The position numbers were made by a program, and so were the translations under genes. The notes under the pieces were generated by a model. The model searched no databases and was not told where the DNA came from. It saw only the letters and a list, made by a program, of their open reading frames with translations. Below, piece by piece: positions 1 through 32,000 of a stretch of 32,000 nt of DNA. The DNA lies in contig CAOKXF010000003.1 in the NCBI GenBank assembly GCA_948473335.1, positions 46,631 through 78,630 of the forward strand. The letters are read 5' to 3'. Numbering within the stretch: the stretch's first letter is position 1; every line of letters starts with the position of its first letter. This stretch comes from an uncultured Clostridium sp. (lineage in GTDB: Bacteria; Bacillota; Clostridia; TANB77; CAG-508).

Positions 1-1061
1 TGTTATTTGATACTTTTTTTATTTCTTCATTCTCTTCATTTATTTTTGTTTTTAAGTCTATTTTGTTTAATATTATTATATTCTTCTTATTTTTTATTAA
101 ATTTAATATTTGTAAATCATCTTCATCTAAATTTTTTGAACTATCAAAAATAGCTATGATTAAATCTGCGTCTTGTGCCATCTTTTTTGACTTTTCAATT
201 CCTATCTTTTCTACTGTGTCTGTTGCTTTCCTTATTCCAGCTGTATCTACTAGATTAATCGGTATACCATTTATATTAATCATTTCTTCAATTGTATCTC
301 TCGTTGTACCCTCTATTTCCGTAACAATTGCGCGTTCTTCTCTTAAGATTGCATTTAGCAAAGATGATTTTCCTGCGTTTGGTTTTCCTATTATAGCTGT
401 TTTTATACCATTTTTTATTATCTTGCCATCATCAAAGCTTTTTTCCAATGATATAAGCTTACTTTCAACTTTATCTAACATTTGTGTTGTCTCTTCTTTT
501 TGAACTTCTTCAACATCATATTCTGGATAATCAATAGATACTTCTATGTTAACTAGTAAATCAATTATATCCTGTTTTATCTCTTTTATCTTCTCTGATA
601 GAAATCCCTCTAAATGCCTTATTCCCGTAGCAACTTCTTTATCTGATTTAGCATTAATTATATCTATTACTGATTCTGCTTGAACTAAATCTATTCTTCC
701 ATTTAAAAAAGCTCTCTTTGTGAATTCCCCTGATTCCGCTAGCTTAGCTCCATTTTTTAAGCATAATTCTAATATCATTTTTACAATTACATTTCCTCCA
801 TGTGAATTTATCTCACACATATCCTCTGTTGTATAACTATGTGGTGATTTAAAATATGACACCAATACTTCATCTATTATTCTATCACCTTCAATTATAT
901 GCCCATACTTCATTGTATATCCTTTTATATTCTCTGTATCTTGTTTATTCTTTGGTTTAAAGACTTTGTCTAAAATTTGAAATGTTTTTTCTCCACTTAT
1001 TCTTATAATGCCAATTCCTCCTATTCCGAGGTGCCGTAGCTATTGATGCTATTGTACTCAT
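1..1061 (-). CDS. mnmE: tRNA modification GTPase MnmE (TrmE); 3' end cut by the window edge; reading frame broken near codon 12
   Basis: Minus-strand translation from ATG 1061-1059 (SD GGAG about 1069-1072) gives MSTIASIATAP. After a frame change at about 1028-1030 it continues GIGGIGIIRISGEK... with G-domain motifs GKPNAGKSSLLN, TTRD, DTAGIR, NKIDL. It is absent from the ORF track because it runs off the window. Confidence 0.85.
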
Positions 1062-1237
1062 TTTTTTCTCCTTTTCTTCATTTTTACTTACGGAAATAGC
1101 ATTTTACCGTTTTAAGCAATATAAAATCTTCCATAACAAAATGATAATACTTTATTTAAATATACATAATAAAAGTCAAAGACAGCAATCTATTTTTAGA
1201 TTGAAACCTGAACTTTGACTTCAAATTTCTTATTTAA

Positions 1238-1936
1238 TTATTTTTTGTTTCTTAATAATGCTATTACTATTCTTCTTCTAGGTTCTTCTCCTATACTATC
1301 TGTTGATATTCTTTTGTTATCTTGAAGTGCACTATGTATTATCTTTCTTTCATATGCTTGCATAGGTTCTAATGTTATTGATTTTCCTGTTTTCATTACT
1401 GTTTTTGCTGTTTTTATAGCTAAATCTTGTAAAGTTTTTTCCCTTTTCGCTTTATAATTTTCTATATCTAATCTTATAGTTACTCTATTTTCTAACCCCT
1501 TATTTGCTACTGAACTTAAAATTGTTTGTAATGCATATAATGTTTCTCCTCTATACCCTATTAGAATTCCTGAATTTTCTCCATTTATTGTTACTTCAAC
1601 CATATCTTTATTTCTTTTTATTTCATATGATTGACCTTCTAACATGTTTCTTGATAACTCTTTTAAAAATACTTCTATGTTTTCTTCAGCTTTCTTTAAT
1701 TCGCCTTCAGATATTATTATTTCTTTTCTTGGTTCTTTTTTATATGTTTTTGTTTCTTCTTTTAATGTCATTTCTACTCTTACAACTCTTGGCGCTAATA
1801 TACTAAAAAAACTCTTTTTTTCTTCATTTTCAAGTATTTTTATGCTTACATGTTCCTTTGTTGTTTTTAATTCTTTTAGTCCATTTTCTATTGCTTCATT
1901 TGTTGTCTTTCCTTCACTTATAATAGTTGTTGACAT
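1238..1936 (-). CDS. jag: Jag/KhpB RNA-binding protein (Jag_N, KH and R3H domains)
   Basis: 232-aa ORF with a C-terminal R3H-like IHSALQDNKRISTDSIGEEPRRRIVI; conserved position between yidC and mnmE. Confidence 0.85.
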   Translation of the reverse strand: MSTTIISEGKTTNEAIENGLKELKTTKEHVSIKILENEEKKSFFSILAPRVVRVEMTLKEETKTYKKEPRKEIIISEGELKKAEENIEVFLKELSRNMLEGQSYEIKRNKDMVEVTINGENSGILIGYRGETLYALQTILSSVANKGLENRVTIRLDIENYKAKREKTLQDLAIKTAKTVMKTGKSITLEPMQAYERKIIHSALQDNKRISTDSIGEEPRRRIVIALLRNKK

Positions 1937-1958
1937 CTTTTTCCCTCCTATTTTGACT

Positions 1959-2858
1959 TTAATTTTCTTCTTTTAATACTTTTTCTAATACTAGTTTTTC
2001 TATTAACATTAATATACTATTTACTAACCAGTATAGTGCTAGTCCTAAAGGAGCTATTAATGCTACTGTCAAGTACATTATAGGAAATACCATTGACATA
2101 TTTTTATTTACTTGATTCATTGCATCCATCATATCTTCTTTATTTTCTTCTTTTCCTTCTTCTTTTACTATCTCTTCCGCTGTTTTTTCTTTATCTTTTT
2201 TCTTGTTTTTATTTTGTGTATTCATTGTTACCTTCATTGTTATAAATGATATTATTACATATATAATTGGCAATATAAATACTTTCCAGTCTGATGTGTT
2301 TTTTGAAGGTATTTGACTTAAGTCTAATCCTAAAAAGTTCATATTTATTTGCATGTTATCTAATTCTTCTTGATTTATATCTTCCCTTTCAAGTTTCTTT
2401 ATAGCATTTGTATCCCTAATAATATCAATTTCAGGATAATTTGATTCAGTCGATAATTCTTCTTTTACTATTGTTTTATATTTATCTATAACTGCTGTAT
2501 CTATTTTTCTCATATATGTTAGTGGTGATTGTACTAAATAAAATACTGATAATAGTAATATTATTTGTATTATTGCACTAAAACATCCACTAAAAGGACT
2601 CATATTTTCTTCTTTATATAATCTAATCGTTTCTTGATTTAGCTTTTCTGGGTCATTCTTATACTTGAATTGTATTTCTTTCATTTTTTGTTGCATTTTT
2701 GTACTTTTTTTCATTGTTCTTTGCTGTTTTATTGATATTGGTAACATTACTGCTTTTATTATAATACAAAATATTATTATTGAAACTCCATAGTTTCCAA
2801 TTAAATTATATATAAAATTCAATAAATATCCAAATAAATTGGCAAAAAATGCCATCAT
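1959..2858 (-). CDS. yidC: membrane protein insertase YidC/OxaA/SpoIIIJ family
   Basis: 299-aa polytopic membrane ORF; PISIKQQRTMKKSTKMQ and MSPFSGC motifs typical of Firmicute YidC; synteny rnpA-yidD-yidC-jag. Confidence 0.9.
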   Translation of the reverse strand: MMAFFANLFGYLLNFIYNLIGNYGVSIIIFCIIIKAVMLPISIKQQRTMKKSTKMQQKMKEIQFKYKNDPEKLNQETIRLYKEENMSPFSGCFSAIIQIILLLSVFYLVQSPLTYMRKIDTAVIDKYKTIVKEELSTESNYPEIDIIRDTNAIKKLEREDINQEELDNMQINMNFLGLDLSQIPSKNTSDWKVFILPIIYVIISFITMKVTMNTQNKNKKKDKEKTAEEIVKEEGKEENKEDMMDAMNQVNKNMSMVFPIMYLTVALIAPLGLALYWLVNSILMLIEKLVLEKVLKEEN

Positions 2859-2873
2859 TTTAATTCCTCCATT

Positions 2874-3092
2874 CTATTTTAATGGATCATATCCTCCCTT
2901 TGAAAAGGGATTGCACCTTAATATTCGCCAAATACCTAACCTTACTCCTTTTATCGCTCCATATTTCTCTATTGCTTGTATAGTGTATTCTGAACATGTT
3001 GGATAATATTTACATTTTATATTTTGGCTATGTAACCATAGCGATATGTTGTTTTGATACCATTTTATTATTTTTATTAGTATTCTTTTCAT
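2874..3092 (-). CDS. yidD: membrane protein insertion efficiency factor YidD
   Basis: 72 aa; YYPTCSEY ... [12 protein letters not shown] signature; sits between rnpA and yidC. Confidence 0.9.
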
Positions 3093-3093
3093 A

Positions 3094-3441
3094 TTACTCT
3101 TCTATTAAAATTTTAGCTTTATCTAATATTTTTATTATATCTTTCTCAATATTTTTAAAAGTTGCATTTTCTATACTTTGTTGCTTTTTCCATAGAATCA
3201 CTATTGATTGTCCATCTTTAATATCATTTTCATATTTATAGTAGTTTTCTCTTATTAATCTTTTTATTTTATTCCTTTTAACAGCTTTCCCTACTTTAGT
3301 GCTGATTGCTATTCCTAAGTAATTAGAATTTCTTTTATTTCCTAATATAAATGTTTCTATGTACTTTCCTGAATAATATTTTCCTTTTGATAAAACTTTT
3401 CTAAATTCATAATTCTTTTTTAACATTTTTGTTTTTTTCAT
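3094..3441 (-). CDS. rnpA: ribonuclease P protein component
   Basis: 115 aa, basic; [17 protein letters not shown]-like motif; directly downstream of rpmH. Confidence 0.9.
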
Positions 3442-3490
3442 GTTTCTTCTTCCATTCCATATTTTTATAAGCTAAGAAAAAAGAAACCTA

Positions 3491-3511
3491 AAGCTCATTA
3501 TAAATGAGCTT
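3491..3511 (-). terminator. hairpin plus T-run between rpmH and rnpA (attenuating terminator)
   Basis: AAGCTCATT / AATGAGCTT inverted repeat, followed on the minus strand by a T-rich tract. Confidence 0.5.
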
Positions 3512-3515
3512 GTTT

Positions 3516-3650
3516 TTAAGCACAGATTTTTTTTCTTCCTTTAGCTCTTCTTGCTTTTAATACGTTTCTTCCTGCTCTTGTTTTCATTCTCTTCATAAAT
3601 CCATGTTCTTTCTTTTCTTGTCTTTTTTTAGGTTGAAATGTTCTTTTCAT
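3516..3650 (-). CDS. rpmH: 50S ribosomal protein L34
   Basis: Manual translation gives [44 protein letters not shown] (44 aa). It is too short for the ORF track. It is divergent from dnaA, as in most bacteria. Confidence 0.95.
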
Positions 3651-4024
3651 TTTAGCACCTCCTATTTTTATCTTTTATTTATTTCTCTTGTTTCTTTACA
3701 AATTTTAAGAAATTTTTCTTTGCAATTATACGGAAATCTGTATTTCCATTCTTTTTCTGATGTTTACTTGCTTTTTATGTATGAAAAAATCTCTTCTTTC
3801 CTTACGCAAATACAACAAGTAGAACAATTATATAATACTTATGTTTATTTTGTCAAGTGATTTAACTTTTTTTATAATTTTTTTTTTATTAGACAAAAAA
3901 CTCTTGCTTTTTGTTTTTTTTTGTTATATATTTATACTTACTATATGGATTTTTACTACGGAACTACGAAAGATGAATAATAATGAAAGATATTTTATAA
4001 ACTGCTTGAAAGGATGTTTTTACC

Positions 4025-5377
4025 ATGCCTATAGATAAAGAGGAATTATTATCAAAAACAAAAGAACTATTAAAAGATGAAGTTACAACAATTACATATC
4101 AAACTTGGATACAACCTCTTGAGATAGAGAGTATAGAAAACAACCATATTGTATTCAAAGCAGTATCAGAATATCATAAAGATTCTATAGAAAATAGATA
4201 TTCTCCATTGATATTAAATACTCTAAAATTTATAACCAATATAGATTGGTCTTTTTCTGTTGTTTGGAAAGATGAAGTTTCCTCAACTGATCCTGTTATA
4301 TCATCAGAAAAAGAAATAGATACAAATGCAGATGTAACCCAGTATACAAATAAAACACTAAATCCAAAGTACAATTTTGATACATTTGTAGTAGGGAATA
4401 ACAATAGATTTGCACATGCAGCAGCACTAGCCGTAGGGGACAAGCCTGGAGAAGATTATAATCCTTTATTCCTTTACGGAGGAGTAGGTTTAGGGAAAAC
4501 TCATTTAATGCATGCAATAGGAAATAAAATATTAGAAAAAAACAAAAAAGCAAAAGTCTTATATGTAACTTCAGAAAATTTTACAAATCAATTAATAAAT
4601 GCAATAAAAGATTACAAAAATGAAGTATTCAGAAATAAATATAGAAACATAGATGTACTATTAATAGATGATATACAATTTATAAGTGGAAAAGATAGAG
4701 TTCAAGAAGAATTTTTCCACACATTCAATACATTACATGAGAATGGAAAACAAATTATTATATCAAGTGATAAAGCACCAAAGGATATAGCATTATTAGA
4801 AGATAGATTAAAATCGAGATTTGAATGGGGTTTACTAGCAGATTTATCCAGTCCAGATTATGAAACTCGTCTAGCCATATTGAGAAAAAAAGCACAAGAA
4901 GAAAACATAATAGTAGATGATTTCATTTTATCAAATATAGCAAATAAAATAGATTCAAATATCAGAGAGCTAGAAGGAGTTTTTAACAAAATAGTAGCAC
5001 GTGCTTCTCTTACGCATAGCCCTATTACAATAGAATTAGCAGAGAAAACTATAAATGAATTTAAAGCGCAAAGTGAAAAAGTGATATCAGCTGACTTTAT
5101 AAAAGAAAAAGTGGCAAAATACTTTAGTATTGATAAAGATGATTTATCAAGTGACAAAAGATCAAATAATATAGCATACCCAAGACAAATAGCTATGTAT
5201 TTATGTAGAGAAGTAGCAAATTTATCTTTTCCTAAGATTGGAGAAGAGTTTGGCAATAGAGATCATTCAACAGTTATGCATGCATATAAAAAAATAGAAA
5301 AAGAAGTAAAGTCAGAAAATAATACCAAGCTAATTGTGGAAAGTGTTAAAAATATCATTATTGGAGAGGAACAATAA
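4025..5377 (+). CDS. dnaA: chromosomal replication initiator protein DnaA
   Basis: 450 aa; Walker A GGVGLGKTHL, LLIDDIQF, C-terminal DNA-binding domain DHSTVMHAYKKI. Confidence 0.97.
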   Translation: MPIDKEELLSKTKELLKDEVTTITYQTWIQPLEIESIENNHIVFKAVSEYHKDSIENRYSPLILNTLKFITNIDWSFSVVWKDEVSSTDPVISSEKEIDTNADVTQYTNKTLNPKYNFDTFVVGNNNRFAHAAALAVGDKPGEDYNPLFLYGGVGLGKTHLMHAIGNKILEKNKKAKVLYVTSENFTNQLINAIKDYKNEVFRNKYRNIDVLLIDDIQFISGKDRVQEEFFHTFNTLHENGKQIIISSDKAPKDIALLEDRLKSRFEWGLLADLSSPDYETRLAILRKKAQEENIIVDDFILSNIANKIDSNIRELEGVFNKIVARASLTHSPITIELAEKTINEFKAQSEKVISADFIKEKVAKYFSIDKDDLSSDKRSNNIAYPRQIAMYLCREVANLSFPKIGEEFGNRDHSTVMHAYKKIEKEVKSENNTKLIVESVKNIIIGEEQ

Positions 5378-5488
5378 TAAAATAAAAGAAAAATAAACTT
5401 TTACAAAAAACAAGTTTGCAAAAATAAATGTTTGTCAAACAAAAACGTTCCTCTTCTTACGGAACAGCTACATTAGATATCAACATGC

Positions 5489-5642
5489 AATTGTGGAAAG
5501 TGTGTTGACACAATGTGGGAAACTAAGTTTTACACATTTGTAATATAATTGTGTGGAAATTGTAATAAGTTATCCACTAAGTTATACACAGAAGTTTTGC
5601 TAGGGATATGAACTTTCAACAAAGTTTTCCACATTATCCACA
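5489..5642. promoter_or_regulatory. oriC DnaA-box cluster (dnaA-dnaN intergenic)
   Basis: Matches to TTATCCACA: perfect at 5634-5642, abutted head-to-tail by TTTTCCACA 5625-5633. One mismatch: TTATCCACT 5570-5578 and TTATACACA 5582-5590. Two mismatches: 5492-5500, 5514-5522, 5528-5536 and 5552-5560. Confidence 0.85.
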
Positions 5643-5646
5643 GCAC

Positions 5647-5664
5647 CTACTACTACTACTACTA
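5647..5664. repeat. DnaA-trio array: (CTA)6 on the top strand, which is six 3'-GAT-5' trios on the bottom strand
   Basis: TTATCCACA-GCAC-CTACTACTACTACTACTA-AAAATATTAAATAAATT, that is box, short GC spacer, trios, then an AT-rich tract. Confidence 0.75.
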
Positions 5665-5699
5665 AAAATATTAAATAAATTATGAAGGAGATGCGTCAA

Positions 5700-6815
5700 A
5701 TGAAAATAGTTTGTTACAAGGATACAATCCTTAAAGCTATTAATTCCGTAGTAAAAGCTGTAGCATCAAAAACTACAATGCCTATATTAGAAGGAATATT
5801 AATTCAAACTAATGAAGAAGAAATCAAATTAACAACTTATGATTTAGAAATAGGTATAGAATATATAATGAAATGTGAAGTAATAGAACAAGGAAGCGTA
5901 GTTGTTAATGCTATCATGTTTAGTGAAATAATAAGAAAACTACCAGATAGTGAAATTAATATTACATTAAATAATAACAATTTACTAGTAATCGAATGTG
6001 AAGGAGCTTTATACAAATTAACAACAATGAATCCAGATGAATTTCCAGAGCTACCAAAAATTGAGGTGGAAAATTCTATTGAATTAGAACAAGGATTACT
6101 AAAAAATATGATAAGAAAAACAATATTTGCTGTAAGTTCAGAAGAAAATAGACCAATATTCACAGGATGTTTATTTGAAGTGGAAAACAATAAACTAAAT
6201 TTAGTTGCTGTTGACGGTTTTAGATTAGCATTAAGAGGAACTTATTTACAAAATAAATCAAATGACTTTTCAGCAGTTATACCTGGAAAAACTTTAAATG
6301 AAGTTAATAAAATTTTATTAGATACTTTTGAAAATGTAAAAATAGGAATATCGAAAAATCAAGCCTTGTTTGAAATGGATAATTGTAAAGTTGTTACTAG
6401 AATATTAGATGGAGAATTTTTAAATTATAGAACAGTAATACCAAATAATTGGGAAACAAGAATAAAAGTAAATAAAAATAATTTACAAAATAGTTTTGAA
6501 AGAATAAGTTTAATTGCTGCATCTTCTGTAGAGAAGGAAAAAAAGTATCCAGTTAAAGTTTCCGTAGACATTGGTAAAGTTATAATATCATGTACTAATC
6601 AAACTGGAGATGCAAAAGAAGAATTATTTGTTTCTTCTGAGGGAAAAAATATAGAGGCAGGATTCAACCCAAGATATTTCTTAGATAGTTTAAAAGCTAT
6701 TGATGAAGAAGAAATATATGTAGAATTCGGAAGTAACATTTCACCATGTTTAGTTAAGTCTGCTGAAAATAATGACTATATATATATGATATTACCAATT
6801 AGATTAAAAGATTAA
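5700..6815 (+). CDS. dnaN: DNA polymerase III beta sliding clamp
   Basis: The ORF track opens at 5682. ATG 5700 (MKIVCYKD...) lies 9 nt after GAAGGAG 5684-5690 and is the more likely start. Three-domain clamp length, with the usual position after dnaA. Confidence 0.93.
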   Translation: MKIVCYKDTILKAINSVVKAVASKTTMPILEGILIQTNEEEIKLTTYDLEIGIEYIMKCEVIEQGSVVVNAIMFSEIIRKLPDSEINITLNNNNLLVIECEGALYKLTTMNPDEFPELPKIEVENSIELEQGLLKNMIRKTIFAVSSEENRPIFTGCLFEVENNKLNLVAVDGFRLALRGTYLQNKSNDFSAVIPGKTLNEVNKILLDTFENVKIGISKNQALFEMDNCKVVTRILDGEFLNYRTVIPNNWETRIKVNKNNLQNSFERISLIAASSVEKEKKYPVKVSVDIGKVIISCTNQTGDAKEELFVSSEGKNIEAGFNPRYFLDSLKAIDEEEIYVEFGSNISPCLVKSAENNDYIYMILPIRLKD

Positions 6816-6949
6816 AAATATAAAAATTAATTAAATAAAAAATAATTATAAAAATAAATTAATAAATAATAATTATAAATAAAATTAATCAAATAAAAAA
6901 TAATTGAATAAAAATTTAACTAATAAAAAAATAATTAAAATAAAAAAAG

Positions 6950-6971
6950 TTATACACAATTGGAGAACAGA

Positions 6972-6981
<10 letters not shown>
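6950..6981. promoter_or_regulatory. inverted DnaA-box pair overlapping the recF SD and start codon
   Basis: TTATACACA (6950-6958), N14, TGTGGATAA (6973-6981, perfect reverse consensus). The recF ATG is at 6972. Confidence 0.55.
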
Positions 6982-9984
<3,003 letters not shown>

Positions 9985-9998
9985 TAATTGATAAAATT

Positions 9999-10021
9999 AA
10001 GAGCAGGATTGTCCTGCTCTT
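9999..10021 (+). terminator. GC-containing hairpin just after the gyrB stop
   Basis: AAGAGCAGG-ATTGT-CCTGCTCTT. The downstream T-tract is weak, so termination efficiency is uncertain. Confidence 0.55.
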
Positions 10022-10575
10022 ATCCATAAAACTAATAATAATTTACTGCTAAAACCAATATACATAATTTTTGAATCTAATATATATTACTATATAAATA
10101 AACTCTCAACCACATATATTCATCAGTTGCTCGACTAATAATACACTCATAAAAACCATATTCATCCCAATGGGACTATTAACAATCCTTATTAAATATA
10201 AAATTAATCTTATCTCAAATATATTACATATAATTTAACCATATAGATTTATAAATAGTAATTATTTATAGATACAGCTTACATACACATAATATATTCT
10301 TATCGCCGACATATAATAATCCATAAAAATGAACTATTATATATCTTTGCCCGAATAATAATAAACTAATTATAATCTATTAATACTCTTGGAACAACTA
10401 TTATTAATCTTATGGTATTATTATGTGTATTTTATTTTTTTTTATTCAATTTATAATTATGAAAATTATGGAATATAAATTAAATTAAAAATATAAATAT
10501 TTATTTTATTAATTATATAATAAATATTTTTTATAATTAATAAATAATCAATAAAAAATAAATTAATTTTTTATT

Positions 10576-10591
10576 TGTCGAAAAATGTCGA
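10576..10591 (+). promoter_or_regulatory. direct repeat TGTCGA-AAAA-TGTCGA (candidate operator, T4SS block 1)
   Basis: This is the only CG-containing element in several hundred bp of near-pure AT. It has a 10-bp period and lies 30 bp upstream of the candidate -35. A near-identical copy lies upstream of block 2. Confidence 0.5.
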
Positions 10592-10620
10592 TGAAAAAAT
10601 AATATAAATATAAAAAACTA

Positions 10621-10649
10621 TTGCAAAAGGAATATTAATTTGTTAATAT
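10621..10649 (+). promoter_or_regulatory. candidate sigma-A promoter for T4SS block 1
   Basis: TTGCAA, 17 bp, TAATAT. It lies about 90 bp upstream of the first cistron. Confidence 0.4.
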
Positions 10650-10737
10650 ATTTCTATAAATTTTTTAGTAATATTTTTTCAAAAGTTTAATTCGAATTTT
10701 TAATTCTATTTTATCAAAAAAATAAAGGAGGTAAAAA

Positions 10738-11301
10738 ATAAAAAACAAATATAAAATAATTCAAGACTGGATTCCTATAAATGAAATATTGGAAGAAGGA
10801 ATTATTAAATTAAAAAATAATAATTATATAAAAGTATTAAAAATAAAACCAATTAATTTTAATTTAAAATCTAATTTAGAAAAAGAATCAATTTTAAATT
10901 CATATAAAAATTTTTTAAAAGCATGTAATTTTGATATTCAAATATTAATTCAAAGTAAAAAAGAAGATTTATCAAATCATTTTTCCAAAATAAAAAATAA
11001 TTTAGAAAAAGAAAAAAATAATATATTAAATAATTATTATGATGAATATTTTTATTTTATTAATAAATTAAATAATGAAAAGAAATCATCATCAAAAAAT
11101 ATTTTATTAATAATTAAAAATAATAATATTGAAAATAATTCTTCAGAAGAAATAATAATTCAAGAATTAAATGATAAATATTTTAAAATAAAAGATTATT
11201 TATCAAGATGTGGTAATAATGTATTTGAAATAAAAAAAGAAGAATTAATTAATATTTTATTTTCTTATTTTAATATTAATAAATATCAAAAAATAAATTA
11301 A
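10738..11301 (+). CDS. VirB4-family ATPase, N-terminal segment as a separate cistron (apparent ATA start)
   Basis: The frame is open from 10735. IKNKYKIIQDWIPINEILEEGIIKLKNNNYIKVLKIKPINFNLKSNLEKESILNSY matches the N-terminal signature of Firmicute VirB4 proteins (CD1110/Tn916-Orf16 type). That motif lies upstream of the first TTG (10789). AAAGGAGG precedes ATA 10738 by 6 nt. Confidence 0.65.
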   Translation: MKNKYKIIQDWIPINEILEEGIIKLKNNNYIKVLKIKPINFNLKSNLEKESILNSYKNFLKACNFDIQILIQSKKEDLSNHFSKIKNNLEKEKNNILNNYYDEYFYFINKLNNEKKSSSKNILLIIKNNNIENNSSEEIIIQELNDKYFKIKDYLSRCGNNVFEIKKEELINILFSYFNINKYQKIN

Positions 11302-11315
11302 AAAAGGAGTAAGAA

Positions 11316-13199
11316 ATAATAGAAAAATATATAAATAAATTAAAAAACAAAATAAAAAAAATATTAAAAAGTATTTTTACAGTTAGAGAAAATAATATAA
11401 AAAAAATAGATTTTTATGAAGGCGAATTTTCAAAAAAAGATTATTTATTACCTTCATATATAAATTTAGAAAATCCAAATTATATAGAAATTGATAATAT
11501 ATATTATTCAACATTAATTGTTGTAAATTATTATAGAGAACAAAGTGAAATATTATTAAAAAATTTAATAGAAAATAATATAAATATTAATATATCTATT
11601 TTTTACGAAAAACAAAATACTTATAAAACAATTAATGATTTAACATATCATATAGGTAATGTAGGCGTGGATATAAAAAATAATAATAACAGAAAAGATA
11701 TAGATATTGCTTCATATACATATAATGATGCTAAATATATTAGAAAAGAAATGCAAGTTAATAATGAAGAAATGTATTTTTTATATATTTATTTAAATAC
11801 ATATTCTAATGATAAAAAAGAATTAGAATATTTAATAGATAAAATAGAAGGATTATCTCAAAGTAGAGGTATGCAGACGAGAAAAGGTACATTTAGGCAA
11901 GAACAATGTTTTTTATCTTGTTTACCTATTATGAATAATGAGAGTGAAATAAAAGAAGTAGCGAAAAGAAATATTTTGACAAGTGGATTATCTTCAACAT
12001 ATCCTTTTATATCATCATCTATTTATGATGAAGAAGGTATTTTTATAGGTACTAATATTTATAATAATTCATTAATTTTTATAGATAGATATGATACAAA
12101 AAAATATAAAAATGCAAATATGTGTATTTTTGGGACAAGTGGCGCAGGAAAATCTTTTTATACAAAATTATTAATATTAAGATATAGATTATTAGGAATA
12201 GAGCAATATGTAATAGATCCAGAAAGAGAATATAATATATTGGGAGAAAATTTAAATGCAACAATAATTAAATTAGGTCCGAATTTTAACAATTATATTA
12301 ATATATTTGATATAAGAAAAGAAAGCATAGAGGAAAATGAAAACGGATATTTAGCAACAAAAATTTCTAAATTAATAGGATTTTTTAATTTGATTTTTGG
12401 AAATTTAGATGAAGAAGAAAAGGCTATTTTGGAAGAAAAAATAATAATGATTTATAAAGAAAAAAATATTACATTTGAAGATGACACATTATACAAAGAA
12501 GAAAATAATAAAATAATTTTTAAGGTTAGCACAGATATGCCAAAATTAGAAGATTTATATCGTATATGTGGACAAGATGAAAGAACTAAAAAATTAAAAA
12601 TAAAAATGATTCCGTTTGTAAAAGGTTCACTAAATTTTTTAAATAATTATACTAATATTGAATTAAATAATAAATTAATAATTGCAGATATTTATGATTT
12701 AGGTGAAGAAAATTTAAAATACGGAATGTATATATTTACAGAACTATTTTGGGATAAAATCAAATTAAATAGAAATATAAAAAAAGCAATTTATTTAGAT
12801 GAAATTTGGAGATTAATAGGTGTAACTTCTAATAGAGATGTTGCAAAATTTATTTACAAGATTTTTAAAACAATAAGAAAATATGGTGGCAGTAGTGTTG
12901 CAATTACACAGGATATTTCTGATTTATTTAGTCTAGAAGATGGAATATATGGAAAAAGTATTCTAAATAATTCTAGCATAAAAACATTTTTTTCTCTAGA
13001 AGAAGAAAATATAAATGTATTATCTAAATTTATTAATTTATCAGAAAAAGAAAAAGTCGAAATTAAATCTTTAAAAACAGGAGAATGTTTAATGTGTGTT
13101 GCAGATAATCATATTTTGAGTAAAATAGAATCAAGTGATTTTGAAAAAAATATTATTGAAAAAATAATAAAGGATAATTATTATTTAAATAATGATTAA
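11316..13199 (+). CDS. VirB4-family conjugation/T4SS ATPase, middle and C-terminal ATPase segment (apparent ATA start)
   Basis: The frame is open from 11313 with no ATG/GTG/TTG before 11667. The conserved region DYLLPSYINLENPNYIEIDNIYYSTLIVVNYY lies upstream of the GTG. AAGGAG precedes ATA 11316 by 6 nt. Walker A IFGTSGAGKS, VIDPEREY, Walker B IYLDEIWRL, ITQDISD. Confidence 0.85.
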   Translation: MIEKYINKLKNKIKKILKSIFTVRENNIKKIDFYEGEFSKKDYLLPSYINLENPNYIEIDNIYYSTLIVVNYYREQSEILLKNLIENNININISIFYEKQNTYKTINDLTYHIGNVGVDIKNNNNRKDIDIASYTYNDAKYIRKEMQVNNEEMYFLYIYLNTYSNDKKELEYLIDKIEGLSQSRGMQTRKGTFRQEQCFLSCLPIMNNESEIKEVAKRNILTSGLSSTYPFISSSIYDEEGIFIGTNIYNNSLIFIDRYDTKKYKNANMCIFGTSGAGKSFYTKLLILRYRLLGIEQYVIDPEREYNILGENLNATIIKLGPNFNNYINIFDIRKESIEENENGYLATKISKLIGFFNLIFGNLDEEEKAILEEKIIMIYKEKNITFEDDTLYKEENNKIIFKVSTDMPKLEDLYRICGQDERTKKLKIKMIPFVKGSLNFLNNYTNIELNNKLIIADIYDLGEENLKYGMYIFTELFWDKIKLNRNIKKAIYLDEIWRLIGVTSNRDVAKFIYKIFKTIRKYGGSSVAITQDISDLFSLEDGIYGKSILNNSSIKTFFSLEEENINVLSKFINLSEKEKVEIKSLKTGECLMCVADNHILSKIESSDFEKNIIEKIIKDNYYLNND

Positions 13200-13252
13200 T
13201 AAATTAATGATTTTATAAATAATAATAAAATATTATTTGGAAAAGGAAAAAA

Positions 13253-14218
13253 ATGAATAACATATTAGTTGCAATTTATAATCAAAAAATTTATGAAGAA
13301 TTACTAGAAGAAAAAAATATAAATATTATTAATAAAAATATTTTATATAAAGAAGGAATTCTTGAAATATTAGAAAAAAATTTTGAAATAAATTTTATAA
13401 TAATAAATGAAAAAATTCCAGGAGAAATAGAAATAATTAATTTAATAGATAAAATTAAAGAAATTAATAATAATATAAAAATAATATTAATAACAAAAGA
13501 AAATAAATATAAAAAAGATAATATATTTTTATTAAAGGAAGAAAATAAAAGAGATATATTAGATATAATTGAGAATAAAAAAGAATTGAAAAATGAAAGA
13601 GAAGAAATTATACAAATAGAAAAAATAAAAAAACAAATAGATGAAAAATTATTTTTTATAAAAGGAAATTCTGGTTCAGGAAAAAGTATAGTAGCTTCTA
13701 TATTAAGTTACCAAATATCAAAAATGGATAAAAAAGTATTATTAATAGATGGTGACATAGAGAAAGGAAATATTCATACAATATTTCAAGTAAAAAAATA
13801 TATAAATAGAACACAAAAAATATATAATAATTTATATTTTATTAATACAAATCAAGAAGAAATAATAAGAAAGGTTTTAACAGAAAAATATGATATTTTA
13901 ATTTTTGATAATTTTAATAAAAATTATATATTAGAAATAAATCATATAAATATTTATATATTGGAATCAAATTTAATTGAAATAGAGAAATTAAAAAATA
14001 ATATTACAGACAATTATTATAATGATTTTTTTATTATCAATAAATATAATAAAAATTCTATTGATGAAAAAATAATAGAAAATATATTTGAAAATAAAAA
14101 TATTTTAAAAATAAAATATAGTGACATTTATAATTCTTTAATAAATAATTTTAAGATGAAAAAAGACAACTTATATTTAAAAAGAATATATAAAAATGCA
14201 ATAAAAAAAATAATTTAA
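13253..14218 (+). CDS. ParA/MinD-superfamily P-loop ATPase with an N-terminal receiver-like (pseudo-receiver) domain, CpaE/TadZ-like architecture
   Basis: 321 aa. The N-terminal roughly 90 aa have a receiver-like beta/alpha pattern but carry NE (IIINEKIPG) where the phospho-Asp would be. The C-terminal half has IKGNSGSGKS and LLIDGD. Confidence 0.65.
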   Translation: MNNILVAIYNQKIYEELLEEKNINIINKNILYKEGILEILEKNFEINFIIINEKIPGEIEIINLIDKIKEINNNIKIILITKENKYKKDNIFLLKEENKRDILDIIENKKELKNEREEIIQIEKIKKQIDEKLFFIKGNSGSGKSIVASILSYQISKMDKKVLLIDGDIEKGNIHTIFQVKKYINRTQKIYNNLYFINTNQEEIIRKVLTEKYDILIFDNFNKNYILEINHINIYILESNLIEIEKLKNNITDNYYNDFFIINKYNKNSIDEKIIENIFENKNILKIKYSDIYNSLINNFKMKKDNLYLKRIYKNAIKKII

Positions 14219-14237
14219 TAAAAGGAGAAAAAAATAA

Positions 14238-14981
14238 ATGAATATACAAAATGAACTAGTAAAGGAAAAAAATTTAGAAATGAATGATCAAATAGAAACT
14301 AAACAAAAGAATTTTTTAGATTCTACTTTTGGAAAAATAATTAATAATGCAACTGACATTGGAATAAGATATTTATTACCAGATATAATAGAAGATGAAG
14401 TGATAGAAATAAAAGATGCATTATTTCAGAGTGGTTTTAAAGAAGCAATAAATACAGCCATTGATAGAGCTATTGATATGGGGAAAAGTGCTATCGGAAT
14501 TATAACAGGAAAATTCGATAATGTAACGCAAATACAAACAGCTGTAGAAAATGGAGGTATTATAGATTCTGTTTCTAATGTTCTAGATAATGTTGTTAAT
14601 AAGGCAAAAGATAAAGGATTAATTGATAAACCAGTAGCTAATATAATTAAAACAGGAAAAAATACTATTTTAGATAATGTTAGTAAAAATATAAAAGATA
14701 CTTTGACACAACAAGTTAAAGATGTAGAAAAGCTAGAGAGTTATGCTGAAAGTTGGAAAAAGTTCTACAGGGAACAAAATTTTAATGGTATGGAAAAAGA
14801 ATATAAAAAGATAGAAGAGAAGTTAACAAATCTAATTCCTTTGGAAAAGACTATTAATATGTCTAGAGAAATTCAAACAATTCATAATTTAATAAAAAAT
14901 AATGGACATAATTTTAATTTATCTTATGATGATTTAGCATTAGTAGAAAAATTTAATGAACTAGACAAAAATTCTATTTGA
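14238..14981 (+). CDS. hypothetical protein (predicted helical, soluble, no signal peptide or TM segment)
   Basis: 247-aa ORF with GGAG 10 nt upstream. By eye it is more GC-rich than the preceding cistrons. I recognise no family. Confidence 0.6.
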   Translation: MNIQNELVKEKNLEMNDQIETKQKNFLDSTFGKIINNATDIGIRYLLPDIIEDEVIEIKDALFQSGFKEAINTAIDRAIDMGKSAIGIITGKFDNVTQIQTAVENGGIIDSVSNVLDNVVNKAKDKGLIDKPVANIIKTGKNTILDNVSKNIKDTLTQQVKDVEKLESYAESWKKFYREQNFNGMEKEYKKIEEKLTNLIPLEKTINMSREIQTIHNLIKNNGHNFNLSYDDLALVEKFNELDKNSI

Positions 14982-15073
14982 ATTAAGGGTTAGTAAAAAT
15001 TTTTGGTAGGGTTATTTTGACTAATTATGTAAAATATGGTATAGTAAAGAATAAATGTATAGGAGGTTTTCAT

Positions 15074-15313
15074 ATGCTAAAAATATTAACACCAGAAGAA
15101 ATAGCACGGGAAAAGGAACAAATAAAAAGAAATCTATTATTATTAAGAGAATGCAAAGAATTAATAGGATTATCCACAAGAGAAATTCAAAAAAGACAAA
15201 GAGAATTGATTATTTCCAATGGGCGTGAATACTTAGATGAAGTTTTTTTTTCAAGGAAGTATTTAGAAGAAGCTAATGGAAATATCGAACTGGCAGCAGA
15301 ATTAATGATTTAA
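15074..15313 (+). CDS. small hypothetical protein (79 aa) with a UBA-like C-terminal helix pair
   Basis: AGGAGG 15061-15066 lies 7 nt before ATG 15074; the track's 15017 start is less likely. The C-terminal KYLEEANGNIELAAELMI resembles the EF-Ts-type UBA motif. Resemblance only. Confidence 0.55.
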   Translation: MLKILTPEEIAREKEQIKRNLLLLRECKELIGLSTREIQKRQRELIISNGREYLDEVFFSRKYLEEANGNIELAAELMI

Positions 15314-15381
15314 ATTTACACACCAAAAATTTAATTATCCGTGCGAGAAGAACCAAAAAAGGAAAGATGATTATCTATTGG

Positions 15382-15408
15382 AAAAGTCGCTGTAAAAGGC
15401 GATTTTTT
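15382..15408 (+). terminator. hairpin plus T-run ending block 1
   Basis: AAAAGTCGC-TGTAAAAG-GCGATTTTTT, with one mismatch in the stem. Confidence 0.5.
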
Positions 15409-15478
15409 CATTGATATATAGTGTATTTTTAATGAAAAAAATTTAAATAAAAATAAAGAAAAAAATAGACAAAAAACC

Positions 15479-15507
15479 TTGCAAAACCTGTATCCGTATA
15501 ATATAAT
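15479..15507 (+). promoter_or_regulatory. dedicated gyrA promoter
   Basis: TTGCAA (15479-15484), 17 bp, TATAAT (15502-15507). It lies about 40 bp upstream of the gyrA ATG. Confidence 0.6.
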
Positions 15508-15544
15508 ACACATATAAAAGATAAAGAAGAAAGAGGGAGAAACA

Positions 15545-17998
15545 ATGGATGAAGAAAAACAAGAGGGAATAATAATACAAAGAGACATCGATGAAGAAAT
15601 GAAAACCTCATATATCGACTATGCGATGAGCGTTATAGTGCAACGTGCATTACCAGATGTAAGAGATGGATTAAAACCAGTACATAGAAGAATTTTATAT
15701 GCAATGCATGAAGATGGAATTACATCAGACAAGCCATATAGAAAGTGTGCGAATACAGTAGGATCAGTATTAGGAAGATATCATCCTCATGGAGATAGTT
15801 CAGTTTATGATGCAATGGTAAGAATGGCACAAGATTTTTCTATGCGATATATGTTAATTGATGGTCATGGGAATTTTGGTTCAATCGATGGTGATGGAGC
15901 AGCAGCGATGAGGTACACAGAAGCAAGAATGTCAAAGATATCAGAATTTATGTTGACAGATATAGAAAAAAATACAGTAGATTTTATGCCAAACTATGAT
16001 GATAGATTACAAGAACCTACAGTATTACCTGCACAAATTCCAGCATTATTAGTAAATGGTTCATCTGGTATTGCCGTAGGTATGGCGACCAATATACCAC
16101 CACATAATTTAACAGAAGTTATCAACGGAATAATAAAAATAATAGATGAAGATGAAGTAACAGATGAAGATTTAATGGCGGTCATAAAAGGACCAGATTT
16201 TCCTACGGAAGGAATAATTCTAGGAATTGAAGGTATAAAGGAAGCATATAAAACGGGAAGAGGAAAAATTACTGTTAGAGCAGAAGCTGAAATAGAAGAA
16301 ATGCAAGGAAATAAGCAAAGAATAATAGTATCATCTTTACCATATCAAGTAAATAAAGCAAGGTTAATAGAAAATATTGCACATTTAGCTAGAGAAAAAC
16401 GTATTGAAGGAATATCAGAAATGCGTGATGAATCAGATAGAAATGATAGAGTAAGAATTGTAATAGAACTAAAAAGAGATGCAAATCCACAAGTAGTATT
16501 AAATCAATTATATAAAAATACACAAATGCAAGATACTTTTGGAATAATAATGTTAGCACTAGTAGATGGAGAACCTAAAATTTTAACTTTAAGACAATGT
16601 TTAGACTGTTATATAGAACATAGGAAACATGTAATTTTACGTAGAACGCAATTTGAATTAGATAAAGCATTAGCAAGAGCTCATATCTTAGAAGGATTAA
16701 AAATAGCTTTAGATAATATAGATGAGGTTATTAATATAATACGTAATTCATATGATGATGCAAAAGAGAAATTAATGGAAAGATTTGGACTTTCTGAAAT
16801 ACAAGCACAGGCTATATTAGATATGAGACTAAAAACATTATCAGGATTACAAAGAGAAAAAATAGAAGAAGAATATAAGCAATTAATGGAATTAATAGCA
16901 CATTTAAGAGACATCTTAAATAGTGAAAAATTAGTATTTGATATTATAAAAGAAGAACTTATAGCTATTAGAGACAAATTTGGAGATGAAAGAAAAACAA
17001 AAATAGTTGCAGCAGAAGGAGAAATAGATGTTGAAGACTTAATAAAAGAGGAACAAACAGTTATTGCTCTAACACATTTTGGATATATAAAGAGAATGCC
17101 AGTCGATACATATAGAAGTCAAAAACGTGGAGGAAAAGGAATAACAGGAATTGAAACTAGAGAAGAAGATTTTGTAAAACAAATATTTACAGCATCAACA
17201 CATGATACAATACTATTCTTTACAAATAAAGGAAAATTATATAGATTAAGAGGATATGAAGTGCCAGAAGCAGGAAGAACTGCAAAAGGAACAGCAATAG
17301 TAAATTTATTAAGTTTGGATTCTGGAGAAAAAGTATCAGCTATAATACCAATACAAAACTTTGCTGAAGGTAAATATTTATTAATGGCAACAAAAAATGG
17401 ATTAATAAAGAAAACAGCATTAGGAGAGTATAATTCATCTCGAAAAACGGGATTACAAGGTATAACATTAAAAGAGGATGATGAATTAATATCTGTAAGA
17501 CTTACGGATGGTGAGGATAACATCGTATTAGTTACAAGAAATGGTATGTGTATAACATTTGATGAAAAAGATGTACGACCAATAGGTAGAGTTTCTCAAG
17601 GTGTTATAGGTATTAGATTAGATGAAGATGATGAAGTAATTGGAATGGAATCTATAATAGCTGGTAGCAAGTCTACACTTCTTACTATAACTGAAAATGG
17701 ATTTGGAAAGAGAACAGAATTAGATGAATATAGAGTTCAAATAAGAGGAGGAAAAGGAGTTATAACATATAAAATAACACCAAAAACAGGAAAGCTAGTA
17801 GGAGCTAGGATAGCAAGTGAAGACGAAGATGTAATGTTAATTACAGATAGTGGAACAATTATAAGATTAAATGTAAATGATATTAGTGTTTTAGGTAGAC
17901 CTACACAAGGAGTTACTCTTATGAGAACATCAGATGGTGGAAAAGTTGTAAGTATTGAAACTATTTTAACAGATGATAACAAATCAGAAGAAGAATAA
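15545..17998 (+). CDS. gyrA: DNA gyrase subunit A
   Basis: 817 aa; [16 protein letters not shown], active-site region [11 protein letters not shown]-terminal beta-pinwheel repeats. Confidence 0.97.
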
Positions 17999-18018
17999 AA
18001 AAACAAAATATGAAAAAT

Positions 18019-18051
18019 AAAAAGAAGAAATTTAAAGTTTCTTCTTTTTTT
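18019..18051. terminator. bidirectional terminator between convergent gyrA and the helicase-loader gene
   Basis: AAAAAGAAGAAA-TTTAAAG-TTTCTTCTTTTT, with A/T runs on both sides. Confidence 0.7.
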
Positions 18052-18067
18052 ATATAAATACTATATA

Positions 18068-19069
18068 TTATTTAAATCTTAAATCTTCTCCAAAAAAATA
18101 ATAAATATCATAGTATCCACCAATTCTTGAACATATGCGTTCCTCATATTTACTTAAGATTTCATTCATATTTAAATTAGTAGAAATTATTGTTTTCGTA
18201 CATTTTGAATTTAGGTTCAATAGACGTGTATTTAAAATAGAGAATAATTCACTTATTTTCATACCATTTATATATTCTGTTCCTAAATCATCTATTATTA
18301 ATAAATCTACTTCTAAAATATTTTTATAGAATAAATCCTGTTCAGAATTTTTATATTTATTAAATTTATTATCTATAAGAGTTTCTAATAAAACAGGAGC
18401 TGTTTGGTAAAGTACACTATAACCTTTATTTAATATTTCTTTTGCAATACAATTTGTCATAAAGGTTTTTCCTGAGCCAGTATTTCCAGTAAATAGCAAG
18501 TTTTTATAATTAGGATTATTGAAATTGTCTATGAACTTTATACATTTTTCTTTAATATTTAAAATATTTGTTCTTGGTGATATATTTAACTTATATTTTG
18601 CTAAATTTACTTCATTTGAAAATTTATTTTCATTGAATGTAGAGAAGTTTTCTTTTTGTAAATTACACATATTAGATTTATTATATGATATGTCTAATAG
18701 TTTTTGCTTTAAACAATTACACATTTCAGTTCGGTTATTTTCAATAGTTATATATCCTGTATCTTTACATACATTGCATTCATACAGTGGTTTTAAGTAA
18801 GTTTCTGGAATATGATTTTCTGATAAAATCTGCTTTTTTTGTTTTTTCAAATTTTCAATTTTTGTATTTATATCATTTAAATTGTTAGATGAATTTAATA
18901 ATATATCTTTTGCAGACTGTATAGAATATTTATTTAATTCATCATCAATTTTTTGCAATTCAGGTATAGTTTTATATAGATTATTCTTTCGATTATCCAA
19001 ATCTAATTCTGATTTCATTCTCTTTCGTTCATATTCTTGTAATAAAGAATCTAATATTTCATTAGACAT
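18068..19069 (-). CDS. DnaC/DnaI-like replicative helicase loader (AAA+ with an N-terminal Cys cluster)
   Basis: GGAGG lies 5-6 nt before ATG 19069 (MSNEILDSLL...). CNVCKDTGY...CNC zinc-type motif, Walker A FTGNTGSGKTF, Walker B LLIIDDLG. Confidence 0.8.
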   Translation of the reverse strand: MSNEILDSLLQEYERKRMKSELDLDNRKNNLYKTIPELQKIDDELNKYSIQSAKDILLNSSNNLNDINTKIENLKKQKKQILSENHIPETYLKPLYECNVCKDTGYITIENNRTEMCNCLKQKLLDISYNKSNMCNLQKENFSTFNENKFSNEVNLAKYKLNISPRTNILNIKEKCIKFIDNFNNPNYKNLLFTGNTGSGKTFMTNCIAKEILNKGYSVLYQTAPVLLETLIDNKFNKYKNSEQDLFYKNILEVDLLIIDDLGTEYINGMKISELFSILNTRLLNLNSKCTKTIISTNLNMNEILSKYEERICSRIGGYYDIYYFFGEDLRFK

Positions 19070-20045
19070 TAGTACCTCCATTTTGTAAGTTTGCATATAA
19101 GAAGCTTAAATCATCATAGTGTCTTTGTTCAAATGATGCCTGAGACACTTGTTGATGTAATTTTTTCTCATCTTGTTTTTGTTTTTTACGTTGTTCTAAG
19201 AAGGCTTCTATTTCATGAGTGGTTTTTAGGTTTCTATCATGCCAATCACTAATAACATTATTTAGATATTCAAATGTTGGTGCAGATTTTAAGGTTGTTC
19301 TTTTTAAGGCAATTTCTATACAATTCATATCATAATTATATTCAAACAACCATTTTTCAATATAAGCTTCTTCATATTGAGTTAGAGAATTGTGCCTTCC
19401 TAATTTTTTTGCAATATCTTTTTTTATTTTTACAAGTTTATCTTGCTTTTGATAGTATACGTCCAAATCATTCCAAGTTTGAATTTTACTATTTCCCCAA
19501 GCTTCAGCAACTGCTTGTACGTAATTTTTGTGCAATGCTGAACGATTAAAGCAGTAATCAAATAAAGCTATCATTACTTGATCTTCAAAATTATAAGTTT
19601 TAAACCATAAATCTATATCGCTATACCAAGCTGGACTCATAATTCCTTGGAAATATTTATTGTTTATACATTCTATGACTTTAGCTCTTGATTTATTTTT
19701 TGATATTTCTTCGACTTTGTTAGAATCTGTTTTAAGATTAGGGGTGTATAGCTTATGTAGTGTTAGTTCTTGTAAATCTGTTATAAGATAACCATGTTCT
19801 TTTTTGGTGATTAAGTTATTTTTCTCTAAAAATGTTGTAGCTTCATTTATTGTTTTTAAAGGTAAAGATAATTTTTTTGATAAATCATTTAGTTTTATGT
19901 CTTTTTTATATTTAGCAAGAAATACTAAATACAAGTATATTTTTAAATAATCACCAGGCAATTGAGACAAAAAATCTACAAAAAAAACATCTGGCAAAGT
20001 TGTTTGTGAAAAGAGAAAAGATTTCTCTGTATTTTCTAATTTCAT
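19062..20045 (-). CDS. DnaD-domain replication initiation protein (Firmicute DnaB/DnaD family)
   Basis: ATG 20045 follows GGGGG/AGGGGGA. N-terminal winged-helix-like region, then two DnaD-type C-terminal repeats (...VQAVAEAWGNSKIQTWNDL... and ...YLNNVISDWHDRNLKT...). Confidence 0.7.
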   Translation of the reverse strand: MKLENTEKSFLFSQTTLPDVFFVDFLSQLPGDYLKIYLYLVFLAKYKKDIKLNDLSKKLSLPLKTINEATTFLEKNNLITKKEHGYLITDLQELTLHKLYTPNLKTDSNKVEEISKNKSRAKVIECINNKYFQGIMSPAWYSDIDLWFKTYNFEDQVMIALFDYCFNRSALHKNYVQAVAEAWGNSKIQTWNDLDVYYQKQDKLVKIKKDIAKKLGRHNSLTQYEEAYIEKWLFEYNYDMNCIEIALKRTTLKSAPTFEYLNNVISDWHDRNLKTTHEIEAFLEQRKKQKQDEKKLHQQVSQASFEQRHYDDLSFLYANLQNGGTNV

Positions 20046-20072
20046 ATTTATTCCCCCTACTGATTTTGTCAA

Positions 20073-20101
20073 ATTATATCATTTTAAGGGAAATAAAACA
20101 A
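20073..20101 (-). promoter_or_regulatory. candidate extended -10 promoter for the dnaD-like/dnaC-like pair
   Basis: The minus strand reads TTGTTT, 17 bp, TG-A-TATAAT. It lies in the 60-bp gap between the PrgI-like stop and the dnaD-like start. Confidence 0.4.
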
Positions 20102-20105
20102 GAGA

Positions 20106-20405
20106 TTAAGAAGTTTTTCTTGGGACTTTTTTAAATACATAAACTTTTGGTCTTAGAAAGTATTTTACTATGTACTTTAACACATATATTATATTTTCTC
20201 CGTTAAAACCAATGATACTAAATAATAAAAGAGGAAAAGACAGTAATATAAATACAAATATTTTTATTTTTAAGTTTATTGAAAATATACTTAATAGTGC
20301 CCAAACTAATATATACCAAATAATATTAAATATTGCTGTAGAATAATCGAGTATTCCTAATATTTTGGATTTAAAATTATAATTTTGTGGAAATATAAAT
20401 TTCAA
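20106..20405 (-). CDS. PrgI/TcpE-family (VirB3-like) small membrane protein
   Basis: 99 aa. TTG start 7 nt after GGAGG. N-terminal FPQNYNFKSKILGILDYSTAIFN followed by two TM helices. It sits next to the VirB6-like gene, as in Firmicute conjugative elements. Confidence 0.55.
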   Translation of the reverse strand: MKFIFPQNYNFKSKILGILDYSTAIFNIIWYILVWALLSIFSINLKIKIFVFILLSFPLLLFSIIGFNGENIIYVLKYIVKYFLRPKVYVFKKVPRKTS

Positions 20406-20409
20406 TAAA

Positions 20410-21276
20410 TCACCTCCTTATTCCCACAGAGTGTGAAATATTTGTGGAAATTCCACCTATAAATTCACGTACAAATGAATTTGCTTTTATTAAGGCATAA
20501 ATTGCTCCTATATATAGAAATTTTACTAGTAAATTTCCTGATGAATAATCCATTGAAAATATGACTAATAAAACTAGTGATACTACTATTTGAATAAAAA
20601 GTAATGAAAATAGATTTTTAATCCAGGATTTAAAAAACCAAGAAGTAGAAGAAATTGATAATGATAATATTGCAAAAGGGGTTATTAATACAAATATTTT
20701 TATCATTATATATCTAAATGAATAAGAGAATATTAATGATAGTAAAGAAATAGAGAGTGTTGATTTTATTATTCCATCTAGTGAAAAAATATTTAATGAA
20801 GTAGAGTCAATTGATATTGTTGAATTTATTGTATTTATTAGTGTTGAAAAACAAATTTGAGTATTAAATAGAGTTTCTCCTAAATTTCTTATAGATAGTG
20901 TTATTGTAGAAAATAAAGATAAAAATTGTTCTAGTATGAAATATGAAAAGTTCATACATGTTCCACATATAACTAATTTAAAGATAAATTGATATGGAGA
21001 TTCTATTTGTAAAGAATTTAAATGTGACATTAAATATTTTATTGAATAATATAGTAAAAAACCTAATAAAAAAGAATTAGATATTAATAATATTCCATCT
21101 GATAATGATGTTCCTAATATTTTTTCGAAATATTTATCTATCAATATGTCTTCACTTATAAATGTTATATCATCTAATACGCCATATAGATTATTGTCTA
21201 TTGAAGAAAAAAGATTTTGAAGTATAGTATTTATTGTATTCATAATTGTATCTGTTATATTTGCTGTTTCTTCCAA
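20410..21276 (-). CDS. VirB6/TrbL-like polytopic membrane protein
   Basis: 288 aa. TTG start after GGAGG. Soluble N-terminal helix followed by at least five hydrophobic helices. Its size and position match CD1112-type VirB6 proteins. Confidence 0.6.
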   Translation of the reverse strand: MEETANITDTIMNTINTILQNLFSSIDNNLYGVLDDITFISEDILIDKYFEKILGTSLSDGILLISNSFLLGFLLYYSIKYLMSHLNSLQIESPYQFIFKLVICGTCMNFSYFILEQFLSLFSTITLSIRNLGETLFNTQICFSTLINTINSTISIDSTSLNIFSLDGIIKSTLSISLLSLIFSYSFRYIMIKIFVLITPFAILSLSISSTSWFFKSWIKNLFSLLFIQIVVSLVLLVIFSMDYSSGNLLVKFLYIGAIYALIKANSFVREFIGGISTNISHSVGIRR

Positions 21277-21285
21277 AAGACCTCC

Positions 21286-21615
21286 TTATGATATTAATGA
21301 TTTTATGGCAGATAAAATTAAATCGGTTGCTAATATAAAGCCATAGGAAAATAAAGAACCTCTTATAATCTTTTTTCCTGTTTTTATTTTTTCTTCATCA
21401 CCAAAACTGAATTTTTTAATAAATATTCCTGAACCTATAGCTACTGCAGCAGCTGGAGTAGCTAAGTTTATTAGCCATCCAGAGATATTTTCAAAAGCAT
21501 TGTTAATCTTTGATATTAATTTTGGGGTAGATGCTTGTACAGATGGTGTTAGAAAAAGTATAAAGAAAATAGAAATTATTACCAATTGTATAAGAATATA
21601 TTTCTTATTTGTCAT
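21286..21615 (-). CDS. VirB2/TrbC- or Maff2-like small secreted membrane protein (pilin-like)
   Basis: 109 aa. Signal peptide ending VQA/S, then two hydrophobic helices split by the charged loop KKFSFGDEEKIKTGKK. The start overlaps the upstream ATPase gene by 11 nt. Confidence 0.5.
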   Translation of the reverse strand: MTNKKYILIQLVIISIFFILFLTPSVQASTPKLISKINNAFENISGWLINLATPAAAVAIGSGIFIKKFSFGDEEKIKTGKKIIRGSLFSYGFILATDLILSAIKSLIS

Positions 21616-23326
21616 TATTTTCTCCTTTCGTTTTTAAAAAATATGGAAACATTTGTAATTTGCAAGGTTTTAAGATTTTTGTTCCATCTGATAAAAATGC
21701 AAGGCTGTGAAAGGTTTCTAGTTTTTGTGTAAAATAGTTTGTGTCATATACGAAATCATTTTGTGTGTATGTATTATAGCTTTCAGATACATTAGAATCT
21801 TGAGAGTTAAATGTGTTTGTTATATAGCTAAACTTTGTTGTTTTTGCACTTTCTGAAATAGTTTGTGAGGTCTTCTCTTTTTCTTCTTTCCCTAGCTGTT
21901 TTTGTGCTTCTTCTATTGTGAAAGTGTCATCGGTTCTAAACCATATTTTGTTTATTAAGTTTTGAATTATAACTTTTGTAGATGTGTCATCATGTAATGT
22001 GTTTTTTAGAGATGAATAACTTTGTGTGCTTACTATATTTATACATTTAGCTTCTCTACTTAGTGAAAAAAATTGACTATCTGATTTTGTGATATATTCA
22101 GAATATTCGTCACAAATGAAAGCAGTTTTCTTCTTTATGTTTTTTGAAAGAGTAGAAAGTATTTCAGTTTGAAAATCTAGTTTTAGATATGCTGCAATTA
22201 TTTTTGATAGATTCTTGTATTCTGAGATGTTCATATTTAATATTACTATTTTACCATTTAGTATTGTGTCCTCAAATCCTGTAAAAGTAAGTTCATTTTC
22301 TTGCGGACAGAAGGTTTTGGCGATATCATAATCTGAAACAAATATATTTGTTATCCTAGTAATTTCTGATTTTAGAATAGATAAAGTTCTTTGATCTAAA
22401 GAAAATAATTCTTTTTGAAAAAATTCTAACGAAGAGTTTAAATTATATATTTCTTGTACAGATAATTTTGCCTGAATAAATAGATTTCTTAAAGTTTCTA
22501 TTTTTTCTTTATAGTAATCAGGTAGTGTTATTAATTTGTGTATTTCCGTAAAATTTACATAGCCATTATTGTATAATCTACATATTTTAATGCATTCTGC
22601 TAATGTTTGTTCAGCTTTATCTAACCAATAAGATTCTTGATTATTTTCTGAAAATAATTCTAATATAGTTCTAAGCCTATTTGCTAAGACTTGAGGCCTT
22701 AAATGGGGTTTGTGTAAAGGGTTATAACGTATATCAGAATTTAATTCTATTATTATTAAATCATCTTCTAGGTTGTTGTTTTTTACATATTTTTTTACTT
22801 GCTCATAATAATTTCCTTTTACATCTAATATTAGCATTCCTATTTTATCATTTTGATTATTCTTGTTGTATTTGATTAACTGTTCTGTAAATGGATACAT
22901 GGCAGAACTGGTTTTACCTGATCCTATTGTACCAGTAATTAAAAAATTTTGATATAATCCTAATTCAGAAATATATATTGTTTTATTATTAGTAATATCT
23001 TCTCCTATTAGTAAATTTAATTTTGTTTGAGGTTTGTTATTATCATTATCTTGGATATTAATATGCTTATTTGCTAATTTAAAAAGATTATTATAAATGA
23101 AATTAGCTAGTACAATATTAGAAAATATAAAAGTAATTATAAAACTTATTTTTATATAGTTCCAAAGTTGAGGATTTGTATCACATATATTGAATGGATG
23201 TATTCCATATGTTATTATTATCTGGTCTGCTTTAAAAATAGGTAAAAATGTAATTATCCCTAATAAAAAACATATTATTAGAAATACTAATATAAAAGTG
23301 AACCTATTTAAATGATTTTTTATTAT
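21605..23326 (-). CDS. type IV coupling protein-like ATPase (VirD4/TraG/TraD family), apparent ATA start
   Basis: The track ORF starts at M 22900, but the frame is open up to 23326. That upstream stretch encodes two N-terminal TM helices and the Walker A GTIGSGKTSSA, which sits immediately before that M. No ATG/GTG/TTG is in frame upstream. AAGGAGG precedes ATA 23326 by 5 nt. LILDVKGNYY; Walker B AFICDEYSEY. Confidence 0.8.
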   Translation of the reverse strand: MIKNHLNRFTFILVFLIICFLLGIITFLPIFKADQIIITYGIHPFNICDTNPQLWNYIKISFIITFIFSNIVLANFIYNNLFKLANKHINIQDNDNNKPQTKLNLLIGEDITNNKTIYISELGLYQNFLITGTIGSGKTSSAMYPFTEQLIKYNKNNQNDKIGMLILDVKGNYYEQVKKYVKNNNLEDDLIIIELNSDIRYNPLHKPHLRPQVLANRLRTILELFSENNQESYWLDKAEQTLAECIKICRLYNNGYVNFTEIHKLITLPDYYKEKIETLRNLFIQAKLSVQEIYNLNSSLEFFQKELFSLDQRTLSILKSEITRITNIFVSDYDIAKTFCPQENELTFTGFEDTILNGKIVILNMNISEYKNLSKIIAAYLKLDFQTEILSTLSKNIKKKTAFICDEYSEYITKSDSQFFSLSREAKCINIVSTQSYSSLKNTLHDDTSTKVIIQNLINKIWFRTDDTFTIEEAQKQLGKEEKEKTSQTISESAKTTKFSYITNTFNSQDSNVSESYNTYTQNDFVYDTNYFTQKLETFHSLAFLSDGTKILKPCKLQMFPYFLKTKGENNDK

Positions 23327-23564
23327 GAGAACCTCCTTATCTTTAATTTTAATTTTGCACCTTGTTGGTTATGGAAAATTTTTATTTCAAAAAATGTATA
23401 TATTGAATATAAAGTTATTAAAATATTAATAAAATAGATTATAAAAAAAATGTTGATTAATTTTAAAATGTGATTTCACCGCCTTGCAGTTTGGATAATA
23501 TAATATTTTTTTTCATTTGTCTATACTTTTTATAAAAAATATGATAAAATATATAAAAACTTTA

Positions 23565-23579
23565 CGACAAAATTCGACA
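23565..23579 (-). promoter_or_regulatory. direct repeat TGTCGA-ATTT-TGTCG (second copy of the candidate operator)
   Basis: The minus strand reads ATGTCGAATTTTGTCGT. It has the same half-site, 10-bp period and orientation relative to the T4SS genes as 10576-10591. It also overlaps the likely promoter of the divergent DUF1858 gene. Confidence 0.5.
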
Positions 23580-23610
23580 TTTATAATTATAATAGAAAGG
23601 GGATGAGTTT

Positions 23611-23796
23611 ATGAAATTTAATAAAGATACACAAATTGGTGAACTTTTAGAAGTTGCTCCAGAAAAAGCAGAAATATTATTAGAAGCAGGAATGCATTGT
23701 TTAGGTTGTCCTGCATCACAAATGGAGACATTAGAAGAAGCATGTGAAGTTCATGGAATAGATGTAAATGAATTATTAGAAAAATTAAATGCATAA
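23611..23796 (+). CDS. DUF1858-type small redox-disulfide protein (hybrid-cluster-protein-associated family)
   Basis: 61 aa; IGELLEVAPEKAEILLEAGMHCLGCPASQMETLEEAC is the characteristic CxxC-containing domain. Confidence 0.7.
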   Translation: MKFNKDTQIGELLEVAPEKAEILLEAGMHCLGCPASQMETLEEACEVHGIDVNELLEKLNA

Positions 23797-23866
23797 TGTA
23801 ATTGTAATAGGTAATAGTAAATAATATACAGAAAGTTACAAAATAGTAAAATTTTAAAAAAATCTA

Positions 23867-23895
23867 TTGACAATATAAAAAAAATGTAGTAATAT
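23867..23895 (+). promoter_or_regulatory. promoter of the tRNA cluster
   Basis: TTGACA (23867-23872), 17 bp, TAATAT (23890-23895). Confidence 0.65.
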
Positions 23896-23931
23896 ATAAG
23901 GGCGTTGTGTAGTTAACAAACGCAAGGTGAT

Positions 23932-24007
23932 GGGCTATTAGCTCAGGTGGTAGAGCACTTGACTTTTAATCAAGTTGTCCCGCGTTCGAGTCGCGGATAG
24001 CTCACCA
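23932..24007 (+). tRNA. tRNA-Lys (anticodon UUU)
   Basis: Manual cloverleaf: acceptor GGGCTAT/ATAGCTC, anticodon loop CTTTTAA, T-loop TTCGAGT, encoded CCA. Confidence 0.93.
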
Positions 24008-24044
24008 AAATGAATATTGAGTGCTCAATATTCACTTATATTAT

Positions 24045-24119
24045 GGCCCCTTGGTCAAGCGGTTAAGACATCGCCCTTTCACGGCGGAGACATGGGTTCG
24101 ATTCCCGTAGGGGTCACCA
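24045..24119 (+). tRNA. tRNA-Glu (anticodon UUC)
   Basis: Acceptor GGCCCCT/AGGGGTC, anticodon loop CTTTCAC, T-loop TTCGATT, encoded CCA. Confidence 0.93.
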
Positions 24120-24171
24120 AAACGTTCAAAAAACGAACTTTACGTTTTTTAAGCAGTTCAGTTCACCATAT

Positions 24172-24247
<76 letters not shown>

Positions 24248-24376
24248 AATAAAGCCAATAGTTTTGAGATAGCTCTTAATTATTGTCTTTTTTTATTGTA
24301 TAGGAAAATAGAAGATTTTTACGTATACAACAAATATAGGTTTCTTATATTTTTAAAATAAAAAGGAGGGATAAAT

Positions 24377-25108
24377 TTGAATAAAGTTGTCATAGTAACA
24401 GGAGCTTCAAGAGGAATTGGAAGAGATATAGTAAAACAATTAGCTAGAGAAGGAAACATAGTAATAGCAAATTATAATAAATCTGAAAATGAAGCTATTA
24501 AACTAAAAGAAGAATTACGAAATGAAAGCATTAATATAGAAATATATAAAGCAGATGTATCAAAGCGTATAGAAGTAAAAGAAATGGTTAAATTTGTCAT
24601 AGATAGATTTAAAAAAATAGATGTATTAATAAATAATGCAGGAATATCAGAGTTTAAAGTGTTTACTGAGGAAACTGATGAAGATTGGAATAGAATAATA
24701 AATACAAATTTATATTCAGTTTTTTGTACTACTCAAGAAGTTCTGGAAAATATGATACATAACAAAAAAGGATGTATAATAAATATTTCTTCAATATGGG
24801 GAATAGTAGGAGCATCTTGTGAAACTATTTATTCCGTATCAAAAGCGGGGATAGATGCTCTAACAAAGTCACTTGCTAAGGAAATGGGTCCTAGCAATAT
24901 TAGGATAAATTCTATTGCACCAGGTATTATTGATACAAATATGAATGAAAGACTTACGGAAAATGAACTTTGCAATATCAAAGAAGAAATTCCATTAGGG
25001 AAAATAGGAAAAACAATTGATATTGTTAGATGTATAGAATGGTTAATTAAAGATGAATTTACTACAGGTCAAGTTATTTCTATAGATGGTGGATGGATAA
25101 TTACATAA
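24377..25108 (+). CDS. short-chain dehydrogenase/reductase, FabG-like 3-oxoacyl-ACP reductase family
   Basis: 243 aa. TTG start 6 nt after AAAGGAGGG. TGASRGIG, NNAG and the YSVSKAG catalytic motif. Confidence 0.85.
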   Translation: MNKVVIVTGASRGIGRDIVKQLAREGNIVIANYNKSENEAIKLKEELRNESINIEIYKADVSKRIEVKEMVKFVIDRFKKIDVLINNAGISEFKVFTEETDEDWNRIINTNLYSVFCTTQEVLENMIHNKKGCIINISSIWGIVGASCETIYSVSKAGIDALTKSLAKEMGPSNIRINSIAPGIIDTNMNERLTENELCNIKEEIPLGKIGKTIDIVRCIEWLIKDEFTTGQVISIDGGWIIT

Positions 25109-25112
25109 AATA

Positions 25113-25137
25113 AAAAACCTTATTTAATAAGGTTTTT
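25113..25137. terminator. bidirectional terminator between convergent genes
   Basis: AAAAACCTTA-TTTAA-TAAGGTTTTT. Confidence 0.7.
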
Positions 25138-25600
25138 ATTCTGATACTTTTTTTCTATAATTTCCAGATATTATTTTTGGCAAATAAGTTATAATCTTAT
25201 ATACTGCTAATCTGATTTTCTTATTCCACATATATGATTTCCTTAATTTACGAGCATTTCCTATAGAAATAGATTTATCATTTAAAACTAATAGCTCTGT
25301 AGGTGCTTTTTCAATATAAAATATATAGTTTTGTCCATTATTATTATCCCATTTATTTTCTCCATTTTTAAAGCAGAAATTAAATGTTCCTACTCCTAAT
25401 AAATTGATTTCACATTGATATCCTAGTTCTGTTTTTTCCATTTTTGTTTCAGTAACATTATCCCAATTAAGTCCAAATCCATAATGGATATAAACTTCTT
25501 CAGACCCATCTTGGAAAAGTTCACCTGTGTAAGATAATTTAACTACACTATTTTCAATTAATTTATCAGTATTAAAAAATATATTCTTGATTAGTTCCAT
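25136..25600 (-). CDS. hypothetical protein; N-terminal beta-rich domain resembling a starch/carbohydrate-binding module, with a basic C-terminal tail
   Basis: 154 aa; VYIHYGFGLNWDNV ... FCFKNGENKWDNNNGQNY resembles CBM25/53-type motifs. Resemblance only. Confidence 0.4.
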   Translation of the reverse strand: MELIKNIFFNTDKLIENSVVKLSYTGELFQDGSEEVYIHYGFGLNWDNVTETKMEKTELGYQCEINLLGVGTFNFCFKNGENKWDNNNGQNYIFYIEKAPTELLVLNDKSISIGNARKLRKSYMWNKKIRLAVYKIITYLPKIISGNYRKKVSE

Positions 25601-25690
25601 TTTTAAAACTCCTTATTTATCTTTTGCTGGATACATTATAATATTAATTTCTACAATATTCAAGTATTTTTTGAAAAATTTTTTAAAATT

Positions 25691-25894
25691 TTAGCTTTTT
25701 TTGCGTTCGATTAAATCTGATAATTCGCATTCAAATATGTCGCATAAAACATCTAACTCTTTTACATTTATACTTATTACTTTGTTGAAATAGTATGCAT
25801 TTATCCTTTTATAATTCCACTTTGTTAGTTGTTGCAGTCTATATCTTGAAATATTTTGTTTTTCCATTAATTCTTTTACTTTTAATTTAATCAT
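25691..25894 (-). CDS. small XRE/Cro-type helix-turn-helix regulator
   Basis: 67 aa; KELMEKQNISRYRLQQLTKWNYKRINAYY...LDVLCDIFECELSDLIE. Confidence 0.75.
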   Translation of the reverse strand: MIKLKVKELMEKQNISRYRLQQLTKWNYKRINAYYFNKVISINVKELDVLCDIFECELSDLIERKKS

Positions 25895-26034
25895 AATAAC
25901 ACCTCAATTAGTATTATATTTTAAAATATCAAATTTATGTAGTACAATATTATATAGTAGTATATAATATACAGTAAAAAATAAAAGTTGAGAATTATTA
26001 TATAGGCAAGTAATAAATCAAATTAAAAAATAAA

Positions 26035-26070
26035 TTTAGGTAGAAATGAATTAATCAATTTCTACCTAAA
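26035..26070 (-). terminator. terminator of tRNA-Lys(CUU)
   Basis: Perfect 13-bp stem TTTAGGTAGAAAT / ATTTCTACCTAAA with a 10-nt loop, followed on the minus strand by a T-rich run. Confidence 0.75.
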
Positions 26071-26073
26071 CTA

Positions 26074-26149
26074 TGGTGACTCATCTCAGCTTCGAACTGA
26101 GGACCTCCAGATTAAGAGTCTGTTGCTCTACCAACTGAGCTAATGAGCC
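26074..26149 (-). tRNA. tRNA-Lys (anticodon CUU)
   Basis: The reverse complement folds with acceptor GGCTCAT/ATGAGTC, anticodon loop CTCTTAA, T-loop TTCGAAG and encoded CCA. Confidence 0.9.
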
Positions 26150-26293
26150 ATATCGTTTGATATTATAATACTTTTTTACTTGATTTGTCAATACTATTAA
26201 TTAAAATATCAGAAAAGAAAAATATGAAGACATTAATGAATAATTATGTTATAATTAAAATATAAATATAGTTTTTAGAAAGGAGCAGAAAAC

Positions 26294-26596
26294 ATGGCAA
26301 CAACAAAAGAATATAGAGATTTTATATTAGAACAGTTAGATTTATTAGAAGATATAACTTGTAGAGCAATGATGAGAGAATATCTATTATATTATAATAA
26401 AATTTTATTTGGAGGAATATATGATAATATGCTATTGATAAAGATTGTTAATAGTAATAAAAAGTATAATATGAAAGAACAAATACCATATAAAGGTGCG
26501 AAACCAATGTATTTAGTAGATGATATAGATGATAAAGAAAAAATAAAAAATATTATTATAGAAACTTGTAAAGAATTGCCAAAAAAGAATAAATAA
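26294..26596 (+). CDS. TfoX/Sxy N-terminal-domain protein
   Basis: 100 aa; YRDFILEQLDLLEDITCRAMMREYLLYYNKILFGGIYDNMLLIK fits the TfoX_N pattern (...MFGgygly.dg..fa.i.dd.lylK). Confidence 0.65.
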   Translation: MATTKEYRDFILEQLDLLEDITCRAMMREYLLYYNKILFGGIYDNMLLIKIVNSNKKYNMKEQIPYKGAKPMYLVDDIDDKEKIKNIIIETCKELPKKNK

Positions 26597-26690
26597 AAAT
26601 ATATAAAAAAGAAGATATTAATGGTTATATAACCAATAGTCAAATAACATACTATGCATATATAATTTATATAAATTATGGAGGAAAAGT

Positions 26691-26933
26691 ATGTTTAAAG
26701 TTGAAATAGAAAATGGATATTATTTATTTAAATTAAAAAAATTATTAAATGACAGAAATATAAGCATAAATAAATTAATGAAAGATACTAATACAGATTA
26801 TAAAGTATTAAAGAGGTTATTAACAGGAGAAATAGTAAGATTTGATATATTTGTTATGGCAAGACTATGTGATTATTTAAATTGTAGAATAACAGACATA
26901 GTAGAATATTTTCCAAATAATAAGAAAAATTAA
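26691..26933 (+). CDS. small XRE-type helix-turn-helix regulator (paralogue-like to 25691-25894)
   Basis: 80 aa; LKKLLNDRNISINKLMKDTNTDYKVLKRLL...MARLCDYLNCRITDIVEY. Confidence 0.7.
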   Translation: MFKVEIENGYYLFKLKKLLNDRNISINKLMKDTNTDYKVLKRLLTGEIVRFDIFVMARLCDYLNCRITDIVEYFPNNKKN

Positions 26934-26962
26934 AATATAGTTTTTTAGCTATATTTTAATTT
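26931..26962 (+). terminator. hairpin plus T-run after the XRE gene
   Basis: TAAAATATAG-TTTTTTAG-CTATATTTTA followed by ATTTTG. Confidence 0.5.
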
Positions 26963-26997
26963 TGCGCAAAAAAAGTGCAAGTAAACATAATTAGTTA

Positions 26998-27026
26998 TTG
27001 AATAGTATAAAAAAATGTGTTATAAT
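26998..27026 (+). promoter_or_regulatory. corA promoter (extended -10)
   Basis: TTGAAT, 17 bp (ending TGT), TATAAT. Confidence 0.6.
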
Positions 27027-27104
27027 TAAATTTATGGAAAAGAAAAAATTGTTGAATATGTAAAATTATACAACAATATAAATAATAAAAAGGGGCGTGA
27101 AAAC

Positions 27105-28067
27105 ATGTTAAAGATTTATAATACAGATGTATCAAATGGAAAATTAAAAGAATTAAAAAAATTAGAAGAAGCAGAAAAAGGAGCCTGGATTAATTTAACA
27201 TCGCCCACTGAAAGTGAAATAAAAAAAGTATGTGAAAAATTAAAAATACAAGAAGATTTTATAAGATATGCATTAGATAGCGAAGAAAAAGCAAGAATAG
27301 ATCAAGAGGAAGATGATGGAACAATATTATTTATCATTGACATTCCAGTAGAAGAAAAAACAGATGAAAATGTTTTATACACAACTATGCCAGTAGGAGT
27401 AATAATAGTTAGAGATGAATATATGTTAACAGTATCATTGAATAAAAATAGAATAATTGAAACATTTGAAAATGGAAAAATAAAAACATTTGCTACATAT
27501 AAAAAAAGTAGATTTATTTTTCAAATATTGTATCAAATATCACTTAATTATTTGGAATGCTTAAGGAAGATAAGTAAAGAAACAGAAATTGCAGAAAATG
27601 ATTTACAGAGAACAATGAAAAATAGAGAGCTATTTAAAATGTTGGGATTAGAAAAAACACTTGTATATTTTACAACATCTTTAAAATCTAATGAAATAAT
27701 AATGGAGAGAACAGCAAAAGGAAAAATAATAAAATTATATGAAGAAGATGAAGATATTCTAGATGATGCGATAATTGAAAATAGGCAAGCAATAGAAATG
27801 AGTAGGATATATAGCGATATTTTAAATACAACAATGGATGCATGTGCATCAATAATTTCAAATAATCTAAATGGAGTAATGAAATTTTTAACATCAATTA
27901 CAATTGTATTAGCGATACCAACAATGATTTCTAGTTTTTGGGGAATGAATGTTAATTTGCCTTTTCAAAATTCTGCATTTGGATTTGCTATAATGTTAGG
28001 GATTTCTATAGTTATAACTTTATTAGTAACATATTGGCTATATAAAAAAGATATGTTAAATAAATGA
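27105..28067 (+). CDS. corA: CorA-family magnesium/cobalt transporter
   Basis: 320 aa; cytoplasmic domain plus two C-terminal TM helices with the FWGMNVNLPF (GMN) signature. Confidence 0.92.
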   Translation: MLKIYNTDVSNGKLKELKKLEEAEKGAWINLTSPTESEIKKVCEKLKIQEDFIRYALDSEEKARIDQEEDDGTILFIIDIPVEEKTDENVLYTTMPVGVIIVRDEYMLTVSLNKNRIIETFENGKIKTFATYKKSRFIFQILYQISLNYLECLRKISKETEIAENDLQRTMKNRELFKMLGLEKTLVYFTTSLKSNEIIMERTAKGKIIKLYEEDEDILDDAIIENRQAIEMSRIYSDILNTTMDACASIISNNLNGVMKFLTSITIVLAIPTMISSFWGMNVNLPFQNSAFGFAIMLGISIVITLLVTYWLYKKDMLNK

Positions 28068-28107
28068 GAGAATGATTTAATAAAATATTTTAGTAGAATA
28101 GAAATAT

Positions 28108-28164
28108 AAAGAAATGAGTTAATATATTTACAAACTAATCATAAATATATTAACTCATTTCTTT
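28108..28164. terminator. strong bidirectional terminator (23-bp perfect stem)
   Basis: AAAGAAATGAGTTAATATATTTA - 11-nt loop - TAAATATATTAACTCATTTCTTT, between convergent corA and the CapA-family gene. Confidence 0.8.
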
Positions 28165-28165
28165 T

Positions 28166-29392
28166 TTAATGTATTTCTTCACCTAAAATATTTTTTGTTA
28201 ATGTCAAAGCATTTTTTAAATTATTATAAGTTGTTTTATTTATAGATGTATTTTCTCCTGATTCATAATCAGCAATAGCTTTTTCAGTGAGAATTAATTT
28301 ATGACTTTGAGGTGTGCCAGAAGAAATATTATACATATATACAGGAATATATGAGGCATTATCTATAGACATCTTTCCTGTTTTACCATTTTTAGTAAAG
28401 GTTAAATTCAATATAGCAGATGTTTTGGTATTTTCTTTTTTCTGACCAGAGATAAAATTACCCAAAGAATATATAACAAATCCATCTACTATAGAACCAT
28501 CAGATAATGTAATAGATCTTTTTTCCATAGGTTGTAAAACATGAGGATGTCCACCTAAGATTACATCTACACCATTTTCAAATAAAAAATCTGCTAATTC
28601 TTCTTGAGAAGCATTTTGCTTTGTAACATATTCAACTCCCCAGTGCATAAATACACATATTAAATCAGGTTGTTTTGCCTGTGCTAATTCAAGTTGTTTT
28701 TTTATTAAATTTTTATCAATTAAATTTATACAATATTCTTTACCAGATGGAACTGGAATACCATTAGTTCCGTAAGTAAAACTTAAAAAAGCTATTTTAA
28801 TTCCTTTTACATTTTGTATTAATATTTCATTTTGAGCTTCTTCTGATGTGTAGGTTCCAGTATGAGAAATACCAGCATCATCTAGATAATGCAATGTACT
28901 TTCTAAACCTTTATATCTTTTATCAAGGCTATGATTATTAGCAGTTGATAATACGTCTATTCCTAATCTTTTTAAGTTGTATGCTAATGCTTCAGGTGTA
29001 TTAAATGTAGGATAATTGCTATAACCAACTTCTTTTCCTGCAAAAGTAGTTTCTAAATTTCCTACTGATATATCTGCTGTTTGCAAATAGTATTCTACAT
29101 CAGAAAAAACATATGAAAAGTCATATTCTTTGGTAGTAGAATTATATGCATCTTTATATTGTCTATCATGACACATAATGTCTCCAACTACACTCATTGT
29201 TATTGTTGTATCCTGTGGAATCTCTTCTTTTGGTTCTTGTGGATTATCAGCCGAAGTAGGTATTGTATTTTTTTCTGAATTATTATTTGATTTATTATTT
29301 ATTGAATAAATTAAAAATATTATTGAAATAAATAATAAAAAGGTTATAAATACTTTTTTCTTGTTTAATTTTCTTTTTTTACTTTTTTTCAT
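28166..29392 (-). CDS. CapA/PgsA-family metallophosphoesterase-like protein (poly-gamma-glutamate capsule synthesis family), membrane-anchored
   Basis: ATG 29392 follows GGAGG by 5 nt (MKKSKKRKLNKK + TM). GDIMCHD, GNLET, ANNHSLD, HWGVEY and GGHPHVLQP motifs. Confidence 0.85.
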   Translation of the reverse strand: MKKSKKRKLNKKKVFITFLLFISIIFLIYSINNKSNNNSEKNTIPTSADNPQEPKEEIPQDTTITMSVVGDIMCHDRQYKDAYNSTTKEYDFSYVFSDVEYYLQTADISVGNLETTFAGKEVGYSNYPTFNTPEALAYNLKRLGIDVLSTANNHSLDKRYKGLESTLHYLDDAGISHTGTYTSEEAQNEILIQNVKGIKIAFLSFTYGTNGIPVPSGKEYCINLIDKNLIKKQLELAQAKQPDLICVFMHWGVEYVTKQNASQEELADFLFENGVDVILGGHPHVLQPMEKRSITLSDGSIVDGFVIYSLGNFISGQKKENTKTSAILNLTFTKNGKTGKMSIDNASYIPVYMYNISSGTPQSHKLILTEKAIADYESGENTSINKTTYNNLKNALTLTKNILGEEIH

Positions 29393-29660
29393 TTTTACCT
29401 CCATTTGTAATATAGGGCACAAAAAATATTATTGAAATTATTACTATAAATAAAATATCACAATTATATAGTTTTTTCAATAAAATAATAAAGTTATTAA
29501 ATATAAAAATAATAAAATTACAAGAATAACTAAAAATTTTTAATATATATAATAAATATAAAGTATATATAAAATAAGAAAAGTTGCTTAGTAAATATAC
29601 ACAGACTGAGGAAACTTAACCATTTGGTATATATAAAAAACTTCGATTTTCCGATACAAT

Positions 29661-29687
29661 AAAAAGAAGGATTATTTACCTTCTTTT
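29661..29687 (-). terminator. terminator overlapping the stop codon of the 126-aa ORF
   Basis: The minus strand reads AAAAGAAGG-TAAATAAT-CCTTCTTTT followed by TATTG. Confidence 0.5.
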
Positions 29688-30052
29688 GAATCGTATACTA
29701 AATTTTCTAACTGATTTACTCTGTTATTTTGTTTGTTTTCTAAGTTTGAAAGCATTTCTTCTGGTAATTCATTGTAATTGTTGTCGATATAATCTTCTGT
29801 ATTTTTATAGTTACTTATTAAATTTTCTATTTGTTTATTTCTTGTATCTAAAGTAGTTTCTAAAATTTGATTTTTTAACACCTTAATTTCTTTTTCACGT
29901 GTATTTTGTTTTTCCCTAGCATTTTGCTTATTTTTTGGATTTCCTATTTCAGAATATTGTTCCAAATGTCTTTGTGTTCTAGTATGATTTTCAACAACAT
30001 TAATCAAATTATCTATTTGACGTTCCTTTTTTTCTGAATTATTATTTTCCAT
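29672..30052 (-). CDS. hypothetical N/Q/E/K-rich coiled-coil protein (weak resemblance to Tlp-type small spore proteins)
   Basis: 126-aa ORF with GGAGG upstream. IDNLINVVENHTRTQRHLEQ...REKQNTREKEI. The family assignment is tentative. Confidence 0.45.
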   Translation of the reverse strand: MENNNSEKKERQIDNLINVVENHTRTQRHLEQYSEIGNPKNKQNAREKQNTREKEIKVLKNQILETTLDTRNKQIENLISNYKNTEDYIDNNYNELPEEMLSNLENKQNNRVNQLENLVYDSKEGK

Positions 30053-30114
30053 ATAAACACCTCCATAGAGGTAGTATTTGAAAAAATTAAGAAAAATATA
30101 AGTAAAATTTTAAA

Positions 30115-30531
30115 TTATTTCATACTCATTTCACAATATTTACATCTATATACACTATTTTCTTTATCTGTAAGATAAAAAACTTGGTCAAGATTTTTTT
30201 CAATAGATGTTATACATCTTGGATTTTGACATTTTACTAGATTTACTATTTTCTCAGGAAGTTCTACGTGAAACTTTTCTGTAAGGTTATCTTCTTTTAC
30301 TATATTTATTGTAATATTTGAATCAATAAATCCTAAAATATCTAAATTTACATCTATAGCTTTATCTATTTTTATTATGTCTTTTCTACCCATTTTTTTA
30401 CTTTTTGCATTTGTAATTAGCGCAACTGAACAATCTAATTCATCTAATTTTAAAGCTCTATATATTTCCATTCCTTTTTTTGCTTTAATATGGTCTATTA
30501 CGATTCCATTTTTAATACTATCTATATTCAT
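30115..30531 (-). CDS. pyrI: aspartate carbamoyltransferase regulatory subunit
   Basis: 138 aa; GIVIDHI N-terminus and a C-terminal zinc domain CQNPRCIT...YRCKYCE. Confidence 0.92.
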   Translation of the reverse strand: MNIDSIKNGIVIDHIKAKKGMEIYRALKLDELDCSVALITNAKSKKMGRKDIIKIDKAIDVNLDILGFIDSNITINIVKEDNLTEKFHVELPEKIVNLVKCQNPRCITSIEKNLDQVFYLTDKENSVYRCKYCEMSMK

Positions 30532-30619
30532 TTTATTATTCCTTATATAATATATTTAGGTTTTGGCGAGCGATACCTATAAACTCATGAATTTTATAAA
30601 AATTAAATTTTGATAAAAG

Positions 30620-30651
30620 TTATACACATATAAATAATAAAATGTGGACAA
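30620..30651. promoter_or_regulatory. inverted DnaA-box-like pair in the pyrB-pyrI spacer
   Basis: TTATACACA (30620-30628), N14, TGTGGACAA (30643-30651). It has the same half-sites and the same 14-bp spacing as 6950-6981. Confidence 0.45.
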
Positions 30652-30660
30652 CTACAACAA

Positions 30661-30705
30661 ATTAATTAAAATTAATTATTAAAATAATAATTAATTTTAA
30701 TTAAT
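30661..30705. repeat. perfect 20-bp A/T-only palindrome with a 5-nt centre
   Basis: ATTAATTAAAATTAATTATT-AAAAT-AATAATTAATTTTAATTAAT; overlaps the pyrB stop codon (30697-30699). Confidence 0.8.
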
Positions 30706-31611
30706 ATCTAACAATTTTAAAATTAATGCCATTCTAATATATTTTCCATAATTAGCTTGTCTAAAATAACAAGCTCTTTCATCATCATCAACATCTGTAG
30801 AAATTTCATTTACTCTAGGTAAAGGATGCATAATACACAAGTCATTTTTAGCATTTACTAATTTTTCTTTATTTAATATATAATAATCTTTTAATCTTAC
30901 ATAATCATCTTCATTAAAAAATCTTTCTTTTTGAACTCTAGTCATATAAAGGATATCTAATTCACTCATATATTCTTCAATATTATGTGTTTCAACATAT
31001 TCAATATTATTTTTGTCTAAAACTTCCTTTTTGATATATTCTGGGATATTTAGCTCTTTTGGTGAGATTAAAACAAATTTTATATTTTTGTATCTTGACA
31101 TAGCTGTAATTAGGGAATGAACAGTTCTACCAAATTTTAAATCGCCACAAAGACCAATTGTTAAATTATCTAATCTATTTTTTTCACATTGAATAGTTAA
31201 TAAGTCTGTTAATGTTTGTGTTGGATGATTATGACCACCATCTCCAGCATTAATTATTGGTACATCTGATTTTAATGAAGCAACTAATGGCGCACCCTCT
31301 TTTGGATGTCGCATTGCAATTATATCTGCATAATATCCTACGACTTTTATTGTGTCCGAAATACTTTCTCCCTTTGATGTAGAACTTGAATCTGCTGATG
31401 AAAATCCTAAAACATTTCCACCTAATTCCATCATTGCTGCTTCAAAACTGAGTCTGGTTCTTGTACTTGGTTCAAAAAATAGTGTTGCTAACTTTTTTCC
31501 TTTACATTTTTCAGAATATTTTTCTTTGTTTTTTATTATATCTCTTGCAGTTAGTATTAATTCGTCAATTTCTTCAACTGATAAATCTTTAATATCAATT
31601 AGATTTTTCAT
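30697..31611 (-). CDS. pyrB: aspartate carbamoyltransferase catalytic subunit
   Basis: 304 aa; STRTR, HPTQ and HPLPR signatures. Confidence 0.95.
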
Positions 31612-31834
31612 TTTTTTTTATCCTCCCATATGATTTTTTTTATTATACTACAAATTTTTATTAATTCAAATATAAAAACAAAAAATATTGGGGAAATACA
31701 GTTTTAGATACCAAATATTACAAAAAATGAGAAAATGTAACAAAATTATAATAAAAATATAATAAAAGAAAACAATCTACACAAACTAGAAAAATCCGTA
31801 AGAAAAAGTTGAAACTTATTTAAAATAGAGGGAA

Positions 31835-31862
31835 TTGACAGTTTTCTTTTTTTATTTATAAT
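31835..31862 (+). promoter_or_regulatory. near-consensus promoter, divergent from pyrB
   Basis: TTGACA (31835-31840), 16 bp, TATAAT (31857-31862). Confidence 0.6.
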
Positions 31863-31921
31863 GTGGTAAAGCAAGCAAGAGGTTGACAAAAGATGAACTA
31901 AAAAAAAAGAGGTGCAAAAGA

Positions 31922-32000
31922 TTGAGTAAGAAAACTAACAGTTCTTTGAAAAATTTGATAATTGTAGTTCTAATTATTTTATTTGCACTTAATACTTACT
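31922..32000 (+). CDS. 5' end of a membrane or secreted protein gene (runs off the window)
   Basis: AGAGGTG SD, then TTG 31922. LSKKTNSSLKNLIIVVLIILFALNTY has a basic N-terminus plus a hydrophobic helix. Only 26 codons are visible. Confidence 0.35.
   Translation, partial: MSKKTNSSLKNLIIVVLIILFALNTY

Follow-up and report, generated by a model that had tools for sequence, protein, structure and literature searches.

An exapted type IV secretion system (T4SS) that has no relaxase and lies close to the replication origin has been described in Patescibacteria, where it is essential for epibiotic growth (PMC12102498, PMC12857230). Characterised T4SSs of monoderm bacteria nearly all transfer DNA, and in many cases the genes for the coupling protein and the relaxase lie apart from virB4. 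TANB77, a Clostridial lineage with reduced genomes, has been described as probably living in obligate symbiosis. The window analysed here, a 32,000-nt stretch of DNA, contains eight T4SS genes in two blocks that have in common with the very similar Patescibacteria system the part list, the absence of a relaxase and a position near dnaA. On this comparison, the Patescibacteria T4SS appears to be the closest described system. No description of the TANB77 system was found in the literature and, as far as could be found, it is only the second of its kind in single-membrane bacteria, after Patescibacteria. The original prediction that the arrangement is undescribed therefore stands for the Clostridia but not for this type of system.

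Results

Two T4SS gene blocks lie among replication genes

Block 1 (10738-14981, + strand) encodes a TrsD-like VirB4 N-domain protein, the VirB4 ATPase, a TadZ-like ParA and a helical protein of unknown function, and block 2 (20106-23326, - strand) encodes PrgI/VirB3-like and VirB6-like membrane proteins, a VirB2-like pilin (PF18895) and a VirD4-type coupling protein (T4CP). The features are as follows.

8020/8071-9984, + strand: gyrB, 5' bracket of block 1 (Pfam)
10738-11301, + strand: B4N, 187-aa soluble homologue of the VirB4 N-terminal domain, TrsD/TraC-N-like (NCBIfam conju_CD1110)
11316-13199, + strand: B4C, VirB4 ATPase body (Pfam, conju_CD1110, PDB 4ag5)
13253-14218, + strand: TadZ/CpaE-like ParA-family ATPase (CbiA, 36.3 bits; cut-off 25.4)
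14238-14981, + strand: u247, conserved cytoplasmic all-helical protein, last gene of block 1 (AF2 model)
15545-17998, + strand: gyrA, 3' bracket of block 1 (Pfam)
18068-19096, - strand: dnaI-like helicase loader (Pfam IstB_IS21/Bac_DnaA domains)
19062-20072, - strand: dnaB/dnaD-like helicase loader (Pfam DnaB_2 domain)
20106-20405, - strand: candidate PrgI/VirB3-like small membrane protein, two TM segments (Pfam PrgI below cut-off; homology to mobile element L089)
20410-21276, - strand: candidate VirB6-like polytopic membrane protein, TTG start (at least five hydrophobic segments; fold matches)
21286-21615, - strand: VirB2-like pilin, signal peptide (…VQA before S), two hydrophobic helices (PF18895, TrbC)
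21605-23326, - strand: VirD4-type T4CP, two N-terminal TM helices (TrwB_AAD_bind, TraG-D_C)

All six T4SS parts of the original prediction are present where it had placed them, and the genes almost certainly encode a T4SS. The neighbours of both blocks are dnaA-dnaN-recF-gyrB, gyrA, dnaI/dnaB and tRNAs at oriC. Also in the window are jag, yidC, rnpA, dnaA, dnaN, recF, gyrB, gyrA, the dnaI-like and dnaB/D-like genes and tRNAs, together with fabG, a CBM53 protein gene, corA, a PGA_cap gene and pyrI/pyrB. A GC-skew switch near position 4000 and four DnaA boxes at 5570-5642 support the location at the origin. Translation follows genetic code table 11 rather than table 4. The two helicase-loader genes run in the same direction as block 2 and are packed closely behind it; spacing along T4CP/pilin/B6/PrgI/dnaB/dnaI ranges from a 35-nt overlap to a 33-nt gap, and no terminator-like site was found between these genes. 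A structured RNA of ~420 nt with no Rfam entry lies just 3' of gyrB. A small ORF 3 kb off has a TfoX_N match below the cut-off (23.9 versus 30.1 bits).

VirB4 is encoded by a two-gene pair

B4C carries a Walker A (GTSGAGKS) and a Walker B (YLDEIW) motif, and the VirB4 translation also holds IPINEILEEGIIKL and VIDPEREY. Pfam matches to P-loop_TraG (68.6 bits, 5e-19) and AAA_10 (53.8 bits, 2e-14) and a PDB sequence search hit to the VirB4 C-terminal domain 4ag5 (4.6e-38) identify the ATPase body. B4N (profile positions 2-174, E = 2.9e-9) and B4C (positions 175-730, 280.5 bits) are colinear on the single NCBIfam CD1110 VirB4 profile, and PF26593 (TraC-like) is found in B4N orthologues. The single VirB4 gene predicted at 10738-13199 is thus borne out in its motifs, Pfam domains and 4ag5 match but not as one ORF. 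A single product made by frameshifting is impossible, as there is a stop in each of the two different frames (10738-11301 and 11316/11319-13199). In each of the 84 loci with both halves, B4N is an ORF of its own, and the best 120 of more than 5500 B4C homologues are all about 600-620 aa long. Judged by these alignments, VirB4 is a conserved TrsD-like/VirB4 gene pair, in a layout that resembles the known TrsD/TrsE pair, and the split is ancient and also occurs on mobile relatives. HMM, structural and synteny evidence agree with the minimal Gram-positive T4SS of the original prediction, and its class moves from MPF-FA-like to what the profiles place in MPF-FATA, CTn2/CD1110 type.

The ATPase genes prefer ATA or ATT start codons

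The T4SS ATPase genes prefer ATA/ATT starts behind strong Shine-Dalgarno sites. The B4N start is an ATA behind AAAGGAGGT, B4C starts at an ATA (11316 or 11319) behind AAGGAG, and T4CP starts at an ATA (23326) behind TAAGGAGGT that is identical in three independent assemblies. These N-termini are predictions, called heuristically from Shine-Dalgarno spacing and position in the open frame. Non-canonical starts were called for 33/39 B4C, 17/41 B4N and 4/5 T4CP genes, versus 0/33 for gyrB, 1/40 for dnaN and 1/37 for recF. The T4CP frame is open for 588 codons, with the first ATG 142 codons in. The predicted open frames of 573 and 627 codons are real, each beginning at an ATA behind a strong Shine-Dalgarno site, and they are listed as only 431 and 510 aa because of these ATA starts; the truncated proteins from gene callers can be read as artefacts of ATA/ATT initiation. 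The pairing of a strong Shine-Dalgarno site with a weak ATA/ATT codon suggests that the three ATPase-related genes may deliberately be kept at low translation relative to the pilin.

Block 2 encodes candidate membrane parts, a pilin and a coupling protein

T4CP matches TrwB_AAD_bind (47.6 bits) and TraG-D_C (29.7 bits), both over cut-off, and has Walker A (GTIGSGKTSS), DVKGNYY and Walker B (ICDEYSEY) motifs, in agreement with the predicted coupling-protein-like ATPase with two N-terminal TM helices. The predicted VirB2/Maff2-like protein has the signal peptide and is VirB2-like, but its matches are to PF18895 (24.3 bits, cut-off 26.6) and TrbC (20.5 bits) rather than Maff2; PF18895 is found in 31/31 orthologues and TrbC/VirB2 in 13/31.

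The VirB6/TrbL-like assignment has tentative support at fold level. The AF2 model is mediocre (pLDDT 63), and each of its seven best matches among PDB folds is to TrwI/VirB6 of R388 (probability up to 1.0, TM about 0.4). No Pfam domain was found in the protein or its more than 5000 homologues. It is 24% identical to a 316-aa gene product in the VirB6 position of L089, which tentatively suggests a VirB6-like protein. The PrgI/TcpE (VirB3)-like assignment is likewise tentative: the Pfam PrgI match scores 15.2 bits against a cut-off of 27 (E = 0.03) and recurs in 7/37 orthologues, and the protein is 34% identical (3e-12) to the 106-aa product of the gene directly 5' of VirB4 on L089 and 23% identical to the PrgI portion of a Vescimonas PrgI-VirB4 fusion.

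Block 1 ends with a ParA-like ATPase and u247

The CbiA match supports the predicted ParA/TadZ-like ATPase. The protein has a deviant Walker A (KGNSGSGKS) and a faint receiver-like N-terminal region (Response_reg, 17.8 bits, below cut-off). Its orthologues include the gene 5' of a CpaF-type ATPase in both L088 and L090 and, on L089, the Response_reg+CbiA gene 5' of RcpC. ParA is the least conserved part (median identity 32%) and was undetected in some loci. The u247 model (pLDDT 86, pTM 0.79) had no significant fold match among PDB or viral folds; none of the about 1970 homologues has a Pfam domain, and one is annotated from Ca. Scatovivens, a member of CAG-508/TANB77. u247 is present in 76/85 loci, and also in L087 and L090, with dN/dS 0.10.

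The locus is conserved and co-diverges with gyrA and gyrB

The order rpmH / dnaA-dnaN-recF-gyrB-(B4N-B4C-ParA-u247)-gyrA / dnaI-dnaB-(PrgI-B6-pilin-T4CP) was found on metagenomic contigs of up to 0.5 Mb and in 80 reference-genome loci. A collection with one genome per species gave about 263 matches with this synteny, all of them MAGs of uncultured low-GC gut Clostridia (TANB77/CAG-508). In the 85 loci fetched for detailed comparison, block 1 lies between gyrB and gyrA wherever the locus reaches far enough, L077 excepted, in keeping with the predicted chromosomal fixation at oriC. The deeper lineage L087 has the same layout, including the dnaI/dnaB order, with VirB4 50% and GyrB 67% identical.

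Median protein identities of B4C (72%), pilin (67%), T4CP (64%) and B4N (58%) compare with 67% for DnaA and 71% for RecF. The T4SS genes have dN/dS values of 0.10-0.15 (B4N 0.15, B4C 0.13; T4CP and ParA from only 3 and 4 pairs, respectively), and the neighbouring replication genes 0.08-0.16. Pairwise T4SS divergences correlate with those of GyrA/GyrB (r = 0.67-0.94, Mantel p = 0.001) as well as those of housekeeping genes do among themselves. These values bear out the predicted purifying selection, and the locus is very probably functional, vertically inherited and a mobile element no more.

Mobility genes are gone from the locus

Domain searches found no relaxase, integrase, hydrolase or VirB8 in the window, as predicted, or within 10 kb at the 85 related loci. 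The closest mobile relative, whose VirB4 is 41-43% identical, adds to this set of parts a relaxase, an M23 peptidase and Tad-pilus genes. On L089 there are a relaxase, MobC, PrgI, an unsplit VirB4, a PF18895 pilin, T4CP and an M23 peptidase, as well as a gene in the VirB6 position and TadZ plus RcpC; L091, L095 and a Vescimonas plasmid are similar element types. These relationships indicate that the ancestor of the eight genes was a conjugative element in which these parts were accompanied by a relaxase, a cell-wall hydrolase and a Tad-pilus module; the locus has since lost the mobility genes.

Discussion

The locus is probably an exapted (domesticated) monoderm MPF-FATA conjugation-type T4SS that is fixed in the chromosome across TANB77/CAG-508, vertically inherited and kept functional. 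A working conjugation apparatus, in which a relaxase and oriT encoded elsewhere use the chromosomal T4SS in trans, is an unlikely alternative; variants are an integrated mobilisable element, or a chromosomal oriT with Hfr-like or distributive chromosomal transfer. In its favour, the locus has kept the classical relaxase-DNA receptor, a VirD4-type coupling protein (64% identity), the closest relatives are conjugative elements, and the prior favours DNA as substrate because almost all known monoderm T4SSs move it. Coupling proteins and relaxases are often found away from virB4. A relaxase, hydrolase or VirB8-like gene may be encoded outside the examined loci, in which case conjugation by the machine would still be possible. 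However, no relaxase or MobC occurs within 10 kb in at least 85 loci, whereas both adjoin virB4 on L089; the locus lacks the genes for a cell-wall hydrolase and a VirB8-like protein that conjugative systems of monoderms typically have; and strict vertical co-divergence with GyrA/GyrB shows that the locus is not self-moving.

VirB4, VirB6, VirB3, the VirB2 pilin and the TadZ-like protein could instead build a pilus or adhesion organelle, a filament without substrate translocation, which we consider improbable. The pilin is among the best-conserved parts, the T4SS family is repeatedly linked to Tad-pilus modules, and a separate Tad pilus cluster is also conserved in TANB77. Coupling proteins are dispensable for T-pilus biogenesis, as with Agrobacterium VirD4, yet here T4CP is conserved with intact Walker motifs under a dN/dS of about 0.1 (three pairs), which together argue for substrate transfer.

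DNA uptake in the manner of Helicobacter ComB or archaeal Ced/Ted, importing DNA or nucleotides for a genome-reduced auxotroph, is likewise improbable. Importers derived from T4SSs, such as ComB, do use VirB2-, VirB6- and VirB4-like parts, TANB77 genomes are reduced, and the nearby small ORF resembles TfoX_N. That match is below its cut-off, the linked genes include neither comEC nor any other competence gene, and the coupling protein is conserved, unlike in ComB and Ced, which to our knowledge work without a VirD4-type one.

A decaying ICE remnant that landed by chance between gyrB and gyrA might be read from the absent mobility, hydrolase and VirB8 genes, the seemingly frameshifted VirB4 and the truncated gene calls, but it is effectively refuted, as is the scenario of an ICE whose recent decay would show as presence/absence polymorphism and a dN/dS near 1, by the identities, synteny, dN/dS of 0.10-0.15 and co-divergence with GyrA/GyrB, with the arrangement and catalytic motifs kept in hundreds of species, the VirB4 split ancient and shared with mobile relatives, and the truncations attributable to ATA/ATT starts.

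For the exapted T4SS, a role other than conjugation is somewhat favoured. The PrgI/VirB3-like and VirB6-like proteins would form a membrane platform on which the VirB4 ATPase and its separate TrsD-like N-domain protein dock. VirB4 would power assembly, pulling the Sec-exported VirB2-like pilin out of the membrane to make a short pilus or a conduit that crosses the wall, and the membrane-anchored VirD4-type coupling protein would pick a cytoplasmic substrate and pass it to the channel. The TadZ-like ParA may position the machine or couple it to a Tad pilus. The retained coupling protein and the lack of a linked relaxase favour contact-dependent delivery, in which adjacent cells would receive a substrate that is a protein or possibly DNA. 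Such delivery would be a lifestyle function at the level of the lineage, not self-transfer.

T4SS genes form two blocks beside the chromosomal origin

The locus was assigned to the chromosomal origin because four DnaA boxes are grouped in the dnaA-dnaN spacer, which bears out the origin placement made in the original prediction. The GC skew changes sign near position 4000 of the window, and the window DNA is ~25% G+C. Reading TGA as a sense codon, as in genetic code 4 of the Mollicutes, extends no ORF; the code is therefore the standard bacterial one, and a change of code was rejected as the cause of broken ORFs.

Gene map of the window

Window start, - strand: jag, yidC, yidD, rnpA
4025: dnaA, then dnaN and recF
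Ending at 9984: gyrB
10738-14981, + strand: block 1 (B4N, a TrsD-like VirB4 N-domain protein; B4C, the VirB4 ATPase body; ParA, a TadZ/CpaE-like ATPase, 13253-14218; u247, a helical protein, 14238-14981)
15017-15313, + strand: ORF of 98 codons between u247 and gyrA
15545-17998: gyrA
18068-20072, - strand: dnaI-like and dnaB/D-like genes
20106-23326, - strand: block 2 (PrgI-like protein; B6, a VirB6-like protein; pilin; T4CP, a VirD4-type coupling protein, 21605-23326)
After block 2 in gene order: tRNA-Lys, tRNA-Glu, tRNA-Thr
After the tRNAs in gene order: fabG, CBM53 protein gene, corA, PGA_cap gene, pyrI, pyrB

The 98-codon ORF has no counterpart in any of the related loci compared and is probably spurious. 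It contains a perfect DnaA box (TTATCCACA, 15170-15178), and conservation of the u247-gyrA interval among relatives is limited to the final ~100 nt before gyrA.

The T4CP, pilin, B6, PrgI-like, dnaB/D-like and dnaI-like genes (18068-23326, - strand) all point the same way; neighbours overlap or lie at most 33 nt apart, and a search for terminator-like sites between them found none. Co-transcription of the two helicase-loader genes with T4SS block 2 is therefore possible. The block 2-dnaB/dnaI gene order recurs in the distant relative L087. Several loci share ~120-140 nt directly upstream of the T4CP start (23327-23470) with 77-83% nucleotide identity, and this stretch is probably the promoter or leader region of block 2. 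A promoter scan of the window returned 133 sites vs 130 expected and is uninformative in such AT-rich DNA.

Relatives carry a gene for an 82-83-aa RemA-like protein between recF and gyrB (6738-6986 in L002; 6670-6921 in L004), and L001 has two short fragments in this position. The window has no room for it (8020-8071) because recF runs directly into gyrB. On the other side of the locus, a 100-aa ORF (26294-26596, + strand) with a sub-threshold match to the competence-regulator N-terminal domain TfoX_N (23.9 bits vs a cut-off of 30.1) adjoins an HTH_26 gene and lies ~3 kb from T4CP.

VirB4 is encoded as a split pair and is accompanied by a VirD4-type coupling protein

The original prediction described one VirB4 ATPase gene. 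All of its VirB4 motifs are present in the translation and the ATPase assignment stands, but the gene is in fact two ORFs in different frames, 10738-11301 (B4N) and 11316/11319-13199 (B4C). B4C matches P-loop_TraG (68.6 bits, cut-off 25.8) and AAA_10 (53.8 bits, cut-off 27.5) in Pfam and the solved VirB4 C-terminal domain 4ag5 among PDB sequences (4.6e-38), and its Walker A (GTSGAGKS) and Walker B (YLDEIW) motifs are intact. The best-matching NCBIfam model for B4C is conju_CD1110, an equivalog for VirB4-like conjugal transfer ATPases, which aligns with B4C over profile positions 175-730 (280.5 bits) and with B4N over positions 2-174 (35.8 bits), exactly colinear. With the gene split, each piece falls below the equivalog cut-off (280.5 + 35.8 vs 325 bits). 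Programmed frameshifting that joins B4N to B4C is ruled out because, in the window, a stop lies in each of their two frames; frames and spacers also vary among relatives.

T4CP has two N-terminal TM segments and intact Walker motifs, and it matches TrwB_AAD_bind (47.6 bits, cut-off 20.5) and TraG-D_C (29.7 bits, cut-off 22) in Pfam. It has no match to the NCBIfam CD1115 VirD4 model or to PDB sequences. A defence system was rejected: the only PADLOC match, 'mad8', arises from three unrelated P-loop ATPases and reflects generic similarity.

B4N, B4C and T4CP each start at an ATA codon located 5-9 nt after a strong Shine-Dalgarno site (10738, 11316/11319 and, on the - strand, 23326). Across the window and 85 related loci, non-canonical starts (ATA/ATT/ATC) are found in 33/39 B4C, 17/41 B4N and 4/5 T4CP genes, compared with 1/40 for dnaN, 0/33 for gyrB, 1/37 for recF and 0/41 for dnaI. 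The housekeeping neighbours start almost always at ATG, and B6 starts mostly at TTG. Independent assemblies agree exactly on the ATA start sites and on the B4N/B4C split, and sequencing error was rejected as the cause of both. The conserved weak starts look like a throttle on translation of the ATPases. Because of the ATA/ATT starts, the three proteins are annotated as fragments of 170 (B4N), 510 (B4C) and 431 aa (T4CP), and this truncation of three key proteins probably hides the T4SS from CONJScan-type surveys.

The remaining components include candidate pilin, VirB6, VirB3 and TadZ proteins

The pilin is a 109-aa protein with a signal peptide and two hydrophobic helices, a topology that fits the VirB2/TrbC type. 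The window protein falls just short of the Pfam cut-offs for T4SS_pilin (PF18895, 24.3 vs 26.6 bits) and TrbC (PF04956, 20.5 vs 27.9 bits); among its orthologues, 31/31 match PF18895 (E ≤ 0.01) and 13/31 match TrbC/VirB2. A tblastn search of PLSDB plasmids with the pilin gave no match. B6 has no match in Pfam or NCBIfam. Its AlphaFold (AF2) model is mediocre (pLDDT 63) and has no match to PDB folds at E ≤ 0.001; the seven best fold matches are all TrwI/VirB6 of R388 (E = 0.016, probability up to 1.0, TM 0.39-0.43). The PrgI-like protein has two TM segments and a weak match to Pfam PrgI (PF12666, 15.2 bits, cut-off 27), and 7/37 of its orthologues match this family at E ≤ 0.05. Its gene is not adjacent to VirB4 in the window, and the protein is 34% identical to the product of the gene directly upstream of virB4 in L089, a mobile element.

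ParA matches CbiA (36.3 bits, cut-off 25.4), and its N-terminal Response_reg match reaches only 17.8 bits (cut-off 30.2); the L089 orthologue scores 31.3 bits against the same Response_reg cut-off (30.2). Sequence comparison shows that the window ParA is orthologous to TadZ-like genes of relatives that include L088, L090 and L089, and in L088, L090 and L096 the orthologue is followed by a T2SSE ATPase gene. In the window, ParA has neither CpaF nor TadBC genes as neighbours. The u247 model is confident and describes an all-helical, cytoplasmic protein that is not NTF2-like. Despite this confident model, no u247 relatives were found in Pfam, NCBIfam, PDB folds or a viral fold library.

The T4SS is vertically inherited and has no linked mobility genes

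The 32-kb window contains no relaxase, integrase or recombinase, and in related loci the genes called up to 10 kb away include no relaxase. A VirB1-type hydrolase and a VirB8-like (NTF2-fold) domain are missing from both the window and the conserved gene set; mobile relatives carry M23, C39 or NlpC peptidases.

B4C homologues number in the thousands; the top 120 share 72-98% identity and are without exception ~600-620 aa long. The gene order rpmH, dnaA-dnaN-recF-(remA)-gyrB-(B4N-B4C-ParA-u247)-gyrA, dnaI-dnaB-(PrgI-B6-pilin-T4CP) is found on contigs of ≤0.5 Mb and in 80 reference-genome loci, and departures from it are isolated rearrangements only. In L077, block 2 and dnaB/dnaI are inverted directly behind u247, without gyrA between, and L044 has a T4CP match on the + strand after gyrA. 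L001 and L003 (18821-19804) have an rve-family transposase between dnaB and the PrgI-like gene relative to L002, whose VirB4 protein is identical; the insertion leaves the T4SS genes intact. The same layout is present in the deeper lineage L087, with GyrB 67% and VirB4 50% identical. An ENA metagenome contig matches the window at 100% identity, and two further assemblies match it at 99.9%. A scan of one genome per species recovered 263 relatives, all labelled as uncultured Clostridia or Clostridium MAGs, from the guts of humans, rodents, rabbits, ruminants and birds. The annotated source of one u247 homologue is Candidatus Scatovivens, a genus that a 2026 phylogenomic paper places in family CAG-508, order TANB77.

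The T4SS locus occupies the same site in all loci examined. Median protein identities to the window are 72% for the VirB4 body, 67% for the pilin, 64% for T4CP, 58% for B4N and 57% for B6, and those of the neighbours are 83% for GyrB, 77% for DnaN, 71% for RecF, 67% for DnaA and 55-56% for DnaB/D and DnaI. The dN/dS ratios (Nei-Gojobori, unsaturated pairs) are 0.10-0.15 for the T4SS genes vs 0.08-0.16 for the housekeeping neighbours. The T4SS genes co-diverge with gyrA and gyrB: their pairwise divergence correlates with that of GyrA/GyrB at r = 0.67-0.94 (Mantel p = 0.001), and the housekeeping genes give r = 0.77-0.90. These values indicate long vertical inheritance of the T4SS genes under purifying selection. 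A recently decayed ICE is excluded by the same measures, and the view in the original prediction that the genes are under purifying selection and are not a dead remnant is upheld.

Relatives link this VirB4 family to mobile elements and Tad modules

An exhaustive search of VirB4 cluster representatives returned the main cluster and a few ~600-aa relatives that are 42-50% identical; identity falls from there to 30-37%, in a group whose proteins are mostly 800-1000 aa and full-length or PrgI-fused. The nearest relatives seen (42-50%) have low-GC contexts with gyrA adjacent, and the next nearest (41-43%) belongs to a relaxase-bearing element. This element, L089, is truly mobile and encodes a relaxase, MobC, PrgI, an unsplit VirB4, a PF18895 pilin, T4CP, an M23 peptidase, a VirB6-position gene and a Response_reg+CbiA (TadZ-type) gene followed by RcpC. 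The element L091 has a complete Tad/Flp module beside its T4SS genes. L095 and a Vescimonas plasmid carry peptidases, DUF5697/DUF6100 and CD1115-type VirD4, and a split TraC-like + VirB4 pair also occurs in L091 and L095. L088, L090 and L096 look chromosomal and share the order VirB4, TadZ-like, CpaF-type ATPase, TadB/C-like. This module is closed by a u247 homologue in L090 and by a 240-aa gene in the same position in L096, and it adjoins gyrA in L088.

In this VirB4 family, a Tad/Flp-pilus module (SAF/RcpC, TadZ-like ParA, CpaF-type T2SSE ATPase, TadB/C-like and prepilin peptidase) recurrently adjoins the T4SS genes, on mobile elements and in chromosomal copies. No description of the T4SS-Tad combination was found in the literature searched.

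Tad modules contiguous with T4SS genes

L088: 11839-15360
L090: 4645-8776
L096: 4315-8457
L091: 13448-20327
L089: 20481-22550

In two distant lineages, L090 (8823-10085) and L096 (8502-9887), a PGA_cap (CapA-like) gene directly follows the gene that closes the VirB4-Tad module. The window PGA_cap gene (28166-29422, - strand) lies a few kb from the T4SS genes, and this proximity may be residual ancestral synteny.

Stepwise domestication is the simplest reading of these relatives: an MPF-FATA element that carried a pilin gene and an attached Tad module would have inserted at the origin, with later loss of its relaxase and hydrolase and, in this family, of the ATPase and platform of the Tad module.

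The gyrB-B4N spacer contains a candidate structured RNA

The 750-nt spacer between gyrB and B4N contains a conserved block of about 420-430 nt (9990-10445, - strand) with 67-84% nucleotide identity in 55 loci. The block is always directly downstream of gyrB and convergent with it, has a GC content of 21% and contains no open frame. On the - strand, the block has a conserved promoter-like TTGAAT-N18-CATAAT at one end, and its opposite end has an intrinsic terminator. The structure predicted by RNAalifold comprises 14 helices and 125 pairs, with a long-range helix that closes it. In the alignment, 97.7% of cells pair vs 88% in shuffles and 33-45% with partners slid, and compensatory changes occur in 71 pairs vs 36 ± 3 in shuffles, with 0/500 shuffles reaching 71.

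The block has no match in Rfam 15 at the gathering threshold or at E ≤ 10. OLE variant 1 RNA is known in TANB77; OLE was rejected for this RNA on the absence of an Rfam OLE match and of an adjacent oapA-like gene. The RNA is undetectable in many T4SS-positive loci and stays beside gyrB when DNA is inserted before B4N; an obligatory place in the T4SS was rejected on both grounds. A covariance model of its 3' domain finds matches in a sub-clade only. The RNA is therefore treated as a neighbouring, lineage-restricted structured RNA candidate that is probably unrelated to the T4SS.

Comparison with described systems

The analysis confirms the observation in the original prediction and supports its interpretation, with corrections. 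The locus is best explained as an exapted monoderm T4SS, of a kind that is already known and not categorically new; no description of the Clostridial T4SS itself was found in the literature searched. Kim et al. 2024 report a 'conserved TANB77 pilin', which is a Tad pilus cluster; VirB and T4SS are never mentioned. That cluster is a separate locus and was rejected as a description of this one.

The closest likeness is to the Patescibacteria T4SS (Quinonero-Coronel et al. 2025, PMC12102498; Wang et al. 2023, as cited in PMC12857230), which is MPF-FATA-derived, chromosomal, lineage-wide and without relaxase (PMC12102498) and is essential for epibiotic growth in Southlakia. The Clostridial T4SS corresponds to this description (PMC12102498) in its absent relaxase, chromosomal location, TrsD-like protein with VirB4, VirB2-like pilin and position near dnaA/dnaN. 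Both systems have an MPF-FATA monoderm origin, are chromosomal and lineage-wide and have no relaxase (none linked in the Clostridial case). They also share a TrsD-like protein next to VirB4, putative PrgI/VirB3-like and VirB6-like proteins, VirB2-like pilins related to PF18895 (just under its cut-off in the window), the absence of most VirB1/VirB8 components and reduced host genomes. The Patescibacteria genes often lie beside dnaA, dnaN, rnpA and rpmH, and the Clostridial locus is also near dnaA/dnaN.

The Clostridial host is a bona fide Firmicute (Clostridia), unlike Patescibacteria. T4CP lies inside the Clostridial system and is conserved, whereas its Patescibacteria counterpart is usually encoded at a distance and is dispensable in S. 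epibionticum. The Clostridial system has one pilin gene in place of the Patescibacteria array, its two blocks are interleaved with gyrB, gyrA and dnaI/dnaB, and its set includes the TadZ-like ATPase and u247. Independent domestication is likely on this sequence evidence because the nearest visible relatives are Firmicute-type elements (41-43% identity), and convergence with the Patescibacteria T4SS is adopted as a working assumption.

The CTn2/CD1110-type and pGO1 TrsD/TrsE-type MPF-FATA modules (Clostridioides, Staphylococcus; L086, L089, L091, L095) belong to the same VirB4 family and share the VirD4-type T4CP and the PrgI- and VirB6-position genes. A split TrsD-like + VirB4 pair is likewise present in mobile relatives, and a separate VirB4-N-like protein was already known as TrsD of the pGO1 subclass and of Patescibacteria. 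Unlike these modules, the Clostridial locus is not mobile and lacks relaxase, MobC, hydrolase (C39/NlpC/M23) and surface adhesin/sortase pilus genes. The 'type IVC' system of Streptococcus suis 89K is likewise a minimal monoderm T4SS credited with a non-conjugation role, protein secretion. It differs in that it is carried on a pathogenicity island or ICE in some strains, keeps VirB1 and VirB8, has no VirB2-like pilin and is not lineage-fixed.

Two further groups of systems are also comparable. The Rickettsiales vir homologue (rvh) T4SS is vertically inherited, relaxase-less and chromosomal in a genome-reduced lineage, as here, and its genes form several chromosomal islands scattered among housekeeping genes. 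It is a diderm MPF-T system of unrelated ancestry with an outer-membrane core and duplicated VirB4, VirB6, VirB8 and VirB9. Helicobacter ComB and archaeal Ced/Ted are T4SS-derived and host-domesticated with VirB2-, VirB6- and VirB4-like parts, as in the Clostridia. To our knowledge, they have no VirD4-type coupling protein and function in import, and evidence for import is absent for the Clostridial T4SS.

Proposed mechanism and biological significance

The established roles of the homologous parts suggest how the machine would work. A VirB3/VirB6 membrane platform would form the base, energised by the VirB4 ATPase and its detached N-domain partner. VirB4 would polymerise the Sec-exported VirB2-like pilin to give a short pilus or conduit, a cytoplasmic substrate would be delivered by the membrane-anchored coupling protein, and the TadZ-like ATPase may position the machine or couple it to Tad pili.

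Self-transfer is argued against by the consistent absence of a linked relaxase from the window and 10-kb flanks, although a relaxase may be encoded elsewhere in the genome. Retention of the coupling protein, by analogy with characterised systems, argues for export over a pilus-only function or ComB-like import. A contact-dependent lifestyle function is plausible, as published descriptions make TANB77 probable obligate symbionts whose genomes are reduced. TANB77 abundance has been linked to cancer immunotherapy response via the Tad pilus (Kim et al. 2024).

A more speculative proposal, which we consider improbable as it stands, goes further. TANB77 would be contact-dependent symbionts of other gut cells, and the origin-embedded T4SS with its VirB2-type pilus, together with the conserved Tad pilus, would be their lifestyle organelle. 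It would be the Firmicute counterpart of the essential Patescibacteria T4SS, either convergent or descended from the pool of Firmicute elements with pilins that also gave rise to the Patescibacteria system. If the proposal is true, VirB2-type conjugative pili would be native to monoderm T4SSs and not a Patescibacteria peculiarity.

According to a December 2025 review, other Gram-positive T4SSs lack VirB2, and the Patescibacteria T4SS is unique among monoderms because it has VirB2-like pilins and does more than transfer DNA; the review also raises the question of whether further functions evolved in Gram-positive T4SSs. The Clostridial locus would add a second case, independent and in true Firmicutes. 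It would surprise specialists because it breaks the stated uniqueness, occurs in a prevalent, medically noticed gut order and comes with a traceable domestication series. VirB2-like pilins already present on Firmicute-type mobile elements bear on the source of the Patescibacteria system. The series, which runs from the mobile relative via chromosomal intermediates that keep Tad genes to the minimal form with two blocks, offers a clean natural example of stepwise domestication. The T4SS is fixed in hundreds of species of an abundant, uncultured order of the human and animal gut, and the locus offers a concrete hypothesis for the resistance of TANB77 to cultivation.

Follow-up and report, generated by a model that had tools for sequence, protein, structure and literature searches.

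Tandem 0A-type boxes upstream of both operons of a chromosomal T4SS-like locus in uncultured gut Clostridia point to probable control by Spo0A

Two operons that encode the halves of a T4SS-like apparatus in an uncultured gut Clostridia genome are each preceded by a head-to-tail pair of 0A boxes with a 3-bp spacer, an arrangement documented for sites that a Spo0A dimer binds. Spo0A is the response regulator that governs stationary-phase entry and sporulation in Firmicutes. Judging from sequence comparisons, we consider it probable (roughly 70%) that Spo0A~P dimers bind both sites, coupling the T4SS-like operons to the level of Spo0A~P. In the mechanism that we propose, a Spo0A~P dimer would occupy each tandem pair, one site per operon, upstream of the sigma-A-type promoters that would drive the two operons of this chromosomally fixed system. 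The first operon would supply the split VirB4, the ParA-like protein and p247, and the second the leader peptide, T4CP and the pilin-like, VirB6-like and VirB3-like proteins, with expression of both halves following the cellular Spo0A~P level. The binder would be encoded elsewhere in the genome, where the presence of spo0A is assumed from the organism's class (Clostridia), and its binding to the boxes would be expected to alter transcription. The motif itself is textbook, and the interest lies in its place before a T4SS-like apparatus: no T4SS linked to Spo0A was found in a literature search or among the Spo0A targets in the papers cited here.

The stretch of DNA that was analysed (32,000 nucleotides, ~24% G+C; hereafter the window) is the oriC neighbourhood of the MAG. 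It starts with jag, yidC, rnpA and rpmH on the minus strand and dnaA, dnaN, recF and gyrB on the plus strand. After gyrB come block 1 (traC-like, virB4-like, parA/cpaE-like and p247 genes), gyrA, and dnaI/dnaC-like and dnaB/dnaD-like genes on the minus strand. Block 2, also on the minus strand, is transcribed in the order small leader ORF, T4CP, pilin-like, VirB6-like and VirB3-like, and beyond it lie a DUF1858 gene (plus strand), tRNAs, an SDR gene and further genes. The genes downstream of both tandem sites are intact, with no decay.

In block 1 (all plus strand), the traC-like (10738..11301) and virB4-like (11319..13199) genes, each with an apparent ATA start, together form one CD1110-family VirB4 split in two, as seen with the NCBIfam profile. 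The TraC-like protein is the N-terminal part (model positions 2-174, E 2.9e-9; PF26593 is recorded on an identical product), and the VirB4-like ATPase is the C-terminal part (positions 175-730, E 2.8e-83), which also matches Pfam P-loop_TraG (E 4.4e-19) and AAA_10. The ATPase scores 280 bits against the CD1110 model, under the 325-bit equivalog cut-off, its N-terminal part being a separate gene, and homologues ~73-80% identical to it are present in many MAGs. Next comes a ParA/CpaE-like ATPase (13253..14218; Pfam CbiA, E 6.5e-9) with a weak receiver-like N-terminus (Response_reg, E 0.0039). The last conserved block-1 gene encodes p247 (14238..14981), a 247-aa protein that was found by tblastn in 64 related loci at ~50% identity and has no family match among Pfam and NCBIfam profiles.

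Block 2 (all minus strand) opens with the leader ORF (23323..23469), a hydrophobic 48-aa peptide read from an apparent ATT codon that follows the RBS AAGGCGGTGA; its sequence is conserved family-wide (I-x-x-L-I-N-x-F-F-I...QGSKLKIKK), and its stop codon overlaps the T4CP start. The type IV coupling protein-like ATPase itself (T4CP; 21605..23326, 573 aa, apparent ATA start) matches Pfam TrwB_AAD_bind (E 1.5e-12; 47.6 bits against a 20.5-bit cut-off) and TraG-D_C, and is full length, with the Walker A motif upstream of the first ATG in a continuous reading frame. The VirB2/T4SS pilin-like small protein (21286..21615) is syntenic, and its match to Pfam T4SS_pilin (E 3.4e-5) falls short of the gathering score. 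Two further syntenic membrane proteins match no family and are assigned by size, hydrophobicity and position, the polytopic 288-aa protein (20410..21276) as VirB6-like and the small 99-aa protein (20106..20405) as VirB3-like.

The T4SS-like genes are interleaved with gyrB, gyrA and dnaB/dnaI-like genes in at least 80 species-representative genomes, whose GyrB and VirB4 are ~83% and ~73% identical to those of the window, and the same interleaved order is seen in 80 metagenome loci. The closest plasmid VirB4 is at most 35% identical. The conserved order and the distance from plasmid VirB4 argue for a diverged T4SS-like apparatus that is inherited vertically with the chromosome. We considered whether the blocks might be decaying ICE remnants, as ORFs cut at ATG, GTG or TTG would suggest, and rejected this, as the frames are open and conserved upstream and appear to begin with ATA or ATT, each preceded by a strong Shine-Dalgarno site. 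The nearest known system is the conjugative CD1110-type T4SS of Gram-positive bacteria (Clostridia ICEs and plasmids), which likewise has VirB4-like, VirD4/TraG-like, pilin-like and polytopic proteins in operon order. It differs in that VirB4 is here split into two genes, with a score below the equivalog cut-off, and in that the system described here is chromosomal and oriC-adjacent. A relaxase, expected of a conjugative system, had no family match among the window ORFs scanned, a set that leaves some small ORFs aside, and could be encoded elsewhere.

The original prediction held that the same direct repeat, TGTCGA-N4-TGTCG, precedes both T4SS blocks in the same orientation relative to the downstream genes, and this is borne out by the sequence: the core repeats are TGTCGAAAAATGTCGA at 10576-10591 (plus strand) and TGTCGAATTTTGTCG at 23579-23565 (minus strand), and the shared orientation holds in the window and in its closest relatives. 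Allowing up to one mismatch on both strands, the only matches to TGTCGA-N4-TGTCG in the 32-kb window are these two sites, against 0.05 expected in shuffled versions of the window. The hexamer TGTCGA occurs four times in the window, and the fourth copy (TGTCGAT, 29782) lies within a coding region, as had been noted. When read as 7-mers (TGTCGAA-N3-TGTCGAA), the two sites have one mismatch each, and the remaining matches, all with three mismatches and within coding sequence, are no more numerous than expected by chance. Duplication of a promoter region was rejected as the source of the second site, the two sites being alike in their boxes only. Also rejected was a reading of the boxes as -35 elements, for which the promoter scan lists TTGTCG-17-AATAAT and ACGACA-18-TATAAT; such hits are at chance level and the conserved promoters lie elsewhere.

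The full tandem sites are TGTCGAA-AAA-TGTCGAT for block 1 (TTTGTCGAAAAATGTCGATG, 10576..10592, plus strand) and TGTCGAA-TTT-TGTCGTA for block 2 (AATGTCGAATTTTGTCGTAA, 23563..23579, minus strand). TGTCGAA is the 7-bp core of the 0A box (consensus from PMC3485338 and PMC2731898) and is recognised by the Spo0A proteins of B. subtilis and C. difficile, which contact the bases G2, C4 and G5 (PMC3485338). Spo0A~P binds as a dimer, and at the phi29/Nf A2c promoter two boxes with a 3-bp gap make up a site whose Spo0A footprint spans 25-30 bp (PMC2731898). Each window site has one perfect core (10576-10582, plus strand; 23579-23573, minus strand) followed by a second box with one mismatch (TGTCGAT and TGTCGTA), in the same orientation, across a 3-bp spacer and with a 10-bp period, and the orthologous sites share this spacing. 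Known Spo0A regulon sites (abrB, spoIIG and spo0A Ps in B. subtilis; spo0A and sigH in C. difficile) are alike in their TGTCGAA core and A/T flanks, in the head-to-tail tandem with a 10-bp period, and in lying up to ~100 bp upstream, by sigma-A-type promoters (PMC3485338, PMC12090719). The difference lies in the target, here a T4SS-like apparatus in an uncultured low-GC gut Clostridia lineage. To all appearances, then, the cis-element is the global Spo0A box and not a private operator specific to this system.

The block-1 site is widely conserved. The gyrB/traC-like intergenic region contains TGTCG on the operon strand in 64/70 species. A perfect TGTCGAA makes up box 1 in 57 of these 64, where TGTCG served as the alignment anchor and positions 1-5 are invariant by construction; the independent evidence consists of the 64/70 occurrence, positions 6-7, box 2 and the constant promoter offset. 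Box 2, ten bases on, has at most two mismatches in 32/64 species (background 1.2%, from random 7-mers in the same regions), and its best-kept positions are among the bases that Spo0A contacts (G2 in 57/64, C4 in 48/64; G5 in 31/64), while the spacer is unconstrained. A perfect TTGACA stands exactly 9 nt after box 2 in 45 of the 64, with TAAAAT beginning after a further 17 nt. Most species have their boxes directly against a near-consensus promoter, whereas the spoIIG and spoIIE promoters are suboptimal. Perfect copies of TGTCGAA number 117 across 2.1 Mb of related sequence; 66 of them fall between gyrB and the traC-like gene on the operon strand, and 6 fall between DUF1858 and T4CP on the strand of the latter.

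In the window, the original prediction had placed a promoter candidate downstream of each repeat, and both are present. For block 1 this is a candidate sigma-A promoter, TTGCAA-17-TAATAT (10621..10649, plus strand; hexamers at 10621-10626 and 10644-10649), with a TG two bases upstream of the -10 element and a score of 8/12, below the threshold of the consensus scan. A gap of 28 nt separates it from box 2, where the family consensus has 9 nt, and visual alignment matches it to the TTGCAA/TTGCAT promoters of three relatives (L017, L021 and L090); MAFFT placed no gap for the 19 extra nt, so this homology rests on inspection by eye. For block 2, the sigma-A-type promoter TAGACA-17-TATTAT (23495..23523, minus strand) follows the A/T-rich element ATTTTATCATAttTTTT, and both are near-invariant: ATTTTAtCAtAaATTTTnAAAAAAGTATAGACA-N17-TATTAT and then the leader-ORF RBS are conserved in ~60 distinct metagenome loci with T4CP 63-69% identical to that of the window. 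Transcription from the two promoters is predicted to start near 10656 (plus strand) and 23488 (minus strand).

The boxes at block 2 have a narrower distribution than this promoter. TGTCG is absent from 59/61 distinct block-2 promoter regions of the more distant loci, and tandem boxes are found there in 8/8 members of the window's subclade, defined as relatives with T4CP at least 72% identical to the window's. The relatives with the tandem site are L175 (TGTCGAAtttTGTCGTA), L176 (TGTCGAAttgTGTCGTA), L177 (TGTCGAAttaTGTCGTA), L178 (TGTCGCCccaTGTCGAA), L181 (TGTCGAAtttGGTCGAC), L182 (TGTCGAAtttAGTCGAC) and L183 (TGTCGCTtttTGTCGAA). Their spacers differ (TTT, TTG, TTA, CCA) and the boxes are kept, with G2, C4 and G5 all retained in the variants GGTCGAC, AGTCGAC and TGTCGCC. 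L179, L180 and L181 (subclade relatives or their MAGs) also have tandem boxes at block 1, at the consensus 9-nt spacing. Footprinting of both intergenic regions, which had been proposed as a check, thus upholds the site at block 1 in 64/70 species and at block 2 within the subclade, and fails at nearly all block-2 regions beyond it. Taken together, these comparisons support both repeats as a real cis-element under selection. The block-1 site appears to be old, with boxes at block 1 only across the wider family, and the block-2 site appears to have been gained at the base of the window's subclade. The idea that the repeats still link two separated halves of one ancestral unit is contradicted by this distribution, as the site would be ancestral at block 1 only. 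The proposal of a shared operator survives in part: in the subclade both operons carry the site, for which co-regulation by one factor is the best reading, and what they share looks like a global Spo0A box in place of a private operator.

Who reads the boxes is the main point on which another explanation deserves weight. The direct repeat could be the operator of a dedicated regulator (OmpR-type, one of the XRE proteins at 25.7 and 26.7 kb, or the ParA/CpaE-like protein), its likeness to the 0A box being coincidental; we regard this as unlikely. Winged-helix response regulators, too, typically use direct repeats with a 10-bp period. A dedicated regulator would leave to coincidence the exact 7/7 match to TGTCGAA in 57/64 species and at both window sites. 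The ParA-like gene lies within block 1 and is conserved with it, which would fit a local regulator. Its product, however, has no DNA-binding domain match (Pfam, NCBIfam), and it is only ~41% identical across the family while the box is near-invariant, so that the original prediction's suggestion of this protein loses its footing. The XRE proteins, named in the same place, do not fare better. A homologue is present in L178, the sole subclade locus with enough flank, but homologues were undetected in 32 related loci that hold the neighbouring CBM gene, and they are not co-conserved with the site; in addition, XRE repressors usually bind inverted repeats, not direct ones. A near-invariant box that equals the pan-Firmicutes 0A box indicates a conserved global regulator, for which Spo0A is our preferred candidate. 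A tblastn search with B. subtilis Spo0A, SASP, SpoIIID, SpoVT and SpoVG gave no match in the window and 2.2 Mb of related loci, which are oriC neighbourhoods only and uninformative genome-wide. As a separate observation, a search on the order TANB77 showed that spo0A-positive MAGs exist in that order, and it showed nothing further.

For block 2, it is also conceivable that the boxes mainly serve the divergent DUF1858 gene (23611-23796, plus strand), by forming a roadblock in its leader or by overlapping its promoter. Just 31 nt separate the boxes from the start codon of DUF1858, a weak plus-strand promoter match (ACGACA-18-TATAAT, 23564-23593) overlaps them, and the divergent DUF1858/T4CP arrangement is kept in nearly all loci that are long enough (~60 distinct). 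Such a promoter, however, would leave hardly any leader before the RBS, and the orientation of the boxes relative to the T4CP operon is always that of block 1 relative to its own. More tellingly, across the subclade the boxes always precede TAGACA by 39-40 nt, and their distance to the start of DUF1858 is anywhere between 22 and 88 nt, a constancy on one side only that assigns the block-2 site to the T4CP promoter. We consider a main role at DUF1858 improbable.

A role outside transcription, with the boxes acting as centromere-like iterons for the ParA-like ATPase or as replication sites near oriC, seems still more remote. The locus is 5-19 kb from dnaA-dnaN, a ParA-like ATPase gene is at hand beside block 1, and there is precedent in the binding of Spo0A to 0A boxes at replication origins (PMC2731898). 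Against this, the constant offsets to the -35 hexamers (9 nt in the family, 39-40 nt in the subclade) tie the sites to promoters, each site has just two repeat units, and TGTCGAA is not enriched around dnaA/dnaN in related loci. Chance recurrence of a functionless short motif in A/T-rich DNA, to which one could count that 1/100 window shuffles also gave two matches and that promoter-like hexamers occur at chance density in window DNA, is effectively refuted by conservation at orthologous positions in 64/70 species (block 1) and 8/8 subclade members (block 2), by boxes kept while spacers vary and by the concentration of 66/117 TGTCGAA in one intergenic region, and the doubt raised at the outset about two such tandem pairs arising by coincidence was well placed.

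If Spo0A is the binder, the direction of control may differ within the family. Upstream 0A boxes activate at spoIIG and spo0A Ps, at sigma-A or sigma-H promoters, whereas abrB and spo0A Pv are repressed from boxes that lie downstream (PMC12090719). At phi29/Nf A2c, tandem boxes by a strong promoter repress by excluding RNA polymerase, whose footprint reaches -51, and Spo0A shuts the promoter off in sporulating cells (PMC2731898). The 0A-1 site of A2c resembles the sites described here in having two boxes with a 3-bp gap, just upstream of and partly over a strong sigma-A promoter, in an element of mobile origin, whereas the T4SS-like element is chromosomally fixed and vertically inherited. The family-consensus block-1 site, with boxes at about -61 to -45, box 2 ending 9 nt before the -35 hexamer and a near-perfect promoter, comes closest to the A2c layout. 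Since a near-perfect TTGACA-17-TAAAAT would need no activator, control may be by repression, for most of the family at any rate. The window boxes stop 28 and 39 nt short of the non-consensus TTGCAA and TAGACA, which is too far for simple occlusion of the polymerase, and we lean slightly towards activation over repression in the window's subclade. The two window offsets differ by 11 bp, which would put both sites on almost one face of the helix as seen from the -35 hexamer of each; this shared face is no more than suggestive.

The prediction, in short, is of a highly conserved chromosomal T4SS-like machine, in which no relaxase was found, wired to Spo0A in abundant uncultured gut Clostridia. 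The Spo0A link offers a testable handle on when this unexplained machine is produced. It also offers a case of regulatory evolution, in which an old block-1 site would have been joined later, in one subclade, by a matching site at the second operon. A more far-reaching scenario, which we put forward tentatively and think rather doubtful as a whole, is that of a domesticated, oriC-adjacent T4SS-like machine that would be switched developmentally by Spo0A and act together with the ~400-nt RNA described below, the subclade having recruited a second Spo0A site. If true, this would imply a developmental role, e.g. stationary-phase DNA exchange or a sporulation-linked translocation step.

Two further observations were made at the same loci. 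First, between the gyrB terminator and the block-1 boxes lies a ~400-nt noncoding element with 68-86% nucleotide identity across ~60 species. It reads as a structured RNA on the minus strand, from window position 10413 to 10026, followed by a terminator hairpin at 10022-9998, with a predicted transcript start near 10420. An alignment of 21 species gave 12 helices with 132 pairs, with 98% of cells paired against 34-46% when partners were slid, and compensatory changes in 67 pairs against 13-21 in the slid controls; 0/500 shuffles equalled the real alignment in these measures. The consensus fold has an energy of -110 kcal/mol, compared with -6 kcal/mol for the other strand. The element has no Rfam 15 match (at the gathering threshold or at E up to 1), and tRNA and tmRNA scans of it were empty; a covarying RNA with no Rfam family beside a promoter merits separate study. 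Second, none of the traC-like, virB4-like, T4CP and leader-ORF genes of the window offers an ATG, GTG or TTG codon at its conserved N-terminus, and all four have apparent ATA or ATT starts that follow strong Shine-Dalgarno sites. For the leader ORF, an ATT, ATC or ATA start is common to 41/58 related loci.

Beside oriC (8020-23326), the T4SS-like genes sit among gyrB, gyrA and dnaB/dnaI-like genes, and the same arrangement is present in the related loci that we compared (L011-L183). This interleaved order was found in at least 80 species-representative genomes, and likewise in at least 80 loci from metagenomes. Among plasmids, the nearest VirB4 reaches no more than 35% identity, and no relaxase was detected among the ORFs of the window that were scanned. 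Together, the conserved order, the distance from plasmid VirB4 and the lack of a detected relaxase indicate that the system is domesticated and passed on vertically, and is not an ICE.

In four genes of this system, the conserved N-terminus lacks ATG, GTG and TTG: the traC-like gene (10738) and the virB4-like gene (11319) of block 1, and the coupling protein-like T4CP gene (23326, minus strand) and a leader ORF (23469, minus strand) of block 2. For all four, the apparent start codon is ATA or ATT, lying 5-9 nt 3' of a strong Shine-Dalgarno sequence. For T4CP, the Walker A motif precedes the first ATG of the gene, and L176 (a relative within the subclade) likewise has ATA at the start of T4CP. 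Because these N-termini lack ATG, GTG and TTG, gene callers cut the proteins short (431 aa and 510 aa).

The leader ORF (23323-23469, minus strand) lies between the block-2 promoter and T4CP and is kept across the family, including upstream of T4CP in L092-L170. Its product is hydrophobic, 44-53 aa long across the family, with the conserved pattern I-x-x-L-I-N-x-F-F-I...F-H-x-x-Q-G-S-K-L-K-I-K-K. The leader ORF opens with ATT, ATC or ATA in 41 of 58 loci, and its stop overlaps the start of T4CP. It probably either encodes a small membrane component missing from annotation or serves to couple translation.

Just 5' of the block-2 -35 is the element ATTTTAtCAtAaATTTTnAAAAAAGTA (23524-23562, minus strand; also in L092-L170), which is near-invariant in about 60 distinct loci, including loci without the 0A boxes (TGTCGAA-type Spo0A-box pairs). 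This element could act as an UP element or as a site for a second regulator. At block 1, about 19 additional A/T-rich bases separate box 2 from the -35 in the window species (10593-10620), and most relatives, including the close L179 and L181, have a spacing of 9 nt.

Upstream of block 1 lies a noncoding element (9998-10430, minus strand) of about 400 nt that is conserved across about 60 related species, with 68-86% nucleotide identity, and that in comparative sequence analysis behaves as a large structured RNA (core from 10413 to 10026, terminator hairpin at 10022-9998). An alignment of 21 species gave 12 helices with 132 pairs, with pairing in 98% of cells (34-46% in slid controls) and compensatory changes at 67 pairs; none of 500 shuffles came up to the observed values. 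The consensus energy was -110 kcal/mol on the minus strand, compared with -6 kcal/mol on the opposite strand. The motif YGAGCNAA recurs in four single-stranded linkers. Neither Rfam 15 (E up to 1) nor the tRNA and tmRNA scans gave a match for the element. The RNA and block 1 are transcribed divergently with 0A boxes between them, and the position of the boxes is constant relative to the T4SS promoter, not relative to the RNA.

Some relatives carry a transposase insertion within or next to block 2, with DDE_Tnp_IS240 and rve genes at 4845-6275 in L178 and at 18821-19804 in L171 and L173. In L178, T4CP is set apart from the pilin-like and VirB6-like genes, and the system is therefore disrupted in at least some lineages.

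What the first reader, a model, noticed from the sequence alone, without database searches (positions are those of the whole stretch)
10724..11318. All three T4SS ATPase cistrons appear to initiate at ATA behind strong Shine-Dalgarno sites
Conserved N-terminal sequence lies upstream of the first ATG/GTG/TTG in three cistrons. In VirB4-N it is the WIPINEILEEG motif. In VirB4-C it is the DYLLPSYINLENPNYIEIDN region. In the coupling protein (start 23326, minus strand) it is two TM helices plus the whole Walker A GTIGSGKTSSA. In each case the open frame begins only a few codons upstream, and a strong SD sits 5-6 nt before an ATA. The three sites read AAAGGAGG-taaaaa-ATA (10738), AAGGAG-taagaa-ATA (11316) and AAGGAGG-ttctc-ATA (23326). 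The VirB6-like and VirB3-like genes use TTG. That leaves only the VirB2-like gene, among the six core T4SS cistrons, with an ATG start. ATA (AUA) is a very rare bacterial initiator that IF3 normally discriminates against. Three independent occurrences with identical SD geometry look systematic. They may act as a built-in low-expression or IF3-sensitive gate on the energising ATPases. Alternatively they may be parallel ATG-to-ATA decay under AT mutation pressure that is still tolerated.
Basis: seen in the sequence. Interest (0 to 1): 0.75.

Follow-up and report, generated by a model that had tools for sequence, protein, structure and literature searches.

The report
ATA/ATT start codons on secretion-system ATPases
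Three genes that power a chromosomal type IV secretion system in an uncultured gut Clostridia lineage almost certainly begin at the weak start codon ATA behind an unusually strong ribosome-binding site. This arrangement recurs across many related species, which points to a built-in brake on how much of these motor proteins is made.

Summary
At 10738, 11316/11319 and 23323 (minus strand), an ATA follows an extended Shine-Dalgarno site. No ATG, GTG or TTG lies upstream of conserved protein sequence. Independent assemblies carry the same bases, so this is not a sequencing error.

I compared 165 related loci (2.1 Mb). They comprise 80 species-level genomes and 80 metagenome contigs.

- **Distinct orthologous start regions with ATA/ATT/ATC and no canonical codon 3-11 nt after a strong SD:** coupling protein 34 of 42, VirB4-C 45 of 58, VirB4-N 38 of 62.
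- **The same test in non-T4SS neighbour genes** (gyrB, dnaN, dnaI-like and others): 4 ATH against 235 canonical.
- **Hard cases:** in 18 orthologues an in-frame stop lies within one codon upstream of the ATH.
- **Existing annotation:** an NCBI record already annotates one coupling-protein orthologue from ATA.

ATH starts have longer SDs at the optimal 7-8 nt spacing. Orthologues that use ATG place it only 3-4 nt from the SD.

This is the known mechanism of translational attenuation by a near-cognate start codon plus an extended SD, as in infC, pcnB and S. aureus ccpN/cvfC1. Here it applies to three cistrons of one machine.

The attenuating or IF3-sensing function is inferred, not tested.

The parts
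10724..10732 (+). Extended Shine-Dalgarno site AAAGGAGGT for VirB4-N
   Evidence: It has an 8-nt match to AAGGAGGT. The GGAGG core ends 6 nt before ATA 10738. The site is conserved in a 98% relative and in orthologues as GGAGGTGA.
10738..10740 (+). ATA, the inferred start codon of VirB4-N
   Evidence: The frame opens at 10735, after TAA 10732-10734. The next canonical codon, TTG 10789, is TTA in a 98%-identical relative. It also lies after the conserved W-I-P motif. Of 62 distinct orthologous sites with a strong SD, 38 have ATA or ATT here.
10738..11301 (+). VirB4-N cistron (187 aa), the N-terminal domain of a split VirB4
   Evidence: NCBIfam NF045971 model positions 2-174 match it, E 2.9e-9. 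Pfam TraC-like is recorded on the public gene call.
11304..11309 (+). Shine-Dalgarno site AAGGAG for VirB4-C, in the 11-nt gap after the VirB4-N stop codon
   Evidence: The site is conserved in a 98% relative.
11316..11321 (+). ATA ATA, the two candidate start codons of VirB4-C (5 or 8 nt from the SD core position)
   Evidence: The frame opens at 11313, after TAA 11310-11312. The first canonical codon is GTG 11667, codon 118. Orthologues carry ATG, ATA or ATT at the equivalent position. Of 58 distinct sites, 45 are ATH.
11316..13199 (+). VirB4-C cistron (about 626 aa), carrying the ATPase domain with Walker A GTSGAGKS
   Evidence: Pfam P-loop_TraG 4.4e-18 and AAA_10. NCBIfam NF045971 model positions 175-730, 280 bits. 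Homologues are about 600-620 aa, so the split is conserved.
23331..23338 (-). Extended Shine-Dalgarno site AAGGAGGT for the coupling protein
   Evidence: The site is identical in orthologues L011, L012 and L179 and in most of 43 distinct leaders.
23321..23323 (-). ATA, the conserved inferred start codon of the coupling protein, 8 nt after GGAGG
   Evidence: The codon is kept in L011, L012 and L179. The upstream ATA (23324-23326) is TAA, TCA or AGA in those loci. In L011 and L013 the frame opens exactly at this ATA, and the NCBI record behind L011 annotates it as the start.
21605..23323 (-). VirD4-type coupling protein cistron (572 aa): two predicted TM helices and Walker A GTIGSGKT
   Evidence: Pfam TrwB_AAD_bind 1.5e-12 and TraG-D_C 7e-7. 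There are 5612 homologues, and the full-length ones are 549-579 aa.
20410..21276 (-). VirB6-like 288-aa gene with a TTG start 4 nt after AAGGAGGT
Evidence: TTG is the start in 44 of 50 distinct orthologues.
20106..20405 (-). VirB3-like 99-aa gene with a TTG start 7 nt after AAGGAGGT
   Evidence: Some orthologues use ATA or ATT. The family assignment is not tested.
21286..21615 (-). Pilin-like 109-aa gene with an ATG start
   Evidence: Pfam T4SS_pilin 3.4e-5, below the gathering score. Start codon.
23351..23364 (-). Invariant non-coding block CAAGGTGCAAAATT upstream of the coupling-protein SD
   Evidence: The consensus CAAGGT[TG]CNAAATT is conserved in 20 of 20 aligned leaders, at a variable distance from the SD. 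No conserved fold was found. Its function is unknown.

Best explanation
The three cistrons VirB4-N, VirB4-C and the VirD4-type coupling protein are real, expressed genes whose translation starts at a near-cognate AUA codon.

**Proposed mechanism.** The 30S subunit is held by an extended Shine-Dalgarno pairing (6-9 nt of AAGGAGGTGA) placed mostly 7-8 nt upstream of the start in orthologues; the window's own candidate ATAs lie 5-8 nt away. Initiator tRNA pairs with only two of the three bases of the start codon, so initiation is inefficient. Published reporters give about 10-30% of AUG in S. aureus and 0.02-3% in E. coli. Initiation at such codons is also subject to IF3 proofreading and to nutrient state.

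**Predicted result.** A low output of the T4SS motor proteins that may also depend on growth state, independent of transcription.

**What is shown and what is inferred.**
- Shown: the sequence arrangement, its conservation, and its specificity to these gene families.
- Shown: no canonical start codon is available in many orthologues.
- Inferred from published work on other genes: the reduction in translation.
- Inferred from comparative patterns: selection for low output.
For: **Coding sequence upstream of any canonical start.**
- The sequence and frames are as described.
- Conserved coding sequence lies upstream of the first ATG/GTG/TTG.
- The bases are identical in independent assemblies.
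- Many distinct orthologues have no canonical codon between the frame opening and the conserved motifs: CP 31 of 45, VirB4-C 41 of 80, VirB4-N 18 of 70.
- In 18 orthologues an in-frame stop lies within one codon of the ATH.

**Specificity to the ATPase genes.**
- With an SD of at least 6 nt, ATH-only starts number 117 against 36 canonical in the three families.
- In all other families the count is 12 against 369.
- In non-T4SS families it is 4 against 235.

**Geometry of the start sites.**
- In-frame ATH fills 28-48% of positions against 6-8% out of frame.
- 80% of ATH starts have an SD of 7 nt or more, against 33% in control genes. Their spacing peaks at 7-8 nt.
- Orthologues that use ATG place it 3-4 nt from GGAGG in 78% of cases, against 9% in controls. 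This is a second way to weaken initiation.

**History and annotation.**
- ATH is retained with few state changes on the trees.
- An NCBI record annotates the ATA start in one CP orthologue.

**Literature.**
- S. aureus infC, ccpN, citZ and cvfC1 use AUA or AUU with extended SDs. Reporters give about 10-30% of AUG (PMC13009471).
- Non-AUG starts are sensitive to nutrient limitation and ppGpp (PMC5499595).
- Near-cognate codons gave 0.02-3% of AUG across the E. coli reporter constructs (bioRxiv 10.1101/063800).
Against: - There is no direct evidence of the N-termini. The organism is uncultured, and no proteomics or ribosome profiling was available.
- The third base of the start codon is mostly A or T, like synonymous sites. 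Fourfold sites are A 52%, T 38%, C 6%, G 4%. Part of the pattern could therefore be mutation bias acting on a weakly selected site.
- ATG occurs in about a third of VirB4-N orthologues, so ATH is not obligatory.
- Counts across species are not phylogenetically independent, so the Fisher p-value overstates the evidence.
- The calling rule needs a recognisable SD. 10-23 members per family had none of at least 6 nt and were left unclassified.
- For VirB4-C, termination-reinitiation after VirB4-N could contribute.
Confidence: 0.7

Rival explanations
1. **Tolerated decay.** ATG mutated to ATA or ATT under strong AT mutation pressure. The change persists only because very little of these proteins is needed. 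The weak start has no regulatory role, and the strong SD is simply what keeps the genes working.
For: - The genome is 24% G+C.
- Third bases at the start codon are mostly A or T, like fourfold sites.
- The state has flipped several times: a minimum of 3-8 changes per family.
- ATG orthologues exist and their proteins are equally conserved.
Against: - Neighbouring genes under the same mutation pressure keep canonical starts almost without exception: 235 canonical against 4 ATH.
- ATC, which runs against AT pressure, makes up 3 of 34 distinct CP starts, or 12 of 63 before de-duplication.
- ATG-using orthologues have an abnormally short SD spacing, which plain decay does not explain.
- The same state occurs in three separate cistrons in two operons.
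- This rival differs from the best explanation only in whether low output is selected. The start codons themselves are the same.
Confidence: 0.22
2. **Translational coupling, for VirB4-C only.** Ribosomes that terminate at the VirB4-N stop codon reinitiate a few nucleotides downstream. Start-codon identity then matters little for this cistron.
For: - The VirB4-N stop and the VirB4-C start are 14-17 nt apart in the window.
- In orthologues, the distance from the VirB4-N stop to where the VirB4-C frame opens ranges from -38 to +80 nt.
Against: - VirB4-N and the coupling protein are first cistrons with no upstream ORF, yet they show the same ATH-plus-SD arrangement.
- VirB4-C keeps its own strong SD at the optimal spacing.
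- The VirB4-C frame carries a stop downstream of the VirB4-N stop, so frameshift fusion of the two is impossible in the window.
Confidence: 0.1
3. **Truncated products or pseudogenes.** Translation really starts at the downstream TTG, GTG or ATG, as public gene callers assume.
For: Public gene calls for this genome give 170, 510 and 431 aa.
Against: - The 431-aa product would lack both TM helices and Walker A.
- The skipped regions contain invariant residues across the 13- and 14-sequence alignments.
- TTG 10789 is TTA in a 98% relative.
- The downstream codons have no SD.
- ORFs are intact in the species-level genomes and metagenome contigs retrieved.
Confidence: 0.02
4. **Sequencing or assembly error, or a changed genetic code.** In the second case AUA would be read as Met.
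For: None was found.
Against: - Independent samples carry the same bases.
- ATT and ATC occupy the same position in other species.
- ATA is abundant at conserved Ile positions inside the same genes.
Confidence: 0.01

Closest known systems
S. aureus and B. subtilis ccpN (AUA), S. aureus cvfC1 (AUU), citZ (AUA) and infC (AUA): conserved non-canonical start codons with extended SD motifs (PMC13009471)
   Same: - The host is also a Bacillota.
- The start is a near-cognate AUA or AUU.
- The SD is extended at a suitable spacing.
- The non-canonical codon is conserved across species.
- The reported effect is attenuation to about 10-30% of AUG.
   Different: - Those are single regulatory or metabolic genes confirmed by retapamulin ribosome profiling and reporters.
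- Here three cistrons of one secretion machine in two operons are involved.
- AUA, AUU and AUC interchange across species.
- The evidence is comparative only.
E. coli infC (AUU, IF3 autoregulation) and pcnB (AUU, expression limited by an inefficient start codon)
   Same: A weak start codon sets a low or IF3-dependent level of the product. The pcnB paper appears in the reference list read. IF3 autoregulation of infC is stated in the text read.
   Different: - infC is a feedback loop on IF3 itself.
- Nothing here links the T4SS ATPases to IF3 other than the codon.
- E. coli does not rely on extended SDs in the same way.
Gram-positive type conjugation T4SS ATPases: VirB4 of the CD1110 family (NCBIfam NF045971) and VirD4/TrwB-type coupling proteins
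   Same: The domain content and motifs match.
   Different: - VirB4 is split into two cistrons.
- The genes are chromosomal, next to the replication origin, and conserved across species rather than carried on an obvious mobile element.
- No report of ATH starts in T4SS ATPases was found in three full-text searches.

Membership tests
Translational attenuation by a near-cognate start codon plus an extended SD (infC, pcnB, ccpN, cvfC1 type) | The start codon is AUA, AUU or AUC rather than AUG, GUG or UUG. | tested here: met
   This is inferred from ORF constraints. No canonical codon lies upstream of conserved sequence. In some orthologues an in-frame stop sits directly before the ATH. There is no direct protein evidence.
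Translational attenuation by a near-cognate start codon plus an extended SD (infC, pcnB, ccpN, cvfC1 type) | An extended SD sits at a functional spacing. | tested here: met
   The window has 6-8 nt SDs at 5-8 nt spacing. In orthologues 80% have an SD of at least 7 nt, and spacing peaks at 7-8 nt.
Translational attenuation by a near-cognate start codon plus an extended SD (infC, pcnB, ccpN, cvfC1 type) | The non-canonical codon is conserved among orthologues. | tested here: met
   Among distinct sites with a strong SD, the ATH share is CP 34 of 42, VirB4-C 45 of 58 and VirB4-N 38 of 62. Few state changes are needed on the trees.
Translational attenuation by a near-cognate start codon plus an extended SD (infC, pcnB, ccpN, cvfC1 type) | Translation is lower than with AUG. 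| not testable with these tools
   This needs reporter fusions. Published values come from other genes only.
Translational attenuation by a near-cognate start codon plus an extended SD (infC, pcnB, ccpN, cvfC1 type) | Initiation depends on IF3 or growth state. | not testable with these tools
   This needs IF3 titration or medium-shift experiments. infC of this lineage is not in the window or in the loci held.
VirB4 family T4SS ATPase (NCBIfam NF045971, CD1110 family) | The full-length match reaches the curated cut-off of 325 bits. | tested here: not met
   Because of the split, neither piece reaches the cut-off alone. The N piece scores 35.8 bits on model positions 2-174. The C piece scores 280.5 bits on positions 175-730. 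Together they cover the model end to end.
VirB4 family T4SS ATPase (NCBIfam NF045971, CD1110 family) | A P-loop NTPase domain with Walker A is present. | tested here: met
   Pfam P-loop_TraG scores 65.5 bits and AAA_10 53.8 bits, both above their gathering scores. GTSGAGKS is invariant.
VirD4/TrwB-type coupling protein | An N-terminal membrane anchor is followed by a Walker A NTPase and a TrwB/TraG-D domain. | tested here: met
   Pfam TrwB_AAD_bind scores 47.6 bits (gathering score 20.5) and TraG-D_C 29.7 bits (22). Two hydrophobic segments and GTIGSGKT are seen in the translation and are conserved. TM topology was not predicted with a dedicated tool.
T4SS structural genes (VirB2, VirB3 and VirB6 equivalents) | Recognisable family matches are found. 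| tested here: inconclusive
The pilin-like gene matches T4SS_pilin at 24.3 bits, below the gathering score of 26.6. The 288-aa and 99-aa genes have no Pfam or NCBIfam hit.

The most novel reading that the evidence does not exclude
Weak AUH initiation, paired with an extended and optimally spaced SD, is actively selected on all energising ATPase cistrons of a vertically inherited, origin-proximal T4SS in this uncultured gut Clostridia lineage. It would act as a post-transcriptional gate sensitive to IF3 or nutrient state. It would set motor-protein levels relative to structural subunits, or switch the machine on in particular growth states. Species that reverted to AUG would compensate by moving it too close to the SD.
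Probability: 0.35. Interest if true: 0.7.

Novelty: new member of a known kind. Interest (0 to 1): 0.58.

Why it matters
**Annotation.** Common gene callers accept only ATG, GTG and TTG. The public calls for this genome are therefore truncated to 170, 510 and 431 aa. The 431-aa coupling-protein call lacks its membrane anchor and Walker A. Full-length versions of this genome's three proteins are absent from a 15-billion-protein collection. Many close relatives are truncated in the same way. Function prediction and T4SS detection in this abundant gut lineage are affected.

**Translation biology.** The data form a large natural experiment. Three gene families were sampled across 165 loci, including about 80 species-level genomes. 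The start codon toggles among AUA, AUU, AUC and AUG, with correlated changes in SD length and spacing. This could test how start-codon strength and SD geometry trade off outside model organisms.

**T4SS biology.** The pattern suggests that motor ATPase dosage is controlled at initiation. It also points to a domesticated chromosomal T4SS of unknown role in uncultured gut Clostridia.

Tried and rejected
- **Plasmid search.** A megablast of window 10000-24000 against plasmids found nothing, so this is not a known plasmid-borne T4SS.
- **Rfam.** A scan of the whole window found only four tRNAs, so no known leader or riboswitch is present.
- **Leader structure.** A consensus fold of 20 coupling-protein leaders gave zero predicted pairs. 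I dropped the idea of a structured translational switch in that leader.
- **Promoter scans.** The consensus scans were uninformative in this AT-rich DNA: 18 hits against 20.9 expected.
- **First clustering attempt.** Clustering without composition correction merged unrelated low-complexity families. I redid it.
- **False positives in the automatic near-cognate class.** Inspection showed internal SD-like sites in orf247 and CorA, and conserved upstream DNA in dnaN. I did not count these as ATH starts.
- **Genome-wide use of ATH starts in this lineage.** Rejected: non-T4SS neighbour genes show 4 ATH against 235 canonical.
- **GTG inside the GGAGGTGA SD as the VirB4-N start.** Rejected: in several species the same SD supplies an in-frame TGA stop, yet the ATA geometry is unchanged.
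- **Exact look-up of M-start full-length proteins.** None was found.
- **Literature.** Searches for ATA or ATT starts in T4SS genes, and for a split VirB4 in Clostridia, found nothing relevant. The TANB77 pilin paper concerns a Tad-type pilus, not this system. I did not test whether the window belongs to TANB77.
Full report
**What is in the window**

The window is 24.4% G+C. It covers a chromosomal replication-origin region.
- Plus strand: dnaA 4025-5377, dnaN, recF and gyrB 8020-9984.
- Then a terminator-like hairpin (9998-10022) and a 750-nt gene-free stretch.
- Then VirB4-N, VirB4-C, a ParA-like gene and two small ORFs, followed by gyrA 15545-17998.
- Minus strand: dnaI-like, dnaD-like, a 99-aa gene, a 288-aa gene, a pilin-like gene and a VirD4-type coupling protein (CP).

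The source is an uncultured gut Clostridia genome. The same sequence occurs on contigs from several independent samples.

**Checking the observation**

- VirB4-N: AAAGGAGGT (10724-10732), an in-frame TAA, then AAA and ATA (10738). The first canonical codon is TTG at 10789, after the conserved DWIPINEILEEG.
- VirB4-C: AAGGAG (11304-11309), an in-frame TAA, then GAA and ATA ATA (11316/11319). The first canonical codon is GTG at codon 118.
- CP: AAGGAGGT (23338-23331), then ATA ATA (23326/23323). The first ATG is residue 143, after Walker A.

NCBIfam's CD1110-type VirB4 model maps positions 2-174 onto the N piece and 175-730 onto the C piece. The two cistrons are therefore the two halves of one VirB4, and both N-termini lie in modelled sequence.

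Assemblies from other samples are identical at the sites they cover.

A 98% relative keeps the SD and ATA of VirB4-N but has TTA where the window has TTG 10789. It also keeps the SD and ATA ATA of VirB4-C.

In three CP orthologues at 75-90% identity, the first ATA is replaced by AGA, TCA or TAA. The second ATA, 8 nt after GGAGG, is kept.

**Orthologues**

Both ATPases belong to very large families of uncultured Clostridia proteins.
- CP has 5612 hits, and the full-length ones are 549-579 aa.
- VirB4-C has 5697 hits of about 600-620 aa. The VirB4 split is therefore ancestral.

Some orthologues start with ATG or TTG at the position that aligns with the window's ATA. Examples are MKKIKKYL... for VirB4-C and LKKRLIF... 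for CP.

The closest relatives are truncated in public gene calls. This is what a caller restricted to ATG, GTG and TTG would produce.

One NCBI record (GCA_017458285.1) annotates the CP orthologue from ATA. There the reading frame opens exactly at that ATA, directly after an in-frame TAA.

**Census**

I fetched 80 species-level genome loci around VirB4-C and 80 metagenome loci around CP. With earlier loci this gave 165 loci and 2.1 Mb.

ORFs were grouped into families. For each ORF I asked which in-frame codon lies 3-11 nt after the strongest SD of at least 6 nt. After removing duplicate start regions:

| Family | ATH only | Canonical | Neither |
|---|---|---|---|
| CP | 34 (16 ATA, 15 ATT, 3 ATC) | 4 | 4 |
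| VirB4-C | 45 (23 ATA, 22 ATT) | 9 | 4 |
| VirB4-N | 38 (33 ATA, 5 ATT) | 23 | 1 |
| GyrB | 0 | 45 | |
| DnaN | 0 | 35 | |
| DnaI-like | 0 | 36 | |
| VirB6-like | 0 | 50 (44 TTG) | |
| VirB3-like | 5 | 44 | |
| Pilin-like | 3 | 40 | |
| All non-T4SS families together | 4 | 235 | |

The contrast is 117:36 against 12:369, an odds ratio of about 100. The nominal p-value is not corrected for shared ancestry.

Further results:
- In-frame ATH fills 28-48% of codon positions 4-10 nt behind these SDs, against 6-8% out of frame.
- Many distinct orthologues have no canonical codon between the frame opening and the conserved motifs: CP 31 of 45, VirB4-C 41 of 80, VirB4-N 18 of 70.
- In 18 orthologues the in-frame stop lies within one codon of the ATH.
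- Inspection removed false positives of the automatic class in orf247, CorA and dnaN.
- Within the window itself, only these three of about 30 ORFs show the pattern.

**Geometry and history**

| Start type | SD of 7 nt or more | Spacing from GGAGG |
|---|---|---|
| ATH starts of the ATPase genes | 80% | peak at 7-8 nt |
| Canonical starts of control genes | 33% | broad peak at 5-8 nt |
| Canonical starts of the ATPase genes | not compared | 3-4 nt in 32 of 41 (78%) |

Only 9% of control genes have a spacing of 3-4 nt.

On neighbour-joining trees, the minimum number of ATH/canonical changes is 3 for CP, 5 for VirB4-C and 8 for VirB4-N. ATH is therefore the long-held majority state, not a recent event in this genome.

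Within a genome, the states of VirB4-N and VirB4-C are not tightly linked. That argues against a genome-wide factor.

The third base of these start codons is mostly A or T. This resembles fourfold sites, which are A 52%, T 38%, C 6% and G 4%. Mutation bias probably shapes which ATH is present.

**Mechanism**

The best-supported reading is initiation at a near-cognate AUH codon, enabled by an extended SD. This is a known mechanism.
- In S. aureus, infC, ccpN, citZ and cvfC1 use conserved AUA or AUU with extended SDs. Reporters give about 10% of AUG, and up to 30% in rich medium (PMC13009471).
- In E. coli reporters, AUA, AUU and AUC gave 1-2% of AUG in the first construct and 0.02-3% across the others.
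- Non-AUG mRNAs are especially sensitive to nutrient limitation and ppGpp (PMC5499595).

By analogy, the T4SS motor proteins would be made at a low level that may depend on growth state. That this is selected rather than merely tolerated is suggested by three results:
- the specificity to the ATPase genes;
- the stronger SDs;
- the short-spacing ATG variants.

It is not proven.

**Rivals**
- Tolerated decay under AT pressure differs only in whether low output is selected. I give it about 0.2.
- Translational coupling could add to VirB4-C initiation. It cannot explain VirB4-N or CP, which are first cistrons.
- Frameshift fusion of the two VirB4 pieces is impossible in the window. The C frame carries a stop downstream of the N stop.
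- Truncated products, pseudogenes, sequencing error and a changed code are excluded by conservation, by independent assemblies, and by ATT and ATC at the same position.

**Comparison and novelty**

The mechanism is of a known kind. The new element is its systematic use on three cistrons of one secretion machine across many species, with AUA, AUU and AUC interchanging.

Three full-text searches found no report of such starts in T4SS ATPases.

It also exposes a systematic annotation error. This genome's three proteins are truncated in public gene calls, and full-length versions are absent from the protein collection.

**Limits**
- All evidence is comparative.
- Loci cover only about 20 kb around the T4SS genes, so specificity was tested against roughly 20 neighbouring families, not whole genomes.
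- Members without a recognisable SD were left unclassified.
- The VirB3-like and VirB6-like names, and the taxonomic placement beyond "uncultured gut Clostridia", were not tested.

Noticed in passing
window 10738-13199; loci L017-L096: VirB4 is split into an N cistron of about 190 aa and a C cistron of about 615 aa. The C piece has its own SD in the short gap. The split is conserved in thousands of homologues, so it is an ancestral architecture and not a broken gene.
   Followed up: partly
window 4025-23326; L012, L013, L015, L177: The T4SS genes lie in the chromosomal origin region, between gyrB and gyrA, and in a row with dnaD-like and dnaI-like genes. The arrangement recurs in many species-level MAGs from rabbit, chicken, mouse, human (Hadza) and roe deer guts. 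No relaxase or integrase was seen nearby. This looks like a vertically inherited T4SS of unknown role.
   Followed up: partly
window 23351-23364 (minus) and about 23375-23420 (minus): The invariant non-coding block CAAGGT[TG]CNAAATT lies 20-45 nt upstream of the CP SD in all 20 aligned leaders. A further conserved stretch, TTTATATTCAATTTATAC...TTTTTTGAAAT, lies upstream of it. No conserved RNA fold was found. It may be a promoter or operator, or the 5' end of the mRNA.
   Followed up: partly
window 10577-10597 (plus); orthologues: Direct repeats TGTCGAAAAATGTCGA lie about 130 nt upstream of the VirB4-N SD. Orthologues carry TGTCGA motifs next to a consensus TTCTTGACAA -35-like element. This may be an operator for a transcription factor.
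   Followed up: no
loci L017-L176: Orthologues of the three ATPase genes that use ATG, GTG or TTG place it only 3-4 nt after GGAGG in 32 of 41 cases. Only 9% of control genes do so. This may be an alternative way of weakening initiation.
   Followed up: partly
window 20410-21276 (minus); The VirB6-like gene starts with TTG in 44 of 50 distinct orthologues, behind AAGGAGGT. In one clade (L013, L100, L105, L106) the VirB3-like and pilin-like genes also use ATA or ATT. Weak starts extend beyond the ATPases within the T4SS.
   Followed up: partly
window 10789-11301, 11667-13199, 21605-22900: Public gene calls for this genome truncate the three proteins to 170, 510 and 431 aa. The CP call loses both hydrophobic segments and Walker A. 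Full-length M-start versions are not in the 15-billion-protein collection.
   Followed up: yes
window 9985-10737: The gene-free stretch of about 750 nt between gyrB and VirB4-N is unusually long for this compact region. It begins with a G+C-rich hairpin at 9998-10022 that looks like a terminator. Nothing else in it was identified.
   Followed up: no
L011 11845-13275: In the roe-deer MAG GCA_017458285.1, an IS element (DDE_Tnp_IS240) sits directly after the CP gene. The pilin, VirB6-like and VirB3-like genes are not downstream, so the operon is rearranged there.
   Followed up: no
window 8020 vs 8071: The longest gyrB ORF starts at ATG 8020. The SD-supported ATG is 17 codons downstream and gives the 637-aa public call. 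This is an ordinary start-choice ambiguity.
   Followed up: no
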